From positions 12,847-76,846 of the IMG/VR virus record IMGVR_UViG_3300033150_002805: a stretch of DNA of 64,000 bases, one strand, 5' to 3'. Source of the stretch: a virus. Shown piece after piece: positions 1 through 64,000 of this stretch (positions are counted from its first letter, which is position 1; each line of letters opens with the position of its first letter). The translations under genes and the position numbers were made by a program. The notes under the pieces are model-generated. The model made no database searches, was not told the DNA's origin, and saw only the letters and a program-made list of their open reading frames with translations.

Positions 1-464
1 TGTTTCTCTCTTATTTTTCTATTTACCCTTTTTATTTCTTCAAAACTTCTACCCGTGATTATTGGAGCATCCTTTTCTGGTTTAATACCCGCTGTGATTA
101 CTCCATCATAATCATAGGCCCTTCTTAACTGAACTTTTCCCGATTGTTCTTTTCTATAAGAATCTGAATCTTCATGATGAGAAGAGAACTCTACAATTTG
201 AGCATCTGTTAATCCAGTAAATCTGTGTAATACTCTGGGTTTGATATGAACCGAATCTTTTGGTTTCATTATCCATTTTTTTCTTTCTACTTCCATTAGA
301 ACTTTACCACGAATAAGATAGAACGTTTCATCTTTTTTCTTATGATAATGAAGACTACAACGAAAACCCCTCTTCAATTTTAAGAGCTTTCCACAATAAT
401 CTTTCTGATTTTGAATCCAAATTTCTTCTCCCCAAATTTTTGAAACTTTTTTAATTTTATTCAT
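1..464 (-). CDS. Cupin (sugar-phosphate isomerase-like) domain fused to a probable HAD domain; runs off the window edge and is absent from the ORF track
   Basis: Manual translation from ATG at 464: MNKIKKVSKIWGEEIWIQNQKDYCGKLLKLKRGFRCSLHYHKKKDETFY...HRFTG...EFSSHHEDSDSYR, then AYDYDGVIT (DxD HAD motif I). The start overlaps the hldA stop (ATGAATAA). Confidence 0.75.
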   Translation of the reverse strand, partial: MNKIKKVSKIWGEEIWIQNQKDYCGKLLKLKRGFRCSLHYHKKKDETFYLIRGKVLMEVERKKWIMKPKDSVHIKPRVLHRFTGLTDAQIVEFSSHHEDSDSYRKEQSGKVQLRRAYDYDGVITAGIKPEKDAPIITGRSFEEIKRVNRKIREK

Positions 465-1236
465 GAATTAATTCTTTTAAAGAAACAACAGAAGTTCCGA
501 ATCGAGAAACAACAATTCCAGCAGCCTTATTAGCAAGTTTCATCATACTCTCAGGATTAGTAATTCCAACAGACAAACAATAAATTAAGACTGCCATTAC
601 TGTATCACCAGCACCCGTAACATCAATAACTTCCTTAGATATAACAGGAACATTCATTCTAAATTTTCCGTTTTCATAGTAATTTATTCCATTCTTACCT
701 TGGGTAATAAAAGCTTGAGGAAAATTCACATTATAAGCTTCCTCGTATTCCTTCCGATTAATTTTCAAAATCTGTGAACCTTTGAAAACTGATAAATCTT
801 TCTTTTTAGTATCAACTATAGTTGCTTTTCCACCATTAACAATTCCCTTATTATAATCAACAAAAGCTATCAAATCAAATTCAGAAGAGGGATATTCCAA
901 TCTTTCTAAATCTTGAGTTCGATAAACTTGGGGTTCATCGACTCTTAAAAGTTGTTGATTCTGAGCAACAAACCTTGTCTTAACCAAGGAAACACAATTC
1001 TTAGGAGTTCTAACTTCGAAGGAAAAATTTTTCAAAAAATTTTTATCTACTATTGTAAATACTACAGGCTGAATGCCCAAAGAGGATAAATTTTTTGCCA
1101 CGTTCAAAGCACCTCCCAAACGAATTTCTGTCTTTTTGATATCCAGAACTGGAACTGGAGCTTCAGGAGAAATTCTATCAACTTCTCCAAAACAATATTT
1201 ATCCAAAAAACTATCACCAACTATTGCAACTTTCAT
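457..1236 (-). CDS. hldA: D-glycero-D-manno-heptose-7-phosphate kinase-like (RfaE/HldE domain I, PfkB family)
   Basis: VGDSFLDKY, RISPEAPVPV, GGALNVA, KTRFVAQNQQLLRVD and DVTGAGDT motifs. Confidence 0.88.
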   Translation of the reverse strand: MKVAIVGDSFLDKYCFGEVDRISPEAPVPVLDIKKTEIRLGGALNVAKNLSSLGIQPVVFTIVDKNFLKNFSFEVRTPKNCVSLVKTRFVAQNQQLLRVDEPQVYRTQDLERLEYPSSEFDLIAFVDYNKGIVNGGKATIVDTKKKDLSVFKGSQILKINRKEYEEAYNVNFPQAFITQGKNGINYYENGKFRMNVPVISKEVIDVTGAGDTVMAVLIYCLSVGITNPESMMKLANKAAGIVVSRFGTSVVSLKELIHE

Positions 1237-2282
1237 GACAAATATCCTTTATTTTTAAACAAATCCTCTTTTTCAAAAGAACGACCCTTTATTTTTTTTA
1301 ACAACCGAGTTGTTGAATAGTTTGCTAATCTTGGAATAATCACTACCTTTCCACCATAATCTCTTACAAAATCATGTCCTATTACTGTTCGTTTAGTGTA
1401 ATCACCTCCTTTTACTAATACATCGGGTTTGATTCGTTTTATCAGACGTAAAGGATTACTTTCATTAAAAATCTCGACTTTATCAACATATTTTAAGGAC
1501 TCAAGAATTTTCTTTCGTTCTTCTTGATTATTTATCGGTTTTCGTTTTATTCTTGTTGCTGATGTATCAGAATTAAGACCAACTATCAAAATATCTCCTA
1601 ATTTTTTTGCTTCTTTCAACAAATAGATATGTCCCAAGGTTAATAAATCATAAACTCCATTTGTGAATACCACTAATTCTTTTTTATATACTGCACTATA
1701 AATATCTTTTCTTATTCCGCATTCAACTTCTGGATAACCAGATTTAATAAGTTTGAAACCTCTAGCTTCAAAGAATAAATTCAAACTTTCCTTTGTAAAA
1801 TAATGAAGATGTTCTCCAGTATCAAACTTAAAATGTTTCCAACCTCTTAATTTTTTTCCATCTGGAAGGATAGGTAAAGAAATGTAAACATAACGAGTCT
1901 TCTTAAATATCTTATCCAAAACTCTAAAATCTGGAATATGTTCCAAAACATCGCAAAAAAAGATTAGGTCATAAGATGTATGCCTAATCCCAGTATATTT
2001 TATTGGAAATTCACCAATATCAAAAGAATCAACTAAAACCCCTTTAGGAGAGAATTTAGTCAAAAAGTTGGCTCCTGCTCCATAATCCAAAACGATCTTT
2101 GGTTTCAACTCTTTAACAAAATTCCAGCGAACTTTATTTAGTTTTTTCGCTGTTTTCTCGTAATCTTTTGAAATTGTTTTCCAATATTCTTTATTATATC
2201 GAAACAAATTTTTCTCTTTTTCCATGGTGGGAATCTCTTTTAAGGTTAGAGAATCTCGGAAAGGTCTAATTCTCCAACCCAC
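1233..2282 (-). CDS. Class I SAM methyltransferase fused to heptose-1-phosphate adenylyltransferase (RfaE domain II/HldC); real start probably 2224
   Basis: N-terminal VLDYGAG and DVLEH; C-terminal FTNGVYDLLTLGH, GLNSD and KGGDY. Confidence 0.82.
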   Translation of the reverse strand: MGWRIRPFRDSLTLKEIPTMEKEKNLFRYNKEYWKTISKDYEKTAKKLNKVRWNFVKELKPKIVLDYGAGANFLTKFSPKGVLVDSFDIGEFPIKYTGIRHTSYDLIFFCDVLEHIPDFRVLDKIFKKTRYVYISLPILPDGKKLRGWKHFKFDTGEHLHYFTKESLNLFFEARGFKLIKSGYPEVECGIRKDIYSAVYKKELVVFTNGVYDLLTLGHIYLLKEAKKLGDILIVGLNSDTSATRIKRKPINNQEERKKILESLKYVDKVEIFNESNPLRLIKRIKPDVLVKGGDYTKRTVIGHDFVRDYGGKVVIIPRLANYSTTRLLKKIKGRSFEKEDLFKNKGYLS

Positions 2283-2400
2283 TTTCTTCTTTTTTTAATT
2301 CCTTGAGACCTTTCCATTTCATTGAGTTCAACGAATCTAACAAAGATAGATTCTCCCCCAATGAAAGACTCAAGGATGCTTAATCTATTGACTTTGAGAA

Positions 2401-4299
2401 TTACCAATCAGAACTTCCAGCGTATGCATACTGCCACATTCCAAAACCAGCATTTCCTCGCCAACTCACACCGAAATATATTTTCTTTCTCATGAAATCT
2501 TCCCAGGTATTTCCAGCATGAGTTTCAAATGTGATATCTTTTCTTAATTGTAGGATAATTGGTTTTACTATTCCATTGGTATCCATCACACACCAGAAGT
2601 TAGTTGGCACACGAGAAGTAACATATAAATCTAACAATCCTTTCATCACATTCGTTGCAAGTTTTGTACCTGATACCTCAGTTGGGAAATATTGACTATT
2701 CAAGATTTCTCTCGCCAAGAACATGTTATTAGGATGAACTACTAACAAGTTTGGCCTGATATCCATTTCATTTCCTTTATCATCTACATATTGCATCATT
2801 GTCTGAATAGCAGTCTGCAAAGCACTAAAACTGAAAGCTGTACCTGTTGCTATATTGGATTGAATTCCTGAACTACCAGATGAATGAGATGCTGAGAAGA
2901 AGGGCTGACCATCATAACAAGTGATATCCTTTCCCTCAAATAATCCAGTACCAGTAGATAAATTACCTTGACCCAAAAGGGTATAAACCAATCTACCCCA
3001 GAATCTTTTTGCCTTATCAGCTAAATCTCGAACTCTAATATTAATCTGCCCATAAAGCTCATCTTCCAATGCATCTTTATCAACTGCTATAGTGCTTTCC
3101 CAACTGTAGTTCTTGATGCTGAAATTGTGTTCGAGTAAAGCTTCAGGAACTCGTTCATCCTTCCATTCTTTTAGTTCAGGGACTCCACCTCTATTAACCT
3201 TTTATATTTCTATAAAAGCTAGACCATCTCATCCACTAAAAGTGGTCTGACGTATGGCCGTTGAGGATCTTCAATCTCTGATAATCTAAGATATCTAAAT
3301 CAGAATACGGTCTTGAATTTGATAAGGATAAACGCCTTTCACAAAAATCTTTTATGATAGCGATTTTCCCATTTAAATCAATAGTTTCAAATCTTTTACA
3401 AAATTTAAAACATCTTTTAAGACCTAATATACTTATAACATATTTTGGTTTATTCCGATTTTTATCAAATCGCTGGATATGATGAGGAATTTTTTTATTT
3501 TCAAAGAATCTTTGAATTGAATTTTTCCCAGTTTGAGAAGTAGTAAAGAATCTAATTCTAGGAATATACTTTGTTCGTTCACCCTTATAATTTCTTTTGA
3601 TTATAGTAGCACTACCATCTCCTTCCCAAAATCCCATCAACCAATATTTATCAATTTTCATTGTTGAAATCTTCTCTTTTTCTAAACTTGATTGAAAAGA
3701 TTCTTTATAATTTTGGCGAAGCTTTGGTTCTATTTTGAGACTCTCTTTTATAATCTCAGATTGATATTTTTTGATAACTAATTTGGGATTAATCAATTTA
3801 AGCCATCTGGAAACCTGTGGATCTCCTTTGATAAAAATAGAAGTTTGAATTCTATACCAAGATTTTCGTTTTCTAATCGTAAGATGAAATTTAATCTCAT
3901 TCAACTTAAGAAAATTGATATAACAATCAATAATCTTGGAATTAGTATTCACAAATCCTATTATCGGATTCCAATATTTTCTTTTCTGTTTCTCAAAAGT
4001 AAACCAACCTTCGGCATCAAATAATCCAGCGATATAAGATTGAATTTCCTGCTGATTGCCCGTTAAAATATCTTTCATATATTACCTAATTAGTTATGAA
4101 AGCTTTAGGGTTTTCCAGCATTTAGTCAGATTTTTCATGGTCAGGTGGTTTCTAACCATGCATATGGTTCAACGGATTTCCCTGATCTAATTAAAGTAGC
4201 AACTCTTTCCCATTCAGGAACGGTCATTTTCAGTTGTTTCATAAACTCCTTTCTCATTCCCGCAAGCAATAGATTAGGTATATCTGTTTTTGTTAACAT
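2401..4299 (-). CDS. Major capsid protein (Mu gpT-like), two exons 4154-4299 and 2401-3190, 311 aa after splicing
   Basis: Exon 1 MLTKTDIPNLLLAG...EPYAW joins exon 2 to give YAWLGGVPELKEW...NYSWESTIAVD...YDGQPFFSASH...GFGMWQYAY. 146+790=936 nt, in frame. Confidence 0.88.
3191..4153 (-). ncRNA. Group I self-splicing intron (963 nt) in the major capsid gene
   Basis: Exon 1 ends in U and the intron ends in G. The IGS CCACCUGACCAUG pairs with exon 1 CAUGGUU (U-G at the splice site) and with exon 2 AGGUGG (P10). Core elements: P AAAUGCUGGAAA, Q AAUCAGCAGG, R CUCAACGGCCAU, S GAUGAGAUGGUC. Confidence 0.9.
3236..4078 (-). CDS. Intron-encoded double-motif LAGLIDADG homing endonuclease
   Basis: YIAGLFDAEG and WLMGFWEGDG motifs; lies inside the intron. 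Confidence 0.9.
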   Translation of the reverse strand: MKDILTGNQQEIQSYIAGLFDAEGWFTFEKQKRKYWNPIIGFVNTNSKIIDCYINFLKLNEIKFHLTIRKRKSWYRIQTSIFIKGDPQVSRWLKLINPKLVIKKYQSEIIKESLKIEPKLRQNYKESFQSSLEKEKISTMKIDKYWLMGFWEGDGSATIIKRNYKGERTKYIPRIRFFTTSQTGKNSIQRFFENKKIPHHIQRFDKNRNKPKYVISILGLKRCFKFCKRFETIDLNGKIAIIKDFCERRLSLSNSRPYSDLDILDYQRLKILNGHTSDHF

Positions 4300-4305
4300 A
4301 GTTTA

Positions 4306-4833
4306 TTATCCACTCGAACAACTTGAACTGCAACTTGAGCTTGAACTCTCACTAGAACTAGACGAGCAAGAACTTGAAGAACTCCAAGATTCCTCTGTCC
4401 AAGTAGTTGAAGTAGCACAACAAATATCAACTTTTACTAAAGTAGAACTGATATAACCAACTACTACACCTACAAGTACTCCATTAGTAACTTGCTGTCT
4501 AAGTCCAACGGTATTATCATCAACTACAAATACCTGATGACCAACCCAAGATTGAGTAGCTCCAGAACATGGAAGCTGAAATACTCCGTTTCGGAATACT
4601 CTTACTCCTCTGGCTCCATCTGAGTCGGTATCTACGTCATCAGATAAAGAACGCTCAACAGCAATCCCAGCAAAAGTATAGCCAGCACTATCCGTTGCAG
4701 CATACAAATAACCATTGCTATTATTAGTAGTCACAATCGCTCCTTTATAAATATCTTCACCATTCTTAATCGGATAGTAGATTATATGTCCATCTTGACG
4801 TTTGTCTTCAAAGTCATCACTGAGTGCCATCAA
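4306..4833 (-). CDS. Capsid decoration/cement-like protein with a C-terminal Ser/Cys-rich tail
   Basis: Located between scaffold and MCP; IYKGAIV...FAGIAVE...GVF...VFVVDDNTV pattern; ends SWSSSSSCSSSSSESSSSSCSSSCSSG. Confidence 0.7.
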   Translation of the reverse strand: MMALSDDFEDKRQDGHIIYYPIKNGEDIYKGAIVTTNNSNGYLYAATDSAGYTFAGIAVERSLSDDVDTDSDGARGVRVFRNGVFQLPCSGATQSWVGHQVFVVDDNTVGLRQQVTNGVLVGVVVGYISSTLVKVDICCATSTTWTEESWSSSSSCSSSSSESSSSSCSSSCSSG

Positions 4834-4852
4834 TTATTAATTTGTTAATGAA

Positions 4853-7387
4853 TTAAAATGGAGTTGATTTTTCTTCCCTTTTTCCTTCTTTCTCTTTTTT
4901 AAATTCCTTATAAGCTTCTTTTTGAATATCTTCACTCAAACCCATTTTATCCATCTCTTCTTTTATTTCATCGGGAATTTTTTCTTCTTTCTTCTTATCT
5001 TCTTCTATAGTTCCGAATTCTTCTAAAGAGAAAACGGGACTTCTAGACTTCAAATACCTTTTTAAGGCTACATGGAGGTCGACCTTCCTTCCATCAGCTA
5101 ACTCAATTGGAGTATTTGAAGCTAAAAGAGGAAGTAGAAGTTCTTTTTCAACGGGAGTTACTTTCCCCTGTCTCAAAAGAGCTTCAAATGTCTTTTCAGC
5201 TTCGGCTAACTCAACTCCTTCTTTAGCCTTAGCTTCTTCGGATTCTTCTTCAGTTTTGGTCTCTTCAGTTTCAGTCTCTTCAGTTTTCACTTCCTCTTCT
5301 CCCTCGGTTTCCTCACCGACTTCTGAAGACTCAGTTTCTTCTGAAGTTTCTTCTGCTGAAGTTTCCTCTACCGAAGTTCTTTCCGAAGTATTTTCATCTT
5401 CATTTAATCTTATTTTCTTTTCAATTTTTTCTATTTTTTTTGTAATTTCATCAAGAGTTAAGGGTGGTTCTGCATTCACTATTGGAATTACCAGACTATC
5501 TTCAAATTCTTCTGATAAGGGAACAAAATTTCCTAATCCTTTAATGTAGGGTTCATTTACCAAGGCTGCATGAAATAAGGTTGGACCGACTTGTTCACCA
5601 GTATCTTTTTTAAGGTAATTTTCTACAAAGCTAGCAGAAATACCTTTAATAAGTCCTTTCTTGATTTTCTCAGCGATACTATCATCCTTAACATCAACCG
5701 TTGCTATCAGTTTATCTCCACCTTTAGATAATTCCAAATCAACTAATTCTCCGACATTCTTTGAAGGATCATCACCTGCTGGGTGCCCCAATGGAACAAA
5801 GACATTATCAATAACCTTATTTTTAAAATTCTTAAGCAATTTCTTCAATGTTTCTTTAGTTATTTTTAATATACCATCTCTTCCAGCTCCATGAAACCAA
5901 GTTCCTTCTCGTAACAATTCTTTTTTGAATTTGGTTCCTTCGCTTAATCGAATATCACCCGAATTGAAAACTTGATAAACTAATTTTTCATTTTCTGATA
6001 AGTTCTTCTTCTCTGGATAAGGGTAAGCTAAAGGTTGACCTACTCTTCTTAATTTATCAATCATAGTTCTGATTTTCTTAAGTTCAGTTAGTATCTTTTT
6101 ATCAGTTACCTTTTTGATCAATTCATCCAAAGAATCTTTGATTATGTCAATTGCTCCACCATCCTTCTTGATTCCTTTTGGATAACGATAAGGATAACCA
6201 TAAGGATAGCCGTAGGGATAACCATAGGGATAACCATAAGGATAGCCATAAGGATAGCCGTAGGGATACTTCCTATTTCTTTTTAATTTCTTCTCTACCT
6301 CTTTTGATTTCTCTTCTCCTTTCACTTTTCCTTTACAAATTTTCGCAGCCTCTTTAAAAGGAGTTCCTTTTTTCAACTCTTCTTTCATACAATCAGTATA
6401 AGCAGATTTTTCAAACTGCATTATTTTACCAGACTTTTTGACTTTTTTGCTACAGATTTTTGCTGCTTCCTTAAACGGAGTTCCTTTTTTGAGCTCTTTT
6501 TTCATACACTGAGTATAAGCTGATTTCTCAACATAAACTGGTTCAGCTAACTCTCTTTCTGTTCCTTCCTCCTCTTCATCTTCTTTATCATCATCGACTT
6601 CTTTCTCCTTTTCTTCTGGTTCTTCGGTTTCTTCCTCTTTTTCTTCCTCTTCTTCATCATTAGTTTCTTCCTCTTTCTCGGTTTCCTCTTCATCAGTTTT
6701 TTCATCAGTTTCCTCATCTTCTTCAGTTTCTATTTCATCAGTTTCTTCATCTATTTCATTTTTTTCTTCTGTTTCTTCCTCTTCCATCTCTTCAGTTTCC
6801 TCTTCGACTTCTTCTGGATTTCCTTCTTCAACCTCACTTAACTCTTCAAAATCTTCTTTTAAATTTTTCTCCATAATTTTTTCAGCCATATCAATGGCCT
6901 TTTTAATATACCATCGAATGACTTTAGCTTCTGGATTTGCACCTTGAGGTACCAATGAAACTTCCTCAATGCACAAATCCTTAATTAATCTTAACTTCAA
7001 ATCAGGAAATAGTTCGACCTTTTCACCATAATTCACTTGTCCTTTTACTGACAAGGAATTGAGTTCTCCTGACTTGACTTTTTCAATTATTGAAGGTTTT
7101 GATATTTCAACCTTAATCCAAATTCTACCTTTATCAAAATGACAATCGAGAACTTTTCCGATTATCTCCTTGGTATGATTCAAACAAAACTTTCCATTTC
7201 TTTTAAAATCTTCAACGCATTTTTTCAAAGCAAAATCTGTAATTATATCATTTTGTAAATCAAAATCATTCGCTGCTGCAAATCCTTCAAGAATAAATTT
7301 TCCTCCTTTTTCTTCTCTTTCATTTAGAAAAAGTGGAAAATTAAATTCTATTCTTGGATAATACAATAATTTATTCATAAGGGTCAA
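4853..7387 (-). CDS. Prohead protease/scaffold: HK97-type protease domain, acidic linker, YPYG repeats, Mu I-like protease/scaffold domain
   Basis: LEGFAA..DLQNDII..LNH..LSVKG..EEVSLV..GANPEA; second domain LGHP..KGISASF..LFHAALVNEPYIKGL. Confidence 0.8.
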   Translation of the reverse strand: MTLMNKLLYYPRIEFNFPLFLNEREEKGGKFILEGFAAANDFDLQNDIITDFALKKCVEDFKRNGKFCLNHTKEIIGKVLDCHFDKGRIWIKVEISKPSIIEKVKSGELNSLSVKGQVNYGEKVELFPDLKLRLIKDLCIEEVSLVPQGANPEAKVIRWYIKKAIDMAEKIMEKNLKEDFEELSEVEEGNPEEVEEETEEMEEEETEEKNEIDEETDEIETEEDEETDEKTDEEETEKEEETNDEEEEEKEEETEEPEEKEKEVDDDKEDEEEEGTERELAEPVYVEKSAYTQCMKKELKKGTPFKEAAKICSKKVKKSGKIMQFEKSAYTDCMKEELKKGTPFKEAAKICKGKVKGEEKSKEVEKKLKRNRKYPYGYPYGYPYGYPYGYPYGYPYGYPYRYPKGIKKDGGAIDIIKDSLDELIKKVTDKKILTELKKIRTMIDKLRRVGQPLAYPYPEKKNLSENEKLVYQVFNSGDIRLSEGTKFKKELLREGTWFHGAGRDGILKITKETLKKLLKNFKNKVIDNVFVPLGHPAGDDPSKNVGELVDLELSKGGDKLIATVDVKDDSIAEKIKKGLIKGISASFVENYLKKDTGEQVGPTLFHAALVNEPYIKGLGNFVPLSEEFEDSLVIPIVNAEPPLTLDEITKKIEKIEKKIRLNEDENTSERTSVEETSAEETSEETESSEVGEETEGEEEVKTEETETEETKTEEESEEAKAKEGVELAEAEKTFEALLRQGKVTPVEKELLLPLLASNTPIELADGRKVDLHVALKRYLKSRSPVFSLEEFGTIEEDKKKEEKIPDEIKEEMDKMGLSEDIQKEAYKEFKKEKEGKREEKSTPF
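6182..6269 (-). repeat. 12-nt tandem repeat encoding (YPYG)n
   Basis: Repeated ggataaccata/ggatagccgta units; the protein reads KYPYGYPYGYPYGYPYGYPYGYPYGYPYRYP. Confidence 0.9.
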
Positions 7388-7391
7388 GAGT

Positions 7392-10300
7392 TTATTTTGG
7401 TCTAGGCAATTTGGTCTCTTTGAAAACCCAAAAATTGCTTGTGTTTTCTCTTTCCAAGACCCATAAACCTTTTAATTTTTCGCCTTTAAACTCAAATTTT
7501 TTAAAAGAATCAGAGTCTTCATAAACAACTGCCTTTCCTTTGTCTATTATCTTAATATATGAACTCGTAGCTTTCGTAGGATTGGCATCCTCTATTCCTG
7601 GAGGCAATTTTGCCAATTCTTCCTTTGACATCTTTGCCCTTTCATTCTTTGGTGGCAAATACTGAGAAACTTCCATCCATTCTTTATATTTACAGGGTTT
7701 CCAAAGAGCGGTTACTTCCTTATTCTTCAAGGGATTCTGATTAAGAACAAAATGCATCAAGCCTGGCTGATCGGGGAAATTAAATCTTAGATCCCAATGT
7801 TCTCTAGAGACTCCCGCCCTAATAACCCTTTGCCCCCGCCACCAATGTCGTTGCAAAACAAAGGGAACTATCCTTATCTTCTTAACCTGTAAAAGTTCAA
7901 TCATAATCATTTTCATATCATTAGGCCGTTTTTCCAACCAAGTTATGGCATCTTTCAACCATTCTTTCTTAAATGGATGAAGTTCTTTAAACTCTTGGAG
8001 TGCTTTCTCAACCCTTTTGACTTTTTCTGGATAAGGAGTTCGAAGCCAGAAAGTTAAAATCTGCTGGGACAAAATATAGCGATAAGCAGCTTTTGCCCAA
8101 TTTGCACCTGGGTTCAATTTTTTCTCAACGAGAACTTTTCCAAGTTTCTCAACCAATTTATCTCGCACCTCTATTCTTTTTTTCTCATCATCGAATTTCC
8201 AATATTGAAATTCTTTAGGAACTTTTTTTCTTATCTTTTCTGGTAAAGCAGAAACTTCTTTTGGAGGAATCCATTTCTTATCAACAGCCGCATCTGAGAT
8301 CACATAAGGAGTTTCATCTAACGGCTTAACGAGGAACCACGGTGCCTCTTCCCTAAATTTTGTTTCCCTTGCTGGAGGTATGACTTCTTGTTTTTCTATT
8401 TTGCCTCGAAATTCAGCAGGTCTTAGTTGTCTGAAAAACCATCTGCCCTTAAGTTTACCGCCAGAAAAGAAATACTCATGAAAATAAGGTTTTTGAGCAC
8501 CATATTGGCAATAACCTTTATCAATAATATGGAAAACTCCTGGTGCCGTTTTTGTTGCCCCTGGTGAACCCACTGGAACTATCCCTTCGACATTCAACCA
8601 CTCAATAGGCTCAGCACTTTTCCGCATCGCAGCCAATTCAGCATATTTTTTCTTATACCCAGGTTTAATCCCAGGTCTTAACTTTGGCACTCCTTTTTTC
8701 CAGTCAATTTTCCAAATATCTTTCGAATCTAGTTCTTTTGCTTGTTTCATTGTAGTCACTGGTTCTTTAATCGCTCCCTTCACCATATCTGCAATAGTCC
8801 AACCCAACAAATAATTATTCTGTTTAATTCGAAGATCACTATGACAAGACTTTAATCTATAATGATGCTGAATAACATAAGGATATTTCTTTTCCACTTT
8901 CGGGTATTCCATATATGGATCGTGTTGTTTCTCAACTAATTCTTTAGACACTTTCTCATAAAGTTTCTTTGACCATTTTTTCATCTTTTGAGGTTCAAAT
9001 TCATGTTTCATCCGTTTCTCCTTCACCCTCTTTTTTATTTCGTTATAAATAATCCTTGCTAAACTAATAACCTGTTTCTCTGTGTATTTGAATTTGTTTC
9101 CTTCTTTGATTCTAGAATACCAAGCATTCACTATTCGCCAATCATCGGCTAATTGCTTATTATTCGGTATCTTGGGATTATATTTGATGTCCTTGATTTT
9201 TTCTAACTCAGAAAGATAAATAATCTTTCCTTCTTTCGTAATCTCCTTCTCCTGTAAACAATAATTCTTCTTTGCTCGCTCAATCGCTTCCTTAACTGTA
9301 TCGGCTTTCCTATTTACCTTACGCATCACTCTTGGTGCCCAAAGACTTATTCTCCAAGTATCATCTTTCAAATCATGTTCGACATTCAGAGTTTCACCCT
9401 CAATCTCTAGAACATCACCCTTATCAGCTTTTAAGGAAGTAGAGAAAGTTCTACCAGAACGATGATAGAAAACATTGCCAAGCTCTTCTGTTTTCATTTT
9501 ATATTTGCCAGGTTCTAAACCGAAATAATAGTTATATACCCCTTTCACTTTAGTCTCTTTAATATCAAGAACTTTGCCATAAATTGCTGTTGAATTGTGA
9601 AATTTTACCATTCCACTCCGTATACCTTTGAGATTGAATTTGAAGTCTTTTGTCTTGCAAACATTGCCTTCTGAACCTGGTAGACGCCTTAAAAACTCTG
9701 TATGCTTTCTTAATTTCTCTCTGTTCTTCGAAAGAAGATAAGGAGCAAAATTCAATTTTATCTTAATATTTGGGATTTTCCAAGTTCTTTGTTTGAAGGG
9801 CAAAGATTCAAGTAATTTCAATCTTTTTTCAAAAGGTTCATTATGAATATCAACTTTGAAATAGGGCATATCATAAACATTAGCAACGACATGAGAATCA
9901 TCAGGTATTCCTTTCTGATGAATATAACCAGCAATTACTTCTCTTGGTTTATGGTCATTATCTTCCCACCATTCCAATTCAGCCATCAATACACAATCTT
10001 CTTTAGTTAACTGTTTTACTTCTTTAACCAAAGTTGGTAGCCTATGAGTTATTACTTCACCATCTTCTGAAAAGATTTTCACTTCTTCTCCTTTTTTATG
10101 AATTTCTGCATTAAACCCATCATACTTCTTGGTCGAATAGAAAGGATATTTCCCCATATTCTCCATAACTTCTATGAACAAATCAATACTTTGTCGTTTT
10201 TCTGGATAATATCCTCTGGTTGGTTTTAGGGGCAAGAAAAATCTGAATAATTTTATCTTGTCTTCTCTTGCTGAAACCTCAGCATCCTTGATTGCTGAAG

Positions 10301-12092
10301 TAACTCGTGGTTTTTCTCTTAATTGTTTTTCGAAATCAGACAACCTAAGCATCCTATCCTTACTTCTTAACATCACTAAATTATAAAGTGGAATAGCATT
10401 TGTGAAAGGAGTTGAAAACTTATCATAAACAAAATGCAATCTTCTTCTAATCCACCAAGGGACGCTTCTAGCGATTCTGAATTCAATAATTCTTCTCATA
10501 TCAAAACTCAACCACTCTGGTAGCAATATATCCAAATCGCCTCTAGTTGAACCCTGGTTCACTATTCCTCCTGTTAAATATATCAAAGGTCTTTGAATTA
10601 TGAAATCTTTAAAATAAGGAAGGATTTCTTCCAAAATCATAAGTTTTCCCATTCTTTTTCCCGAAGTGTAAATTGGTGCCGAACCTTCACTCAAATTAAT
10701 GACAATGTTATCAGTAGCTATTATAATTGGAACTTTAGTTAACTCTCGAATTTTAGTTAACAGAACATCATCTCCATAACTCAATGGTTCTTTGCCTAAA
10801 TGAGTAACTACTATTCTTTTAACTTTGCCTGGCAAATACCAATTTTTTAATTGATTTATCAAACTACTATGCCCGTATGGTTCACCCTTTTTACCTTTCC
10901 TTCTTGCCAAGGTCCTGGTAAGAGAGGAGCCATCAATAATTGCCAAATCTAAATCTTTGACATACTTCTCTCGATCTCCAGAATGCCAGCCCAAAATATC
11001 GGTTGCTTGCAAAACTCTCTTATCTCCCATTTCAATTAGGAAAACATGCATTTTGGCTCGAATGGAATGTAAGACAGGAATTGGAGTTATCTTAAAAGGG
11101 CCAAGGTTAAAAGTCTTATAAGATTCGTATTTTGTCCTCGCATCTATATTGAAATCTTTATAAAGATTTGGAACTTCTTTTTCAGTTTCTTTGGAAACTA
11201 TAATAGCCATATCCTTCAGACCCAAAAGATGATCAGGATGAGAATGACTAACCAAAATATAATCAGGTTTGATTTTCTCTAAATTTCCTTGATTTATTTT
11301 TCCATAATCCACTAGCAGTCTCTTACCCTTATACTCATATAAGATTGAAGTATGAAATCTGTGTCCAGGACCTTCTTCTTCAATCAAACCTTTGGTTCCA
11401 TAAAATGTTACTTTATAACCCTCTTTGCTAAACCTCTCCTTGAATTTTTTTGCTTCCTTATCCAAATCGTCATCAAAAGGTTCATATTCCAATTTTCTCT
11501 TTAATATTTCATCTTTAAGAAGGATATGATAGTTAATGCAATCTTCTTTTGAAGCTGCCGATTGTTGCCAAATCTTATGGATTTCTCTGTGAAGTTTCAA
11601 AAGTTCTTCATCACTCAATTTTGCTGGATCACCAAAGTTCATACTCTTAAAAGTTACATTTTCTAACCAAACCTGAGCTCCTTTAGGTCTTAAAATTTCT
11701 TTGGGTGGATCGAATTTTGAAATGAGTTCTATTGGATAATAATATAAGAATTTTTCTTTTGACCACCATCGTTTTCTTTCATCTTCTGAAATTTGATGAA
11801 ATTTTCTCAACTCTTTAAACTTTCTTAGATTAATTTTTCTACCTTCCTTTATTTCAATAATTCCTAAAGCTTTATTATCTTCAATCAAATAAACTGGAAT
11901 CCCGATGTATTTAGTGAATTTCCTCGAGCTAACAATTGCTTTTTTCTTTCCTTTCCAAATCAAAGTTCCATGAGGTTTAACCAAGATTTTTCCAGGCAAC
12001 AAAACAGTTCTCCCAGGTTGCAAAAGCTGAGGAATATCTGACGGAACTAATAATTTTTTTAACTTTTTAGTCATCTTTTCTTGTTTTAGCAT
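7392..12092 (-). CDS. Multidomain protein: ASCH-like + MBL-fold hydrolase + nucleotidyltransferase + ATP-dependent DNA ligase + two LigD 3'-phosphoesterase-like domains; probable start 12074
   Basis: PHGTLIWKGKKKAIV (ASCH-like); SHSHPDH (MBL); LTGG..GDLDILL (NTase); KYDG, VYDM, SEGNVCK (ligase); YVIQHH..HSDLRI and FVLQRH..HWDLRF, IIDKG..KLKGLWVL (LigD PE). Confidence 0.78.
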   Translation of the reverse strand: MLKQEKMTKKLKKLLVPSDIPQLLQPGRTVLLPGKILVKPHGTLIWKGKKKAIVSSRKFTKYIGIPVYLIEDNKALGIIEIKEGRKINLRKFKELRKFHQISEDERKRWWSKEKFLYYYPIELISKFDPPKEILRPKGAQVWLENVTFKSMNFGDPAKLSDEELLKLHREIHKIWQQSAASKEDCINYHILLKDEILKRKLEYEPFDDDLDKEAKKFKERFSKEGYKVTFYGTKGLIEEEGPGHRFHTSILYEYKGKRLLVDYGKINQGNLEKIKPDYILVSHSHPDHLLGLKDMAIIVSKETEKEVPNLYKDFNIDARTKYESYKTFNLGPFKITPIPVLHSIRAKMHVFLIEMGDKRVLQATDILGWHSGDREKYVKDLDLAIIDGSSLTRTLARRKGKKGEPYGHSSLINQLKNWYLPGKVKRIVVTHLGKEPLSYGDDVLLTKIRELTKVPIIIATDNIVINLSEGSAPIYTSGKRMGKLMILEEILPYFKDFIIQRPLIYLTGGIVNQGSTRGDLDILLPEWLSFDMRRIIEFRIARSVPWWIRRRLHFVYDKFSTPFTNAIPLYNLVMLRSKDRMLRLSDFEKQLREKPRVTSAIKDAEVSAREDKIKLFRFFLPLKPTRGYYPEKRQSIDLFIEVMENMGKYPFYSTKKYDGFNAEIHKKGEEVKIFSEDGEVITHRLPTLVKEVKQLTKEDCVLMAELEWWEDNDHKPREVIAGYIHQKGIPDDSHVVANVYDMPYFKVDIHNEPFEKRLKLLESLPFKQRTWKIPNIKIKLNFAPYLLSKNREKLRKHTEFLRRLPGSEGNVCKTKDFKFNLKGIRSGMVKFHNSTAIYGKVLDIKETKVKGVYNYYFGLEPGKYKMKTEELGNVFYHRSGRTFSTSLKADKGDVLEIEGETLNVEHDLKDDTWRISLWAPRVMRKVNRKADTVKEAIERAKKNYCLQEKEITKEGKIIYLSELEKIKDIKYNPKIPNNKQLADDWRIVNAWYSRIKEGNKFKYTEKQVISLARIIYNEIKKRVKEKRMKHEFEPQKMKKWSKKLYEKVSKELVEKQHDPYMEYPKVEKKYPYVIQHHYRLKSCHSDLRIKQNNYLLGWTIADMVKGAIKEPVTTMKQAKELDSKDIWKIDWKKGVPKLRPGIKPGYKKKYAELAAMRKSAEPIEWLNVEGIVPVGSPGATKTAPGVFHIIDKGYCQYGAQKPYFHEYFFSGGKLKGRWFFRQLRPAEFRGKIEKQEVIPPARETKFREEAPWFLVKPLDETPYVISDAAVDKKWIPPKEVSALPEKIRKKVPKEFQYWKFDDEKKRIEVRDKLVEKLGKVLVEKKLNPGANWAKAAYRYILSQQILTFWLRTPYPEKVKRVEKALQEFKELHPFKKEWLKDAITWLEKRPNDMKMIMIELLQVKKIRIVPFVLQRHWWRGQRVIRAGVSREHWDLRFNFPDQPGLMHFVLNQNPLKNKEVTALWKPCKYKEWMEVSQYLPPKNERAKMSKEELAKLPPGIEDANPTKATSSYIKIIDKGKAVVYEDSDSFKKFEFKGEKLKGLWVLERENTSNFWVFKETKLPRPK

Positions 12093-12186
12093 CTAAAGGC
12101 CAACCGCACTTGCTACAGTGGCTATTTTCAGCTTTATTTTTTGTTCCACACTTAGGACAAATTTTTTTGCTTTCGGTAGATGCCAT
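12067..12186 (-). CDS. 39-aa zinc-ribbon protein (not in ORF track)
   Basis: MASTESKKICPKCGTKNKAENSHCSKCGWPLDAKTRKDD; its stop overlaps the ATG of the ligase gene. Confidence 0.7.
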   Translation of the reverse strand: MASTESKKICPKCGTKNKAENSHCSKCGWPLDAKTRKDD

Positions 12187-13642
12187 TGGTAAATTTTTCA
12201 CCTAATTTATAACATTTGGCTTCTAAATCAGGCTCATATTTTAAATTCAATAATTTTTCTTTTAAGACCTTTGGGGTTCTTGGTGCATTGATATTCAGTT
12301 CATCAGCTCTCTTCTTTTTCCCTTTTTCAAAAGCCAAAAGGGGTTTTTTTTCTTTTTCAACTTTCTCTTTCATCGCCCATTTTAATCTCAATGCTTTTGC
12401 TGTTTCTGTAACAACTTCATTAACAAAACCATCTGGTAATTTCTCTCCAGTTCTCATTATTTGATTGAATACCTCTCTTAAGAATGCTTGAGAAGCATCA
12501 GCTAGTTTTTCAAACCGAATTTCTGGATAAGATTGAGTTCCAAAATTCCAATCTATCAAAGGAGCTATCGCATAAGTATTCAGAGTGGCTTCCATTTGTT
12601 TCATAATTGATTGAATAGCTAAATCAACATATTGAGAGGCAGAAGTGCCTTTTCCATAAGGATAAGCATACTTGATTTGGTCTAAAATCTGAACCAAGGC
12701 TGACTTTGTCATTTCCCTGTTGTGATGATCAATCAATGGTAATGGATCAAAACCTTTTTCACCACCCCTTTGGATTTCCAATTCAATCCCAGGTGGCAAA
12801 GTTATTCTAGAATTTATTCCCAATGTATCCACAACCTCTTCTGCTTTTTTCCTTTCAGCCGAAGTGAGAGTTTGATTAACTTTTAAAATTTTTAAACCCA
12901 AAGTATCTATCTCAGCTTTTTTATGAGAAATATAATAAAGTTTATGTTTTTTGTCATAATGATAAAATGCAGTTTTCAAAATGGATTCTCCATAAAGCCA
13001 ATGTTTCTCTTTTTGAAAAGTGAAAAGCATGCACTTTTCTGGAGGAATATTAACATCAACAGAATACGATCCAAAAGTTGCAGTTTGATGAGCACCAGCA
13101 AATCCACCATGCCGATCAGCTTTTAATTCTATAGTTTGAGCGTCTCTCGGAGCTAATTTCTTCCATCCAACTTTGCCTTTATATTTTCCCTCTTCAATAA
13201 TTCTAGCAACTTTTTCATAGAGCCGAAATCCTTCAAAAATAGCTCTTGTCATATCAGAAATGATAAAAGGAAGTGGTGTAGTCATACCACCTAAATGAGG
13301 GGGTGATAAAAAGATAGTTTCAATAAAATCTCTTTCTCCTCTATCGTTTTCAGCGGGAAGAATATGAAAAGGAGTTGAAACTATTGGAAGTGTTAAAAGT
13401 CTAACTATTGCTTGAACCTCTCCATCGTTTCTCTGCATTTCAATGTAGGTTTGAGGTCCAAGATCGTCTGGATTTTCTTCAGTATCATAAGCTCCAATAA
13501 CTCCTTCACGAGCAATTCCCAACTCTCTAGTGAATTCTTCAAGAGTCAAAACTTTTCTCTTCTCTTCTTTTTCTACCTTTGATTCCTTTTTAGATTTTAA
13601 TATAAAATCAAAGAAAGACACGGTTATTGAACCTAGGTTCAA
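12152..13642 (-). CDS. Portal protein (DUF935/Mu gp29-like)
   Basis: YIEMQRNDGEVQA, WKKLAPR, LYGESILK, IAPLIDWNFG..YPEIRF; first gene of the head module. Confidence 0.8.
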   Translation of the reverse strand: MNLGSITVSFFDFILKSKKESKVEKEEKRKVLTLEEFTRELGIAREGVIGAYDTEENPDDLGPQTYIEMQRNDGEVQAIVRLLTLPIVSTPFHILPAENDRGERDFIETIFLSPPHLGGMTTPLPFIISDMTRAIFEGFRLYEKVARIIEEGKYKGKVGWKKLAPRDAQTIELKADRHGGFAGAHQTATFGSYSVDVNIPPEKCMLFTFQKEKHWLYGESILKTAFYHYDKKHKLYYISHKKAEIDTLGLKILKVNQTLTSAERKKAEEVVDTLGINSRITLPPGIELEIQRGGEKGFDPLPLIDHHNREMTKSALVQILDQIKYAYPYGKGTSASQYVDLAIQSIMKQMEATLNTYAIAPLIDWNFGTQSYPEIRFEKLADASQAFLREVFNQIMRTGEKLPDGFVNEVVTETAKALRLKWAMKEKVEKEKKPLLAFEKGKKKRADELNINAPRTPKVLKEKLLNLKYEPDLEAKCYKLGEKFTNGIYRKQKNLS

Positions 13643-13664
13643 AATCCATAGGTGCTTAGCAAGG

Positions 13665-14204
13665 TTATAAATTAATTATTAGACCGTTAATATTATAGCT
13701 TCCAGAAAAATTATAATGGAAATCAGTACCAGCAGCGGTAAAACCGAGAGTATCTGATGAAACATCAAAAACTAAATTTTCAGTGCTATAAGTAGTAGAC
13801 CAATCCGAAGGATAAACTACCGAATAAGGTTTCCACCAAGGTTTTTCATAATGATCACCTTCATGGATAATTGCTTCAATCTTCACAACGGAAGTCTCAC
13901 GGGCAAGCTTGTCGACTTTTTGTCTTTCTTCAATCAAATCAAGCCTACCCTGTTTAAAATCCTCTAAATCTTTAGTAAGAATTTTTATTTTTTCTTGTAA
14001 TCTTTTAACTTTTTCTTTCAAATTCTCTCTTTTTCTCAATGTCTCCAAAATTATTTTTTTAATTTTTTCTCTTTTCTCTTTTTCGATGTCTTTAGAGGCT
14101 TCATCGAAAGCCTTTTTCACCAAACTTTTATCCATATTTTTCAACCTTGGGTCGCACCTATGGATTCTTTCTTCAATATAACAAGTAAGTAAGATAAAGG
14201 TCAA
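13665..14204 (-). CDS. Hypothetical coiled-coil protein (probable start about 14135, MDKSLV)
   Basis: ORF with coding-like composition downstream of a TTGACC promoter-like site. Confidence 0.55.
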   Translation of the reverse strand: MTFILLTCYIEERIHRCDPRLKNMDKSLVKKAFDEASKDIEKEKREKIKKIILETLRKRENLKEKVKRLQEKIKILTKDLEDFKQGRLDLIEERQKVDKLARETSVVKIEAIIHEGDHYEKPWWKPYSVVYPSDWSTTYSTENLVFDVSSDTLGFTAAGTDFHYNFSGSYNINGLIINL

Positions 14205-14380
14205 GTGTTCTCAATCCATTATGAATATTAAATAGAGAACCATAAGTTCAAAGCGGATTTGGAATTTTGATATCAGGTGAAAGAAAGAGGAGAGTTCTCT
14301 TTTTTCTCTTTCTCTTTTTTTTTCTATAATACACATTCTTCCATATCTCTTGCTCCTATCTGTACTCTCTCTCATTTGAG

Positions 14381-14417
14381 TTATCCACTTGACAGGGGTC
14401 TTTGGGTATGATAATAT
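14381..14417 (+). promoter_or_regulatory. Sigma70-type promoter overlapping a DnaA-box-like site, at the strand divergence
   Basis: TTATCCAC-TTGACA(14389)-17 bp-TAATAT with an extended TG. Confidence 0.7.
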
Positions 14418-14640
14418 AAAATAAAGGTCAATAATAATTAAAAACAAATAAAAATATGATTAAGCACTTAACATGGGCGATGATCCAAAAGAGAAAAAGA
14501 AAAGAGAAAATTAAAAAGATATTGTTTGGAATTATTGGATGGCTGGGTTTGTTTTTGATTGCTTGTTTGTTGCTCCCGTTTGTTTGGTTTCTGTTTGTTT
14601 TAATGTTTTAAAGGTCGTAAAAAAAAATCTTTTAAAAACT

Positions 14641-14883
14641 ATGAATCCACGCATTAACAACTATTATTTTGTAGGCTTTCATTTTGAATCAAATAGAGGA
14701 TACATTACTCCTGAATATATGGTCATTTTTGCTGAAAGAAAAAAAGACGCTGAAAATAAAGCTAATATGATGAAAAAAAGTTTTGAAAAATCAGGAAGAG
14801 AAATTAGAGTAATAACTTTTTATCGTAATAAATACATAAAAGAGGCTGAAGAATTGGTGAAAGAAAAGAAATTTATATCTTAA
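14641..14883 (+). CDS. Hypothetical early protein (start MNPRINN)
   Basis: ORF; AAGGTCG motif and A-rich leader upstream of 14641. Confidence 0.5.
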   Translation: MNPRINNYYFVGFHFESNRGYITPEYMVIFAERKKDAENKANMMKKSFEKSGREIRVITFYRNKYIKEAEELVKEKKFIS

Positions 14884-15006
14884 TTGATCCTTTTAGGTTT
14901 TTTGCTTGCTTGCTTTATTGTCCAGGTATTTTAAAGCAAGCATCAAAAGATCTAAAAGTTCATTAACAATCTTTAAATATGGCGAGGGTTTAAAGATTTA
15001 GAGAAA

Positions 15007-15612
15007 ATGAAAAATTATCCAAATCAAATTAGGCAAGAAGCCTACAAGTTATTTAACAATACTTTTAATTGTTTAGATTTTGAACTATTGAAAAAAGCAA
15101 TCGGAGAAGATACTATAATTGATTATATTGAAAAACCAAGCGAGGAAATTTTAAGAAAGGAAGCGAAAGATAATTTTGATGAGAAAGAATGGGAAGAAAA
15201 AACAGAAGAAGAAAAAGAGGAAGCAACGCTGACATTCTTTGAGGAAAGCGAACACTACCCCATGTGGTCTACAGTCTTCGAAGCGAAGGATGAGTTTATA
15301 TCTCGAAAGATAATGAGAGGAATTGATGAGTTATATAATTTAGGAATCGGGGTAATTGCTCCTACTGAGTACACTAACGCTTGTTTATTTATCGCTGGTG
15401 CTGGTTATGATTTTTATGATGCTCATTGGATACCTTTATTTATCCACTGGGGTTGGATTGATGAAGAAAAAATGAAAGAAGAAGAAGAAAGAAACAAAAT
15501 AAAATTAACTGACTGGAAAGAGTTTGGCGAAACACTTGAAAAATTGACAGAGAACAGAGACAAAACAATTAAAAGACACTCCAAGGGATTACTAAAAGCC
15601 CTAAAACTTTAA
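15007..15612 (+). CDS. Hypothetical phage protein
   Basis: 201-aa ORF with YPMW and GAGYDFYDAHWIPL motifs. Confidence 0.65.
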   Translation: MKNYPNQIRQEAYKLFNNTFNCLDFELLKKAIGEDTIIDYIEKPSEEILRKEAKDNFDEKEWEEKTEEEKEEATLTFFEESEHYPMWSTVFEAKDEFISRKIMRGIDELYNLGIGVIAPTEYTNACLFIAGAGYDFYDAHWIPLFIHWGWIDEEKMKEEEERNKIKLTDWKEFGETLEKLTENRDKTIKRHSKGLLKALKL

Positions 15613-15720
15613 CCGCCTTTTCGCAGGTTTCACCTGCCACAAGCCCGCTAATGTTTGATGCCTTGCCACATTATCGGGCTTTTGTTTTGAAAAAATTTAA
15701 TCAGAAGTAAATAATCCAGC

Positions 15721-15859
15721 ATATAGCCGAGTAGTCATATAGCCAAAACTTTACATAGCCGAATTGAAATATAGCCCGAATTTATCATAAAAATAGTTAT
15801 CCACTTGACAAGGTTGCTTGATTTGCTAAAATAAAATAAGAGAGTTATCTTGTGGATAA
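15721..15859 (+). promoter_or_regulatory. Four direct repeats at 16-bp period, a promoter and DnaA boxes; candidate origin or regulatory region
   Basis: A(T/C)ATAGCC at 15721, 15737, 15753 and 15769; TTGACA 15805 and TAAAAT 15827; TTATCCACT 15797; TGTGGATAA 15851. Confidence 0.55.
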
Positions 15860-16167
15860 CTCCATAATAAAAGAGTGTTGGCTCTTTTAAAAAATATGAG
15901 GTCAATAGGGAAAAAATTTAAAAACTTAGTAAAAAAAAGAACATTAGAACTTTTAAAAAAAAGAGATAGAGAAAGGGAAGGCGAAAATATGAGGTATTAT
16001 GGTTTGGATAATGAGATTGTAGAAAGTTTACCAGCCGAAATTTGGAATACTTGGGAAGGTGCTGATAGTGAAATAAGAAGAATAATTGATGAAACTATAA
16101 AAAATTTTGATATTATAGTTTAAATTGTAAATTATATCTTTTATCAGTTAGCATCATAACCAGCAAT

Positions 16168-16452
16168 ATGATGCTAACAATAAAGGATATAATAAAAGTA
16201 AATAAAATTATGAGAATAATACAAATAAAGTTTATCTGTCCAAAATGTCATAAACTAAAAAAAGAAAATAGATTTGCTTGTGCGGATGAAGAAGAAAATA
16301 AAAAAGCAGAAAAAAAAGTTTTTAAACAAGGTTTTATTTGTCAGGAATGTTGGAAAAAAGAAAAAATGCCGTTTAGATTTGAAAGTTTAATAAATAAGAG
16401 AAATAAACTGGCGGGTTTGAAAAGTAGAAGACAAGCGATTGAAAATTCTTAA
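16168..16452 (+). CDS. Small zinc-finger-like protein
   Basis: CPKC...CQEC. Confidence 0.55.
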   Translation: MMLTIKDIIKVNKIMRIIQIKFICPKCHKLKKENRFACADEEENKKAEKKVFKQGFICQECWKKEKMPFRFESLINKRNKLAGLKSRRQAIENS

Positions 16453-16550
16453 TATCTAATATATCTAATATCTAATAAATCTAATATCTAATATCTAATA
16501 TCCGATCTAATACTTAATACTTGTTATCTTAATATCCTAATACTTAATTA
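16449..16550. repeat. Degenerate 7-bp tandem repeat (TAATATC)n, intergenic
   Basis: taatatctaatatatctaatatctaataaatctaatatctaatatctaatatcc... Confidence 0.85.
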
Positions 16551-16589
16551 AATTTTAGAAGGAAAAAAAAATAATCAATATATAAAATT

Positions 16590-16820
16590 ATGAAGAGAAT
16601 AAAAAAATTACTTCCTAATAAATACTATCTTGATAAGAATTTTTATCGTTTAAGGGATGAGATTTTAGAGGCGTTTAAGGAAGATCAGAAAAAGTTTAAT
16701 AATGATATTTATTCTATGTTTGGCAAATCAGAACCAGAAATAATAGTTAATGAAATTATTACTATGACTTTATATAGTATAAAGCCGAAATATAATTTAA
16801 AAAAGAAAAAATTTTATTAG
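16590..16820 (+). CDS. Hypothetical protein
   Basis: ORF with A-rich leader. Confidence 0.5.
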   Translation: MKRIKKLLPNKYYLDKNFYRLRDEILEAFKEDQKKFNNDIYSMFGKSEPEIIVNEIITMTLYSIKPKYNLKKKKFY

Positions 16821-17067
16821 TTCTTTGTGATGCTGATAACTGAAAGAATTAGTTGTTGAATCTCATCAGCCCATTTTATTCTAATCATTCACTATAATTT
16901 TAGAAGAAATTAAGATTTAATTTTTGAACCCAGGTTCAATTTTAAATCTCTTGAAAGGAGTGAACCAAAATATCAAATTAACCATAAATATCTTTAAAAC
17001 TATTAAATGAAACTAATATAATTATAGCAAATCAAAAGGTTGAAATCAAATTAACACATTTAATTAT

Positions 17068-17685
17068 ATGTTTCTAAATAAATATAACTTTTTAGTTGAG
17101 AAATTTGCTCTAAAAGATAGTTCCAGAATTGAATTGACAGGAATTTTCGTTTCACCAAAAGAGACTTGTGCCACCGATGGCGTTAAAATGATTAAGGTAG
17201 ATACTCCAAAAAACTTTAAACTTGATGATTACCCAAAAATACCAAACAAACCGAAACCATTAACTAATTTTAAGAGTTTTATTTTGCCAAAGGAAAAAGC
17301 AAAGGATATTCTGAATTTATTTAAGACAAGAGAAAAAGATCTCGCTTTGCCAATTTTGAATAATGCTATAATAGTTAGAAATGATAAAACAGGGGTGGAA
17401 ATAGGCATGACTGATTTAAAAAGTTGGAATAGTATATTCAGTCAAAGAATTGAGGGTGAATATCCCAGATATAAGGATTTATTCGTTGAAAGAGGCAATT
17501 TTATTGAAATAGAGGTTGATGTAAAATTTTTAAAAGATATAATAGATTTTTATACCGCTTTTCAGGATAAAACTCATTTGAAGATAAAAGTTCCAACTAA
17601 ACCAAATGAACCGATTAGATTTGAAATGACAAGAAGAGATGAACAACAAGCCAAAGCACTTTTAATGCCAATTAAGAGTGAATAG
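17068..17685 (+). CDS. DNA sliding clamp (beta-clamp)-like protein
   Basis: R..LTGI, ATDG.KM, IEGEYPRY and C-terminal ALLMPIK motifs typical of DnaN domains. Confidence 0.7.
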   Translation: MFLNKYNFLVEKFALKDSSRIELTGIFVSPKETCATDGVKMIKVDTPKNFKLDDYPKIPNKPKPLTNFKSFILPKEKAKDILNLFKTREKDLALPILNNAIIVRNDKTGVEIGMTDLKSWNSIFSQRIEGEYPRYKDLFVERGNFIEIEVDVKFLKDIIDFYTAFQDKTHLKIKVPTKPNEPIRFEMTRRDEQQAKALLMPIKSE

Positions 17686-18030
17686 GTTTCTGATTACGGG
17701 TTCTCATAGTGCTGGATATGAGAACCCACATCAGAAACCTATCGCAAGAATTCCAAAATCTTTAAAAGATACTGATAAGATTATCTGTTTTGAAAAAAAA
17801 GTTAAGTGAGAACCCAGAAGCCACCTTCTACCGTTTCAATATCTTAACAAACCCAAGTCCATTATCTTATCTGATATCTTAAAAAAGATTTTAGATAATT
17901 GCTTGTGAGAAGTTTCTGATGACAATTTGGAAAGACAAATTGGCTTGGTAGGAAAGACTACCACCTTGAAAATTAGATTTTTAACTGAATAGAGATGTTT
18001 CGGTGGCTTTGGTCTCTATTCTAACCTCCA
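17683..18030 (+). ncRNA. Candidate structured RNA or cis-regulatory leader with alternative long-range pairing
   Basis: Hairpin 17683-17741; competing long inverted repeat out to 17921; two hairpins with GAAAGA loops at about 17923-17963. Confidence 0.45.
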
Positions 18031-18439
18031 TTTAACTTTATGAAAACTCTCATCTTAATAATTTTTATTCTTTTGATCTTCGCTTTATTTATAGCTGGCA
18101 ATCTTTTAATTGAATATATCCAGTTGAATGATGAAATTAAAGAAAAAAATTGGGATTTGATACAAGATAATAGACATTTAGAACAACTGTTAAATGCTTG
18201 TGTTAAAAAATTAAGAGAATATAAAACTCAATAAAATGTCTAAAGAACCTTCAACCCAAAATTTGGTATTAAAAGAAATTGCTTCTATATTTAGAAAATA
18301 CTATGGTTATGACTATGATAAAATGTTAGAAATCTTGGCTATGTTAAGAAATACCATAAGAATTTTCAAAAATTATGAAGAAAGGCATAAAAATGACGGT
18401 GAAAAGAATAAAAATTAAAATTATCAACACATTTTAACT

Positions 18440-18831
18440 ATGCTCAAATGTAAAATTTGTGGAAATTACTTTAATCATCTTGGTAGTCATATTTGGCATA
18501 AACATAAAATCTTGGCAAAGGATTACAAAGAGATATATGGATTGGATCACAAATTCGCTTTGATTACCAAGAAACTAAAACAAAAGAAACAACGAAAATT
18601 TTGGGAAAATCCTATTGGTCTAAAAAATCTTAAAAAGGCAAAAAATATCAGTTCAAAAAAGGCAAAACTTACAAAATGGGTTATATCAGTTCTAAACAAA
18701 AAAGAAGAATTTATGAGAGATTAGCAAAAATGAATAAGAAGAGAAGAGGAAGATGTCCTGTCTGTAAAATGATTTTTGATAACCTACCTTCTCATTTATA
18801 TAATAAACATAAGTTAATAATAGCAAAATAG
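18440..18831 (+). CDS. C2H2/MucR-like zinc-finger protein, frameshifted in an A-run near 18640
   Basis: CKICG..HLGSHIWHKH..YKEIYGL; the shifted frame continues to CPVC..HLYNKH. Confidence 0.55.
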
Positions 18832-19017
18832 CAAAATGAAAACTTTAAAGGAATTAATACAATTTAAGAAAAATTTTCCAAATAAACTCTGTGATAATAC
18901 GGATTGTCCTGGAAATCCCAAAAATATAAAACCAGTAAGAATGAAATCAGAATTTGGTGATGAATGGTTTTATTGGTGTGAAAAATGTCGAAAAAGAGAT
19001 AAAGATATGATAAAACA

Positions 19018-19710
19018 ATGCCTAAACTAAAAGAACACGAAATTCTCAAAAAGTTTTTACTCGGTTTAGAGAAAGGATTAGCAAATTCATTATTGATCGT
19101 TGGAAATGCTGGAATTGGAAAAACTGAAACCACTCTGCGGGGATTAAGAGAATTGGGATTGAAAGAAAATCAGCATTTTAAATATTTAAACAACTATTCT
19201 ACTCCCCTTGAATTTTATCATTTATTAAAAGAGGTAAATAAATTGAGTTCGCCCCGTATTTTAATAATTGATGATGGAGAAGAAGTCATTTTTAACAAAC
19301 GAATTTTGGGACTTTTACGTTCCGCTCTCTGGGGAAACTTGGAAGGAAGACGAATTGTCCATTGGATTTCGCCAAGAGCAAAAAGTCATAGTTTTGAATT
19401 TACTGGAAAAATAATTATTTTGTTGAATGAATTAAATCCAAAAAATGGTTTGGTTCGTGCCTTGATAAGCAGAGGTTTTTATTATCATTTGTCTTTGAGT
19501 AATGAGAAAAAATTAGCACTTATGAGAGAACGAATTAAAGAACCATATAAGAATTTAAATTTTAAAGATAGATGGAAGATACTGAACTACATTGAAAAAA
19601 TTGGAAGGAATTCGGAAAAACTAACTTTGAGAACTCTACCAATGTCTTACAATATCTATATTTTGAGTAAAAATCATTGGAAAGAGTTGATCGCCGAACT
19701 TCTTATATAA
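19018..19710 (+). CDS. AAA+ family ATPase
   Basis: Walker A GNAGIGKT, Walker B ILIIDD, ALISR sensor region. Confidence 0.8.
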   Translation: MPKLKEHEILKKFLLGLEKGLANSLLIVGNAGIGKTETTLRGLRELGLKENQHFKYLNNYSTPLEFYHLLKEVNKLSSPRILIIDDGEEVIFNKRILGLLRSALWGNLEGRRIVHWISPRAKSHSFEFTGKIIILLNELNPKNGLVRALISRGFYYHLSLSNEKKLALMRERIKEPYKNLNFKDRWKILNYIEKIGRNSEKLTLRTLPMSYNIYILSKNHWKELIAELLI

Positions 19711-19756
19711 AAAAAAGGTCGACTATACTATAATTTAAAAAAAAAGGAATTTCATT

Positions 19757-19975
19757 ATGAAAAAATTAATCTGCCCAAAATGTAAAGCTGACTTAAGAAA
19801 AATAGGTTTGATAGAAATCTTGGATCAGGGTTATAAAAGAAGTCATTTGGTCTTGGACGAAAAAGGCAAAGTAAAAGAAATTGACTGGAAAAAAGAAAAC
19901 TTTGAGAATAATTTAGGTTATTATTGCCCAAATTGTGATCAATTGATTACAACAGATGTTCCCGAATGGGCTTAA
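19757..19975 (+). CDS. Small zinc-ribbon protein
   Basis: CPKC...CPNC. Confidence 0.55.
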   Translation: MKKLICPKCKADLRKIGLIEILDQGYKRSHLVLDEKGKVKEIDWKKENFENNLGYYCPNCDQLITTDVPEWA

Positions 19976-20300
19976 AAGTCATTTCAAAATAATATCAGAT
20001 TTAAAAAAAAAGAAAAGGTCGCTCAAATAACCAAATAAAAATTATGGAAAAAGAAAGATGTCTATTATGTAATCAGGAAATTTTCCAACCGCTTTTGGAT
20101 GAATATCACAAAGGATTCACCGCTCAAAAAATTATTGATATTATTGAGTTTGAATTAACAAACATTGATGAGAGAGAAAAATTATGGGAATGGTTTAATT
20201 CAAAAACACTGGTTGGTGGCATGATTTTAGATAATGAGTAATATAGTTGCTGATGAAAAAAAACCTTGTTGGTTATCAATAAAATTGAGTTAAATTAAAT

Positions 20301-20522
20301 ATGTTGTTAGTAATAATTTGGATATTAGAAATTGTAGTTTGCTTATTTTTAGCAAAATTAAAGAATAGAAGTTTGGGTTGGTCAATTATTGCTGGTTCAT
20401 TATTTGGCATAGTTGCTATCTTATTCTATCTACTCTGTTCAAAATTAGCTAATTGTCCTAAATGCGGAGGGGGAATTAAAACAGATAGCAGAATCTGTCC
20501 ACATTGTGGAGAGAAAATTTGA
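20301..20522 (+). CDS. Small membrane protein with C-terminal zinc ribbon
   Basis: Two hydrophobic helices, then CPKC..CPHC. Confidence 0.6.
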   Translation: MLLVIIWILEIVVCLFLAKLKNRSLGWSIIAGSLFGIVAILFYLLCSKLANCPKCGGGIKTDSRICPHCGEKI

Positions 20523-20594
20523 ACCCTGGTTCAATTGACTATCTGTCCTTATTAGAATCCATTCCAAACTCTTAACTTTTAGTCATGGAGATCC

Positions 20595-21431
20595 TCACAA
20601 GCGACCCTTCATAACCTCCTCATAAGAAGGATAAGGAAACTTCTTCTTCTCTATTTGATATCTACCAGCAAGAAATTCTGGCATTTTTCTTCGTATAGTT
20701 AATATAGTCCAATTTCTTAACCAACCAAATTCTTTTTCAACTTCTGTATTTCCATTTTTTAATTCTTCACATACTCTATAACAAAATTTCATAAAATTTA
20801 ATATATCTTCTTTTGTTCTACCTGAATAAAGAATGGTTTTGATTGCCCGTTTGACCTCTCCAAATTCTGCCCCCTTTAATTTTATGCCTTTGTATTGTTG
20901 ATATGCGTCAATAAGTTCCTTATAAATATCGTAAGAAACTTTAAAATCTTTTCTTTTAAGTGAGCGATTCTTTGAATCGCTATTAGTACTTATATTATTA
21001 GTATTGTTGTTATTAGTATTGTTACGTGCTACCACAGAAACAGGGGTGTTTCTGTGGTGATACACGGGGTGTTTCTGTAGTGATACACGACTTTGGTTGA
21101 ACCAATCTTTCTTATTTTTCATTTTTTTCCATTCGGTATAATCAATAAGCCAATAGATATAAGGAAAATTCCTCTGTTCAGGTTTTTCTATTTGGATTAT
21201 ATTCCATTTCAACAGTTCTTTGATTCCTCGTTGAATGGTGGCAACTGAAACTCCCAATTCTTTAGCCAGATGTCGGAGTCCTGGAAATGCTGTTCCATTC
21301 TTTTCATGACGACATAACGCCATATAAACTATCTGTCCTTTCCAACCCACTTTATGAGCATAGCCATTCAAAAATTCATTATCTATATAAAATCGTTTTT
21401 CGATTCTCTTGCTTCTTACTTTGATATTCAT
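20595..21431 (-). CDS. Replication initiator-like HTH protein
   Basis: VYMALCRH..AFPGLRHLAKELGVSVATIQRGIKEL (HTH_36-like), followed by an Asn/Thr-rich linker. Confidence 0.72.
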   Translation of the reverse strand: MNIKVRSKRIEKRFYIDNEFLNGYAHKVGWKGQIVYMALCRHEKNGTAFPGLRHLAKELGVSVATIQRGIKELLKWNIIQIEKPEQRNFPYIYWLIDYTEWKKMKNKKDWFNQSRVSLQKHPVYHHRNTPVSVVARNNTNNNNTNNISTNSDSKNRSLKRKDFKVSYDIYKELIDAYQQYKGIKLKGAEFGEVKRAIKTILYSGRTKEDILNFMKFCYRVCEELKNGNTEVEKEFGWLRNWTILTIRRKMPEFLAGRYQIEKKKFPYPSYEEVMKGRL

Positions 21432-21905
21432 AGATTTAAATTCAAAGCGGTAGCCTCACAATCGCTCTTCAAGTGTTTAGAAAACTAAACTTTGAAGAGA
21501 AGAATAAAGACTACCGCTTTGAATCCGATTGTGAACTATTCTTTTTTGATTTATCATATATCCAAACAACAGGTCAAGTAAAAATCTGTACATAACTTTC
21601 CCCTTTGATAAGGGTCTTTGGATATGATAAATAAACAGGTTTAACATCTTATAGTCTCTAAAAATTCGTAATAACAATGCGGGCAAATTTTATCTTCATC
21701 TCCAACTAAATTTTTACAATTATCACACCATCTAACCCAACCCCTATCTTCATCCCACATTTCTATCTTTTTAGTTTCCTCCTTCATAGTTGTTTCCATT
21801 TCCAAATTATCTTCTACTATCAGTTTAGCATATCAAAGATCTATGTCAAGAAGATATTGAAATCAGTTGAATTTTCGTTTAAAGAGAATTATCAGAGTTT
21901 TCCAC

Positions 21906-21934
21906 TTGACAGAGTTTTTGGGGAGTGATAGGAT
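21906..21934 (+). promoter_or_regulatory. Sigma70-type promoter
   Basis: TCCAC-TTGACA-17 bp-TAGGAT with an extended TG. Confidence 0.6.
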
Positions 21935-22077
21935 GAAATATGAACAAAGAAAAAGAAGGCTTTTTATAAGAAAACGGGCGAAGAAATGAGATTTTCTCAA
22001 GGTCGCTGGTGGATTATTCCCTCAGGGGGCGGGCAATGGCTGGAATTTAATGACAAAGAAAGTGAAATTAAATTTAA

Positions 22078-22413
22078 ATGAAGAAAATTATGAATATTTA
22101 TCGTCAAGGGGATTTACTCCTTTATCCCTTAAAAGAAAAACCAAAAAATCTTAAATTGGTTTTTAAAGGAAAAAAATATGTTCTTAAGTATGGTGAGGCT
22201 ACAGGCCATAAACATTTATTGGTTGTTGAACCAACAAAATTATTTGAGATTTTAGAGGATGAAAAAGGTCAAAAATATATTAAACTTTCTCATTCTGGCA
22301 AGATTGTTCATGAAGAACACAAGACATTGACAATTATGCCTGATTTTTATGTGGTTCATGAAGAAAGAGAATATGATTATCCAGAGCAAGAAATAAATAA
22401 AGTTGTAGATTAA
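22078..22413 (+). CDS. Conserved phage protein (RQGD/GEATGH family)
   Basis: YRQGD, GEATGHKH, HEEH and REYD motifs. Confidence 0.7.
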   Translation: MKKIMNIYRQGDLLLYPLKEKPKNLKLVFKGKKYVLKYGEATGHKHLLVVEPTKLFEILEDEKGQKYIKLSHSGKIVHEEHKTLTIMPDFYVVHEEREYDYPEQEINKVVD

Positions 22414-23343
22414 ATGAAAAATACCAAAGAAAATAGAGTCGCTTTTTTAAAAGAATGTTTTAATAAATCTTTTTATCAAAAAGATGGAGATTTAATGATT
22501 GGGGCTAAAAAACTTAATGATGCTTTGAGTAAAAAAAGACAGGTTGTTTTAATTAAGGATTGGTCTGAACTTGGGTCTGAACTTAGGTTTGAACTTGAGT
22601 CTGAACTTAGGTTTGAACTTAGGTCTGAACTTTGGTCTGAATTTTGGTCTGAATTTGGGTCTGAACTTAGGTCTGAACTTAGGTCTGAACTTTGGTCTGA
22701 GCTTGGGTTTGAATATTATGAAAACGTTTTTCTTATCTTTATAAAGGAATTTTATCCTCAATTAAAAACTATTCAAAGAAATAAAAAGAAGATTGAAGCA
22801 TTGGAAGAATTAGTCAACCAAGGTAATTGTTATATATTTATTTCAGAAAAGGAATTATTTATATTACCTCTTCCTGAAGAAATTAAAATAGATAATCAAA
22901 AAAGGCTTCATTCTGAAACCCAATATGCTTTGCGTTGGTTAGGTAAAGAAAGTTATTGGCTTTATGGAAGAAAATTTGAGAAATCATTATGGGAAAGAGC
23001 GGTAAAAAGGAAAATATCAGCTAAAGAATTATTAGAAATGAAAAATATAGAGCAAAGAATGACAATATTACAGATTTATGGCAATAAGTGGCTTCTTGAA
23101 AATTTAAACGCTAAATTGATAGATAAATCTTCTCGGGGAAATGAATTGTATTTGGTGGATAAAGTATTTAGGGAACCTGCATATTTTTTGAAATATAAAG
23201 ATAGTTCTACTGATAGGGTGTATGTTTCTGGAATTGCTCCAGATTTTGCTAAAACGCCATACGAATTAACTGCAGATAATGCAATGGCTTGGAAATTTCA
23301 AATTACTCCTTATGAGTATAAACAATTAAGAAATGAAACATAA
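22414..23343 (+). CDS. DUF6745-like protein with SEL(R/W/G) tetrapeptide repeats
   Basis: 12-nt repeat tctgaactt(a/t/g)gg at about 22560-22710; RLHS..AL.W, NIEQR, DSSTDRVY. Confidence 0.6.
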   Translation: MKNTKENRVAFLKECFNKSFYQKDGDLMIGAKKLNDALSKKRQVVLIKDWSELGSELRFELESELRFELRSELWSEFWSEFGSELRSELRSELWSELGFEYYENVFLIFIKEFYPQLKTIQRNKKKIEALEELVNQGNCYIFISEKELFILPLPEEIKIDNQKRLHSETQYALRWLGKESYWLYGRKFEKSLWERAVKRKISAKELLEMKNIEQRMTILQIYGNKWLLENLNAKLIDKSSRGNELYLVDKVFREPAYFLKYKDSSTDRVYVSGIAPDFAKTPYELTADNAMAWKFQITPYEYKQLRNET

Positions 23344-23371
23344 ATATTAAAAGGTTTAAAAGAACAACCCT

Positions 23372-23926
23372 ATGGAAAAAGAAAAGGAAACACGACGAGG
23401 ACGAAAAAGGGGATATAAATATTCAGAGGAAACCAAAAAGAAGATGTCTATTAAAAAAATAGGCAATAAAAATAAGTTAGGTAAAACTGGTTATAAATTA
23501 TCAGAAGAAACGAAGAGAAAAATATCAGAAGCAAGGAGGGGAATAAAATTGTCAGAAGAAACTCGTAAAAAAATGAGCAAAACTCGGAAAGGAAGAACAG
23601 GAGAAAGAGCCAATAGTTGGAAAGGCGGGATTAGTCAAAACAAAGAATATTTGAGTTGGCTTAAAAATAAAAGGAATAGAATGCCAAAAATTGGAAGTCA
23701 CACTTTTGGAGAATGGGAATTATTGAAAAAACAATATGGATATAGATGCCCCGCTTGTGGAAGAAAAGAACCTGAAATTAAATTAACCGAAGACCACATT
23801 ATTCCATTAAGCAAAGGTGGTTCGGATTATATTGAAAATATTCAGCCATTATGTAAAAGTTGTAATTTTAGAAAACATACTAAAATTATTAAATATGAAT
23901 TTGAAAAAAGAAAAGAAAACAATTAA
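23372..23926 (+). CDS. NUMOD3-HNH endonuclease
   Basis: SEETKxKxS repeats; CPACG..DHIIPLSKGG..NIQPLCKSCN. Confidence 0.88.
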   Translation: MEKEKETRRGRKRGYKYSEETKKKMSIKKIGNKNKLGKTGYKLSEETKRKISEARRGIKLSEETRKKMSKTRKGRTGERANSWKGGISQNKEYLSWLKNKRNRMPKIGSHTFGEWELLKKQYGYRCPACGRKEPEIKLTEDHIIPLSKGGSDYIENIQPLCKSCNFRKHTKIIKYEFEKRKENN

Positions 23927-24102
23927 AACTTACGCCGATAAGGTAAAATTGGAACTTGATGGATTTGAAATTCAACATTTAATGAATTTATTAGAAGAAG
24001 AGGCAGTTGAAGCAAAAGATATATTAAATATACAGATTGCTGTTAGATTGTATGAAAAACTGAAAGAGGTTTTTAAGGAAAATTGGAAAAACTAAATAAC
24101 CT

Positions 24103-24384
24103 ATGAAGAAAGAAACATTAAAAGAAAATTGGGAAAAGGAGTTTGAAGAAAGATTTATTAAAAATCGGGATTTTTATTTATATGACCCAGAGGAAGAAAG
24201 ATATAAAGTTTTGTCCTTTATCCGCCAACTTCTTGCTTCCCAAAAACAAGAATTATTAGAGAAGATAGAGGGAGAGATAAAAAATTGTAAGAAGTTTGGA
24301 ATGAGATTTGGTAAGTTATCTGCTTGGATCTATTTAAAAGAAGAAATAGATAAAATTGTTGACAAATATGGGGGAAATAATTAG
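24103..24384 (+). CDS. Hypothetical cassette protein
   Basis: ORF starting at the conserved junction motif. Confidence 0.55.
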   Translation: MKKETLKENWEKEFEERFIKNRDFYLYDPEEERYKVLSFIRQLLASQKQELLEKIEGEIKNCKKFGMRFGKLSAWIYLKEEIDKIVDKYGGNN

Positions 24385-24490
24385 TCAGGATACTGACTAA
24401 CGGGTAGGAATTCATACCCGATAAATCGAGTGGTTCGAATCCACCTTGGTGGGAAGCAGGCGACTTCCACCCCCATATTTGTCAATAATT
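24354..24490 (+). ncRNA. tRNA-like multi-stem structured element containing a T-loop
   Basis: About 20-bp closing stem (ttgacaaatatggggg/cccccatatttgtcaa) enclosing four hairpins, one being GTGGTTCGAATCCAC. Confidence 0.55.
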
Positions 24491-24649
24491 AACCAGCTAT
24501 TAAAATAACTATGAAAAAACAAAAGAAAAAATGTAATTGCCAGTATGAAAAACTAAAAAGATATTGGGGAACAGAAAAAGGAATAACGCATAATCGGAAT
24601 TGTCCTCAATTTAAAAGGTCGGTTAAATTAAAAGGATTAAAATAATATT

Positions 24650-24898
24650 ATGATGACCAAAGAAGAAGTAGAAAAAAATAAAGTCAACCTCAGGGAAGCC
24701 AACCTCAGGAAAGCCGACCTCAGGGAAGCCAACCTCAGAGGAGCCGACCTTAGGGAAGCCAACCTCAGAGGAGCCGACCTTAGGGAAGCCGACCTTAGGG
24801 AAGCCGACTTCAGGGGAGTCGACCTCGAGAGAGCTAAAATAAATAAATCTCAAATAAAGGATTTATTAAAAACACTTGGTGTTATAATTATGGATTAA
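24650..24898 (+). CDS. Pentapeptide repeat protein
   Basis: A(N/D)LR(E/G) repeats. Confidence 0.85.
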   Translation: MMTKEEVEKNKVNLREANLRKADLREANLRGADLREANLRGADLREADLREADFRGVDLERAKINKSQIKDLLKTLGVIIMD

Positions 24899-25033
24899 AA
24901 AAAAGGTTGGTTAAAAAATTAAACAAAGAGTATGAAACATCTATCATCAAGATAAAAAAGAGATTTAAAAATTACCACCTAAAATAATAATCAACTACTC
25001 AAATCCGAATAAATAAGGAGGCGAGATAATAAG

Positions 25034-25375
25034 ATGTTTAAGTGGCAAAAACAACTAAAACAACTAAAAGAAAAAGAGCAGGAGCTTCAACTAAAAGAAA
25101 AAGAGCAAGAGTTGAAAAAGGAATGGTGGAACAGAGTATTTGATGAACGAGAAAAAAATCTATCAGTTGAGATTAAGAGAAAAATAAAGGAGAAAGAAAT
25201 AGAACTATTGGAAGCCAAGAATGATACTGAATTAAGACTTACCAAAGAAAAGTTTGAAGCAATTTTAAAGGTCAAAGACGATACGATTAAAAGATTAGAA
25301 GAAGAAATTAAAGTTTTAATCGCAAAACTTCCCGAAGTCAATTTAAAAGATTTCAATTTTACGATTAAAAAATAA
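25034..25375 (+). CDS. Coiled-coil hypothetical protein
   Basis: QLKEKEQEL duplication and heptad pattern. Confidence 0.55.
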   Translation: MFKWQKQLKQLKEKEQELQLKEKEQELKKEWWNRVFDEREKNLSVEIKRKIKEKEIELLEAKNDTELRLTKEKFEAILKVKDDTIKRLEEEIKVLIAKLPEVNLKDFNFTIKK

Positions 25376-25623
25376 ATTATGTATCTGTATGATATAAATT
25401 ATCCATCGTATCGGGCAATATATTATGGTGCATGGAATACAACTCCTCCTTCAATAGAAATAAAGAAAGGTCAAGAGAATTATTATCAGAATCTCTTAAA
25501 GTTTTATCAAAAAGCTCGTCCACAATTTTTCAAAGAAAATAACCTTGAAGAACGACCAATTGGTGAGATTTTATGGAATTTAACTCATTGATTTCTCTAA
25601 GAAAAAAACTCTAAATAAACCCT

Positions 25624-25974
25624 ATGAAGAAAGAAAAGAAAATTAAGCCAATTATGAAGATAAAAGAAAAAAATAGATATTGGATAAAAAAACCAGAAAG
25701 TTTTTTATATGTAATGGCAGTAGTGGGAGATTATTGGGTCGGTTGGGTGGAGAATTTAAATTGGCTATGGGTTTTAGGAAGATGGGAAGGAGTATATAGA
25801 AACGGAATAGGAGCTGGCTCAGAAGAAGGAATAGGGTGGACTATGAGCTTAAAAGAGGCTTCTAAAAGATATAGTCATCACAAATTAACTAAAGTTGAAA
25901 ACAAAATAATTGGTAAAATTTTTATAGATAAAGAAGATTTTGCTAAATTATTAAAAATTCAAAAATCTAAATAA
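25624..25974 (+). CDS. Hypothetical cassette protein
   Basis: ORF bounded by CTAAATAAACCTATG-type junctions. Confidence 0.55.
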   Translation: MKKEKKIKPIMKIKEKNRYWIKKPESFLYVMAVVGDYWVGWVENLNWLWVLGRWEGVYRNGIGAGSEEGIGWTMSLKEASKRYSHHKLTKVENKIIGKIFIDKEDFAKLLKIQKSK

Positions 25975-25978
25975 ACCT

Positions 25979-26281
25979 ATGGAAAGACAAAAAAAGTTCC
26001 CAAAATTTATTAAAAATGTTCCTTATGAAATAAAATGGGTAGATACATTTGGGTATTCTGGTTGGTTTAGTGAAGAAGAAATAGATAAAAGGATTAAACA
26101 TCCAGCAACCAGTTTAACAATAGGATATTTTGTTAAAGAGAGGAATGGATTTATCGTTTTAGCGATGGGTCAAGAAATAGAAGACAAGAGTTTTTTGCCT
26201 TATAATTCTCCTAAATTTATACCGAGAGGATATATTAAATCAATTAGAAAATGTGTCTTCCCAACCAGAAAAACTAAATAA
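25979..26281 (+). CDS. Conserved small phage protein (W.D...GW...GY...IP family)
   Basis: EIKWVDT..SGW..TIGYFV..IP pattern. Confidence 0.6.
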   Translation: MERQKKFPKFIKNVPYEIKWVDTFGYSGWFSEEEIDKRIKHPATSLTIGYFVKERNGFIVLAMGQEIEDKSFLPYNSPKFIPRGYIKSIRKCVFPTRKTK

Positions 26282-27067
26282 ACCTTATGAGAGAAGCAAA
26301 AAAAATTAAAATGGGAAAATTATACGGGAAAGATGTAGAAGTTAAACTTAAAAAAGGCGAAACTTTACACTTTCCTGTAATGTTGCCTTTTGAAAGATTT
26401 AGCAATTCTCCCTGGAAAGAGATGCTGAAAATATCTAAGAAATACAAGATTCCCCTTGAAAAATTGAGATACAAAAGAGAGATATTTTATCTCAAAGGAT
26501 GGGAAGATGGAGCAGAAATAAGTTATACTAAATAAACCTATGAAAGATGAAGAATTAAGTAAAGAAATAATAGATACTACTCATAATTCGGATAATGAAG
26601 TATGGACGGGATGTAAACATAAATGGCGATTGTTAATTTTTTGGAGAGACGGCGGACAGGTATTATATTGGGAATGTGAAAGGTGTGGAGAAACAAAATC
26701 TTATTGTGAGTGGAGTTGTGTTTAATTAAAAAACTATGAGATACGATACAGCAGGAAATCCAATAAAAGAGCCTCTTGATGGTTGTGATTGTGGCTTAAC
26801 TGGAGGTTGTGAAAAATGTAATCCTGATTTATTTGGATTCAAAATAAAGACCAAGATATGGTTGAAAGAAAATGAGTGGGGATTTTTGCCACCAAAGACC
26901 ATTGAAATTGATAAAGTTATTGATATGTTAAGAGAGATAGAAAAACAAGCGATTCCTTCTGATGTGGATATTCCAGATGATTTTATTTGGGAAATAGCAA
27001 TGAGGTATAAGATTAAACCCTAACCAAAACCTAAATTATGAGAAAAGAAAAGAAAATATAATGGTTT

Positions 27068-28012
27068 ATGTTTAAAATTCAAACCAAAACGTTTCGTGAT
27101 ATTTGGCAAAAAGATGCAAGAATAGAAAAAATAAGAAAAGTGTTAATCCCTAAAATAAATAGAAGTTTAGCCCATTCAAAAATTAAATTTGATAGCCAAG
27201 ATTTAGAACATCAAGTTCTTTTTAGAATGACAACTAGTCTTGATTTTCAAAAAGCGTTTGAAGAACAAAGATACATTGTAATTGAAAGAATGAAAAATAC
27301 TCAAGTAAAACCTAATCAATTATTTTGTTTCGGCTTTAAAAGAAAAGACGAATGGTATGTAAAATGGGGAAAGCGTAGAGAAAAATTATATGCTATACAT
27401 GAATCAGGAAAAAAAAGAGAAATTATTTTTAAAGAATTAACAGAAAGCTATAGCCATATTTTTAATGACTATCATTATATTCATTGTTCAAGAGGAAACG
27501 GAATGACATTTGGATTTTTTCTAAAAGGTAAAAAATATCCCTTTGCTATTGAACAAGTTGAACCTTGTTCAGAAAGTAGTGATTATAAAAAAGCGGTGTT
27601 GATGTTATTAGGCATAAATTATAATATGGCAGTAGAGTTAACAAGATTTTATTCTGTTCCCAATACTCCCAAAAATCTTATTGGAATTCTCGATAAGTTG
27701 GTAGGAAGGGCTTTAAGAGATAAAGGATATGAATATATGATGACGGCAGTAATGCCAGCTTTTGCTAAAACTAAAGCTACCACTATAGCTGGAGGAATAA
27801 ATAAACCTATTTTTGCTAAAAGATTAAAACTACAATTTTATAAAAGATCAGATGGCAGGTTTCAACTATGCGTTAATAGAAATAAACCAAAAAACGCGGA
27901 AATAATTCAAAGCAAATGGGAATTGTTTCCTGTAATTGAAATGATTAAACCATTGCTTAAAGGTTTAAAAATCAATATAGACAAAAATAAATTATATTAT
28001 ATATGGCAATAG
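27068..28012 (+). CDS. Possible Mom/GNAT-like DNA modification protein
   Basis: YHYIH and VELTRFYSVPNTPKN resemble Mom-family HY.H and ELxR...PKN motifs; lies in the methyltransferase cluster. Confidence 0.45.
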   Translation: MFKIQTKTFRDIWQKDARIEKIRKVLIPKINRSLAHSKIKFDSQDLEHQVLFRMTTSLDFQKAFEEQRYIVIERMKNTQVKPNQLFCFGFKRKDEWYVKWGKRREKLYAIHESGKKREIIFKELTESYSHIFNDYHYIHCSRGNGMTFGFFLKGKKYPFAIEQVEPCSESSDYKKAVLMLLGINYNMAVELTRFYSVPNTPKNLIGILDKLVGRALRDKGYEYMMTAVMPAFAKTKATTIAGGINKPIFAKRLKLQFYKRSDGRFQLCVNRNKPKNAEIIQSKWELFPVIEMIKPLLKGLKINIDKNKLYYIWQ

Positions 28013-28515
28013 AAATAGAATTGAAATTTAAAGTAAGAAATTTAGATAATTTATGGAAAAAACTCAAAGGAGCAGAACCAAATATTTTGTACATTCACGA
28101 TGAAGTTTTTGGTAAAAAGAGAATTGATTATAAGATAAGAAAAAGAACCGAAATTTCTGCAAAGGGAATAAATGTCGAACATCAAAGAACAATTCCAGTT
28201 AAGAATAAAGATAAAACTAAAAAAATTATAGAAGAAACCATTAACAGATTGCCAAACAGTTTTAAAAGTGAGAATTCTTATGAAAAGATAAGATTTTTAT
28301 TTAAGCGAGGAGGGTGTGAGGTTAGTGTTGATTTTTATCCAATAGGCGTTTATTGCGAAATAGAAGGAAATGAAAAGAAAATTAAAAAGCTGGCAAAAAA
28401 GTTAGGATTTGATTTAGAAAAAAGTATCAAGAAAAATGTTGATTTGATTTATTGTGATTGGTGTAAAAAAAGAAATAGAAAACCAAGATTACACTGGGGT
28501 TTTGGGAAAATATAA
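28003..28515 (+). CDS. CYTH domain protein (class IV adenylate cyclase/triphosphatase fold)
   Basis: N-terminal EIELKF, YEKIR, D...G.YCEIEG, LAKKLGF. Confidence 0.75.
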   Translation: MAIEIELKFKVRNLDNLWKKLKGAEPNILYIHDEVFGKKRIDYKIRKRTEISAKGINVEHQRTIPVKNKDKTKKIIEETINRLPNSFKSENSYEKIRFLFKRGGCEVSVDFYPIGVYCEIEGNEKKIKKLAKKLGFDLEKSIKKNVDLIYCDWCKKRNRKPRLHWGFGKI

Positions 28516-28677
28516 TAATTATGGAAAAAGAAACAATTAAAAAAGAGATAATGAACATAGTTAGTGTTCCACTCGAAGCCGAAGGAGAAACGGGCTATTT
28601 AAAATTAACAGACGAAGAAATTGATAGAGTGTGGATTTATTCTACCAAACCTTCCAATCTAAAAACTAAATAAAACT

Positions 28678-29190
28678 ATGAAGAGAGAAATTGACCTAAC
28701 AACTTGGAAATGTGCTAATCCACCAAAAAAAGGAAAAGGTCAAGCATTTCCTTCAAGGTTTTTAAGAAATTTAGAAAGATTTTATCCTACAAAAAATAAG
28801 GAAGTTTTGTGGATGTTCGCTGGAAATATAAGACCAAGTGAGAGCAATGATACTAACGATATTCGTCCAAAAACCAAACCAACTTACTGTTGTGATTTTA
28901 GAGAAATTCCTGAAACTAAAAAATATGATGTTATTATTGCCGACCCACCATATAATAAGTTATTTGCTAAAGAGTGGAAAAACGATTTGCCGAAACCGAA
29001 ACATATTGTAGAAAAATCAGCTAAATTACTTAAAAAAAATGGATTATTACTTCTACTTCATATAATTGTGATTCCTGCTTATGAAAAGCAAACTGGATTT
29101 GAAAGAATTGCTCTTCACCCTATTTTATGCGGAGCTGGTAATGCTATTAGGGTGTTAAATGTTTTTCAAAAAAAAAGATTGTTTAACTAA
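28678..29190 (+). CDS. Small amino-methyltransferase-like protein
   Basis: YDVIIADPPY; LWMFAG. Confidence 0.7.
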   Translation: MKREIDLTTWKCANPPKKGKGQAFPSRFLRNLERFYPTKNKEVLWMFAGNIRPSESNDTNDIRPKTKPTYCCDFREIPETKKYDVIIADPPYNKLFAKEWKNDLPKPKHIVEKSAKLLKKNGLLLLLHIIVIPAYEKQTGFERIALHPILCGAGNAIRVLNVFQKKRLFN

Positions 29191-29481
29191 ATAAAACTAT
29201 GACTAAAAGAAAAGAGGAGAAAATCAAAGCGTGGGCAATAATAAGTCAGTCAAGAAAAAATCCCTGTATGATAGAAACTGCTTGGGATTTATTGGGAGAA
29301 GATAATGAATTTTATACCCCATTAGCAGTTTTTAGTAGTAGACAAGAGGCGAAAGAGTATCTAGATTACAGAAATGGAGGAAAGTCTATTTATCCTTGTT
29401 CACCAAGATTAAAAATAATTAGGGTAGAAATAATCTATAACCAACCAAAAAACTAAATAAACCTATGAAGAAAGAAAAAAT

Positions 29482-30171
29482 ATGAAACCGTATTACGAAA
29501 AAAATGGACAAACAATTTTTCATGGAGATTGTCTCAAAATAATGAAGCAGTTTTCCGATAAGAGTTTTGACCTCTGCCTTACCGACCCACCATATGGAAT
29601 AAGTCAAAAAAGTGGTGGTTTTAGAGGCAAGGAGTTAGATTTTGGAAAATGGGATAAGTTTACAAAAAAACAATTAAAAAATTTATTAAGACAGATTATT
29701 AGAGTAATCAGAGGAACTATTTTTATGTTCTGTAGTGCAGAGCAATTATCGTTTTTATTAACAGAATTGAAGAAAAAAGATTTTTTAACTAGACAGCTCA
29801 TATGGTATAAACCTACTGCTTTTTCAATGAATGCTGACAAAATGTATATGTGGGCAACTGAAAATATTATTTGGGCAAAAAAGAGGAAAGCAAAATTTAA
29901 TCCACGACTTAAAAGAAATTTATTTGTTTGTAATTCGGAATCAAATCAAAGATGGCATAAGACTCAAAAACCCATTAAACTGATTAAAGAATTTATTTTA
30001 GATGCCACTGATGAAAACGATACTATCCTTGACCCCTTCATGGGAAGTGGTACAACTCTTGTCGCTGCCAGACAACTTGGCAGGAAAGCGGTGGGAATAG
30101 AAATCAATCAAAAATATTGTGAGATAGCTAAACAAAGGTTGAGACAAGAAACTCTTAATTTAAAATCATAA
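29482..30171 (+). CDS. N4-cytosine/N6-adenine DNA methyltransferase (beta class)
   Basis: TDPPYG, HKTQKP, ILDPFMGSGTT, GIEI. Confidence 0.92.
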   Translation: MKPYYEKNGQTIFHGDCLKIMKQFSDKSFDLCLTDPPYGISQKSGGFRGKELDFGKWDKFTKKQLKNLLRQIIRVIRGTIFMFCSAEQLSFLLTELKKKDFLTRQLIWYKPTAFSMNADKMYMWATENIIWAKKRKAKFNPRLKRNLFVCNSESNQRWHKTQKPIKLIKEFILDATDENDTILDPFMGSGTTLVAARQLGRKAVGIEINQKYCEIAKQRLRQETLNLKS

Positions 30172-30175
30172 AATT

Positions 30176-30646
30176 ATGAAAAAAGAGAAAAAGAAAAAAA
30201 TTATAGATAGATTTTATAAAAAATACAACAAAGAAAGAAGAGCCAAAGATGGATATTGGTTAATTCCTCCCGAGATTTACGAACCCCTAAAAAAAGAATT
30301 TAATTTCGATTTCGATCCTTGTCCAAATCCAAGACCAAAAAATTTTAATGGGTTAAAAGTAGAATGGGGTAAATCAAATTGGGTTAACCCCCCCCCATTC
30401 TGGGCAGGAATTACGGCTTGGGTTAGAAAAGCTATAGAGGAACAGAAAAAAGGTAAAACTTCTGTTTTAATTTTGCCACTCGATAATTGGGTTAATTTAT
30501 TGTTCCAAGCGAAAGCACAAATAAGACCGCTAGGATTTCACGAGTGGGTGCATACCAAAGATAAATCAAGAAGAAAAGCACCAAGACCATCATTTTTATT
30601 TATTTTAAAACCTGAATCAAAAAAATCGAAAGATTTAAAACAATAA
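30176..30646 (+). CDS. Phage N6-adenine methyltransferase (Dam-like)
   Basis: W..PP..Y..L..EFNFDFDPCP, GL..EW, WVNPPPF. Confidence 0.75.
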   Translation: MKKEKKKKIIDRFYKKYNKERRAKDGYWLIPPEIYEPLKKEFNFDFDPCPNPRPKNFNGLKVEWGKSNWVNPPPFWAGITAWVRKAIEEQKKGKTSVLILPLDNWVNLLFQAKAQIRPLGFHEWVHTKDKSRRKAPRPSFLFILKPESKKSKDLKQ

Positions 30647-31568
30647 ACCATATTCTAGATTTGACCCGAAAATCCAAAAATGGCATAATAGATTCCTAAA
30701 TCATATAAATTAAACCAACTAATAATTTCTGAAGAAAGAAGTTTTCAAATTCAAAACAACAAGGAATAAAATAAGTAAGAGAGTTATTTGGAAAGTATGA
30801 ATCTTTCAACTTTCCAATTAGCCCTTTTACAAATGAAAAAAGAAGTGGCTAAAGAAAGGAGAGAATATGTTTGTTTTGAGGGTGTTACTTCCGTTAAAAT
30901 GTTCTGAATGTCATAGTAGAGAGTTTAAAGTTTCCATTATCAGATATAATCCTGTTTTAATGAATATTTTTTGTGTTAAATGTAATAAACGATGGGTTTA
31001 TGATGAAAAAAAGTTAGTTGAAAAAAGGAGGTAGTATGATGTCTGAGTCTCTTCAATTTCCGATGAATTGCCAATTTTGTGGAAATAAAACTAAGTTTAT
31101 TATCTATAAGTTTAATAATCACTATTTTTTGAGATGCGGTGTTTGTAATCGAATATTGATGTCTGTTCCTGAAAAAGTTATTGAGGTTATCACTGTTGAA
31201 GAAAAGCCACCATAATAAACATTGTGAGGAAGTGATAACTCACTTCCTCACAATCTTAATATATGAAACCACCATTAAGCAAAAGGTACTCTGATGATTT
31301 TCAAACTCCACCAGAGGCTCTTAGACCACTCATCCCGTTTTTGAAAAAGGGTTGGATAATTTGGGAATGTGCAGAAGGCAAAGGCAATTTATCTCAATCT
31401 TTGTGGAGAAAGGGATTTGAGGTAATAGGCTCTGATGTGATTGGAGACAAATTTGAGAGAACAAAATTGATTGTGGAACCAATGAAAAATGGTTATCAAC
31501 AATGGAGAGGAGCTGATTTTTTAAAATGGAAGCCCGAAATTTTTAATTGTATAATTACAAAGATTTAA

Positions 31569-32956
31569 CCGAGAAAGCTCCCGAATTTATTCGTAGAGAT
31601 GAATCGGAAAGTTCTTTAAGGGTTTGACACATATTGTTGATAGAGCGATAATGAATGTAGCGGTTAGGTCATTTTTTATGCCCGCCAAGACCTAACCGTT
31701 AAGGCGGGCACTTAATTATAAGACCATGCCAAAAGGAGTTTATAAACATAAAAGAAAATCGAAATTAGATTTAATTAAAAAGGGGAGAATAAGCGAATGG
31801 AATACCATTTGGTAAAAAAATATGAAAAAAACATTTCAGTATAGAATTAAACCAAATCTTCAAACTTATCAAAAAGCAGAAAAATGGCTTTCTCTTTGTC
31901 GTCAACTATACAATAATTGTCTTAATGAAAGGATAATTGCTTATCAAGAAAACAAGAAATCAATCTCTCAATATAATCAGATGAAAAGACTTCCTCAATT
32001 GAAGAAAGTATTTCCAGAGTATAAACAAGTCAATTCTCAAACCCTTCAAGATGTGATACAGAGATTAGATAAAGCTTTTCAGGGATTTTTCAGAAGAGTT
32101 AAATCTAAAAATGGTAAGGCAGGATTTCCAAGGTTCAAAGGGCAAAATAGATATGATTCATTCACTCTTAAACAAACAGGATGGAAACTTCAGAATCAAA
32201 ATAACTATTTGGAAATAAAGAACATTGGCAAATTTAAGATTTTTCTCTCCAGACCAATTGAAGGCGATGTTAAAACAATAACTATCCGCAGAACTTCAAC
32301 TAATAAATGGTTTGTCTCTTTTGCTTGCGAGAATGTTCCTCAAAAAATACTTCCCAAAACAGGAAAAGAAATTGGAATTGATATGGGTTGTCAGTCATTT
32401 CTGACCGATTCTAATGGCAATAAAATTAACAATCCAAGATTTTTCAAAAAATCTCAGGATATTCTTAAAATGAGACAGCAAAGACTTTCTCAAAAAGTTA
32501 AAGGCTCTAATCGTAGAAATAAAGCAAGATTATTGGTAGCTAAAATTCACGAGAAAATTTCTAATCAACGGAAGAATTTTCACTTCAAAATAGCAAATAA
32601 ACTAATTAAAGAAAACGATAAAATCTATATTGAAAAGTTAAATTCTTTTAAATCTTTTAGAAGTCTAAATAAATCAATAAAAGATGTAGCTTGGTTTCAG
32701 TTCTTTAATATTCTTGCTTTCAAAGCGGAGGAGGCTGGGAAGCAAGTTATTAAGGTTCCAGCTAAAAATACATCTCAAGTCTGTTCCAAATGCGGAAAGA
32801 TAGTAGAAAAAGATTTGTCTGTCCGTATTCATAAATGTCCTTTTTGTGGATTAGAAACAGACCGTGATTGGAATTCAGCTTTAAATATTCTTAGGCTCGG
32901 GCAGAGCCTTCGGTTAATCCCGAGAATCTCCTGACTTCAGTCAAGGAGAGTGTCAA
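31569..32956 (+). mobile_element. IS200/IS605-family non-autonomous (TnpB-only) element
   Basis: Follows TTTAA; left-end hairpin aagctcccgaatttattcgtagag; right-end hairpin ctcctgacttcagtcaaggag ending in TCAA; no tnpA in the window. Confidence 0.8.
31822..32934 (+). CDS. tnpB: RNA-guided endonuclease TnpB
   Basis: HTH LYN, GFPRFK, RuvC GIDMG/IEKL/DRDWNSA, zinc finger CSKC..CPFC. Confidence 0.93.
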   Translation: MKKTFQYRIKPNLQTYQKAEKWLSLCRQLYNNCLNERIIAYQENKKSISQYNQMKRLPQLKKVFPEYKQVNSQTLQDVIQRLDKAFQGFFRRVKSKNGKAGFPRFKGQNRYDSFTLKQTGWKLQNQNNYLEIKNIGKFKIFLSRPIEGDVKTITIRRTSTNKWFVSFACENVPQKILPKTGKEIGIDMGCQSFLTDSNGNKINNPRFFKKSQDILKMRQQRLSQKVKGSNRRNKARLLVAKIHEKISNQRKNFHFKIANKLIKENDKIYIEKLNSFKSFRSLNKSIKDVAWFQFFNILAFKAEEAGKQVIKVPAKNTSQVCSKCGKIVEKDLSVRIHKCPFCGLETDRDWNSALNILRLGQSLRLIPRIS

Positions 32957-33459
32957 AACTTTCGAAACAAGAAAACGTCAAAAGTTATTTAAAAAAAATG
33001 GAATTGAAGTAATTTTATTCGATAAGAGAATAAATTTTGAAACTCCGAGTGGAAAAGGCTCGGGTAGCTGGTTCGCCTCAGCTTGGTTCACGAATTGGTT
33101 AAACATTGGTAGACAATTAACCTTTGTGAATCTGTGAATTTGTTCAAATGAAAATTGTTCGAGAAAAAAATAAATTAGGATTTAAAGAAAATAACTTGTT
33201 TAAGAAAAAGAGCCAGATTTTTTTTAAATCTGGCTTAAGAAAGGTAATGGCAGAACCTTTGAAAGGACTATCTCATTTTAACAAAATCAAATCATGTGTC
33301 AAGAGGATTACCAACCTTTTGGAAAAATGCTTAACAATTAAACGAAATATGAATATAATGAATAATGGAACTTATTTGTAAAGTTTGTGGAAAAAAATTT
33401 GAAAAAAAAGATATTACACAAAAACTTATAATAAGGAATGTTTTTCCGAGTGGAAAAAA

Positions 33460-34284
33460 TTGACTACCCCAAAAGGAGATAAATCTCCTTTTTGGAAGGG
33501 TGAAATTAAGAAAAGGTGCTTAAATTGTGGAAAAATTTTCCATTCATTTCCTTTCTTAAAACAGAAGTATTGTTCTCATAAGTGTGCTAATTCAAAAAAT
33601 AGAATATATCACCTTGATGAGAATTTTTTTCAAGAAATTCGAACTGAAAACCAAGCTTATTGGCTTGGATTTGTTCTTGCTGATGGTTGTATTGGAGCTA
33701 ATAAATCTCTAGATATTACTCTTAAGATTCAAGATAGAAACCATCTTGAGAAGTTTCTTAGAGATATCAAAGCTAAAAATCCATTAAAAGATTCAACAAC
33801 AAAAACAAAAATCAAAATCTTTTCAGTTAAATTGATTCGGAATTTAAAAAAATTCAATATGGTTTCTCCCAGACCTAAAAATGTCGGATTACCAAAAATT
33901 TCAAAAAAATTATTTCCACATTTAATTAGAGGAATTTTTGATGGTGATGGTTGTTTAATATTTAATAAGATAAATCGAAAAAATAAAAAATCGGAGTTTT
34001 ATTATTCTAGTTTTTCTATTTCTAATTCTTCAAGAATTTTATTATCAGATATTCAAATTATTTTGATGAAAAATTGTCAATTGGAAAGAACTAAACTCAT
34101 AAAGAGAAGTGGAGGTTATGAATTGATCTATGGTGGAAGATTACAAACTCGAAGAATAATGTCTTTCCTTTATAGTAATGCTCACATCTATTTGGAAAGG
34201 AAATTCAAGATTTTTGAAGATTTAATGAATTATTCACCAAAAATACGAAAAAGAGACTGGCATGGACGATTTACCAATTCTTAG
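33460..34284 (+). CDS. Free-standing LAGLIDADG homing endonuclease (N-terminus probably from 33365 via an A-run frameshift)
   Basis: AYWLGFVLADGC and LIRGIFDGDG; convergent with and overlapping the terL end. Confidence 0.85.
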   Translation: MTTPKGDKSPFWKGEIKKRCLNCGKIFHSFPFLKQKYCSHKCANSKNRIYHLDENFFQEIRTENQAYWLGFVLADGCIGANKSLDITLKIQDRNHLEKFLRDIKAKNPLKDSTTKTKIKIFSVKLIRNLKKFNMVSPRPKNVGLPKISKKLFPHLIRGIFDGDGCLIFNKINRKNKKSEFYYSSFSISNSSRILLSDIQIILMKNCQLERTKLIKRSGGYELIYGGRLQTRRIMSFLYSNAHIYLERKFKIFEDLMNYSPKIRKRDWHGRFTNS

Positions 34285-35761
34285 GAATGGGAGGCTGTTC
34301 CCCACCTCCTGGTAAGAATAACGATTTGCCTCCCGCTCTCACTTCTCTATCCTGTTTTCCTGAAGTTCCAAATTTTGAAAGACCGATTAGGGCAAGGGCT
34401 ATACTATCGAAATCATCAGCATGACCCTCAGCACTCTCGATCTTTTGCAAATCATCGGTCATAGAACAGATGCTATTAAGCATTTCCTCGTCATCGAATA
34501 TCTGAATTTGTTTATTCAGAACAGCTTTTTCAAATTCGGTCGCCATTTGGATTCTCATTTTGGGGGTAAAAATAATGGGAATAAAATGAGTGGTTAACAA
34601 TCCAGAATCTTGAGCACCCAAAAACTCTCCTCTTGTTGCGTCAAAATAAAGATAGCTGATCCCGAAATTTTTAATAGCTTCCTTACAATACTCGACTTGG
34701 CTAGGGTGAAAAGGATCGAAAGGCTTTGCAGTATAGTAGGGCCAAGATTTCATAATTTTGTGGTGAATCATAATCGCTTTCTTATCTTTAATCTCAAACA
34801 CAACAAAAGAACTGTTGTGTTTTTTTCGGCCGATATCTAATCCCGCAACAACTAAATTAGGAGTATCTAATCCTTGAGCCAAAGGAATGTTTCTTAGTTG
34901 AGGATTTACAACATCCTTTCTTAGTTGTTCTTTTTTGAAAAAGGAATCAGTGGAATAATAAGGTTCACATTGGATTTCTGAGGCAAAGGCACGTTCGCCC
35001 ATGACTTTTACTTTTGCTTTTAATTGTTCTAGGGTGTAAAACTCGGGCCAGGTTGGGACTTCATTGCCTTGACTATCTTTGGTAATTCCAGGATATTTTC
35101 TAAAATGGAATTTCTTTTGTAATTCAGGATCAAAATAAAAATCTGCTCTTGTTAATGGACTTCCTACTATATGAATTTCACCTCCTGGCTTTACGGTTTC
35201 CAAAATTACACTTCTAAATATCTCACCAATCTTTAAGATGATAGTTGGATGAGTCTTCGAAGCTGGATCTGAAAGAACATCATCCAACAGAAGAATATCG
35301 CTCTTGGCTCCTCTCGTGAACGAAGTGATACCAACAGGCCTTATTCTAGTTATATATCTTTTATCCCAGGTATAAGCAGCTATGTTTTCTGCAAGAGGTT
35401 TTAGGTTTATGAGTTCTTTGAAGTATGGATTTTTATCTATAAGAGTCTTGACTTGAGAAATATGCCAGCCTGCAAGAGTTTCGTTATAGGAAAACAGCCT
35501 GATATCCAAATCTTCATTAACTCCTCTAAACATAATATTATATAAAATCCAGGAATAAAAGGATGATGATTTGAAGTGACTTCTGGCAGCAATCTTCATT
35601 GTCCTATCATATTTTTGTAAGTAATTACAACTTTCTTCAATATAGTCACCTCCGATGAAATTAGTAAAACTTTTTGAAAATATTTTAGTTGTGAACAAAA
35701 AAAACGATTTCGAACAATCGCTTAAAAGCTGAACTTTTTCTTTGAGTTCTTGATTACTCAT
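34271..35761 (-). CDS. terL: Terminase large subunit
   Basis: AARSHFKS (Walker A-like), LLLDD (Walker B), VGSP, GLDIG, HADDFDS nuclease motifs. Confidence 0.88.
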   Translation of the reverse strand: MSNQELKEKVQLLSDCSKSFFLFTTKIFSKSFTNFIGGDYIEESCNYLQKYDRTMKIAARSHFKSSSFYSWILYNIMFRGVNEDLDIRLFSYNETLAGWHISQVKTLIDKNPYFKELINLKPLAENIAAYTWDKRYITRIRPVGITSFTRGAKSDILLLDDVLSDPASKTHPTIILKIGEIFRSVILETVKPGGEIHIVGSPLTRADFYFDPELQKKFHFRKYPGITKDSQGNEVPTWPEFYTLEQLKAKVKVMGERAFASEIQCEPYYSTDSFFKKEQLRKDVVNPQLRNIPLAQGLDTPNLVVAGLDIGRKKHNSSFVVFEIKDKKAIMIHHKIMKSWPYYTAKPFDPFHPSQVEYCKEAIKNFGISYLYFDATRGEFLGAQDSGLLTTHFIPIIFTPKMRIQMATEFEKAVLNKQIQIFDDEEMLNSICSMTDDLQKIESAEGHADDFDSIALALIGLSKFGTSGKQDREVRAGGKSLFLPGGGEQPPIPKNW

Positions 35762-35777
35762 ATTGAATCCTGGTTTA

Positions 35778-36227
35778 TTATTTCTTCTCTTTGGATATTG
35801 CCTTTAATATTTCTCGAATACTGCCACCACTTTCTACTTCAACAGAATACCTTTCTTGATAAATATTTTTTAACTTATTTAATTCAATCTCATCATTTCT
35901 TATTTCAGAATTCAATTCTTTAACATTTCTAATCGATGGTTCTTTCCGTTTATATTCTTTTTCCAATAGGTCAGTTAATTTTTTTATCCTTTCCTCGATG
36001 GAGAAAATCGCTCCCGATAAAATTATCTTATTGGGAATCTTAAGAAAATTCTTTTGCACCCATGAGATGGATTTTCGAACCGTAGATATGGAAACATTAT
36101 ATTTCTTCGTAAGTTCCCAGTAAGGAAGCTTTTCGTAAAAATGGCTAACAAAAATTTTAATTCTTTTATCCAGAATTTTTTCGTCTTCAAGTGCTGATGG
36201 TCTTCCTGGTGAATTGTATTTTTTCAT
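35778..36227 (-). CDS. Terminase small subunit (probable)
   Basis: GRPS, HTH-like region and coiled coil, directly upstream of terL. Confidence 0.65.
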   Translation of the reverse strand: MKKYNSPGRPSALEDEKILDKRIKIFVSHFYEKLPYWELTKKYNVSISTVRKSISWVQKNFLKIPNKIILSGAIFSIEERIKKLTDLLEKEYKRKEPSIRNVKELNSEIRNDEIELNKLKNIYQERYSVEVESGGSIREILKAISKEKK

Positions 36228-36243
36228 ATTTTTAGTTTTCCAC

Positions 36244-36272
36244 TTGACAGTCTTTCTTGAGAATGATAATAT
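36244..36272 (+). promoter_or_regulatory. Sigma70-type promoter
   Basis: CCAC-TTGACA-17 bp-TAATAT with an extended TG. Confidence 0.65.
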
Positions 36273-36292
36273 AAGATAAGATTGCCAATATT

Positions 36293-36577
36293 ATGAATAA
36301 AGATAATAATGAAATATTCAAAACTTCTAATTTGAATTTAGCGACCTTTTTAGTTGTTAAAAATTTTAAATTGATTAAAATTTTAAATGGTTCAAAAAGA
36401 AAGACTTTTGTTTTCATTGACTCTCCCAAATTACAGAAAATGGTTTGGGTTTTTAATTTTGGGGAAGATAATGATGATAATCTTATGGTTGACGGAAGAA
36501 AAATACTTCAGACTCTAAGAGATATGAAAACAAAACTCTATAGTAGTTTACCAAAGGAAGAATTAAATGTCAAGTGA
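36293..36577 (+). CDS. DUF5659-like small DNA-binding protein
   Basis: FKTSNLNLATFL...FVF...LK.KL pattern. Confidence 0.6.
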   Translation: MNKDNNEIFKTSNLNLATFLVVKNFKLIKILNGSKRKTFVFIDSPKLQKMVWVFNFGEDNDDNLMVDGRKILQTLRDMKTKLYSSLPKEELNVK

Positions 36578-36643
36578 ACCCAGGTTCAAATATGATTCAA
36601 ACTTCTCTTGATATAAAAATCAATTATTTCAATCTATTTTAGA

Positions 36644-37327
36644 ATGAAGATGAAATGCAAAAAATGTAGCAAGCCAGCAAAAAGTCGCGGTCTGTGTAGC
36701 ACTCATTATTATAAACAATATCGTAGAAAATATCGTCAAGAATATCATTATAAAAATAAAGAAAAAGAGAATACAAGAAGTAGAAAGTATTATAAAAAAC
36801 ATAAAGAAGAAAAGAGAGAATATGATAAAAAATATCGAGAAAAAAATAGAGAAAAGAGAAGACTATATGCGAAAGAATGGAGAAAAAGAAATAAAGAAAA
36901 AGTAAAAAAGATATAAAAAGACATATAGAGAGAAAAATCCCGATCGTTATAGAAAGTATAAACGAGAATATCAGGAAAAAAGAATGCAAACTAATCCAAA
37001 ATTTCGTCTAGATAGAAGCATCTCAACTGCTATTTGTCATTCTTTACACGGTAAAAAAGCGGGAAGAAATGGGAATTTTTGGTTGATTATACATTAGATG
37101 CCTTGATGAAACATTTAGAAAACCAATTTGATAAGAATATGAACTGGAATAATTATGGATCTTATTGGGAAATTGATCATAAGAAACCAAAGTCTCTTTT
37201 CGAATATAATTCTTCAGAAGATTTAGAATTTAGAGAATGTTGGGCTTTGGAAAATTTACAACCTTTAGAAAAAATAAAAAATCATAAGAAGAGAAATAAA
37301 TATGTATCAAAAGAAACCGAAAATTAG
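36644..37327 (+). pseudogene. HNH endonuclease disrupted by two frameshifts
   Basis: RGLCSTHY; the middle frame reads NPKFRLDRSIS; 3' part L..HLENQF..MNWNNYG.WEIDH..CWALENLQPL..N..K. Confidence 0.7.
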
Positions 37328-37589
37328 AAGAAAAATGAGAAAACAAGAAATTGATACGACGACTAAATTTAAAATAACTAAATTTGAAATAGAACTTGGG
37401 TTACCTAATTTAAGAGAAAAAAATCCAAAAGAAATTATGAATGCTCCACTCAAATTAAGAAAATTTAGAATAGAATTTGAGGAAAATAATGGAAGAAATT
37501 AAATGAATCTGTTCTTAAAAACACAAAAGCTTACAGTAATAATCAAAGAAACTCTCCGACTTTAGTCGTGGAAGTAGCAACTAAAAGAA

Positions 37590-38129
37590 ATGAAAAATCT
37601 AAGCCTCATACAAAAAAATAAATTGGCTCAAGAGTCAGATAATGAACTCTCAAAATGGCGAAGAGTGGGTTCGATTGCATATCTATATCAAGGAAAAATT
37701 CTTAAGAAAATAAAAGAAGAAAAACTTTATAAATATTTGGGAGAAAGTCCTGAATTTGAAAGTTTTGAGATATATGTGAATTCAAGAGGGCTTGATTTAA
37801 GGAAAGCATATTATTTAATTCAAATTTGGACGACTTTCTGTGAGAAATTTAAATATAAACCAGAAGAATTAAGTGATATACATTGGACCTCGCTTAGAAC
37901 TATACTTCCTTGTGTGAATGAAACTAATATAAAGGAATTAGTTGAAAAAGCACGAATATTAACAAGAACTCATTTGAATACTGAGATAAAACAATTGAAA
38001 GAAGGACTTTCTTCATTGGAAGAACTTGATCAACATAAACACGAATTTGTCCATATTGAATACTGGAGATGTCGAATTTGTGGAGAAAAAAGCATGGTTA
38101 AACCAAAAGATGATGAAATGGTAAAATAA
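37590..38129 (+). CDS. Hypothetical protein (possible DNA-binding)
   Basis: G.IL..I....LY..LG..FE.Y motif; C-terminal H.H..CRICG. Confidence 0.55.
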   Translation: MKNLSLIQKNKLAQESDNELSKWRRVGSIAYLYQGKILKKIKEEKLYKYLGESPEFESFEIYVNSRGLDLRKAYYLIQIWTTFCEKFKYKPEELSDIHWTSLRTILPCVNETNIKELVEKARILTRTHLNTEIKQLKEGLSSLEELDQHKHEFVHIEYWRCRICGEKSMVKPKDDEMVK

Positions 38130-38182
38130 TATAAATTGGAAACTTTCTTTATAGCACTTTAATATAATCTATATTCAATGAC

Positions 38183-38587
38183 ATGCTAACCAAAAAACAA
38201 AAAAGCAAATTAGGTAAACAAAGCAAACGAAAAGGATTGGATGCAGAATTGGAATCAGTCCGATTCTGGTCAAAAGAATTAGATATTAAAACTTTGAGAA
38301 GAACTCCAAAATCAGGGGGTTTTGCACTTGATTGGAAAGGAGATTTATTTGATACTGGTAATTCTATTCTCAAAGATTTTATCATTGAACGTAAATATGG
38401 AAAACAAGTTCCAAAAAAAATAGAACAATGGATGGAAAAATTAAAGGATGAAGCCCAAGATAAAATGTATTTTTTAGAAGTATCTCGCCCTTACCAAGAA
38501 GTATATATCATATTAAGCAGAAAACAATTTGCAAGATTGCTTTATGAACTTCAAAATTATAGAAATTTGACAGAGAACAAATTTTAA
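38183..38587 (+). CDS. Holliday junction resolvase-like PD-(D/E)xK nuclease
   Basis: SKRKG..AE, RRTPKSG, GDL, IERK. Confidence 0.75.
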   Translation: MLTKKQKSKLGKQSKRKGLDAELESVRFWSKELDIKTLRRTPKSGGFALDWKGDLFDTGNSILKDFIIERKYGKQVPKKIEQWMEKLKDEAQDKMYFLEVSRPYQEVYIILSRKQFARLLYELQNYRNLTENKF

Positions 38588-39338
38588 CATCAATATGCTT
38601 TTTACTTATCTTATTTTTTCTATTATCATTTTCTTTCCCATAATTATTTTACAAAAAATATTAGGGTTTTCTGTTAATGAATTATTGATTGCTGTTTTTA
38701 TAACAGGAGTAGCGGTGGTAGTCTCAATTGAACATGGATTAAAAAAATGGCTGAAAATAATCTTAAGATCCTTCTTTATTAAAAATGATTACTCAAAAAG
38801 AAAATCTAAAAAACATGAAAAGGTGCCCAAGATTTAATTTCTGTAATATTCCGAAATGTCCACTTGATTTTTGGATGTCTAAACGAATAGAATTACCAGA
38901 GGATGAAAGATGTATTCTTATTTCTCCAAGAGGAAAACGAGTAAAAGGAAAAATAAGAGGAAGTCTTAAAAGGTTAATAGGGAAATATGTTTGGAAACAT
39001 AATCGGAATAGAAATATACCTCTTCCACCATGCTCATTTAAAATGAACGGGGCAAAGACCCAAAACTAGGCAAATATGACGTTTCAAAACAAGGTTAAGA
39101 TATTTAAGAAATTAAGAAATTGTCCAGGAAAACTCCATTCATGGGTGGATAGCAATGTAGGTATCATTCGTAAAGAAAATAAAAATATACCAAGTTATCT
39201 TTTGAATAATTTTAAACAGAAACAAATAAAAAAACGACCAAAATTAAAATGGTATCAAAAATTATTGTTCTTTCTAAAAAACATTATAAATTCATTTAGA
39301 AAAAGGTCGTAATTCAAATAATATAATTAGATAATAAT

Positions 39339-39536
39339 ATGGAAAATAAATTTGGATATTGTATGAAATGCAAGCAGAAACGCGAAATTAGTAATCCGAA
39401 AGAAATCATAATGAAAAATAAAAGGAAAGCAATTCAAGGAACCTGTTTGATTTGTGGAAGCAAAATCTTTCGTATTTTAGGAAAAAAAGATGAAATTCAT
39501 CAAGAAGAAACGACTGAAGAAATTTCTAATATTTAA
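39339..39536 (+). CDS. DUF5679-like zinc protein
   Basis: YCMKCK..MKNKR.A..GTC..CGSKIFRI. Confidence 0.7.
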   Translation: MENKFGYCMKCKQKREISNPKEIIMKNKRKAIQGTCLICGSKIFRILGKKDEIHQEETTEEISNI

Positions 39537-39545
39537 GTTTTCCTC

Positions 39546-39573
39546 TTGACAAGGTTTCTTGGAATGATAGAAT
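39546..39573 (+). promoter_or_regulatory. Sigma70-type promoter ahead of the lysis genes
   Basis: TTGACA-16 bp-TAGAAT with an extended TG. Confidence 0.6.
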
Positions 39574-39600
39574 GAAAGTAGAATTAATTGATTAAAAAAT

Positions 39601-39831
39601 ATGAGTCCTAAAGGAATTTATGATCATGGAGGCCCCAGCGAAAAAATAATAAAACAAATCCTTAAACATCGAATTCGAGGGTATAGTTTAAGAACGATTG
39701 GAAAAATGTTTCATTATTCAAGGCAACGAATTCATCAAATAATCAAAGAAAACAAACATGAGCCTAAGTTCAAAAATCTTTATAAGGAGATCGAATTAAC
39801 CCAATCGTTTCTTCGTAGGAAGATAGAATAA
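39601..39831 (+). CDS. HTH protein (sigma70 region 4-like)
   Basis: GYSLRTIGKMFHYSRQRIHQI. Confidence 0.75.
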   Translation: MSPKGIYDHGGPSEKIIKQILKHRIRGYSLRTIGKMFHYSRQRIHQIIKENKHEPKFKNLYKEIELTQSFLRRKIE

Positions 39832-39966
39832 AGAGGAGGAATGCGAGATTGTTAATTTCGTAGAAATCCGCTTGAAATATATTAACATTGATATATCAAA
39901 AAAGTTGTTTTCTACGACAGTCTGGCTTCCTCCTCTATATTCTCAAAAAAAAGTCAATCAAAACTA

Positions 39967-40235
39967 TGTATACATCAACTTTTCTCATCGCATTGGTAAC
40001 GGGTATTACAGAAGTAATAAAACGTGCCTTTAAACTAAATAAAAGATATTTACCCTTGATTTCCTTGATTTTGGGAATAGGAATTGCATTCTTGGTTCAG
40101 AATGGTTTTGATTATACATCAAAAGAAACTATCTTATTCGGAATAATGATAGGACTTTCATCATGTGGACTTTTTTCTGGGATTAAATCATTTATTTATG
40201 TTGCGGAAAAACTCAGCCAAAAAACTAAAAGATAA
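39967..40235 (+). CDS. Holin-like membrane protein
   Basis: LVTGITEVIK..RYLPLISLILGI..GIMIGLSSCGLFSG. Confidence 0.75.
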
Positions 40236-40719
40236 GATTTTAGTTTTAGTAGTTTTAATTCTGCTTATCCCAATCCAAATCAGTAATTCTGAAATTTCCA
40301 AAATTCCAGAAACTAAGGGATTTATCATTAAAGAAAAAAATAGTTTGATTGCAATGACTTCAATGGTTTCTGTTGAAAATCATTCATATAAAACTCTTAA
40401 TAGTTTTGAACATAAAAAAGCCGTTGAAATTCTTTTAAAAGAGATAATAAAACGAGAAAGTGGTGGAAATCCTAAGGTGTGTAATTCAAATGGCTGTATT
40501 TATGGTCAAGGTCTTACTCAAATTATTCCCAGTAGTGTTGAATTTTGTGAAAAAGGTTTAAAGAAAGAAATAAATCCGTTCAATTCCGAAGATAATTTAC
40601 TCTGTGCTCGTTATCTTTTAGAACATGGTGGAATATGGCATTGGGAAAAATATTCGGGTCCCTATGTTTCTCTCTTAAAAGATTTAAATTTATATGAGGA
40701 ATTCTACTTACTTAATTAA
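40165..40719 (+). CDS. Lytic transglycosylase (SLT-like) with N-terminal membrane anchor
   Basis: IIKRESGGNP, GLTQI, NPFNSEDN..A..L. Confidence 0.75.
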   Translation: MDFFLGLNHLFMLRKNSAKKLKDKILVLVVLILLIPIQISNSEISKIPETKGFIIKEKNSLIAMTSMVSVENHSYKTLNSFEHKKAVEILLKEIIKRESGGNPKVCNSNGCIYGQGLTQIIPSSVEFCEKGLKKEINPFNSEDNLLCARYLLEHGGIWHWEKYSGPYVSLLKDLNLYEEFYLLN

Positions 40720-40752
40720 AAAAGGTCGACAAATAAAAATAAAAATAAAAAT

Positions 40753-41298
40753 ATGAATTACAATCACTTATACTTATCAGCCAAATTCGCTGCTTATCTA
40801 TTGCATAAAGGAATGCTTGATCCGTTAACTCTCGCTTACCAAGAATTCTTAGAACGCCAGAATTTTCCATTTGAATTAAAGGAAAAGCGAATCGCAGTTC
40901 AAGCAGTATTTAAAGGACTTTGTGAACTTTACGCTTCTCGTGGTTTTAAAGAAGAAGATCTAATTTCTAGCAAAGAAATTTTGGAAGAAGCGAAGAAAAT
41001 TGTGAAAGAAATCTGGAATAATGAACCTCAACTCTGGGAAAAGAAAGAAAAAACAGAAAGTTCTCAATTAATTCAGAAAACAATTGAGAGTTTTAAGGAA
41101 AAACAAACCAAAACGAAAAAATCATATGTTCTTGATATCAAAGGTCGAGGAAAAGTGAAGGATTTTCATGCTACTTGTTTTGCTGATTCAAAAGAAGAAG
41201 CTTATAAATTGTTAACTGAAAAATTTCCTGCACTTAAGGAACAGAAAAAAGAAATAGTAATCAAAACAATCAAAGAAAAAAATGGAGACGGCTTCTAA
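40753..41298 (+). CDS. Hypothetical protein
   Basis: ORF with AAGGTCG leader. Confidence 0.55.
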   Translation: MNYNHLYLSAKFAAYLLHKGMLDPLTLAYQEFLERQNFPFELKEKRIAVQAVFKGLCELYASRGFKEEDLISSKEILEEAKKIVKEIWNNEPQLWEKKEKTESSQLIQKTIESFKEKQTKTKKSYVLDIKGRGKVKDFHATCFADSKEEAYKLLTEKFPALKEQKKEIVIKTIKEKNGDGF

Positions 41299-41755
41299 AA
41301 AAATATTAAATAGAGCTGAGGAATCAGGAATGATCACGAAAAAGAATTTCATAAAATTCAAAGGTACTGGTAAACATATAGTAAAATTCATAAGCGATAA
41401 GATAATTCATGGCACTAATTTCAAAACGGGAAAGCCAGAAGATAAAGTCAGTTATGTATTTGAAGAAAATGGAAAGGAGAAATTATATGAAACAGCCATC
41501 TTTAAACAGGATCCCGAAACTGGTGAAAAGAGTTTAAGTCATTTTATTCAAAGTATGGCTGAATTTGAGTATGGAGATTTACTTGAAATGGAATGGAAAC
41601 CGATTCCTGGCACTCCTCGAGGCTTTATAGATATCAAAAAGGCTGAAACTTCGAAAAAAACGACAGATGACGAGATTCCAGTTATTGAAGAACCATTGAT
41701 TGAATTTTCAAAAGAAGAAGATAATGAAATAAAATCCGAGGATATCTTTGAATGA
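41282..41755 (+). CDS. Possible ssDNA-binding protein
   Basis: Beta-rich core and acidic C-terminal tail ending EDIFE. Confidence 0.4.
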   Translation: METASKKILNRAEESGMITKKNFIKFKGTGKHIVKFISDKIIHGTNFKTGKPEDKVSYVFEENGKEKLYETAIFKQDPETGEKSLSHFIQSMAEFEYGDLLEMEWKPIPGTPRGFIDIKKAETSKKTTDDEIPVIEEPLIEFSKEEDNEIKSEDIFE

Positions 41756-41988
41756 CAATAAGCCGCAAACTAGCTCAAAAATTTAATGGGTTTCCACTTT
41801 ATCGTTTTAAAGTGGAAAGCAGAACCAAAGCAGGAAAATTTTATACCGTTGAACTTTATCGAAATGGTAAATTTTTATGTGATTGTCCAGCAAATTGTTT
41901 CCAAAAGATAGAATGTTATCATATAAAGAAGGTGAAAAGTCAACTAAATTATGATAAGCAAATCAAAATTAAGAAGAATTCAATATGA
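41752..41988 (+). CDS. SWIM zinc-finger protein
   Basis: V.S...Y.V...CDCPA...CYHI. Confidence 0.7.
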   Translation: MTISRKLAQKFNGFPLYRFKVESRTKAGKFYTVELYRNGKFLCDCPANCFQKIECYHIKKVKSQLNYDKQIKIKKNSI

Positions 41989-42201
41989 AAAAAGCAAAGA
42001 AAGGATAAGACAAGAGTTTGGATTGAAAAATAAAAAAAGTTATGAGGATTACCTAATCCAAGCAGCAAAGAATGGTAATAAAGAATGTAAAGATTTTTTG
42101 GATCTCAATGGTTTTAGAAAAAGAAGATTGAGAAAAAGAACAAGGAAATAGTTTTACTACTATTTGATTAAGAGAAACATCAAATTTGGGGGAAAAAAGA
42201 T

Positions 42202-44346
42202 ATGTTCTGGTTCAAAAGAAAAAAATACGAAATAGCATTGGGAGCAGTCCCTGAACCCTTTGATATTCGAGACCATAGAATTGAAGAAGTATTAAGAGCT
42301 TTCCCATCTTTTGATTGGGAGAAAGGATTTGATATTGAAGAAAAATTGGGAATTAAAATACCGATTAAAAATCAGGGAAGTTCAGGAAGTTGCGTTGGGC
42401 AGGCTTGGAGTTATTATGCAGGAATTTTAGAAGCGTTTGAAATTGGGATTTATAGGGAAAAATCAGCTCGTTGGATTTATTCTCAGATTTATTTACCGAA
42501 TGGAGGAGCCTATCTGAGGCAAGGTGGAAAAATATTGACTAATCAGGGAGTAGTGCCAAGCGTTCTATTTCCAGACAAAAGAACTGAAATGGAAATGCGA
42601 GAGAGAAAAGACGCTACCAAAGATTTAGAAGCAATCGCTAAAGTCTATTTGAAAGAAAATTATTTATCAATTCCAGAAAGAAATATAGATGAAATTGCCT
42701 CAATTATGGCAATGAATAATGGTTTCGTTTCAGGAGTTAAGGACGACTTCACACAATGGAATTCCGCCTTTCCTAAAATGGGAATTAAAGATGACAATGG
42801 ACACGCTTTATATTTCTGCAAAGCCAGAAAAATAAATGGCAGAAAATATCTTGGATTTATTAATTCCTGGGGATGTTATGATAAGAGGACAGAAATTTTA
42901 ACTGATAAAGGATGGAAATCCTTTGAAAATTTAGACGGAACGGAAAAAGTTGCAACATTAAATCCAGATATTCATGAATTAGAATATCAAAAAATTAAAA
43001 AGAAATTCATTTATGATTATGATGGGTATCTTTGGCATTATAAAGCAAGAGATATTGATTTACTGATTACTCCAAATCATAAATTATATATTCAGCCAAC
43101 ACGTAGAAATAAATGGTTATTATTAGAAGCAGATAAGATATGGATTAAAGGATTTAGAATGAAAAAAAATGCTAAATGGCAAGGAAGAGAAAAAAGATAT
43201 TATCAGATTGGTAAAAAGAAAATTCCAATGGATTTATGGCTTGAATTTTTAGGATATTTTATTTCAGAAGGTCATATTTCTTTTAATAAATTTTGGCGAA
43301 AAGAAAGAATTAGAAAGAGGAAATATAAAGTAAAAGGAGAATTATTAAGAGATCCTAAGACTGGAAAGTTTATTCCTTCTCCAAAAAAAAAGAAAAAGAT
43401 TATAAAAGAATGCTGGGTTAAAGAAAAACCTTATAAACAATTTACTTATATAACTGGTATCAGTCAAAAGACAAAAAATTCAAAAATAGAAAAATGCCTT
43501 TCTCGATTACCTTGGAAATTTAGTTATTATAATCATACTTTTTCTACAAACAATAAAGATTTATATTTAGAATTAAAACCATTAGGAAAAGCTCCTCAAA
43601 AATATATTCCTAACTATATTAAACAGTTATCATCAAGACAATTAAGAATATTTTTTAAAGCCTTAATGTTAGGAGATGGAAGTGGAAACCCTTTAAAAAA
43701 ATGGACTTATTATACTTCCTCTAAAAGATTAGCAAATGATGTTCAGGAAATTCTATTAAAAATGGGTTGGGCGGGAGATATTTCTTTTACTGATAGACGA
43801 GGAAGAAAAAATAAAAAAGGAATAACAAAATTTATTGAATATAGAATTGGAATTAAAACAAAAGAATTAACTCCAGGAAAAAAATGGAAACCTAAATTAG
43901 TTCCATATAAAGGAAAAGTTTATTGTATAGAAGTTCCAAATCATTTAATTTATGTTAGAAGAAATGGAAAAGCTGTTTGGAGTGGGAATTCAGACTGGGG
44001 AGACAAAGGATGGGGATGGTTAGGAGAAGAATGGATCAATGCTGGTAGATTTTTCAATCCAAAAACAATTATGGATTTACCATCAGAAGTAGAAAGAAAA
44101 ATGGAGAAACCGCATTATATCTTTAACAACAATTTAAAATATGGAATGAAGAATAATGAAGAAGTTAAAAAACTTCAAGAATGTCTGGCTTATGAAGAAT
44201 GCTTCCTTTATCCAGAATTCACTGGTAATTTTTATGGATATACATTAAGAGCAGTTCGTTGCTATCAGGCTAAATATGGCATTGAACCTATTTCAGGATT
44301 TGTAGGACCAAAAACAAGGGCAATGTTGAATAAACACTTTGCCTAA
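42202..44346 (+). CDS. Papain-like (C1) peptidase with C-terminal peptidoglycan-binding domain (putative endolysin), containing an intein
   Basis: NQGSSGSCVG, GHAL, NSWG; C-terminal L.YG...VKKLQ..L..TG.F...T..AV..YQ...G.VGPKTR..LN. Confidence 0.82.
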   Translation: MFWFKRKKYEIALGAVPEPFDIRDHRIEEVLRAFPSFDWEKGFDIEEKLGIKIPIKNQGSSGSCVGQAWSYYAGILEAFEIGIYREKSARWIYSQIYLPNGGAYLRQGGKILTNQGVVPSVLFPDKRTEMEMRERKDATKDLEAIAKVYLKENYLSIPERNIDEIASIMAMNNGFVSGVKDDFTQWNSAFPKMGIKDDNGHALYFCKARKINGRKYLGFINSWGCYDKRTEILTDKGWKSFENLDGTEKVATLNPDIHELEYQKIKKKFIYDYDGYLWHYKARDIDLLITPNHKLYIQPTRRNKWLLLEADKIWIKGFRMKKNAKWQGREKRYYQIGKKKIPMDLWLEFLGYFISEGHISFNKFWRKERIRKRKYKVKGELLRDPKTGKFIPSPKKKKKIIKECWVKEKPYKQFTYITGISQKTKNSKIEKCLSRLPWKFSYYNHTFSTNNKDLYLELKPLGKAPQKYIPNYIKQLSSRQLRIFFKALMLGDGSGNPLKKWTYYTSSKRLANDVQEILLKMGWAGDISFTDRRGRKNKKGITKFIEYRIGIKTKELTPGKKWKPKLVPYKGKVYCIEVPNHLIYVRRNGKAVWSGNSDWGDKGWGWLGEEWINAGRFFNPKTIMDLPSEVERKMEKPHYIFNNNLKYGMKNNEEVKKLQECLAYEECFLYPEFTGNFYGYTLRAVRCYQAKYGIEPISGFVGPKTRAMLNKHFA
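42874..43989 (+). mobile_element. Intein (372 aa) with LAGLIDADG domain
   Basis: Starts CYDKRTEILTDKGWK; block B TPNH; FLGYFISEG and LMLGDG; ends VYCIEVPNH..VWSGN with +1 Ser. Confidence 0.92.
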
Positions 44347-44423
44347 TGCCCAAAGGAATTTAATGAAATTTCTTAAATTAATAATCCAAATAATATAAAA
44401 TAACCTTAATACTCAATTAAACA

Positions 44424-44639
44424 ATGATTAAATATTTTTGTGATAAATGTGGTGAAGAGATAAAACAAGGTTCAGATTCTGGACATTTTGTTTATCTTTC
44501 AAAAGAGATTGCACTTGATCCAAAGACTAAACGATTAAGTTCTGGATTAAAATCTCGGGAATTTCAATTATGCGAAAAACATGGTAAAGAAATTTTGGAA
44601 TTCATTCAGAATAAAGATAAAAAATTAAAGGTCGAATAA
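44424..44639 (+). CDS. Small zinc-binding protein
   Basis: CDKCG...LCEKH. Confidence 0.6.
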   Translation: MIKYFCDKCGEEIKQGSDSGHFVYLSKEIALDPKTKRLSSGLKSREFQLCEKHGKEILEFIQNKDKKLKVE

Positions 44640-45196
44640 TTTTAAAATAAAGAGATTCCTATATAATTTGGGCTATCCTAAACGATCCACTCTGGGACGT
44701 GTATCTTGTCGTCCTAAAGAATTTGATTCAGATATTTTCCCAAGACCAAACTTTAAATGTAATGAAGATTGTCCCTATTATATATTCTGTAAAATGGAAG
44801 TAAGCAAAACAACTTTACAAGATAGAATAAGAAAACTAAGACTTTCATTGCAAAGACCATATCATCTATTTTCTGCTATGGAAAATGGAGATATTTATTT
44901 AGTTTTTGAAAATGACAAGGGAGAAAGAATTTCTTTTCGGGAAAAGACAATCGCTGGCTGTGTTAAAAAAGCCGAAGATTATTTAGAAGCATCAAAAATT
45001 AGAGCTGGGCAGCAAAAAAAATTGGAAGAAAAGAAGGAAATAGAAAAAGAAAAAACAGATGAAAAGATAAAGGTAGAAACAAATATTCGTGATGATAGAG
45101 GAAAAAAATTCTCAGATTCAGATTCAGATTAGAATTTATTGATATATTTCACTTGGGTTAGTCTTAGTATTGTCTTAAAACTTTTTTTTGAGTAAG

Positions 45197-45229
45197 AAAA
45201 GAGCTTCTTCGAGGAAGAGGCTCTTTTTT
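45197..45229. terminator. Bidirectional rho-independent terminator at the convergence point
   Basis: aaaagagcttcttc-gag-gaagaggctcttttt. Confidence 0.7.
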
Positions 45230-45469
45230 GAACCTGGGTTCACTTGAATTATTCTAAATAAAATCTAATCTTTTGTCAGAAAACATTGATTTAAACCATA
45301 TAAAATAAGAATTACTCCTAAAGCAACTTTAATACTAAAAACATCTGCTACAAGAAAAAGTCCAACAACTGCAAGTAAGAATTTATAAACAAATGATAGA
45401 AAAGATTTCATAATTCCATGTCAACCGAATGGTTAACATAGTTAATTCTTATTATCGACCTTTGATAGT

Positions 45470-45670
45470 TTATTTTGATTCCTCTTTTTTCAGTTCTTCG
45501 TTTTCTTTAATCAATTCATTAAGCATTTCAATTTTTCCTTTCAATTCCGTTATCTCAGAAGCAAGTTGATTTCTGATATTTTCAGTATTTTGGAATTGCT
45601 GAAGTTTTTGTTGAAGTTTAGTCCGAAGAATCTCTTGTTTTTGTTTTAATTTTTCCTTTAAATTCTCCAT
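45470..45670 (-). CDS. Small coiled-coil protein (possible tail fibre chaperone)
   Basis: Heptad pattern; downstream of the tail genes. Confidence 0.5.
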   Translation of the reverse strand: MENLKEKLKQKQEILRTKLQQKLQQFQNTENIRNQLASEITELKGKIEMLNELIKENEELKKEESK

Positions 45671-45706
45671 TATTTCAAAATATCAAATATTAAATATTTG
45701 TCAAAT

Positions 45707-45985
45707 TTAGTCAGTCAAAAGAAAAACAATTAAACCTGTCATAATAGAAAGTAAAGCACCAATAACTAAAGAAAAAAGCCAAGTTGGACGTCTATTTAAA
45801 CTATTTTCTATTTTACTCAAAACTGTTTTTGACTCCTCAAATTCTTTTTTAAGCCAACAAAGATCTTTCTTTATTTTAGCCATTTCAATTTTAACCCCTC
45901 CCAATTCCTCATTGATTACACTCAAACGATATTCCATCTGATTTAATATTTCATTTTTTTGTTTATTTAAGTAACTTCCAGACAT
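45707..45985 (-). CDS. Coiled-coil protein with C-terminal transmembrane helix (XhlA/holin-like)
   Basis: RPTWLFSLVIGALLSIMTGLIVFLL. Confidence 0.55.
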   Translation of the reverse strand: MSGSYLNKQKNEILNQMEYRLSVINEELGGVKIEMAKIKKDLCWLKKEFEESKTVLSKIENSLNRRPTWLFSLVIGALLSIMTGLIVFLLTD

Positions 45986-46039
45986 ATTTAATTATTTTAA
46001 TCTATCAAAGATTAAGGGTCAAGATTTCTTTTCTTCTCA

Positions 46040-49000
46040 TTATATTGCTTCTGCTGTTACCTTATACCAGTTGGTGCCATTGCTAAAAACCATATCTTGT
46101 TGAGTAGTATCAAAATACACAAAACCTTTATAATCAGATGCATTTCCTGGTGGGCTACTTAACTGACGAAGACCCAATGGCATCCACATATCAAATCCTT
46201 TGCTAGTTAATTGAACATAATCCGATCCTGCTCTTTTGATATATTTATCTGCTCCTATATCTATATCTCCCGAGACGTCTATATTGCCTGATACGTCTAT
46301 ATTTCCTGAAAGATAAAGATTTTGCCATTTATAGGAAGAAGAACCTAGATCGTAGTTATCTGTAACATAAGGAAGTAAAGAATTAGCAAATTTATTACCA
46401 CAGATTGAAAGATTAGAAGTCGGACCTCCTATTGTTAAAAAATCACTATCTTCTTGAGTTGAAATTATTAACCCCCCTCCCACTTCTCCCACGATTGCTG
46501 CTAAATCGGCATCCCCAGAAGAAACCCAAACTAGTGCATCTGGAAAATGTGGAACTCCTGTTTCCCGAATTTCTAATCTAAAATTCCCAGCAGATGCGGT
46601 TCTCAGTAGTGTTCCAGTTATAGTGCCTCCAGTTATAGTTGAGGCAGTGATATCACCACTGAAAGTGGCATCACCTGTGTTATCTACTGCAAAAGTTGTA
46701 TTTCCTGCCTTTTTTCCTAAAATTCCAGTTGGAGAAAGCCATAAACCATTATTGGCATCAGTTTTTATTGCTATCGCTCCAGAATCCTGAAATTGAAATT
46801 CAGCAAGAATTCTTTGGGTTTGGGTATTCAATTTGCTACTTATCAATTCAGTAGTTAGGTTTCCTGAACTATCTAAGCTATCATAAGCTCTTGTTGCACC
46901 CTCTCTCTGTATTTCTGGCTCAACAGCAGTTTGTTTCGCATTTATTATTGCTGAACCTTCGGTATTATCATTTTTCGCACCAGTACTTATCAATATCTGT
47001 GATTCTGGATTAAGATATAATTCATAATAATCTCCATTAGAAATAGCGTAAGGCAAAGCATCAAAATGCAAAGTATCATCACTAGCTGTAAAATCAGTAA
47101 TCGTTCTTGTAAGTCCCATATTATCTCCAGAAAGTATTTTTAATTCATAACCATTCCAAAAATCATCTGTTTCATTTAAAGCACTATCTCTTAAGCTGGT
47201 GGTAGAACCAGAATCGGCCTGAACGCCTCTTTTACTCAGTTTAGTAGTTTTTCTTAAGACAAGTTTGTATATTTCATAAGAACAATTGGAATCAGTTGTG
47301 TTAAAAGGATCATGTCCTTCAACTATTATCTCATGCTCATAGTTTTGAGCGATAATATGCTTCTCTGGTTTTGAATCTGGGTTTACCCAAAGAACATAAC
47401 CCCTCCATTGATCTTTTTTCCAATCAGCACTTGTATCTACTAAACTATTCTCACCTGCTTTCACCGAACCAGTTCCACTTTCTTCTGGAGAAGAACCAAC
47501 ATCCTTTCCACACCAAACATTTTTCTCATCCAAGTATAAATAATAAGTAGTACCAGAAGTCATTGTACCCGTGCTACCAGACTCTATCACTCGATAAACT
47601 CCATTTGGTAGTTGAAAAGTTCCTCCTGTCCAGTCTATTTGATCATTGGAAGGAGCAGAAAACTGAATATCTTCTGTTATCCAATGTAATGCACCAGGTT
47701 CTAATCTTGATGCATCTATTCTGGTTATTATATTTCCAAACCAAGTTAATTGTCTATCAATATATTCTCTATCTGTTTCCACTTGAGTACTTAAATCTGG
47801 TCTTGGTTTTGATAGTTCTAAAACTGCTTCTCTTGGTGCAAGTGTAATTTTATGAATTACCAAAACATCATCGGGAAATAATGAAGTATTTTTGGTATCT
47901 CTTATGTTAATAACATCACCTAATTTTAAACTTAAAATATCAAAATTGGTATCCGAGACTGTAACGGTTATTTCGGCTTTCAAATCTTTCGCTTCTTTTA
48001 ATCTGGCTTGAGCCAATAATTCAGCTTGAGTATAAGTAGAGACTTTGGAATCAGTAATTCTATCAGCAACTCTATCATATTTTTCTTGAGAATCTGAATC
48101 TTCTGCGGTCATCAAGACTTTTTCTCCAGTTCTTCCTTGTTCATTCCAGAAATAAACTGTATTAACCAAACTTTCAATATTCTTTCTCATTGACAAGTTG
48201 GTAATATGCTTATTTATCTGTAAGATATGATCAGCAGTAGTTGAAAGTGTTTTTAATCTAAATCTTGATTTCCCAGTGGTATCATCCTCATCCAAATAAT
48301 AATACCAAAAATCTCCAGTTGCTTGATTCTTTGACAAAAATTTTCCTATCTCTTTGATCGCTTCTAAGTGTTTAAAATTGAAATATCTATATGGAATATT
48401 CCCTAATGCCGAAGTATCTTCAATATAATCAGTATCAGACCAGTATGAATCTGGATCATCTATCATACATGGACCATAATCTCCATAGGTAGCATTTATG
48501 CTATCTCTATAATTTTCCAATATTTTCTTTATATGTTGATCTATCTTTTGATTTTCAACTTCAAAGGCTAAATATTCTCCTGTTTGTTGCAAGAAATCAT
48601 TTTGTAATTTAGAAACAGCACCCAAACAAGTAATAGCAGTCCTTTCTTCTCCTGCTTGAATAGTTGGATCAATTGAACTAATATAGCCATAATAAACCAA
48701 TTTGGGATCTGAATTCCATTTGTTTCTAAAATAAATTCTGATTTTGCTATTTAATGAAATATCAGAAGCCAAATCATCAATTTTGTCTTTCAAAGTAATC
48801 GTTACTGGTCCTGAACCAGAATACAGAGTTTTTTCTATTGAAACATCACTTAAAGCTTCATTCAAATTTCTCTGATAGACATCATCTTTATCATAGAGTT
48901 TAATAAGAACTTTTCTTTCTATCAAAATACTCTCACTACTTGAGGAATAACTTGAAAAACTTGAAAAACTGCTACTACTCGAACTAAAACTCGAAGAAGA

Positions 49001-51322
49001 ACTACTACTAGAAGAAAAACTCAAGGATGAGGAAGAAAAAGAACTTGAACTAGAACTGCTAGATGAAAAAGAAGAACTACCAGATGAGAAAGAAGAACTA
49101 CTAGATGAAAAAGAATAACTGCTACTAGATGAGGAAGAAAAAGAACTTGAGGAAGAACTTGAGGAAACAGCAGAAAGATAATTTAAATAATCCCATAATG
49201 ATTTACTATTTTGGTTACTGCCAGCACTCCAATCACCGAATATTATCTTATTATCCGTTGAAGATTCAGTCATTGTTCCTGAAAGCCTCTCAATTCCATC
49301 GACATAAACTTTGATTGATGTATTCTGAACATCAATTCGATAAGTATGATAATCATTGGTTGTATCCATCAAATAAGAATTCCCATCAAAAGCTAACTTT
49401 ATTTTTCCTTTTTCAAACAACAAAAATTCTTTATAACTTCCATCTGCCCAAAGAATTCCCAAACCGTTACCAATATCTCCAGCAGGGGTATCAGTATGAA
49501 CCTTTATTCTTGCTTCTATAAGATAACCTGCTGAAGCATTAAAACCAACATTATCTTGAGTATAGAAGCAGTAATCAGTTTCTCCAGTAGTTGTATCAAG
49601 TGTGAAAATATTGCCATCAGAGCTATGAATCGGACTTCCTGCTTGATCTCTTGTCCAATCATAATTGCCTCCTGAATCTGGTTCCGCAGCTCCATCATAT
49701 TCCTTAGTCCAAGAAACTGAAGAACTGCTAGAAGAACTGCTAAAAGAGGAACTACTGCTTAAACAAGAAGAAGAAGAACTGCTGGAACTTGAACTAAATG
49801 AAGAACTGGAACTACTAGAAGAAAAACTTGATGAACTACTACTCGAAAGACTGCTACTAGAACTGCTAAAACTAGATGAACTGCTTGAAAAAGAAGAACT
49901 ACTAGAACTACTGGAAGAAGAAAATGAAGAACTGCTAGAACTAAAGGACGATGAAGAACTGCTAGAACTTGAAAAACTAGATGAAGATGAACTACTCGAG
50001 GAACTACTTGATGATGAAGAAAAACTAGAACTACTGGAACTTGAAAAACTACTGGAAGATGAGAAACTTGATGAGGAAAATGAACTTGAAGAACTAGAAC
50101 TACTAAAACTAGAAGAACTAGAACTAGAACTTGAGGAAAAACTGGAGCTAGAAGAAAAACTTAAACTAAAGCTGGATGAACTAGAAGATGAGTTTGATAA
50201 ACTCGAACTAGAGGATGAGCTGGATGAATAAGGTTCTTCGGCAATATGGTCAAAGTAAGTAGTAACAGTCCCAGTTGGGGCATACAATCTAACTCTATTA
50301 GGACCTGTTGCCCAAGTCGTCCCTGGGGTTTGCCAATCTGTCCAGTCATCATCATCTACCTTCACTCTGAACTTTTTATCAGGCGAGCTTCTCCATTCTA
50401 TCTGAATACAATGCCAAGTGTTAGCAGAATAAGGTCCATATTGAAGGTCGCCACCACTACGACTGACATAAATATAACCACTGCTTTCAAGATAGGTTCC
50501 TGCTACTAAGTTGGTGCTATTTTCAAATAAAGTAAAGAATCCTCCTGTTACACCATTACTGGTTTGCCTAACATAAAAGGTAATTTTTCCTGTGGCAAGC
50601 TGATTTCCTGATTTATAAATTACATTCCCAGTCGGATTCACTATTTCAACCGCTTTTGCCCCTTCTTTAACAACAACTCCCTGTACATCAAATTTGGTAT
50701 CTCCGCTCCAACCTCCTTGTCCATTCAAATCCCCGTCATTATAGGAATTAAAATTGTCGGAAAATATTGGTGAAAGTGGATAAGGATATTCAGCAATGTA
50801 GTCGATGTAAAAATTTCCTGCTGGGTTTTGTGTATTCAATAGTATTTTATCAAGCCCATTCGTCCAAGTAGCATAAGGATTATACCAATTTGTCCAAGTT
50901 CCTTCGTTTATTCTTGCTCTTACCGTATGATTGGTGCTTTCCCATTCTATTTCACACTCATACCAAGTATTGGCTGAGTAAGATTTAATAGATTGCCAAC
51001 CACCGTTTCCATAAATATAAATATTTCCATCATCACCAAAATACAACCTAACACACCTTGTTGTTCCCTCATATAACTGAAATTCAAACCTCGCATTGGT
51101 CTGTGCAGGTCTAATATAAAATGTAACTCTTCCATCGTTTGTTGATGTTCCAGTTTTTGAAATTGTAGCATCTATGGCACTTCCGTCTTCATAAACTGCT
51201 TTTGCCCCCTCATATACGGTTGTTCCTTGAATATCAAAAACAGCATTTCCACTCCAACCCCCTTGTCCGTTCAAATCCCCGTCTGTATAAGAATTAAAAT
51301 TGTCTTCAAAGATTGTGCTCAC
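46040..51322 (-). CDS. Baseplate hub/tail spike-fibre protein with duplicated lectin-like domains and two poly-Ser tracts
   Basis: Follows Dit; two [21 protein letters not shown] domains; Ser tracts; Tal-like centre ([19 protein letters not shown]); [16 protein letters not shown]. Confidence 0.75.
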
Positions 51323-51689
51323 TGAATTGAACTCCTTGCTCGTCCCTTATAGTTATCAGTTAAACTATGACAGACTTCGCATAGAGTTATTCCATTACTT
51401 GCTTCAAGCCTTAATTCTGGATACTTGGCAAACGACTTTATATGATGAGCCGTTATATAACCTCTTTTACCACAAACTTGACAGGTATAATTATCTCGTT
51501 GAAATACTTTTTCTCTCCATTTTTGATATTGCCATGACTAGTATCCAGTTTTATACGCTCTACTTCCACCTTTCCATAAATGATTATCAGAACCTCTCTT
51601 AACGATTTTAGTATTCCACTCTTTCGTTCTTTTAAATCCTATTGTAAATTGTCCTCCTTGATTCTTAATTTTTCGAAAGTAGTTACCAT
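51319..51689 (-). pseudogene. Degenerate HNH endonuclease (internal TAG and frameshifts)
   Basis: [41 protein letters not shown]. Confidence 0.75.
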
Positions 51690-51691
51690 AG

Positions 51692-52486
51692 TTACAAATA
51701 AGTTGGCCAATACTCAACTGCTAAATCAATATCAAATGCATCGGCTGTAACTTCTATCTTTAAATTATTAGAAATTTCTGGACATAAATCCAGGAACACC
51801 CCTGAAAAATCCTGAGCAGTGCTATTTAATTCAACAGTTTCATCAATTGAATTTAAAACTAAGACATCTCCACCGTTAAAAGCAGTTTCAACCTGTATCC
51901 AATCTTGAGTTGAAGTGTTGGTTAACTTAAATTTAGACATATTTGTTTCTGAATTTACTGTCATCGTTATTATTGGTTTGGCATTATATGTTCCAGTAAT
52001 AGAAAAAGTTTTGGTGGTATTAGAAGTTATATTTGACCAACTATTAGAAGTATCAGAAGTAGTTTCTTTCCCGAAGGGTGAACAGAAAAATTCACAAGTA
52101 AAAGGAACTTGTGTAACTTGCCAAAATTCTTCTTCTATCCTAAAAGATTGAACAACTGTCTTTTCATATCTGATATAACTTCCACTTCCACCATAAGTTT
52201 CTATATCCAAATTCTTTTCTGGAGGTTTGAGATAACCCTTAACATTATTTATTAAGGTTCGAAGATTGGTCGCAGAATTCGAAATCAACCAACCTGAAAT
52301 AGTTATTATTTTATGAGAATAGCGTTCATCAATAAAATCCCAGCCATCTCTTATCGTATCTTCTTTTCGTATTATGGTTTTTTCTCCAATAGATTTATAT
52401 CTGATATCTCTGGTAAGAATAGTCGCTGCTGGATCGGCAATTGTTTGAAAACTATGATTATTGTATTTGATGTCTTGTATTGCCAT
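51692..52486 (-). CDS. Distal tail protein (Dit-like)
   Basis: Directly after the TMP; K.ITISG, F.CSPF, GTYNAKPII. Confidence 0.7.
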   Translation of the reverse strand: MAIQDIKYNNHSFQTIADPAATILTRDIRYKSIGEKTIIRKEDTIRDGWDFIDERYSHKIITISGWLISNSATNLRTLINNVKGYLKPPEKNLDIETYGGSGSYIRYEKTVVQSFRIEEEFWQVTQVPFTCEFFCSPFGKETTSDTSNSWSNITSNTTKTFSITGTYNAKPIITMTVNSETNMSKFKLTNTSTQDWIQVETAFNGGDVLVLNSIDETVELNSTAQDFSGVFLDLCPEISNNLKIEVTADAFDIDLAVEYWPTYL

Positions 52487-52510
52487 ATTTTTGAACTCGG
52501 GTTCGATTTA

Positions 52511-54670
52511 TTAGTAGGCACCGAGTCTACCGTGGATATTTCTACGGCCAAGCACTTCCGAAACTGCTCTCGCTATTCTATTAATATCCTCCTGTTCACG
52601 AACCACGGGGTTATTTATATTTACTATAAAATTTCCACCAGTTACTTCTCCCGCTGGAATTACTCTTTCTCCACCATGAGCAATTATAGGAACTGGTTGG
52701 TTTCTCATGCCAGGAACTATGCCACCGAACTGAAATGGTGGAATTCCAAGTTGTGACCTCAATAGGATCATCCCCCAACCTTTTAGTAGCTTCCATGGAG
52801 ATAATTTTTCTGCAAGATCCGAATACATCTCACCTATATCTGCTGCTAAATCTTTGTTTATTTCTAAAAGTCTTTGAGATTTTTCATATTCTCCCTGTTC
52901 CCATAGCTCTTTAGCTCGACTTGTTAATTTATCTGATAAATCTAAAAAATTTTCAGAAGCTTTTTGAGTACCACCCATAATCCAATTGGCTATCGCTTCG
53001 CTTAAACCCTCCAGAGAAGCTTCAAGAACATTCCATATAAAACTTCCAATCGCCCTTATATTCTCTCCAAGTATTCTCCAAAACTCTGGTTTGGTTAAAT
53101 ACACTAAAAATTCATTCCAAACATATTCTCCAAGATTATAAAAAGTACTTCCGAGTTTTGTGAAAACCCTAGTCCAAAATTCTTCTTTCGTAATAGTATT
53201 TTGTATTGCTTTTAATTTTTCTTTCATTCCTTCCCACCAATCAATTTTATTGATATTTTCACTCACTTCATTTGTTTTATCCATTAATTCGTCAAGAATT
53301 CCAAAGCTTGTCTTTTTTCCTGATTCTTCCAACTGTCCTTTACCCTTTAAATATCTTTGCCAATCTTCATTTTCTCTCTTCAATCTTTTCTCTAAATCTT
53401 TGATAGTCATCTGATTTGTCCATAATCCTTTACTTCTTTCTCTTTCCAAATCTTCCATGATATCTTCAACCGCTCGTTCATGAGCAATTTTTCTATCTTC
53501 ATCAACCTCCATTGTTTCTTCTGACAAACCACTAAATTGTTCTCTTAATTTCTCAAGTTGAGCAGACATCTTGGTTGCTGAATCTTTTGCTTTATCAAGA
53601 GCTCCTGAATGTTTTAATAATAGATAAGTTCCCAAACCAAGAGCTGTTCCGATAATTGTTAAAGGTAAATAAATTTTCCATAAAGATATACTGAAAAAAC
53701 TTGCAATCTTAACAAAAGATAAAATAACCCCGATTAAGAATGAGATTTTTCCTATAAAAATTGATATAACCAAAGTAAGAGCAGTTACAACTGGAATTGT
53801 TGGACCCAAAGCCTTTATTAAACCAGTAATATATCCCGAAAGTTTCACTAAAATATCACTGACCAAATTCAAAATAGGCAATAAAGCTGTTCCAAGAGCA
53901 TCTTTCAAAATAGTAATCGCAGCATTCATTTTAGTCATTGCTGCTCTCGTAGTCTCCATTTCGATTCTATGAAAACCCAATGTGGAAGCATATTGTTCCT
54001 CAATGGTTCTTAAAAGTTCTATTGCTCGTTGTCTTGCACTTATTTCTTTCATACTCACACCCATAGTCCTTTGTAGTCTTTGTTCGGTATCTATCCAAAG
54101 TTTCCTTGCTGTTACATCAGTCGCTAATACCAAAGTTCCTCTTAATATACTCTTAGACATCACTTCCAAAGATTTTGACATTTCATCAGCACCACTAGTA
54201 AATAGAAAAGCAACATCAAGGTAACGATAAGTAAATTCCTCTAATTCAGGTAATCCAATTCCAGTAATCATCAGATTCTTCACCGAATTTGCTGCTTCCA
54301 CCAACGGCATCAGACCTGTTAAAGACAATCTTCTAGTAAGTTGGGTGGCTTTCTCGCTACTTCGTCCATATATTGCCGCCGCAGTACTGATAGATAAAAA
54401 AGACTCCTGCAATTCCGCTGAAGTCTTAATTGCATCATTAATTACTCGCATCAATTGTTTCCCAACTTTATCAAAAATATTCCCCAAATATCTAAAGTGC
54501 CAAGCTATGAAAGTTAAGGTATAACCCATCTTCTTTCCACTATCCTCAGTAATTTTAGTCACCTTTTTAACTTTTCCACCTAAATCTTCTACAGATTTCC
54601 TTACTGCTTTCGCCTTTTCTTCGCCTACTACTTTTATTTTTAAAGTGATTTCAACTGGTTTTTCAGGCAT
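52511..54670 (-). CDS. Tail tape measure protein
   Basis: Helical, with a hydrophobic segment; FQFGGIVPG..PIIAHGGERVIP C-terminus. Confidence 0.8.
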   Translation of the reverse strand: MPEKPVEITLKIKVVGEEKAKAVRKSVEDLGGKVKKVTKITEDSGKKMGYTLTFIAWHFRYLGNIFDKVGKQLMRVINDAIKTSAELQESFLSISTAAAIYGRSSEKATQLTRRLSLTGLMPLVEAANSVKNLMITGIGLPELEEFTYRYLDVAFLFTSGADEMSKSLEVMSKSILRGTLVLATDVTARKLWIDTEQRLQRTMGVSMKEISARQRAIELLRTIEEQYASTLGFHRIEMETTRAAMTKMNAAITILKDALGTALLPILNLVSDILVKLSGYITGLIKALGPTIPVVTALTLVISIFIGKISFLIGVILSFVKIASFFSISLWKIYLPLTIIGTALGLGTYLLLKHSGALDKAKDSATKMSAQLEKLREQFSGLSEETMEVDEDRKIAHERAVEDIMEDLERERSKGLWTNQMTIKDLEKRLKRENEDWQRYLKGKGQLEESGKKTSFGILDELMDKTNEVSENINKIDWWEGMKEKLKAIQNTITKEEFWTRVFTKLGSTFYNLGEYVWNEFLVYLTKPEFWRILGENIRAIGSFIWNVLEASLEGLSEAIANWIMGGTQKASENFLDLSDKLTSRAKELWEQGEYEKSQRLLEINKDLAADIGEMYSDLAEKLSPWKLLKGWGMILLRSQLGIPPFQFGGIVPGMRNQPVPIIAHGGERVIPAGEVTGGNFIVNINNPVVREQEDINRIARAVSEVLGRRNIHGRLGAY

Positions 54671-54671
54671 A

Positions 54672-55213
54672 TTAGTATCTTGGGAATCTCTTTTCTTTTA
54701 TTTTTTGCTTTGTCAATCTTTCTTCTTTTTCCTGAAATTGTTTTTCAAGATTCATCATTTCAAGAAATAATTCCATTTTTGAACCTTCTTCTTTTTCTAA
54801 CTGACTGGGTAAACAATGCAATTCACGACACAATTGCATCTCAATATATTCAAAAGGAACTTCTCTTTTTGTTTGTAATGCAACTATTACTTTTTTGAGG
54901 ATTCTAGTTTTTTTTTAGAAATATCCTCTAGAATTTTGTTAGCCCTCTCCATTAGAATAGTCAAGTCTTTCAAAGGAAATTGACTTAAAGTAGTTTCATT
55001 AATTTCTAGTGTATTTCCTTTCTCATCAGTAAAATTCCATTCTTTAATCAAATACTGCAAAACCAAAATACCCCTATCCATATCTTCTTTCGCTTCAACA
55101 ATTTTTTTAATTTGACCAAAAAGAAGGCCGTCATACAAAACGACCTTGCTTTCTGGAAAAGAAGGCAAACTTAATTCAACTGTTTTACGAACATCTTTTA
55201 AGATTACATTCAT
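54672..55213 (-). CDS. Tail assembly chaperone (54887-55213) with -1 frameshift extension to 54672 (gpG/gpGT-like)
   Basis: IKEWNFTDEKG..L.I; slippery A AAA AAG at 54890-54896 and A9 at 54908-54916; the -1 frame reads ..LCRELHCLPSQL..RFPRY* and ends just before the TMP start. Confidence 0.75.
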
Positions 55214-55248
55214 GGTTTTAACTAACCTTTAATAACGACCTTTAAGAT

Positions 55249-56322
55249 CTAACAAGACCAAGAACTTGAACTTGAACTTGAGAAACTTGAAGATGAAGAA
55301 CTGGTTGAACTTGAAGAACTGGAAGAACTCGAAGAACTCACGGTAGCACCAGTATAAGTATTTGTTTGATTTATTACTTTCATCACAATACTTCCATAAG
55401 TTGAATCATAATCTCCCACAAAGGTTGGATTTTCAGTAACAAATCCTGCTGGAGCGGTATCTATTCCTCGATCAGTCAAATGAAATTTTGGAATACCAAT
55501 AATTATTCTTTCTTTACTTGAACCTATTGTATTTCCAGTAAACACAACAACCATTGCTCTTTGTGTTTGATTCTCCAAAGCAGATTGCTCAGTAGTATCC
55601 TCAAAAAACAAGGTATAATTGCCACCTAATTCAAACTGTCCCATCGAAATCTGTCTAGGAGAACTAGAACCTGCCACATACTGAGCTTCCGCATTGTTAT
55701 TTATCGTTAAAGTAAAAGCAGAAAGAGGTTTGGCATCGGTATCACTCGCAAACTTCGCTTCTGCCTCTTCAAAGGTGTCTCCAAAATAGATTTTTGCATC
55801 CTTAAATGCTACTACTGTCTCTTCTGTAATTGCTAAAGTTCCAGAACCCGAACTCGGAGCTTGCGAAAGAATACTTGTGGTTAATTCTACCCAACCATCA
55901 CTAAAAGTAATTTCAGCCGTATTTACTGTTCCATAATGATATTTTCTTACTCCAACTGTATCATTGATATTTAAACAAAAAGTTCTAGGAGGATTTGCAT
56001 CCTTTCTCCAAATAGTATGTTGATATACTCCACTTCCAATACATTGAGAACTCATACTTCCCAATGCTGGATACAACAAGTAAGGAGCATTTTCAACATC
56101 TAAGAGCAAGGTAATATCTCCTTCTCCTCTAGTGCGAGCTACCGTTGAACCCCAAGCTCTTTCTCTAACTCCTTTGGCTGCTTCATCATCAAGAATTTCT
56201 ACAACATTATGCAGAGTTTGGGTAGTATATGGTAAATATTTGGTTGGAGTATCACCACCTGAACCTGGTGAGGTTTCAATAGCGATTCCTACCCAACCAC
56301 GACGACCAATCGCAACTGACAT
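55249..56322 (-). CDS. Tail tube protein with C-terminal poly-Ser
   Basis: GIAIET.PG, FTLTINNN pattern; located before the chaperone and TMP; ends in about 30 Ser then WSC. Confidence 0.78.
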   Translation of the reverse strand: MSVAIGRRGWVGIAIETSPGSGGDTPTKYLPYTTQTLHNVVEILDDEAAKGVRERAWGSTVARTRGEGDITLLLDVENAPYLLYPALGSMSSQCIGSGVYQHTIWRKDANPPRTFCLNINDTVGVRKYHYGTVNTAEITFSDGWVELTTSILSQAPSSGSGTLAITEETVVAFKDAKIYFGDTFEEAEAKFASDTDAKPLSAFTLTINNNAEAQYVAGSSSPRQISMGQFELGGNYTLFFEDTTEQSALENQTQRAMVVVFTGNTIGSSKERIIIGIPKFHLTDRGIDTAPAGFVTENPTFVGDYDSTYGSIVMKVINQTNTYTGATVSSSSSSSSSSSTSSSSSSFSSSSSSSWSC

Positions 56323-56326
56323 AATT

Positions 56327-56614
56327 CTAATCGTTGATTATTTTTCTTTTTTTTCGACCTTTTGGTTTTAAATCCTGTTTTTCGATTTCAAAAACTTTTA
56401 GATTTTCTGGAATCTCTTTTTGAGAAATATCAGATATTTCTTTTTTCGAACACTCTGGACAAGACTTTTTAACATTCTCTGTTATCCAAGGACTATTCAA
56501 TAGAATTTTACCTACTTCATCTTCAACCTCAACTATTTCATTGGATTCAATTCCAATAGATCTGCCAAAAATTATGAAATTAAGTTTTTTATGATAAATG
56601 TTTTTGATTATCAT
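56327..56614 (-). CDS. Hypothetical structural-region protein
   Basis: ORF in the tail operon. Confidence 0.5.
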   Translation of the reverse strand: MIIKNIYHKKLNFIIFGRSIGIESNEIVEVEDEVGKILLNSPWITENVKKSCPECSKKEISDISQKEIPENLKVFEIEKQDLKPKGRKKRKIIND

Positions 56615-56792
56615 TTTTTTCTGAAATTAATTTAAAAGTCAGAATATTAAAAGAATTACAGTTAGGACATTTGGAAACAATAGTGACTTCATCACCAATT
56701 ATAGTATAACGGAAAAGTAATTGATGACATTCTCGACCTTTTTTATTCTTGCCTTTGCAACGGAAATCTCTTTTTTCTTGTTTCATATTCAA
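56589..56792 (-). CDS. Com-like zinc-ribbon protein
   Basis: DFRC...CHQLLFR...KCPNCNSFN. Confidence 0.6.
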   Translation of the reverse strand: MNMKQEKRDFRCKGKNKKGRECHQLLFRYTIIGDEVTIVSKCPNCNSFNILTFKLISEKNDNQKHLS

Positions 56793-57292
56793 GGTCTATT
56801 TTGAACTCTTATTACATTTAATCTTAAAGTCGCCTCTTTTACCACCCACTGCTCACCTCGCTCGGTGGTTCTTGTCCTTGCAGCATAATCTATTCTTCCA
56901 ATGTTGCTGATATACCAATTCTTTCCTAATCGCAAATTATTTCTTAAAACATACAAAATAGTATTGGCTTTCAATATTCCATCATTGGTTTTGGCTTCCA
57001 TTGTTTCAGTGAGATAACGACTCCCAACAACTTCTTCTTTATATTTTTTCAGTTCTTTCCTAGCATCGATTATAAGAATGATATCTATTGTATAAGTCCA
57101 TTGATCCCTATCAGTATCCAGAATATCAATATCAGTACTGATTGGAGATACACATAAACAAGGAGTTTCACTAAAAGGAATTAAGGCAGGATCTGAGAAA
57201 AAATATTCTTTGATAGAATCAGAAAATGTAGATTTCATTAATTCCAAGATTTTTTGAGATGTCTGATACATTTTATCTAAAATTTTTATCAA
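56789..57292 (-). CDS. Tail completion/terminator protein (probable)
   Basis: Position between the morphogenesis protein and tail tube; P..P.LCV motif. Confidence 0.55.
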   Translation of the reverse strand: MIKILDKMYQTSQKILELMKSTFSDSIKEYFFSDPALIPFSETPCLCVSPISTDIDILDTDRDQWTYTIDIILIIDARKELKKYKEEVVGSRYLTETMEAKTNDGILKANTILYVLRNNLRLGKNWYISNIGRIDYAARTRTTERGEQWVVKEATLRLNVIRVQNRP

Positions 57293-57746
57293 TTATCCTG
57301 AATAACCAATTATTAATGATATTATAAATATCTTCTATTTGTTGTTTTTGAAATCGCAATATTACCCTTTGAGGCATTTTTGAAGTTCCTTCTTGATGAT
57401 AAATTGCATACTCAACTGAATTGAAAACTGAAATTTCTCCGTAATCCTTAGTTATTCTAGGAGATGTAATTTCAAACGAATTAATTAATCTTCGAGTTCT
57501 TACCAATATTGGATAAACAAAACCAACTTCTCGCATTTTTTTCTTTTTGGTAACTTCTGCTAAATCTTTCCAATCCCTTCCTTGCATTAAAGAGCCACCA
57601 ACCGCAAAATTCATAATTGCTTGTTGTCGCATGTATCTAGCAGATTCCTCTAAAGGATCAGAAAGCAAACTGATATCCTTGCTAAAATTTTCAAGTTTCA
57701 AAATTAATTCCTTATCCCCAGTTTTTTTGATTTTTATCTCAATCAT
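57273..57746 (-). CDS. Virion morphogenesis protein (Mu gpG-like)
   Basis: NF..GG..WKDLA..T, IL.RT.RL, YAIYHQEGTSKMPQR. Confidence 0.8.
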   Translation of the reverse strand: MIEIKIKKTGDKELILKLENFSKDISLLSDPLEESARYMRQQAIMNFAVGGSLMQGRDWKDLAEVTKKKKMREVGFVYPILVRTRRLINSFEITSPRITKDYGEISVFNSVEYAIYHQEGTSKMPQRVILRFQKQQIEDIYNIINNWLFRIIDKNFR

Positions 57747-57786
57747 AATATTTCATTAATTCCAAATCTATTTATGAACTTTGTCT

Positions 57787-58743
57787 TTAATGCGTAGCTC
57801 CTCTTCCAGTTTCGGGATCTGCTCCATGAAACATTTCGTCTTCAAGTGAAAAAATTTCTCCAGTATTTGCTTTATTCGGGTCATAAATATTACTACCACT
57901 AACAAGAAAAGCATTGGTTTTGGTACTTATTACATTACCATTATCATCAACTAATTTTAAGGTACCATCAATTATTTTATCTATTAAGAAATAAGCTCTA
58001 TCTATCATTCGTTGTCCTGATTTTGAAATTTCGATATCAGCTTCCATCCCATATTCTTTTATTAATAACATTCCAGCAGCCAAAAGATTTATTATTTGTC
58101 TTGCCAATTTCGGTTTTGAACTTAAAGGAATATCATAAAGAGTAGCTATTCTAGATTCAAATTCATTTTCGGCATCAAGTCGATAATCGGCGATATCCTC
58201 ATCTTTTATTCCATAAGCTTCCTCAAAACCAGCTTGTTTTCTAATATCATCTAAAGATGTATAATGTTCCGATTCTGCTGCTTTAGTTGCAATAGCATCA
58301 TCTAATGAAGTTTCACTATCCGTAGTTGAATTATAATAAGTAGCCTTATACCAATTTGAAGAAGTTCCATTCACATCTTCATAAAAAGTGCCATCTGGCC
58401 TATCTACTTCTATATCTTTTGTTGCTATGGGAAAACCCCAAGGTCCTATTTTTGAAGTTGAACGATAGAATCTTCTTTGATTATAAAGTATTTTTTGAAC
58501 CTGAGTTCCTTTCTTGTGGGCAAAACTTGTCGCTGAGCTTAGGGTAATATCTGTCCCTGAAACACTAGCAACCTTTCTGATTTCGGTAGTCTCGTTGCCA
58601 ATTCTTCCAATAACTAAATAATCATCAGTATCTATTCCCTGAGCATTTTTGACACTCAAAGAAAGCCCTGCATCAGCATTATCAGATAAATAGGTGAGTT
58701 CAGTTAATATCGAAGATTCTGTTGGAGCTGAAAGTACTTCCAT
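57787..58743 (-). CDS. Head-tail adaptor-like protein with N-terminal beta domain
   Basis: YTSLDDIR..A..E..S.IA.LY.IPL..P..LAA (gp36/gp6-like C-terminal half). Confidence 0.65.
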   Translation of the reverse strand: MEVLSAPTESSILTELTYLSDNADAGLSLSVKNAQGIDTDDYLVIGRIGNETTEIRKVASVSGTDITLSSATSFAHKKGTQVQKILYNQRRFYRSTSKIGPWGFPIATKDIEVDRPDGTFYEDVNGTSSNWYKATYYNSTTDSETSLDDAIATKAAESEHYTSLDDIRKQAGFEEAYGIKDEDIADYRLDAENEFESRIATLYDIPLSSKPKLARQIINLLAAGMLLIKEYGMEADIEISKSGQRMIDRAYFLIDKIIDGTLKLVDDNGNVISTKTNAFLVSGSNIYDPNKANTGEIFSLEDEMFHGADPETGRGATH

Positions 58744-58800
58744 AAATATTGATTAATTATTATATAATTTTAGAACTTTAAGAATTAAAGGTCAAGGGTT

Positions 58801-61800
58801 CTAGATATCACTCAACAAAGTTGTCTTCTTGATTCTGATTCGCAACCTTGTTCTTCCTTCCTTGGTTATCAAAGTAGTTTTACCTTCGGAAGTAAGAAGA
58901 TGCGTCTTTCTTTTTGGATATGGCACTTGGCTTCGTGAAGAACTTGAACTGGAAGAGCTTAAAGAAAAGGAACTAGAGCTGAATGAGGAAGAACAACTAC
59001 TTGAGGAGCTAAAGGAGGAACTACAAGAACTAGAGGAAAAACTATGACTGCTGGAGAAAGAAAATGAAGAAGAGCTGGAATAACTGAAACTAGAAGAGGA
59101 ACTGGAGCTTGAAAATGAACTTGAGCAACTTGAGCTGGAAAAAGATGAAGAACAGGAACTTGACGAGAACGAGCTTGAAGAAGAACTACTGAATGAGGAA
59201 GAGCAACTCAAGGATGAGCTGAAGCTACTAGAGCAAGAACTACTGCTGAATGAGCTGGAACAAGATGAACTACTCAGACTTGAACTACAGGAACTGCTAC
59301 TGAATGAGGAAGAAGAAGACGAGAATGAGCTTGAACAGCTTGAGAATGAGCTACTACAGCTTGACGAACTTGAAGAAGATGAACTAAAACTACTGCTACA
59401 ACTGGAACTACTGAAACTAGAAGAACTTGAGCTTGAGAAAGAATAACTGGAACTTGAGGAAGAACTAAGAGATGAAGAAGAACTAGAACTGCTAGACGAA
59501 CTGCTGCTACTCGAACTAGAGAATGAGCTACTAGAACTGCTGGAATTACTAAATGAGCTAGAGGAACTTGAACTACTGAACGATGAGCTTGACGAAGAAC
59601 TGCTGAATGAAGACGAACTAGAACTGCTTGAGAAACTGGAACTGGACGAACTAAAAGACGAACTAGAGGACGAACTACTGGAAGAAAATGAAGACGAAGA
59701 GCTACTGGAACTACTGGAAGAACTTGAATTACTAAAGCTACTGCTAGAAGATGAAGAACTGGATGAAGAACTGAAACTAGAACTACTAGAGGAAGACGAA
59801 AAGGAGCTACTCGAAGAACTGCTCGAGAACGAGCTACTAGAAGAAGAGGAACTGAATGAGGAACTACTTGAACTACTAGAAAGTGATGAACTGCTGGAAG
59901 ATGAACTTGAAAATGAGCTGGAAGAAGATGACGAGGAAGAGAATGAAAAAGCAACATTCCATAAATCTACATCTATACAAGTGCTGTATCCTGAATGGGA
60001 ACTCGAAGAACTAGAGGAGAAACTAGAAGAACTGCTGGAGCTGGATAATGAGGAACTGCTAGAAGAAGAACTACTAAACGAGGAAGAAGAGCTGGAAAAT
60101 GAGCTTGAGGAAGAACTTGAGGAGAAGGAGCTGCTTGATGAAGAAAAACTGAAGGAAAAACTTGAAGAAGAGCTGTTGCTCGAACTACTGAAACTAGAAC
60201 TACTCGAGGAAGAGCTGAAAGAACTGCTACTTGAACTTGAACTAAAAGAAGAACTAGATGAACTAAATGAAGAAGATGAAGACGAACTAGAAAAGCTGGA
60301 ACTACTTGAACTAGAACTAAAAGAAGAAGAACTACTAGAACTTGAAAAAGAACTAGAAGAACTGGAACTAAATGACGATGAGGAGCTACTCGAAGAACTT
60401 GAACTGGAAGATGATGAAAATGAAGAAGAACTACTAGAGGAACTTAAGGAAGAACTTGATGAGGAACTACTGGAAGAAAAACTGCTACTAGAACTGCTAG
60501 AGGAAGAACTAAATGAACTCGAGCTGGAACTGAAAGAAGATGAGAAACTACTACTTGATGAACTAGAAGAACTTGAAGAACTAGATTCTGCTGGTGTATA
60601 GGTGCAGTAGATGGAGTATTTGTGGTCTATAACATCTCCTGTCCATGCCGTAGAATCATACCAATTAGCAGAACCGATAGGAAAGGTGTAATCTTGAAAC
60701 GTAGTTACCTTTCCCGTCCCCCCACTATCATAAGCAATATCCACCTCCTCATAATTAGTAAGATTTGTTGCATCTCCTGTTGCTGCTAACCAATAGTCAC
60801 CTGAAGGATGTTCCGAACCATCACTAATAGCTCTATGAGCCCAAGAATTAGCCGAACAATTGGATGAAACAGTCACTTCTTCTTTAACAGAAAAATCTGA
60901 GTTAAAAATTGCTGCCTTTACGGGGACACCTCTATCTGCATACTTTACATAAAAAGCAACTTCTGATGGAATAAAGCTACTTGCAATATTAAATTGACTT
61001 GCTTCCCCAAAATCTAAATCAGAATAATTCTTATTGTGACATAAAAAAGTTTGGCTACTTCCCGCATTTTCATACCCAAAAGTCGGGTCAACTATTACAG
61101 GATAAACAGCATTATCTAAAAATTCCTGTGGTGCGACAATAGATAACTCTCCTTTTTTCTCATCAAGAGTAAAATCTTCTGCTCTAACTTTCCAGCCATT
61201 AGCGTCTATCAAATAAGGGTAATATAAATGCCCAAACTTGCCTACCTTATATTTCTCGGCTTCCTCCTTTCTTTTATGAAATGGAGTTTTCGTAGCGTGA
61301 TAAACCGCATAACTCCCAACTACATTTTCAGGTCTAAAAGCACCTCTATCTTTTTCCTCTTGCGTCAATTCTGGCTGGTAATAAAACTTCAATCCTTTTG
61401 TTTCTATATTAAGAACTATCTTGTTTGTTTTGGGCTTCTTTTTAAGGATAACTTCAAACTCAAACCCGCCATCTTCTAATTGCTTTACTTGGTGCTTTCT
61501 TCCTTTGATATCAGTTTCTTCAAACTCTCTCGGCTCTAAGGGATAAAGTTCTAATTCATATTCATCTTCCCCAGTTTTCTTTTTTATCTTTATCTTGTTT
61601 TCCTCTAATTCATACTCAAACTCGTCTTCTTCTTTGTGAGGCATTTCAATTTTAATAGAACACTCATCGCCCCATTTCTTTAATTTGGCGTGGGGTTTAA
61701 AGTCTGGCTTTTCTATATTTCCAATTTCAACTTCAGAATACTTATCGTAATCTATCTTATAAGTCGTGCTATTCAGTTGTCTTATTTCTTTTGACATTGA

Positions 61801-61851
61801 AGCATGGTTCATTAAGTTTCCGCCTTTTGATAAATACGGTGAGCAACCCAA
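58801..61851 (-). CDS. Virion-associated protein with a poly-Ser (Ser/Phe/Cys) region of roughly 550 residues; probable start 61796
   Basis: N-terminal EFEVILKKKP..RPENVVGSYAVY..AVYPVIVDPT domain, then the Ser tract. Confidence 0.7.
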   Translation of the reverse strand: MGCSPYLSKGGNLMNHASMSKEIRQLNSTTYKIDYDKYSEVEIGNIEKPDFKPHAKLKKWGDECSIKIEMPHKEEDEFEYELEENKIKIKKKTGEDEYELELYPLEPREFEETDIKGRKHQVKQLEDGGFEFEVILKKKPKTNKIVLNIETKGLKFYYQPELTQEEKDRGAFRPENVVGSYAVYHATKTPFHKRKEEAEKYKVGKFGHLYYPYLIDANGWKVRAEDFTLDEKKGELSIVAPQEFLDNAVYPVIVDPTFGYENAGSSQTFLCHNKNYSDLDFGEASQFNIASSFIPSEVAFYVKYADRGVPVKAAIFNSDFSVKEEVTVSSNCSANSWAHRAISDGSEHPSGDYWLAATGDATNLTNYEEVDIAYDSGGTGKVTTFQDYTFPIGSANWYDSTAWTGDVIDHKYSIYCTYTPAESSSSSSSSSSSSSFSSSFSSSSSSFSSSSSSSSSSFSSSSSSSSSSLSSSSSSSSFSSSSSSSSSSSSSSSFSSSSSSSFSSSSSSSSFSSSSSSSSFSSSSSSSSFSSSSSSFSSSSSSSSFSSSSSSSSFSSSSNSSSSSFSFSFSSSSSSFSSSSSSSSFSSSSSSFSSSSSSSSSLSSSSSSSSFSSSSSSSHSGYSTCIDVDLWNVAFSFSSSSSSSSSFSSSSSSSSSLSSSSSSSSFSSSSSSSSFSSSSSSSSFSSSSSSSSFSSSSSSSSSSSSFSNSSSSSSSSSSSSSFSSSSSSSSSSFSSSSSSFSSSSSSSSFSSSSSSSSFSSSSSSSSFSNSSSSSSSFSSSSSSSSSSSSSSSSSLSSSSSSSYSFSSSSSSSFSSSSCSSSFSSSSSSSSSCSSSFSSCSSSFSSSSSSFSSSSCSSSLSSSSCSSSFSSSSCSSSFSSSLSCSSSFSSSSSSSFSSSSCSSSFSSSSCSSSFSSSSSSSSFSYSSSSSFSFSSSHSFSSSSCSSSFSSSSSCSSSFSSSSFSLSSSSSSSSRSQVPYPKRKTHLLTSEGKTTLITKEGRTRLRIRIKKTTLLSDI

Positions 61852-64000
61852 TTATCTTCGTCATAGTATCTCTCTAAATCCGTTGTTTTCTTTCCGCTCA
61901 AAGTAAATTCAGTATCAGCAGCAGTTATGCTATCGGAATCCAAGGTTTCCCAAACTCCGTCCGTTCGGTTATATATTTGAAGATAAACAGAAGAAACACT
62001 TGGAGCTATGCTTGTCTTTAACACACAAGTGGAAACAATGATATCAGTGTTATTATCGTGCTTATTTTTCCATAGAAATATGGCATAAGGGTCTAAAGTA
62101 TCTCTGCCGCATTGCTGAACATAAATGTCATCATTATTAGCCACATCCACATATTCTGAAGGAACAAATAAGATATCTAAATCAGAATCATCAGTTGGCA
62201 AGTTTAACTTCTTTTCTCGAGAATAAACATGACTGGGAGAAGGAATAGGAATTCCCCAACCTATTTCACAGTCATTGCTTCCAATTCGCCCTATCCAGCA
62301 CATAGGAATTGCTGCGTTGACTGTAACTCTATCTGGATTTTGAATTTGATAAACAGTTTCTGTATTAATTACAGCATCTGTAGAAACATCAAAAGAACTC
62401 GGGTTTGCTCCTAATGAGGGTTCCCAAGTTTCTGGATTGCACCTATGTAACCTATATTTGATAAAATGACTTTCTCTCCAAAAATTGAGCAAAATGCCAG
62501 AACCTTGTTCTGTAATTCCAACTCCTCCGTGGTTTTCTGTTTCATTGGTCAGAGTTACCGCGACTCCCCAAGGAGTTGTGTGTCCGCTTAATCTTTCTCT
62601 CCATTTAATAGTTCCATCGCTATCTACATAAATTAGAAAACTTCTCTTTTCTCCCATCACTATGCTATGTTCAAGGTCAAATTGAGCCTTACCAGAAGAA
62701 GTAGAAGAATCTATTACCTGAATTCCCTTATTTTGTTCATTGCTCATATACTGAGATTTCAGAGCAATTCCTTCTTTATAAACGAATATCACATCATCTC
62801 GTTCTGATTCTGATTCGGCTACCGCTCTAACGCTTTGCCCATAAATTGTATCAGTATTGGTATCATCGCTAATAATTTTAGTTCCACCCCATACTGTGAT
62901 ATCCCCTGTAGTGTTTTGAATTTTACAAACAACATATTGAGTTCCTTCGGAATAATCATAGAAAACAGCGGTAGCATATAATTTATTACCAGAAGCCCTT
63001 CTATCAGCAGCCAAATTTACCCTTTGATACCAGTCTGGAGAAGTTGCCTCAAAGACTTTTGTAGTATTTGCCCAACTCCAACTAGTTGGGTTTGAAACTT
63101 CATCGTCTGCTTCTGCTACATAAGTATCTGTCCCATCTGAATAATGAATAGTAGTTTTAATTCCGTCTCCCATTCCTCTAACTGAAAAATCGGCAATTGT
63201 GCCACCAAAAGTGGAAGTATCTATTACCGCATTAGTGTTTTCTATCCAAGTATTAGAAGCCAAATTCTCCGCAGAAATATATTCGAATTTTATCTTTTGT
63301 TCAGCAGCATCATGTATTCCTCTCCAATAATATCCAGAATCCTTATCAAACCACATCTTTCTTTGCCAATTCCCACCAAATTGTCTGGCACATTGGGAAC
63401 TTGAGGAAGAAGAAAAGCTTGAAGAACTACTAGAAGAACTAAACGAGGAAGATGAAGATGAGCTAGAGAATGAACTTGAACTTGAACTCGAACTGAACGA
63501 ACTACTGCTTGAACTAGAGGAAAATGAACTCGAGCTACTAGAGGAAGAACTAGAGGAACTGCTAAATGAAGAAAAGGAAGAACTAGAGGAAGAACTGCTG
63601 GAGCTTGAAGAAAAACTTGATGAAGAGCTGCTGAAAGAGGAACTACTGGAACTACTTGAAGACGAAAAAGATGAGCTGAAAGAGGAACTACTAAATGACG
63701 AACTGAAACTAGGACTACTGAGGCTCGAGGAACTGCTTGAAGAGAAGAATGAGGAAGATGAAGAACTAGAACTTTGGGAAGAACTGGAAGAACTAGAAGA
63801 GGAGAATGTCTCCTCATTCCCATAAGTTAATAAAGTATCATTTCCTGAATTGTAAGAGGCTTTTATCCAAGCTGGGGTTCTGACGATGTTTGAGATGCGG
63901 ACTTCGTCAATAAGTCCGAGAAAAGGATATTGAATTTTATCGCTGTAAATTCCGACCAAGCTGGGGTATGTGCTTTCTTTTACAGCCTCAATGGTCGAAG
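61812..64000 (-). CDS. LamG/ConA-like domain protein with poly-Ser tract; 5'-truncated by the window
   Basis: The frame is open to the window edge; GLIDEVRISNIVRTPAWIKASYN, then a Ser tract of about 135 aa. Confidence 0.7.
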   Translation of the reverse strand, partial: STIEAVKESTYPSLVGIYSDKIQYPFLGLIDEVRISNIVRTPAWIKASYNSGNDTLLTYGNEETFSSSSSSSSSQSSSSSSSSFFSSSSSSSLSSPSFSSSFSSSSFSSSFSSSSSSSSSSFSSSSSSFSSSSSSSSSSSSFSSFSSSSSSSSSSSSSFSSSSSSSSFSSSSSSSSFSSSSSSSSFSSSSSSSSFSSSSSSQCARQFGGNWQRKMWFDKDSGYYWRGIHDAAEQKIKFEYISAENLASNTWIENTNAVIDTSTFGGTIADFSVRGMGDGIKTTIHYSDGTDTYVAEADDEVSNPTSWSWANTTKVFEATSPDWYQRVNLAADRRASGNKLYATAVFYDYSEGTQYVVCKIQNTTGDITVWGGTKIISDDTNTDTIYGQSVRAVAESESERDDVIFVYKEGIALKSQYMSNEQNKGIQVIDSSTSSGKAQFDLEHSIVMGEKRSFLIYVDSDGTIKWRERLSGHTTPWGVAVTLTNETENHGGVGITEQGSGILLNFWRESHFIKYRLHRCNPETWEPSLGANPSSFDVSTDAVINTETVYQIQNPDRVTVNAAIPMCWIGRIGSNDCEIGWGIPIPSPSHVYSREKKLNLPTDDSDLDILFVPSEYVDVANNDDIYVQQCGRDTLDPYAIFLWKNKHDNNTDIIVSTCVLKTSIAPSVSSVYLQIYNRTDGVWETLDSDSITAADTEFTLSGKKTTDLERYYDEDNWVAHRIYQKAET

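Follow-up and report, generated by a model that had tools for sequence, protein, structure and literature searches.

Heptosyltransferases of the BAHT type (TibC acting on TibA and Aah on AIDA-I; PDB 4RAP and 4RB4) are soluble cytoplasmic enzymes of GT9 fold, which take the heptose from ADP-heptose and attach it densely to serines (hyper-O-heptosylation) of a partner protein whose gene is close by (PMC4358343). Long serine-rich tracts are also O-glycosylated stepwise in the cytoplasm in the Gram-positive serine-rich repeat adhesins, where soluble enzymes act in succession, i.e. GtfA/GtfB followed by GT8 enzymes such as GlyE (PDB 5GVV). In phages, virion glycosylation by phage-encoded enzymes has been shown experimentally for the mycobacteriophages Che8, Corndog and Myrna, whose glycosyltransferases modify their own capsid and tail proteins and alter the virion surface, as summarised in two later articles (Freeman et al. 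2023, via PMC12363180 and PMC12691614).

Here we describe a sugar gene cluster in the genome of an uncultured phage, which encodes long poly-serine tracts on virion proteins. We established by computation the gene content and order, the folds and solubility of the enzymes, the fact that only virion genes carry the tracts, and the co-occurrence of tracts and enzymes across phage lineages. The virus record (IMGVR_UViG_3300033150_002805, here L001) comprises 76,846 bp (~77 kb) with a 114-bp terminal repeat. The window, i.e. the whole stretch of 64,000 nucleotides that was analysed, corresponds to record bases 12847-76846, and the remaining 12.8 kb sits to its left.

Results

A sugar gene cluster adjoins the capsid gene

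The cluster comprises 17 sugar genes at genome positions 1223-15128 (~14 kb, ~18% of the genome), all on one strand and separated by short gaps or overlaps (Table 1). It is flanked by the capsid gene on one side and by two large poly-serine proteins and connector genes on the other. The left 12.8 kb belongs to the same minus-strand operon, which continues past the cupin-HAD gene. A sequence-only reading of the window had assumed that its two ends would be direct neighbours if the genome were circularly permuted, and had placed a glycosyltransferase just outside. The ends are in fact separated by the 12.8 kb of further sugar genes, while glycosyltransferases were indeed found there in the same operon: six such genes (two GT9-fold, two GT8-like, one GT2 and one rhamnosyltransferase-like) occupy the interval that separates the capsid gene from the connector and tail genes, all in the same orientation. 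No transmembrane helix is present in any cluster enzyme, all being soluble, and the cluster contains no flippase, polymerase or ligase, which fits a direct cytoplasmic transfer onto a soluble acceptor. The DNA methylases of the genome are of the N6/N4 and Dam types only.

Table 1. Positions of virion and sugar genes, in window numbering or, for genes beyond the window, in the numbering of the full record (L001).
Feature	Numbering	Position	Strand	Match
Decoration (cement-like) protein, 175 aa	window	4306..4833	-	Phage_cement_2, 23.6 bits (cut-off 24)
Major capsid gene (Mu gpT-like)	window	2401..4299	-	Mu-like_gpT, E 8.5e-31
Methyltransferase (MT)-HldC fusion, 349 aa	window	1233..2282	-	Methyltransf_23 and TIGR02199
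HldA-like heptose-7-phosphate kinase, 259 aa	window	457..1236	-	TIGR02198, PfkB
Cupin-HAD-like fusion, N-terminal 154 aa (full gene L001 12648-13310, 220 aa)	window	3..464	-	Cupin_2, PF01050
Distal tail protein, 1760 aa	window	46040..51322	-	Sialidase-like CBM and YQBQ-like, both slightly under cut-offs
Tail tube protein, 357 aa	window	55249..56322	-	Phage_tube_2, E 5e-13
1016-aa protein, ~55% poly-Ser	window	58801..61851	-	no Pfam match
LamG/poly-Ser protein, ~1004 aa, C-terminal part	window	61812..64000	-	Laminin_G_3, E 4e-14, on N-terminal part
HldD-like	L001	11817-12623	-	TIGR02197
GT9-like (unk365)	L001	10736-11833	-	structural matches
LicD	L001	10143-10724	-	
GT2	L001	9464-10156	-	
MT-LicD	L001	8350-9477	-	
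RmlD-like	L001	7431-8441	-	
Nucleotidyltransferase and APH-type kinase	L001	5747-7498	-	
MT and PIG-L	L001	4583-5746	-	
Rhamnosyltransferase-like	L001	3792-4586	-	
GT8-like B	L001	2932-3798	-	
Compact GT9-like (unk261)	L001	2143-2928	-	
GT8-like A	L001	1223-2164	-	

The placement of sugar genes directly downstream of the major capsid gene holds in that the genes adjoin, but the capsid gene itself is split by a 963-nt insert (3190-4152). Exon 1 (4299-4153) and exon 2 (3189-2401) were both placed by tblastn with the intact capsid protein of a relative (L002). The insert contains a LAGLIDADG ORF (3236-4078) in a different frame from the capsid ORF and is thus an intron; an intein was considered and dropped for the same reason. 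No Rfam group I match was obtained for the insert. The overlaps of stop and start codons seen in the window are confirmed, with 4 nt shared by the MT-HldC and HldA-like genes (1233-1236) and 8 nt by the HldA-like and cupin genes (457-464).

Poly-serine tracts are confined to five virion proteins

Poly-serine tracts had been assigned to five structural proteins, and exactly five ORFs carry them genome-wide, all in virion modules and with 838 serines in total; there is no other among ORFs of at least 50 aa in any frame of the whole 76.8-kb genome. The decoration protein and the tail tube protein each end in a poly-serine tail (residues 147-175 with 21 Ser, encoded at 4309-4395, and residues 325-357 with 25 Ser, encoded at 55252-55350). 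The distal tail protein, whose gene comes after the Dit gene (51692-52486, SPP1_Dit), contains two tracts comprising residues 362-540 and 715-799 with 215 Ser (encoded at 49703-50239 and 48926-49180). The tract of the 1016-aa protein spans residues 419-977 with 459 Ser (encoded at 58921-60597) and is roughly (S8F)n, with a Phe at intervals of about nine residues and an enrichment of Cys toward the C-terminus. This gene is located between the sugar cluster on one side and head-tail connector genes on the other. The LamG/poly-Ser protein begins at genome base 943 and extends through the terminal repeat, the circularised frame being open across the junction; its tract has 118 Ser (encoded at 63387-63815). 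All six serine codons are mixed within the tracts and Tandem Repeats Finder detects only short imperfect repeats, so the tracts are not microsatellites.

Genes for a putative ADP-heptose supply

The HldA-, HldC- and HldD-like proteins each have the named family as best match by far, at scores under the respective NCBI equivalog cut-off. The HldA-like kinase matches TIGR02198 with 199.5 bits (E 7e-59, cut-off 345; second family ribokinase, 42 bits), the HldC-like part TIGR02199 with 163.6 bits (E 2e-48, cut-off 181.5) and the HldD-like epimerase TIGR02197 with 210.2 bits (E 4e-62, cut-off 274.6). In the MT-HldC fusion, Methyltransf_23 covers residues 57-180 and TIGR02199 residues 200-332. The methyltransferase half alone is a conserved neighbour of the GT9-like gene in other phages.

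The cupin assignment of the neighbouring fusion is confirmed, with a match to Cupin_2, a PF01050 score above its cut-off and a small mannose-6-phosphate isomerase (7zvm, E 1e-5) as best PDB match. In contrast, the assignment of the C-terminal half as a HAD phosphatase of GmhB type is weak: it shows a DYDGV motif and the clusters closest to it in the Atlas are small HAD phosphatases, which score 0.80-0.83 and thus under the reliable level of the tool, while residues 105-220 gave no Pfam, NCBIfam or PDB sequence match.

The resemblance to the ADP-L-glycero-beta-D-manno-heptose pathway (GmhA, HldA/HldE, GmhB, HldC, HldD) lies in the adjacent HldA-, HldC- and HldD-like genes within one operon. The proposed pathway is retained in its HldA- and HldC-like steps and extended by the HldD-like one, but an SIS-type GmhA, for which a look beyond the window edges had been suggested, is missing, as no SIS_2 match was found anywhere in the genome at E 1. 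Where the isomerase and the phosphatase would be needed, the phage has a PMI-like cupin fused to a small HAD-like domain, and its HldC is joined to a methyltransferase and not to HldA. The PMI-like cupin may substitute for GmhA.

GT9-like and GT8-like enzymes

The top structural matches of the unk365 model (pLDDT 88.9) are solely GT9 heptosyltransferases, i.e. 3tov (Z 23.5, rmsd 2.9, 275 residues aligned), TibC (Z 20.6), WaaF (Z 20.5) and WaaC (Z 18.8). GT9-like NDH-PSI subunits (Z ~16.7) and other GT-B folds (Z ≤11.8) rank lower, and the Foldseek E-values range from 8e-11 to 1e-7. For unk261 (pLDDT 91.7) the 20 best Foldseek matches are TibC chains, while its C-lobe best matches WaaF (Z 13.7). 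According to these models, both proteins have a GT-B fold with GT9 enzymes as nearest solved relatives. Neither matches the Pfam GT9 family PF01075, even at E 10. Distant proteins of the unk365 family pass the PF01075 cut-off (P0176 with 64.5 bits, P0134 with 47.8 bits), and the proteins that do so have E-values of 1e-66 to 1e-112 against the unk365 family profile. Fusions to methyltransferase and GT-A domains are frequent among these distant members. Both unk365 and unk261 keep an invariant Asp in an N-terminal G-D loop, with P51-G52-D53 after strand 42-46 of unk365 and G30-D31 after strand 20-25 of unk261. Judged from motif and position only, it may correspond to the catalytic Asp that GT9 enzymes have in the loop behind the first beta-strand (WaaC D13, TibC D110).

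The GT9 fold and the structural matches to WaaF, TibC and WaaC agree with the Aah/TibC-type enzyme that had been proposed, but membership in BAHT by sequence was rejected. A six-frame search of the genome with TIGR04414 (BAHT) gave no match at E 10, unk365 has no NCBIfam match, and the N-terminal beta-barrel of TibC (residues 1-97) is absent from both proteins. In unk365 about 40 residues precede the first Rossmann strand, of which residues 1-23 are disordered, and in unk261 the Rossmann fold begins at once. The usual target of GT9 enzymes is the LPS core. As unk365 lacks the Pfam GT9 and TIGR04414 matches as well as the TibC barrel, a protein acceptor is not readable from homology.

The best conserved protein of the cassette is unk365, with 60-76% identity across hundreds of contigs. 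Its family, this branch of which is matched by no Pfam model, comprises 2,261 clusters at 50% identity, has no member among 50,697 GenBank phages and is nearly absent from cellular genomes, with three MAG contigs among 185,579 species genomes. The enzyme GlyE extends O-glycans on the pneumococcal serine-rich repeat protein. It is the best solved match of the GT8-like family (5gvv, E 6e-4; 5gvv identified as GlyE in PMC7826918), and the nearest solved matches of the family profile are GlyE, glycogenin and Skp1 galactosyltransferase.

Poly-serine ORFs accompany unk365 homologues

Homologues of unk365 have a poly-serine ORF within 10 kb in 22 of 32 viral loci (homologues of 76% down to 35% identity) and in all three MAG loci (25 of 35 overall), compared to 0 of 78 control loci (1.17 Mb) from capsid-related phages without the enzyme; the co-occurring loci are related to each other, and their counts are not independent events. 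In the other ten viral loci no poly-serine is within reach; some of these are incomplete fragments and four carry distant (35%) homologues. In many loci, e.g. L097, a giant poly-serine ORF ends right before the methyltransferase, unk365, unk261 and GT8 genes. In L108 and L113 unk365 is found with poly-serine, with no GT8-like or unk261 homologue detected. Homologues of the decoration protein have poly-serine tails only in phages carrying the enzyme cassette, and the 68% identical tube of the cassette phage L117/L119 likewise has such a tail. The two closest relatives have kept the enzymes with a decoration protein that lacks the serine tail; their contigs stop before the tail genes.

The suggested co-occurrence of sugar genes with poly-serine proteins is thus strongly positive for unk365 homologues, while the hld genes are absent from most related phages, which retain a core of methyltransferase, GT9-like and GT8-like genes. 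This makes the heptose donor less certain outside the present clade. Within it, the adjacent HldA-, HldC- and HldD-like genes suggest that the GT9-like enzymes would use ADP-heptose as donor.

Discussion

Based on gene context and folds, we assign a probability of about 0.6 to the reading that the phage encodes a system which O-glycosylates its own virion proteins on poly-serine tracts in the cytoplasm. Five particle proteins with serine runs, together with related enzymes beside such runs in many phages, indicate that the phage probably sugar-coats its own particle. The first sugar on the serine is probably a heptose.

The cluster could also glycosylate the tracts in another way, with either a sugar other than heptose linked to the serine or an enzyme other than the GT9-like one attaching it. 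The glycan would then be started by a GT8-like enzyme of the glycogenin/GlyE type or by the GT2 enzyme, with the GT9-like enzymes adding heptose farther out. The solved enzymes closest to the GT8-like profile act on proteins or protein-bound glycans, hld genes are missing from most cassette phages and unk365 is outside BAHT by sequence, all consistent with such a start. We nevertheless regard it as unlikely, considering that unk365 is the most conserved cassette protein, that it still accompanies poly-serine where GT8-like and unk261 homologues are undetected (L108, L113), and that TibC provides the example of a GT9-fold enzyme heptosylating serine directly (PMC4358343).

It appears quite unlikely that the tracts are unmodified flexible spacers and that the cluster targets the host envelope (LPS core, teichoic acid or capsule), which might prevent superinfection or stop progeny from adhering to debris. 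GT9, GT8, LicD, RmlD-like and HldA/C/D proteins are classical envelope-glycan enzymes, WaaC and WaaF are likewise soluble or peripheral, and poly-serine can serve as a plain flexible linker; secreted bacterial enzymes have poly-serine linkers without proven modification. However, this would leave unexplained the poly-serine in 25 of 35 cassette loci against 0 of 78 controls, the restriction of serine tails on decoration and tube proteins to cassette phages, and the placement of the operon inside the late structural module. The cluster also has no membrane, flippase or ligase component, and the unk365 family is almost missing from cellular genomes. Hypermodification of the phage DNA with heptose-containing glycans would resemble the phage pathways for sugars on 5hmC that have been reconstituted in E. 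coli, in which clusters encoding HAD/APH-like proteins, a cytidylyltransferase and GT-B enzymes, some near structural genes, add one or two heptoses to 5hmC (bioRxiv 10.1101/2023.12.21.572611). The present phage encodes a nucleotidyltransferase-APH kinase fusion along with GT-A/GT-B enzymes. Yet a six-frame search at E 1 found no PF12851 (TET/JBP), PF00145 (C5 cytosine methyltransferase) or PF00303 (thymidylate-synthase-type hydroxymethylase), GT9 enzymes, rather than T4 beta-GT, head the structural matches, and the poly-serine association would be left unexplained. DNA glycosylation through 5hmC is unsupported, and we consider DNA as the target very improbable.

For the preferred reading of virion O-glycosylation, we propose that the phage would raise or create the ADP-heptose supply in the cytoplasm of the infected cell, the route leading from the PMI-like cupin as sedoheptulose-7-phosphate isomerase via the HldA-like kinase, the small HAD-like phosphatase and the HldC-like adenylyltransferase to the HldD-like epimerase. 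The soluble GT9-fold unk365 would attach the first sugar to serine hydroxyls of the tracts, and unk261 and the two GT8-like enzymes, here also the GT2 and rhamnosyltransferase-like enzymes, would lengthen the glycan. A methyltransferase would then decorate it, as would the LicD/nucleotidyltransferase-kinase module in the present phage, possibly with phosphocholine. The decoration protein, the tail tube, the distal tail protein and the two large proteins would thereby come to carry a mucin-like brush of glycans. We infer this acceptor, the first sugar and the order of enzymes, as well as a biological role in shielding, adhesion or stabilisation; the heptose may be methylated and the glycan may act as a 'shield'.

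Chances are about even that these genes represent a large, phage-restricted and undescribed system, in which the GT9-derived family together with a methyltransferase, compact GT9-like and GT8-like enzymes hyperglycosylates poly-serine tracts on decoration, tube and fibre proteins, with some phages bringing a full ADP-heptose pathway where a PMI-type cupin replaces GmhA. Our literature search found no paper describing such a system. If true, such a system would be the first among viruses to parallel the hyper-heptosylation of serine in bacteria, and phages would have in it a general route to a glycan brush on the particle.

Like the mycobacteriophages, the present phage has glycosyltransferase genes located with structural genes. 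The mycobacteriophages infect actinobacterial hosts and, as far as reported, their glycosyltransferase families differ; their system is not known to have poly-serine acceptor tracts tens to hundreds of residues long, an ADP-heptose pathway or a GT9-like enzyme. The serine-rich repeat adhesins resemble the phage system in their long serine tracts and soluble enzymes, GlyE being the best solved match of the GT8-like family, while no cluster protein matches Glycos_transf_1 as expected for a GtfA/GtfB (GT4) pair. The phage tracts are near-pure serine with periodic Phe or Cys, in contrast to the SxSx dipeptide repeats of the adhesins, no accessory Sec system is present, and the product is a virion and not a secreted adhesin. 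To the BAHT systems the likeness is structural, with TibC among the top matches of both unk365 and unk261. The unk365 C-lobe has four conserved Cys (C288, C294, C303, C317), which may correspond in approximate position to the four-Cys iron finger inserted in the C-lobe of TibC (C339, C342, C358, C370), although with different spacing. The phage proteins differ in having neither the TIGR04414 match nor the N-terminal barrel. The proposed acceptor is disordered poly-serine on virion proteins instead of the beta-helix repeat of a secreted adhesin, and the phage-encoded enzyme is accompanied by a methyltransferase, a second GT9-like and two GT8-like enzymes.

Late operon and sugar genes

The phage genome is closed at 76,846 bp, and the ends of its IMG/VR record repeat for 114 bp; the window covers bases 12847-76846 of this record. 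When the record is circularised, a reading frame remains open across the junction and encodes a ~1004-aa protein with a LamG-type lectin domain, a 143-residue serine tract and a C-terminal domain. The sequence-only reading had placed the two window ends side by side in one late operon if the genome were circularly permuted; as 12.8 kb (L001, the continuation of the minus-strand operon) separate them and the ~1004-aa frame spans the junction, they are not direct neighbours. The glycosyltransferases predicted to lie near the window were found in this adjoining segment, within the same operon. Located 3' of the capsid gene are 17 sugar-related genes, overlapping or spaced by a few bases, which make up ~18% of the genome.

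Late-operon genes in transcription order, followed by four further genes (window coordinates unless stated)
Feature	Position	Strand	Remark
Portal	12152-13642	-	First in late-operon order
1566-aa multi-enzyme protein	7392-12092	-	Between portal and protease-scaffold
Protease-scaffold fusion, 844 aa	4853-7387	-	
Cement-type decoration protein	4306-4833	-	
Mu gpT-like major capsid gene	4299-4153 + 3189-2401 (exons)	-	Split by 963-nt insert
Methyltransferase-HldC fusion		-	Sugar gene, directly after capsid gene
HldA-like kinase		-	Sugar gene
Cupin + small HAD-like domain fusion		-	Sugar gene
HldD-like epimerase		-	Sugar gene; TIGR02197, E 4e-62
unk365, 365 aa		-	Sugar gene; no family match
LicD		-	Sugar gene
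GT2		-	Sugar gene
Methyltransferase-LicD fusion		-	Sugar gene
RmlD-like reductase		-	Sugar gene
Sugar-1-P nucleotidyltransferase + APH/choline-kinase-type domain fusion		-	Sugar gene
Methyltransferase-PIG-L deacetylase fusion		-	Sugar gene
Rhamnosyltransferase-like protein		-	Sugar gene
GT8-like B		-	Sugar gene
unk261, 261 aa		-	Sugar gene; no family matches
GT8-like A		-	Last of sugar block
LamG/poly-Ser protein, ~1004 aa	genome base 943 to window base 61812	-	First after sugar block
1016-aa protein		-	More than half serine
Connector genes, tail tube, tape-measure region, Dit, 1760-aa distal tail protein		-	In this order
HNH/NUMOD3 endonuclease	23372-23926		
TnpB/Cas12f-like OrfB_IS605, 370 aa	31822-32934	+	E 1.5e-24; within early region
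Free-standing LAGLIDADG ORF	33460-34284		
714-aa protein	42202-44346	+	LAGLIDADG domain, residues 481-532

The sugar-gene assignments made from the window hold, subject to two reservations. The HldA-, HldC- and HldD-like proteins each have a clear best family match, yet score under the NCBI equivalog cut-offs. In the cupin-HAD fusion the cupin half stands (PF01050 above its cut-off; mannose-6-P isomerase, PDB 7zvm, E 1e-5), while the HAD half, with a DYDGV motif and Atlas neighbours below threshold, is a weak call. The GmhA expected for the ADP-heptose route is missing, no SIS protein being encoded in the genome, and on chemical grounds the cupin, which resembles phosphomannose isomerase (PMI), may therefore take its role; this suggests a non-orthologous replacement within a well-studied pathway. 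The ADP-heptose gene set differs among close relatives (contigs L084/L085 versus L082/L083/L087): some have HldA and HldC only, others additionally cupin-HAD and HldD, suggesting that each phage supplements the pathway of its host at different points.

The capsid gene is broken after codon 49 by an insert containing a 280-aa double-LAGLIDADG endonuclease ORF, and is uninterrupted in the relatives L002 and L003. Since this ORF is out of frame with the exons, an intein is ruled out and the insert is an intron; a search of Rfam gave no group I intron match. The LAGLIDADG domain of the 714-aa protein precedes a C-terminal peptidoglycan-binding domain and may be an intein within a lysis enzyme. Together with the free-standing LAGLIDADG ORF and the HNH/NUMOD3 endonuclease, it indicates a genome rich in homing endonucleases. 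The 1566-aa protein occupies the position where minor head proteins are usually found; it has a metallo-beta-lactamase-type HxHxDH motif, judged by eye, and its counterparts are longer in relatives (1885 aa in L002, >2285 aa in L003). The protease-scaffold fusion has a long acidic region rich in E/T, seven consecutive 'YPYG' repeats and a duplicated 'KSAYTxCMKxELKKGTPFKEAAKIC' unit.

GT9-like folds of unk365 and unk261

Searches with unk365 found nothing in the PDB (single sequence and profile), Pfam, NCBIfam or 50,697 GenBank phage records; structure prediction alone revealed its fold. The AlphaFold model (pLDDT 88.9) has GT9 heptosyltransferases exclusively as top matches, with Foldseek E values of 8e-11 to 1e-7 for WaaF, TibC, 3tov and WaaC. 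This is further supported by VIA-align, with Z scores of 23.5 for 3tov, 20.6 for TibC, 20.5 for WaaF and 18.8 for WaaC, followed by GT9-like NDH-PSI subunits (~16.7) and other GT-B folds (<=11.8). The model of unk261 (pLDDT 91.7) is a compact GT-B fold; its best 20 Foldseek matches are TibC chains, its C-lobe is best matched by GT9 C-lobes, and its alignment to the profile of unk365 is weak (hhalign E 6e-5). In both proteins the loop that follows the first strand has an invariant Asp, which by motif and position may correspond to the catalytic base of WaaC and TibC (PMC4358343).

The unk365 family shows 60-76% identity over >400 metagenomic clusters, and a few sources annotate its members as ADP-heptose:LPS heptosyltransferase. 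Searched with the family profile, 1.84 billion representatives yielded 2,261 family clusters, of which 876 reach E 1e-30 or lower. Many of the more distant members are fusion proteins that also have methyltransferase and GT-A domains, and these score above the Pfam GT9 cut-off; members occur on contigs up to 140 kb long. No GenBank phage record contains a member, and in cellular genomes the family is very rare, with three small MAG contigs in 185,579 species. In pneumococcus, the O-glycans of a serine-rich repeat protein are lengthened by GlyE. The GT8-like family has GlyE as its best solved match (PDB 5gvv, E 6e-4; entry identified through PMC7826918).

Serine tracts accompany the enzyme cassette

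The poly-Ser tracts noticed on five proteins are present, with 838 Ser in exactly five ORFs and in no other six-frame ORF of the genome. Ser is encoded by a mixture of all six codons, Phe occurs at about every ninth residue and the DNA repeats are only short and imperfect. As each tract is in frame with a recognised structural domain, the Ser frame is the coding frame. A search for relatives of the N-terminal domain of the 1016-aa protein gave none.

We then counted poly-Ser ORFs, strictly defined as ORFs of 80 aa or longer in which 16 or more of 20 residues are Ser, within 10 kb of an unk365 homologue. The association of sugar genes with poly-Ser proteins, which the sequence-only reading had named as a check, is borne out: such ORFs occur in 22 of 32 viral loci, some of them from lineages with no more than 35-44% identity in unk365. 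The loci are mutually related, several are duplicates, and some of the tract-free ones are truncated fragments. They occur also in 3/3 MAG loci, compared with 0/78 loci (1.17 Mb) of phages with a related capsid and no unk365. The conserved core around unk365 comprises a methyltransferase, unk365, unk261 and two GT8-like genes; hld genes are confined to the clade nearest this phage and one distant contig.

Decoration-protein homologues with Ser tails are found only in phages with this cassette (this phage, L084/85 and L087/88) and in 0 of ~18 cassette-less loci. The two closest relatives, L082 and L083, keep the enzymes with a tail-less decoration protein, on contigs that stop before the tail genes. 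In the cassette phage L117/L119 a 68%-identical tube protein is also Ser-tailed, and a tract of 163 residues is present in the distal tail protein; the tube relative L118, on a contig that ends before the head module, lacks Ser tails. A serine-rich ORF of 2,300 to 3,090 aa often ends right before the methyltransferase gene. The related phages L092, L096, L097 and L101 each have, on the + strand and upstream of the cassette, one ORF (2,300 to >3,090 aa) in which ~1,300-1,450 residues of poly-Ser/Cys/Phe tracts alternate with ~150-residue globular modules, and which stops directly before the methyltransferase and GT9-like genes. Lanthipeptide-like crosslinking of such Ser/Cys tracts was considered and set aside, there being no dehydratase- or cyclase-like gene among the Pfam matches of the cluster.

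Discussion

The observation behind the sequence-only reading is confirmed. Its interpretation is partly supported, by the transferases located next to the window and by the co-occurrence, with the GmhA and GmhB functions and a methylated heptose as its putative parts. From genes and folds, we infer virion glycosylation and all of its steps, from the donor sugar to the acceptor. The phage would make ADP-heptose, with the PMI-like cupin performing the GmhA-type isomerisation of sedoheptulose-7-P and the HldA-, HAD-, HldC- and HldD-like enzymes acting thereafter. Next, unk365, the GT9-like enzyme, would link heptose to serine, and the chain would grow through unk261, the GT8-like pair and the other transferases. 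Its decoration would fall to the methyltransferases and the LicD module and may include phosphocholine, as the best NCBIfam match of this module is a cholinephosphotransferase. Alternatively, a GT8-like enzyme may start the chain. All 15 sugar enzymes checked are without transmembrane helices and the cluster has no flippase, polymerase or ligase, which agrees with sugars passing straight from their nucleotide carriers to a soluble acceptor in the cytoplasm, the site of virion assembly.

A role in DNA glycosylation has a serious precedent, as phage gene clusters have been used to reconstitute the heptosylation of 5hmC (bioRxiv 10.1101/2023.12.21.572611). We rejected it as the main reading because a search of the genome found no TET/JBP, C5-methyltransferase or ThyA-type gene, and it leaves the serine tracts unexplained. 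Modification of the host envelope agrees with the usual roles of these enzyme families, but it accounts neither for the poly-Ser co-occurrence and the position in a structural operon nor for the near-absence of the unk365 family from cellular genomes. Self-glycosylation of the phage by a specific enzyme-acceptor pair is our candidate system.

If it works in this way, virion glycosylation would be common among uncultured phages, its enzymes forming hundreds to thousands of clusters. The acceptor would be a simple, portable serine run, attachable to any surface protein, and some lineages would add their own donor-sugar pathway. A coat of this kind would matter for particle stability, for attachment to mucus or biofilm matrix, for receptor masking and for immune recognition, and the system would provide a compact enzyme and tag pair for protein glycoengineering in bacteria. 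The closed 76.8 kb genome is a particularly complete test case, its five candidate acceptors including the two most abundant exposed proteins, decoration and tube.

To our knowledge, the phage particles experimentally known to be glycosylated are those of only a few mycobacteriophages, and our literature search found no paper on poly-Ser acceptors with GT9-like enzymes in phages. Membership of the Aah/TibC type (bacterial autotransporter heptosyltransferases), which the sequence-only reading had invoked, does not hold: the genome has no match to TIGR04414 and unk365 lacks the N-terminal barrel, although four Cys in its C-lobe, C288, C294, C303 and C317, recall by sequence the iron finger of TibC. 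In its working, as far as genes and folds tell, the phage cluster most resembles the TibC/Aah autotransporter heptosyltransferases and the glycosylation of serine-rich-repeat adhesins. Judged by its genes, it would also be of the same kind as mycobacteriophage virion glycosylation (PMC12363180), where the virion glycans alter antibody recognition (Freeman et al. 2023, as cited in PMC12363180 and PMC12691614).

Follow-up and report, generated by a model that had tools for sequence, protein, structure and literature searches.

Introns in the capsid genes of phages have precedents. They have been described in mycobacteriophage LittleE (with gp14) and in the lactococcal phage Tuc2009 cited there (Pope et al. 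2013, PMC3706429), and splicing of the LittleE intron was shown by RT-PCR and protein N-terminal sequencing (PMC3706429). In metagenomic crAss-like Delta/Zeta phages, group I introns with endonuclease domains interrupt the MCP genes (Yutin et al. 2021, PMC7886860). Overlap of an endonuclease ORF with the ribozyme core at both ends is also a reviewed phenomenon, known as 'core creep' (PMC3073962). The earlier note on this DNA implied that the present arrangement is rare, most characterised phage introns being in DNA-metabolism genes. Its placement of the intron and of the overlap stood in our analysis, and the rarity was overstated, because both capsid-gene introns (PMC3706429, PMC7886860) and core overlap (PMC3073962) have been published.

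We analysed a stretch of 64,000 nt (hereafter the window; positions 12,847 to 76,846 of IMG/VR record IMGVR_UViG_3300033150_002805). With high confidence, we read its interrupted capsid locus as a mobile group I intron in a Mu gpT-like major capsid gene, with a LAGLIDADG ORF interleaved with the catalytic core. The gene and its insert comprise the following parts.

4154 to 4299, minus strand: exon 1 of the Mu gpT-like major capsid gene, from ATG 4299; 48 codons and the first 2 nt of the Leu49 codon.
3191 to 4153, minus strand: group I intron of 963 nt (core of about 204 nt plus a 759-nt loop L6), placed by partial RF00028 matches, covariation and a mini-ribozyme fold.
3236 to 4078, minus strand: predicted homing endonuclease ORF of 280 aa in L6, double-motif LAGLIDADG, based on PF14528, an AlphaFold2 model and Foldseek.
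2401 to 3190, minus strand: exon 2 of the capsid gene; the third base of the Leu49 codon, then 262 codons and the stop.

The interrupted gene is identified as a Mu gpT-like major head protein gene (PF10124) by a full-length profile match and by the head-module context, in which a Mu-type portal lies at 12152-13642 and a protease/scaffold-like gene lies between the portal and the capsid gene. Exon 1 corresponds to PF10124 profile positions 4-41 (E 3.9e-4) and exon 2 begins at profile position 44, with profile coordinates contiguous across the exon junction; exon 2 matches PF10124 with E 3.4e-44 and phrog_371 'major head protein' with E 1.7e-50. When joined, the exons encode a capsid protein of 311 aa, which reads ...YAWLGGVPELKEWKDER and aligns without gaps, across the point between YAWL and GGVP, with 25 uninterrupted homologues; uninterrupted homologues of 311-312 aa are 74-79% identical to it. 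Among 158 more distant capsid loci, W-[LIMVF]-G was in an open frame at the insertion site in 147, and a stop in the 12 codons upstream was found in none of the other 11, which had been flagged. A scan of GTDB genomes with the capsid protein, performed as a host search, gave only matches of at most 45% identity in diverse bacteria, and no tRNA genes were found in the window.

Like the LittleE intron, the present one is about 0.8-1 kb long, interrupts a major capsid gene of a tailed phage, is associated with a LAGLIDADG-related endonuclease and has intron-less close relatives. In LittleE, however, the endonuclease gene runs leftwards on the strand opposite to the capsid gene and the assignment of the intron to group I was tentative, whereas in the present intron a sense-strand ORF is interleaved with the core, the interrupted gene encodes a Mu gpT-type capsid, and splicing and endonuclease cleavage are both what we infer from sequence. 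The crAss-like Delta/Zeta phages belong to a different phage order and capsid family, and the published account of them covers neither ribozyme structures nor ORF/core overlap (PMC7886860). The several introns that sometimes occur in one of their MCP genes may be compared with L087, which has a second intron in its capsid gene. Four metagenomic relatives of the present intron occupy the same codon, with L086, L087 and L088 among the loci that carry them.

The intron sits between the second and third base of a Leu codon within a conserved W-L-G-G motif. At the 5′ splice site, exon ...GCA TGG TT (to 4154) is followed by intron AGAAACC (from 4153); at the 3′ splice site, the intron end ...UAAUAG (omega-G 3191) is followed by exon A GGT GGA GTC CCT (from 3190), and the spliced junction is ...GCATGGTT joined directly to AGGTGGAGTC.... 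These are exactly the sites proposed in the earlier note, with WLGGVP restored, and they are confirmed by the gapless homologue alignment and by P1/P10 pairing. The ribozyme is built from the following elements.

4136 to 4160, minus strand: P1, exon CAUGGUU (4160-4154) with GACCAUG (4142-4136), U.G at the 5′ splice site.
4125 to 4130, minus strand: P3 5′ strand UCUGAC, pairing with GUCAGA (3251-3246), in a pseudoknot with P7; compensatory C-G to U-A in L087.
4050 to 4120, minus strand: P4-P5-P5a arm, RF00028 positions 60-138, also in the MFE fold; two compensatory pairs in P5.
4037 to 4049, minus strand: P6 5′ strand GGAAAUUCAAUCU, ORF codons Q10-S14, pairing with 3277-3265 across the ORF.
3265 to 3277, minus strand: P6 3′ strand AGAUUGAAGAUCC, ORF codons R268-L272, identical in the window, L086 and L087.
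3222 to 3264, minus strand: catalytic core J6/7-P7-P3′-P8-J8/7, RF00028 24.8 bits, E 9e-4; compensatory pairs in P7 (one) and P8 (two).
3191 to 3217, minus strand: P9 hairpin UUUUAUA-GAAA-UAUAAAA (3217-3200) and 3′ tail GGUUAAUAG, ending in omega-G 3191.

P1 encloses the P10 guide CCACCU (4148-4143), whose partner is AGGUGG (3190-3185). The U.G wobble at the 5′ splice site is invariant in four sequences, two other P1 pairs change compensatorily, silent exon changes included, and one P10 pair is compensatory: in L087, a change of exon GG to CC is matched by a change of guide CC to GG. Because this compensation involves exon bases, the guide sequence is tied to its capsid target.

The core elements P3 to P9 follow one another in the canonical order; the P3/P7 pseudoknot and all of the P, Q, R and S elements could be placed, and P2 and P7.1/P7.2 are absent. 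P4 pairs UGCUG (4120-4116) with CAGCA (4054-4050), P5 pairs CCC (4110-4108) with GGG (4061-4059), and P5a pairs CUUUCAUA (4102-4095) with UAUGAAAG (4079-4072) and has AGGU in its loop. In P6, all cells of its 11 pairs (100%) are paired. J6/7 is UCAAC (3264-3260), P7 pairs GGCCAU (3259-3254) with AUGGUC (3227-3222), the P3 3′ strand lies at 3251-3246, P8 is CACUUUUAGUG (3244-3234) and contains the ORF stop UAG (3238-3236), and J8/7 is GAUGAG (3233-3228). In the alignment of four homologous introns with 55 pairs, 99.4% of 180 pair cells are paired, and nine base pairs in P1, P10, P3, P5, P7 and P8 carry compensatory double changes, counts that are small since the set comprises 3-4 homologous introns; controls gave 0-1 with slid partners and 1/500 in shuffles. 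With the ORF removed, the mini-ribozyme has a folding energy of -65.5 kcal/mol (z = -5.7 vs mononucleotide shuffles), and its MFE fold recovers P1, P4, P5, P5a, P6, P7, P8 and P9.

An Infernal search with a group I model had been proposed in the earlier note, and its outcome was mixed. Both halves of the core gave partial matches to RF00028, the 3′ half with 24.8 bits and the P4-P6 half with 15.6 bits (E 0.51), and the R and S regions align to the consensus; the match is divided by the 759-nt L6 insert, and no match in the whole window reached the gathering score (50 bits). The homologous intron of L087 scored 30.8 bits. A match to RF00028 is a detection criterion rather than a defining feature of group I introns, and with scores below gathering, the identification of 3191-4153 as a group I intron in the major capsid gene, which agrees with the earlier note, rests on covariation and the exon junction. 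The same low score would also fit a decayed relic that does not splice, leaving the capsid gene dead or expressed as two polypeptides; so would the fact that the record is a metagenome assembly with CheckV completeness listed as 45. Decay is nevertheless very improbable, because all helices are intact and compensatory changes have been kept in four diverged copies, both exons are strongly conserved as protein at the identities to homologues given above, an unbroken endonuclease ORF retains both catalytic acidic residues, direct terminal repeats are present in the record, and any phage needs its major capsid protein.

The ORF within the intron contains LAGLIDADG motif 1, YIAGLFDAEG (4036-4007, acidic E23), and motif 2, WLMGFWEGDG (3643-3614, acidic D154), and G18, G24, G149 and G155 are invariant in homologues, one of which (P0121) is 64% identical. 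It matches PF14528 (E 9e-8, 32.7 bits vs cut-off 22.5), and its second domain matches PF00961 slightly below the cut-off (E 3e-4, 22.0 bits vs 23.1). The AlphaFold2 model (pLDDT 91.8, pTM 0.89) predicts two alpha-beta-beta-alpha-beta-beta-alpha domains in a pseudo-dimer saddle, for which the best Foldseek matches are I-OnuI, I-SmaMI and I-PnoMI (E ~1e-11, TM 0.67-0.74); a sequence search of the PDB returned nothing meaningful. The modelled fold of the ORF product is that of a monomeric, I-OnuI-type LAGLIDADG endonuclease with two motifs, and the LAGLIDADG assignment of the earlier note is borne out by the PF14528 match, the two motifs and the predicted fold. The minus strand showed no sigma-70-like promoter in the interval from the 5′ splice site to the start of the ORF. 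Searches for relatives by blastn of the intron against 50,697 GenBank phage records, by exact or gapped core pattern in IMG/VR and by the single endonuclease protein in IMG/VR gave no match. The distant endonuclease matches L083-L085 and L089-L095 do not have the NQQ start and several lie within archaeal rRNA operons, and they are therefore uninformative on this intron.

LAGLIDADG domains are common in inteins, and an apparent intein is present elsewhere in the genome (42202-44346), so that the insertion might be read as an intein, or as a free-standing endonuclease gene splitting the capsid gene without RNA splicing. We rejected both readings and give them almost no credence: the exon-1 frame on unspliced RNA meets UGA (4143-4141) four codons inside the intron, ending a 52-aa ORF (4141-4299), the endonuclease ORF has its own start and a different frame arrangement, and it is flanked by a covarying group I ribozyme with guide pairing to both exons. 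A Pfam profile search found no Hint domain in the insert.

In the group I intron, the ORF overlaps the core by 42 nt at each end, and about 84 nt of catalytic core double as coding sequence. The first 14 codons form P5a′, P5′, J5/4, P4′ and P6, with G7-N8-Q9-Q10-E11 (GGC AAU CAG CAG GAA) spanning P5′, J5/4, P4′ and the start of P6; the last 13 codons and the stop form P6′, J6/7, P7, P3′ and P8, with L272-H279 (CUC AAC GGC CAU ACG UCA GAC CAC) providing J6/7, the P7 5′ strand, the P3 3′ strand and the P8 5′ strand. This codon-by-codon placement upholds the earlier claim that the ORF runs through Q (P4′) and R (J6/7-P7-P3′). Three homologues share the same third-position base at 20 of 27 overlap codons compared with 94 of 253 ORF-body codons (Fisher p = 3e-4), which fits a double constraint on the overlap bases. 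The ORF AUG (4078-4076) is paired within the P5a 3′ strand, and visual inspection of all four homologues showed a P5a that sequesters the AUG.

These features recall T4 td/I-TevI (PMC3073962), also a group I intron whose P6 loop houses the endonuclease ORF, in which that ORF extends at its 3′ end into P6a/P7, a hairpin sequesters translation signals, and the in-frame stop of the upstream exon comes early in the intron. However, I-TevI belongs to the GIY-YIG enzymes and its ORF overlaps the core by 20 nt, solely at the 3′ end; td also differs in its host gene, which functions in nucleotide metabolism, and in having the P2 and P7.1/P7.2 elements that are missing here. The LSU rDNA intron of Synechococcus lividus shares a LAGLIDADG ORF and a long overlap (there 81 nt, covering P6, P7, P3, P8 and P9; PMC3073962 Table 1), but its ORF is in P8 of a bacterial rRNA intron, and the ORF here is in L6 of an intron in a phage protein-coding gene, with overlaps of 42 + 42 nt.

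Overlap at the level of codons extends to 47 unique phage ORFs that begin with MDNQQ and have a median identity of 29%. N-Q-Q is coded AAU-CAG-CAG throughout, so that CAG is used for 94 of 94 motif Gln codons compared with 30% elsewhere in the same ORFs, and UGCUG precedes the AUG in 46 of the 47, mostly by 55-60 nt (controls 22%). Because the Gln codons are fixed as CAG, the peptide motif is read as imposed by the J5/4-P4′ strand of the ribozyme, and fixation of AAU-CAG-CAG at ~29% ORF identity is direct evidence that RNA structure dictates a conserved 'protein motif'; judged by these codons, the ORF/core overlap is a family trait. Stop positions vary among members and lie in P8, in J8/7-P7′ or before R. 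It is likely that the intron described here is a member of an old and large phage group I family, whose LAGLIDADG genes and ribozymes evolved as one interleaved unit and whose conserved peptide signatures are translated core elements instead of protein motifs: N-terminal M-D-N-Q-Q would be AUG GAC AAU CAG CAG of J5/4 and P4′ (the Q element), C-terminal L-N-D-Y-T or S-S-E-T-T-R would be the R element, and E-D-I-V-Q the S element.

Variable stops are also what the core-creep hypothesis predicts (PMC3073962), and NQQ codons fixed at the nucleotide level, where RNA dictates the peptide, would likewise suit a passive overlap, whose bases are selected as RNA only while the peptides MKDILTGNQQ and NGHTSDHF are tolerated and contribute nothing. 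Disorder is predicted for the last 8 residues, which J6/7-P8 encodes and which may have no function, and block means of pLDDT are low for residues 273-280 (59) and 1-10 (65). However, residues 9-23 and 260-272, among them those coded by P4′/P6 and P6′, are modelled as confident helices within the fold, and the 5′ overlap is unavoidable, as there is no other ATG/GTG/TTG between 4078 and the first LAGLIDADG helix. We regard a wholly passive overlap as rather unlikely, though still a serious candidate.

With the mobile intron as our preferred reading, the pre-mRNA would adopt the P1-P10 fold, P3/P7 pseudoknot included, and an exogenous guanosine docked in P7 would attack after the U of the P1 U.G pair, between 4154 and 4153. 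P10 would then align the 3′ exon, omega-G (3191) would enter the G site, and exon ligation would yield the 311-aa capsid protein. Ribosomes on unspliced RNA would halt at the UGA soon after exon 1. By analogy with T4 td/I-TevI, endonuclease translation and ribozyme folding may be mutually exclusive on each RNA molecule, giving low endonuclease output relative to capsid. In co-infecting relatives, the intron-less allele (...GCATGGTTAGGTGG...) is presumably the cleavage target of the endonuclease, and repair would copy the intron in.

In this phage and in its relatives, naive annotation splits the capsid gene into the 52-aa ORF, the endonuclease and a 222-aa fragment. Truncated database 'capsid' proteins of 221-228 aa may have the same cause or reflect a second intron site in the capsid gene, and for P0015, P0017, P0046 and P0048 we infer a link with the second site. 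The locus is a genuine and well-supported instance of a type of selfish element described before, and a covariation-supported case in which the most abundant virion protein would depend on RNA self-splicing. The codon result for NQQ at the level of the family is the more useful by-product. If gene and ribozyme are indeed one interleaved unit, the 5′ overlap would have been fixed once and inherited, rather than arising from recurrent 'core creep', and MDNQQ..., ...LNDYT and ...EDIVQ would be a sequence-only flag for group I introns hidden in phage metagenomes. The NQQ codons offer a practical search handle and bear on the co-evolution of introns and endonucleases.

The source record is a 76.8-kb IMG/VR virus with direct terminal repeats, and the window covers its bases 12847-76846. 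In the ORF listing, the major capsid region of the minus strand appears in pieces.

ORFs in the capsid region
4299-4141, minus strand: 52-aa ORF
4078-3236, minus strand: 280-aa ORF, LAGLIDADG protein
3069-2401, minus strand: 222-aa ORF, open frame extending upstream to 3190

The 52-aa ORF corresponds to positions 4-41 of PF10124 (Mu-like gpT major head profile) in the Pfam scan, and 3189-2401 to the same profile from position 44 on (E 3.4e-44); the latter also matched phrog_371 'major head protein' in the PHROG scan (E 1.7e-50). Joining ...GCA TGG TT (4154) to A GGT GGA GTC CCT (3190) gives a 311-aa protein, which aligns across ...SVEPYAWL/GGVPELKEWKDER... with zero gaps to 25 uninterrupted homologues, the nearest being 311-312 aa long with 74-79% identity. 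Therefore, the intron coordinates 4153-3191 and the WLGGVP junction proposed in the earlier note are exact. Among 158 more distant capsid loci (IMG/VR and GTDB genomes), the reading frame is open at the intron codon in 147, which carry W-[LIMVF]-G there, and none of the 11 flagged loci has a stop within 12 codons upstream of it. A metagenome scan returned three contigs (L086, L087 and L088) whose capsid genes are interrupted by this intron at an identical codon. Presence or absence of the intron is polymorphic, within a narrow clade.

The proposed check with Infernal gave a divided answer. Rfam had no match at gathering score, but in E-value mode its group I model RF00028 matched both ends of the insert below threshold, with 15.6 bits on the P4-P6 part (4120-4028) and 24.8 bits (E 9e-4) on the R/P7/P8/S/P9 part (3355-3200). 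Ribozyme elements were placed by hand and by an MFE fold of a mini-ribozyme in which loop L6 was swapped for GAAA (folding energy -65.5 kcal/mol, with z = -5.7 relative to mononucleotide shuffles).

Ribozyme elements of the window intron
P1: CAUGGUU with GACCAUG, U.G at the splice site
P10: CCACCU with AGGUGG
P3: UCUGAC with GUCAGA
P4: UGCUG with CAGCA
P5: CCC with GGG
P5a: CUUUCAUA with UAUGAAAG
P6: GGA-UUCAAUCU with AGAUUGAA-UCC, closing a 759-nt loop
P7: GGCCAU with AUGGUC
P8: CACU with AGUG
P9: hairpin capped by GAAA
omega-G: 3191

P2 and P7.1/P7.2 are absent from this structure. In the alignment of the window intron with its relatives (A4), 99.4% of 180 cells are paired under the proposed structure, and nine base pairs have changed on both sides (two each in P1, P5 and P8, and one each in P10, P3 and P7). 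Slid partners gave 0-1 such pairs, and one of 500 shuffles attained the observed count; covariation among these sequences demonstrates the predicted secondary structure. Changes at the exon junction were also answered in the guide: a silent U-to-C in the Leu codon by A-to-G (L086), an Ala-to-Pro third-base change by U-to-A (L088), and an exon Gly-to-Ala (GG to CC) by CC-to-GG (L087). These matched P1/P10 changes are the expected behaviour of a working internal guide sequence. The intron presumably self-splices in vivo.

The 280-aa ORF matches PF14528 (E 9e-8) and PF00961 (E 3e-4) in the Pfam scan and carries two LAGLIDADG motifs with catalytic positions E23 and D154. Its sequence had no match in a PDB search. 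An AlphaFold2 model from 24 homologues (pLDDT 91.8, pTM 0.89) has as Foldseek neighbours the monomeric LAGLIDADG enzymes I-OnuI, I-SmaMI and I-PnoMI (E ~1e-11, TM 0.67-0.74), the family and fold to which the protein belongs. It presumably cuts a specific target site and would serve in homing. Close homologues among 1.8 billion protein representatives are P0121 (64% identity), P0122 (44%) and P0123 (38%), and the endonucleases of L086, L087 and L088 are 71%, 64% and 48% identical to that of the window, L088 holding the 5' part only, in a more diverged capsid gene. More distant LAGLIDADG relatives, recovered via the GLFDAEGW motif (metagenomic contigs L091, L093, L094 and L095), sit within archaeal genes for SSU rRNA or within rRNA operons; the SSU hit in L093 extends over 2258 nt against a 1478-nt model.

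The earlier note was also right that this ORF runs through the ribozyme core. The ORF occupies nucleotides 76-918 of the 963-nt intron; its AUG falls inside the P5a 3' strand, and the loop of that hairpin holds AGGU. Codons 1-14 double as P5a', P5', J5/4, P4' and the P6 5' strand (42 nt), and codons 268-280 and the stop double as P6', J6/7, P7 5', P3 3' and P8 (42 nt). From 4078 to the first LAGLIDADG helix there is no alternative start codon, which means that misannotation cannot account for the 5' overlap. The overlap codons are constrained at the nucleotide level: third positions are identical among window, L086 and L087 in 20/27 of them versus 94/253 in the ORF body (Fisher p = 3e-4). In the AlphaFold2 model, helices are predicted with confidence for residues 9-23 and 260-272. 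The far 3' tail may be passive read-through, because residues 273-280, encoded by J6/7 through P8, are modelled as disordered.

Other parts of this genome and of its relatives gave separate observations. The capsid gene of L087 has another group I intron, of a different kind (L087 1122-1305, inserted after ...DAIEDE; RF00028 29.8 bits, E 2e-5, the match being truncated by the contig end). The start of a LAGLIDADG ORF of its own lies in this second intron (...GILMGDGYLS); the window gene is uninterrupted at this site. Database 'capsid' proteins P0015, P0017/P0271, P0046 and P0048 (221-228 aa) begin at E-x-Y-G-Q, the same site, with non-homologous N-terminal residues in P0015 and P0046, and probably derive from intron-bearing genes as exon fragments. 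At 42202-44346 (plus strand), a 714-aa ORF with a papain-like peptidase look (NQGSSGSCVGQAW) contains an apparent in-frame LAGLIDADG intein (...NSWG/CYDK...VWSGN/SDWG...; LAGLIDADG_3 at residues 481-532), which, if real, is the second LAGLIDADG selfish element of the genome. The C-terminal PG_binding_1 (peptidoglycan-binding) domain of this lysin-like gene suggests a bacterial host. The window also encodes a TnpB/IS605 OrfB-like gene (31822-32934, plus; PF01385 E 1.5e-24, Cas12f1-like TNB domain E 6.5e-22) and a 1566-aa head-module protein with metallo-beta-lactamase-fold and ATP-dependent DNA ligase domains (7392-12092, minus).

The rarity implied by the earlier note was overstated. Capsid-gene introns are on record in mycobacteriophage LittleE, with demonstrated splicing and a LAGLIDADG-related endonuclease (PMC3706429), in lactococcal Tuc2009 (cited in PMC3706429) and in crAss-like Delta/Zeta phages (PMC7886860). 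Overlap of ORF and core, whether at one end or both, has been reviewed under the 'core creep' hypothesis, with tabulated cases up to 81 nt (PMC3073962), and is also covered in PMC3984707. Hence, the element is of an already known kind.

Among the 150 top-ranking endonuclease homologues, 76 have an NQQ motif, which usually reads [D/G]-N-Q-Q and is N-terminal or nearly so. A codon-degenerate DNA pattern for M-D-N-Q-Q...D-G-E-G retrieved 55 IMG/VR loci with 47 unique ORFs, which form 37 clusters at 60% identity (median pairwise identity 29%; contig GC 0.30-0.60). The motif Asn is AAU in 46/47, and the motif Gln codons are CAG in 94/94 versus 30% at other Gln codons of the same ORFs. Upstream, UGCUG (the P4 5' strand) is found in 46/47, mostly 55-60 nt before AUG in the context UGCUGGAAAcUCCUAAAG, compared with 22% of random windows of the same loci. 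Many of these ORFs read through R (L-N-D-Y-T, CUCAACGACUACACG; S-S-E-T-T-R, CCUCAGAGACUACACG) and S (E-D-I-V-Q, GAAGAUAUAGUCC), and some stop at the UAG within AUAGUC. IMG/VR contigs L176-L230 hold a large phage group I intron family with a common UGCUGGAAAcUCCUAAAG-P5a-GGAU..ACA-AUG GAC AAU CAG CAG, whose LAGLIDADG ORF begins just ahead of P4' and often runs through R and S elements. No paper in the literature library searched mentions the NQQ motif alongside LAGLIDADG.

ORF/core overlap is thus shared by the family and not particular to the window intron. Because the codons are fixed and UGCUG lies upstream, the NQQ peptide motif must be dictated by the J5/4-P4' strand of the ribozyme. By analogy with T4 td/I-TevI, translation of the ORF, from an AUG buried in P5a and through P4, P6 and P7, and folding of the ribozyme would be mutually exclusive on a single RNA.

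Follow-up and report, generated by a model that had tools for sequence, protein, structure and literature searches.

A polyprotein with ligase and LigD phosphoesterase-like domains, encoded between the portal and prohead protease genes of an uncultured tailed virus: a candidate for capsid-carried DNA end repair

Why should a tailed virus encode, in the middle of its head genes, a single very long protein made of nucleic-acid enzymes? The question is raised by an uncultured tailed virus known from IMG/VR record IMGVR_UViG_3300033150_002805 (about 77 kb; 76.8-kb), of which a stretch of 64,000 nucleotides, hereafter the window, was analysed. An open reading frame on the minus strand (P0001, 7392..12092) starts with ATG, contains no frame break and encodes a polyprotein of 1566 aa. 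Directly upstream lies a portal gene of the Mu type (12152..13642, minus strand; PF06074, 8e-32; PHROG 113), and downstream, beginning 4 nt past the polyprotein stop codon, an 844-aa head-maturation (prohead) protease/scaffold (4853..7387, minus strand; PHROG 976, 80, 3270 and 9427), which has its protease domain at the N-terminus and also contains acidic tracts and GYPY repeats. The genes run portal, polyprotein, protease, cement, MCP both in this virus and in the relatives L002-L005. A preliminary description, made from the sequence only, had reported one 1566-aa chain between portal and protease, in the slot usual for MuF/minor head proteins, and had suggested synteny in relatives as a check: both frame and position proved correct, and the portal-polyprotein-protease order is kept in close relatives and in virus ANMV-1. 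A domain search of the polyprotein gave no match to Phage_Mu_F at E<=1, nor to any other recognised head-anchor domain.

We put at about one half the probability that the product is a capsid-incorporated, possibly protease-processed polyvalent protein, which acts at infection to heal DNA ends and seal them; that it is encapsidated and processed, that its substrate is DNA, and when it acts, are what we infer here. The polyprotein would be made late, together with the capsid proteins, and would enter the procapsid either alongside the prohead protease/scaffold, whose gene comes next downstream, or by means of it. Cleavage at L-S-E/D sites could then yield ASCH-MBL, NT, ligase and PE-PE pieces, which would act on the viral genome while it is in the particle or as it enters the host. 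The two phosphoesterase-like domains (PE1 and PE2) and the MBL would remove 3'-phosphate, ribonucleotide or cyclic-phosphate blocks from 3' ends, and the ATP-dependent ligase would then seal the resulting nicks or breaks; in relatives, DNA methyltransferases in the same chain may add protection from restriction.

The N-terminal domains were identified by profile searches and by comparison of AF2 models with known structures. The first (residues 24-150; 11643..12023, minus strand) is an ASCH (PUA-like) domain: its family profile (A4) matched TTHA0113 (2dp9/1wk2) over the full length of 117 positions, with an E-value of 8e-6, and its AF2 model matched the Zymomonas ASCH 5guq (VIA Z 10.5, rmsd 2.8 A, 114 residues), the single sequence scoring 19.6 bits with Pfam ASCH, just under the cut-off of 21.2. 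The second (residues 228-462; 10707..11411, minus strand) is an MBL-fold phosphodiesterase with an HSHPDH motif, found by PF12706 (1.5e-9; 38 bits vs a cut-off of 27), PHROG 392 and VIA. VIA gave 1zkp (Z 22.4), PhnP (22.1) and Apyc1 (18.9), with values of 20-22 to 1zkp, 3g1p and 2cbn; the closest structural neighbours are tRNase Z/ElaC, PhnP and RNase J, which supports assignment of the domain to the tRNase Z/PhnP branch of the metallo-beta-lactamase superfamily. Its metal ligands (H283-S-H285-P-D287-H288, H342, D365, H408 and H431) do not vary across the family. An Apyc1 identity (PF23023), carried by the polyprotein as a faint precomputed label, was rejected; the direct search gave no match, and the label was taken as a weak reflection of the MBL fold.

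Since ASCH and tRNase Z/PhnP-like MBL domains more usually have RNA or nucleotides as substrates, they speak against a kit for DNA repair, and a counter-defence directed at RNA or signals has to be weighed. Here RNAs such as tRNAs, after cleavage by anticodon nucleases or HEPN RNases of the host, would be rejoined: the ASCH domain would bind RNA, the MBL would open 2',3'-cyclic phosphates or destroy cyclic-nucleotide alarm signals, PE would trim 3'-phosphates or 3'-ribonucleotides, NT would rebuild 3' ends and the ligase would rejoin them. The structural neighbours of the MBL, Apyc1 included, fit such a scheme, as do the pairing of MBL and ASCH in relatives, the faint PF23023 label and the nearest solved ASCH structure, 5guq, which is described as a single-strand RNase. 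LigD PE, moreover, acts on 3'-ribonucleotides. RNase-cut RNAs bear a 5'-OH, yet no 5'-kinase domain was found; the ligase is in the DNA-ligase family, the commonest extra domains in relatives are DNA methyltransferases, and PF23023 failed in the direct search. We regard the scheme as quite unlikely.

Next in the chain come the NT and ligase domains. A putative Pol-beta-like minimal nucleotidyltransferase (NT, residues 482-595; 10308..10649, minus strand) is visible at the level of motifs, as a conserved G-G-x9-D-x-D ... H-x-V-x-D pattern (G508, G509, D519, D521, H553 and D557). Its language-model look-alikes in Atlas are named nucleotidyltransferase or PF01909 (0.89-0.92); none of 15 members had a Pfam match, the PDB profile search gave no significant match (best NTase, E 0.56), and the AF2 model of the region is of low confidence (pLDDT 30-65). 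The assignment of the following domain as an ATP-dependent DNA ligase core, comprising adenylation and OB-like C-terminal parts (residues 604-954; 9231..10283, minus strand), is supported by a PF01068 match over residues 639-831 (60 bits vs a cut-off of 26.2; 65 bits in the genome search) and by PDB profile matches to archaeal and eukaryotic ligases. K656-Y-D-G aligns to the KYDG of 2hiv, and K656, D658, G659, E705, D741, E808, G809, K813 and K830, residues of motif I (KxDG) and of motifs III, IIIa, IV and V, have no alternative residue in the family. Motif III reads MAE for DGE, as the preliminary description had stated, with further deviations in motif V (KFH for KxK) and motif I (N for R). 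In the C-terminal part, where motif VI would lie, the family HMM extends to residue 954, with P920 and D931 conserved in PRV...R/K-x-D-T and no Pfam OB-domain match.

Two LigD 3'-phosphoesterase-like domains complete the chain: PE1, which contains inserts (residues 1061-1298; 8199..8912, minus strand), and PE2 (residues 1409-1563; 7404..7868, minus strand). The best seven Foldseek matches of PE2 are all LigD PE structures; in VIA it covered 119 of the 124 residues of 3p43 (Z 16.1, rmsd 1.9 A), six PE entries scoring between 11.8 and 16.1 and the next match 4.5, and its profile (A7) matched 3p4h with an E-value of 5.8e-8. For PE1 (AF2 pLDDT >90), the five best PDB matches of the profile (A3) are LigD PE entries (E 9e-4 to 0.075), and hhalign related it to PE2 with a probability of 96.6% (E 5e-10). 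A predicted LigD PE fold is thus supported for both, by profiles for PE1 and by the model for PE2. Because Pfam LigD_N (PF13298) was silent, giving no match at E<=10 on isolated C-terminal pieces and none in the genome search, in which a control genome matched, the assignment is based on structure and custom profiles. Checked domain by domain, with the PE2 model matching LigD PE structures and PE1 and the ligase found by profiles, the content foreseen in the preliminary description stands for the ASCH-like, MBL, ATP-dependent ligase and both LigD phosphoesterase-like domains; its NTase is unconfirmed beyond the motif.

The metal/phosphate site of LigD is formed in P. aeruginosa by H42, H48, D50 and R52. 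A corresponding His-His-Asp-Arg set is present in PE1 (H1077, H1084, D1086 and R1088) and in PE2 (H1416, H1432, D1434 and R1436), aligned to the HxDxR of 3p43/3p4h, with a His spacing longer than that of LigD by one residue in PE1 and by about ten in PE2. The four PE1 residues are invariant wherever the column is covered, among 96 unique sequences of about 35% identity, and the full set is kept in 82 of 158 repeat copies. The second half of the site differs: in the E-D-H-P...Y segment, the equivalents of LigD His84 and Tyr88 are replaced by E1161 and W1165 in PE1 and by K1468 and W1472 in PE2, as read from an HMM sequence alignment only, and across the family the His84-equivalent position of PE1 is E or Q. 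LigD-like chemistry cannot, for this reason, simply be assumed; the replacements, together with the silence of PF13298, count against the repair reading, as the chemistry of the two domains may differ from that of LigD.

In a further alternative, PE-PE would be a structural or scaffolding component of the head, of enzyme descent, and its fusion into the polyprotein would be a mere convenience and play no part in repair. The module lies consistently beside the protease/scaffold, the middle repeat of relatives with three repeats lacks the His-His-Asp-Arg set and the His84 equivalent is absent, all in keeping with such a role; the invariance of the PE1 set, the 82 complete copies and the intact active sites of ligase and MBL make it very improbable. 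Conservation of the ligase K656, E705, K813 and K830, of the MBL metal ligands and of the PE1/PE2 His-His-Asp-Arg residues, evaluated over 19-158 unique family sequences, indicates that the enzymes are under selection and are not relics.

If the polyprotein is a capsid-borne repair protein, its domains may be freed by the prohead protease. Besides the five enzyme-type or binding domains, the chain includes three helical modules, all on the minus strand: HEL1 (residues 158-213; 11454..11621), which recurs in relatives and is helical in the AF2 model; HEL2, with a DDWRIV..WY pattern (residues 986-1050; 8943..9137), which gave no meaningful PDB match in a profile search and is replaced in close relatives, between ligase and PE1, by a Dam methyltransferase and/or another segment of about 110 aa; and the linker HEL3 (residues 1302-1394; 7911..8189), found in the close clade only. 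The L-[SA]-E motif occurs just twice in 1566 residues, as L-S-E467 and L-S-E960, both times at a domain boundary, in sequence not assigned to any domain (8-12% of the chain), and the two copies are conserved in P0004-P0008 and P0015. They are candidate cut sites; that this proposal draws on two to four motifs counts against it. A known parallel is offered by the T4 internal proteins and Alt, which are targeted to the capsid, cut by the prohead protease gp21 at L/I-x-E and injected with the DNA. Entry into the head via the prohead protease/scaffold, as proposed here, and L-S-E motifs at domain boundaries would be shared with them; there is no sequence relation, and the proposed cargo here consists of nucleic-acid repair enzymes.

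The association with the protease was further analyzed in relatives. The NT-ligase-PE-PE core is widespread, being found in 41 IMG/VR loci, archaeal MAG contigs and virus ANMV-1, and the PE1 profile collected 1224 protein clusters at 50% identity. In 29 of the 41 loci the ORF of the PE module either lies less than 100 nt from a prohead-protease N-domain or is fused to one, and in 7 of 28 homologous proteins a prohead-protease domain stands at the end of or within the chain, in agreement with precomputed PF14550/PF04586 labels. An iterated portal HMM recovered only four close relatives, portal adjacency in distant loci being known from ANMV-1 alone. Taken with the L-[SA]-E motifs at domain boundaries, the portal-polyprotein-protease synteny and the adjacency or fusion to the protease point, indirectly, to packaging into the head. 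The later steps inferred in the preliminary description, ejection and then circularisation of the genome or mending of breaks from host restriction or CRISPR nucleases, go further than these observations do.

The same loci bear on another explanation, in which a late-expressed DNA maturation enzyme that is not packaged, its ligase working with the end-cleaning domains, seals nicks and gaps in replicated concatemers and so gives the terminase intact DNA to package, its proximity to the head genes reflecting co-regulation only. PF01068 has a single match in the 76.8-kb genome, so that the polyprotein carries the sole ligase, which could equally serve replication or maturation. Ligation needs ATP or a pre-adenylated enzyme, a requirement that would limit turnover in a capsid and is satisfied in the cytoplasm, where ATP is present; no head-anchor domain is recognised in the polyprotein, a further point against packaging as judged from the chain itself, and many relatives have the module split into separate ordinary ORFs. 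Co-regulation alone can hardly account for the protease fusions and adjacencies counted above, and methyltransferases in the same chain recall packaged Dar-type and polyvalent proteins. On balance, a maturation enzyme appears rather unlikely.

The capsid-carried repair protein that we favour has its nearest counterparts among packaged multi-domain proteins, of which DarB of phage P1 is the classic example. Here, too, many unrelated enzymatic domains stand in one very long chain encoded in the head module beside the portal, with contents shuffled between relatives: domain architecture varies among the 28 relatives. The commonest fused extras in relatives are Dam (PF02086) and C5 (PF00145) DNA methyltransferases, frequent partners in polyvalent proteins as well, and inteins also occur. 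Polyvalent proteins of phages and conjugative elements combine two to fifteen mostly enzymatic domains per polypeptide in variable architectures, and their delivery along with the DNA is established (Iyer et al. 2017; PMC5512222); the five domains and three helical modules counted here lie within that range. ATP-dependent DNA ligase, LigD-PE, ASCH and MBL are absent from the polyvalent components listed in the text of PMC5512222. The present family differs in that no MuF/PBECR anchor was detected, the physical link being with the prohead protease. Literature searches found no published description of a packaged or head-module ligase/LigD-PE.

ATP-dependent ligase and PE folds are also combined in bacterial LigD (POL-PE-LIG, with Ku) and, as a split set, in the archaeal NHEJ of Methanocella (PE structure 5dmp); LigD PE has the metal/phosphate His-His-Asp-Arg site in common with the viral domains. 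The viral protein differs from LigD in its duplicated and altered PE domains, in its extra MBL, ASCH and NT modules and in the location of its gene in the head module. Canonical NHEJ was rejected for a virus without Ku and without the LigD polymerase: the record gave no match to Ku (PF02735), a host Ku being possible, nor, at E<=1 over its whole length, to the AEP primase-polymerase of LigD POL (PF21686). A bolder reading, speculative and in our opinion unlikely, is that a large lineage of tailed viruses, archaeal and possibly also bacterial, has gone unannotated although its capsids contain a machine that heals and joins ends independently of Ku. Its parts would be duplicated phosphoesterases of the LigD type, an ATP-dependent ligase and an NTase of the Pol-beta type; an MBL nuclease and DNA methyltransferases would be optional additions. 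Loaded through the prohead protease and released by proteolysis, it would mend breaks in the viral genome as it enters or after long storage, such as those left by restriction enzymes, by CRISPR nucleases or by damage from the environment. In function it would be the viral counterpart of LigD and of the end-processing set formed in eukaryotes by Artemis, Pol X, Lig4 and PNKP.

Were the polyprotein packaged and active, particles in a very large group of uncultured viruses would bring with them enzymes for repairing DNA ends. Such cargo, whether for counter-defence or for genome maintenance, would be of a new class and would be loaded by a new route, through the prohead protease instead of MuF. 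The PE domains would form a new, highly diverged branch of the LigD phosphoesterase superfamily, whose active site differs in its second half, and the ligase and end-cleaning modules, compact and in some family members derived from hydrothermal (Guaymas) samples, would perhaps be of practical use. If not packaged, the protein would be an unusually fused viral ligase, of modest interest.

Indications of the host are mixed. A Hodarchaeales MAG is given as the source of one close homologue, and all six GTDB matches are archaeal MAGs; on the other side, the window holds SLT and PG_binding_1 matches, and the nearest cultured relatives of the portal are phages of Gram-positive bacteria. The nearest of these, Microbacterium phage Magritte, was discarded as a model for the cargo, as the 1991-aa protein in the same slot has no ligase/PE domains; PADLOC gave no match, and for a distant relative (L044) PHROG annotation added nothing. 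In ANMV-1 (KP703175), AJP62006, an 866-aa protein named 'ATP-dependent DNA ligase', has the NT-LIG-PE1-PE2 core directly downstream of the portal, with about 34% identity over PE1 and without ASCH, MBL and helical modules. In the ANMV-1 record, the PE domains are unannotated and the portal is labelled a MutT-like hydrolase.

The gene at 7392-12092 (-) is a single uninterrupted frame of 1566 codons, starting with ATG, within a 76,846 bp IMG/VR virus contig with direct terminal repeats (the window covers its bases 12847-76846). As proposed in the preliminary description, its product is one 1566-aa chain in the head module: a Mu-type portal gene (12152-13642, -; PF06074, 8e-32) lies on one side, and on the other the gene for an 844-aa head-maturation protease/scaffold (4853-7387, -) begins 4 nt past the stop codon. 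A cement-like protein (4306-4833, -) and an interrupted Mu gpT-like major capsid gene (2401-4300, -) complete the module.

The protease/scaffold combines an XkdF/HK97-like protease N-domain with a second protease-like region in its C-terminal half (PHROG 976), and contains extended Glu/Asp-rich tracts, eight (G)YPY repeats and two copies of an 'EKSAYT(Q/D)CMK(K/E)ELKKGTPFKEAAKIC' unit. Capsid exon 1 runs to about '...YAWLETT' and then a stop, and the reading picks up at 'EWKDERVPEAL...'. The insert, of about 1 kb, contains a LAGLIDADG ORF (3236-4078) and a full-length but sub-threshold match to Rfam Intron_gpI (3200-3355; 24.8 bits, E 8.6e-4; cut-off 50); the homologous gene of a close relative (L004) is not interrupted.

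A word-indexed search identified 28 homologues of 965-2241 aa, sharing the core (HEL1)-NT-LIG-PE1-PE2, i.e. a helical region, a putative NTase, a ligase and two LigD 3'-phosphoesterase-like domains; present in some of them and missing from others are ASCH and MBL domains, methyltransferases of the Dam and C5 types, inteins and a domain of AdoMet decarboxylase. The prohead-protease N-domain is found on the same chain in 7 of the 28. Synteny had been suggested as a check, and it is indeed maintained: in 41 related IMG/VR loci the modules occur, fused or as adjoining ORFs, in conserved order. In 29 of them the ORF of the PE module is fused to a counterpart of the protease N-domain or lies less than 100 nt from one; in 4 more this homologue is located farther downstream. 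An HMM scan of 1.84 billion representatives retrieved 1224 clusters at E<=1e-3 (574 at E<=1e-30), whose few named members are called 'hypothetical protein' or 'ATP-dependent DNA ligase'; all six matches in GTDB genomes fall on short archaeal-MAG contigs.

The protease/scaffold must itself reside in the procapsid, and its repeated fusion or adjacency to the polyprotein is the main argument for entry of the latter. The polyprotein contains only two L-[SA]-E motifs, one after the MBL and one after the ligase, both at domain boundaries and both conserved in the close clade; seven are present in the protease/scaffold. Prohead-protease sites of T4 are of the L/I-x-E type, which the positions in the polyprotein would fit, although the numbers are small. 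The polyprotein would be taken into the procapsid along with the protease/scaffold or by way of it, might be cleaved by the protease at the L-[SA]-E sites between domains, and would heal, then seal, DNA ends. We assign a probability of about 0.5 to such a packaged, possibly processed kit, favoured because the methyltransferases fused in relatives point to a conflict at the DNA level. Canonical NHEJ as such is ruled out, since Ku and LigD polymerase are both absent from the virus.

The ligase domain matches PF01068 with 60 bits (cut-off 26.2); its closest solved structures are Lig1-type enzymes, archaeal and eukaryotic, with KYDG matching motif I. No other ligase is encoded by the genome, as would suit a maturation ligase that is not packaged, a reading given roughly half the weight of the packaged kit. 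The MBL domain is matched by both PF12706 and PHROG 392, and within an AF2 model of residues 1-640 it scores Z 22.4 against the ElaC homologue 1zkp and 22.1 against PhnP, with further matches to ZipD/tRNase Z, RNase J and Apyc1 (18.9). The ASCH segment falls slightly short of the Pfam cut-off as a single sequence; a 16-sequence profile finds TTHA0113 over its entire length (E 8e-6), and the modelled domain matches the Zymomonas ASCH (Z 10.5). All three assignments of the preliminary description are therefore upheld, while for its NTase there is a conserved G-G-x9-D-x-D ... H-x-V-x-D pattern and otherwise language-model support only. The ASCH and the tRNase Z/PhnP/Apyc1-like MBL would also suit a kit for RNA repair or signal degradation, but no kinase is present and this is considered unlikely.

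The C-terminal 517 residues, modelled from a 30-sequence alignment, gave a mean pLDDT of 77.8, exceeding 90 in each of two beta domains. For PE2, all 7 significant Foldseek matches are LigD 3'-phosphoesterase structures (an eighth has probability 0.25); VIA superimposes it on 3p43 with Z 16.1 (rmsd 1.9 A, 119/124 residues), and its profile matches 3p4h at 5.8e-8. PE1 has sizeable inserts; its 26-sequence profile, run against the whole PDB, ranks five LigD-PE sequences at positions 1-5 (E 9e-4 to 0.075), and hhalign relates it to PE2 (probability 96.6%, E 5e-10). Pfam PF13298 matches neither domain. The two PE-like domains of the preliminary description are recovered, as a strongly diverged LigD-PE branch. 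Many relatives (L019, L023-L025, L027, L028, L030, L034, L035, L039, L041, L042) have three PE-like repeats, the His-His-Asp-Arg set being kept in the first and third and missing from the middle one.

Conservation was scored as the lack of any alternative residue, across the family, at the columns covered. This holds for ligase positions K656, D658, G659, E705, D741, E808, G809, K813, K830 and D931, for MBL positions D262, H283, H285, D287, H288, H342, D365, H408 and H431, and for H1077, H1084, D1086 and R1088 of PE1. The PE2 set (H1416, H1432, D1434, R1436) is present, and 82 of 158 unique repeat copies are in the same state. Because catalytic positions are conserved across the family, the domains look like working enzymes; that the region is a degenerate, structural module is very improbable for the same reason. 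The chemistry of PE1 and PE2 need not be identical to that of LigD, since in the profile alignment the equivalents of its His84/Tyr88 are replaced by E/W and K/W, respectively.

Polyvalent proteins of phages are already known (PMC5512222), and the text of that paper does not name ATP-dependent DNA ligase, LigD-PE, ASCH or MBL among their components; the virus polyprotein has no MuF anchor. No description of such a protein was found in the literature searched, Asgard-virus papers included. Among deposited viruses, ANMV-1 alone (L049, KP703175) has the module; in it an 866-aa NT-LIG-PE1-PE2 protein follows a portal gene identified by Pfam. The latter (1913-3193) is annotated as 'MutT-like phage hydrolase' and matches Phage_portal_3 (3.2e-22); the former is annotated as ATP-dependent DNA ligase alone, yet holds NT, PE1 and PE2 too. 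In Microbacterium phage Magritte (L050, OR553905), the portal's nearest cultured relative, a 1991-aa hypothetical protein (11945-17920) lies between the portal and scaffold genes; ligase and PE domains are absent from it, with just a weak GNAT match. Possibly this is a head protein of the polyvalent kind that bears other cargo, in a cultivable phage.

As to the host, a 71%-identical homologue is on a 34-kb contig labelled Hodarchaeales; for the portal, the nearest relatives in culture come from phages infecting Gram-positive bacteria. The window contains SLT and PG_binding_1 matches, in an SLT lytic-transglycosylase-like protein (40165-40719, +) and, nearby, at the C-terminus of a 714-aa protein (42202-44346, +) whose LAGLIDADG segment is probably an intein; domains directed at peptidoglycan are hard to square with the label Hodarchaeales on the contig of the closest homologue. 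The virus also carries a TnpB/IS605 OrfB-type gene (31822-32934, +; PF01385 and PF07282), a further free-standing LAGLIDADG ORF (33460-34284, +) and a stand-alone N6/N4 DNA methyltransferase (29482-30171, +). Immediately behind the capsid gene, at 457-2282 (-), a PfkB-like kinase is encoded alongside a methyltransferase-cytidylyltransferase fusion; both are heptose-nucleotide-type enzymes.
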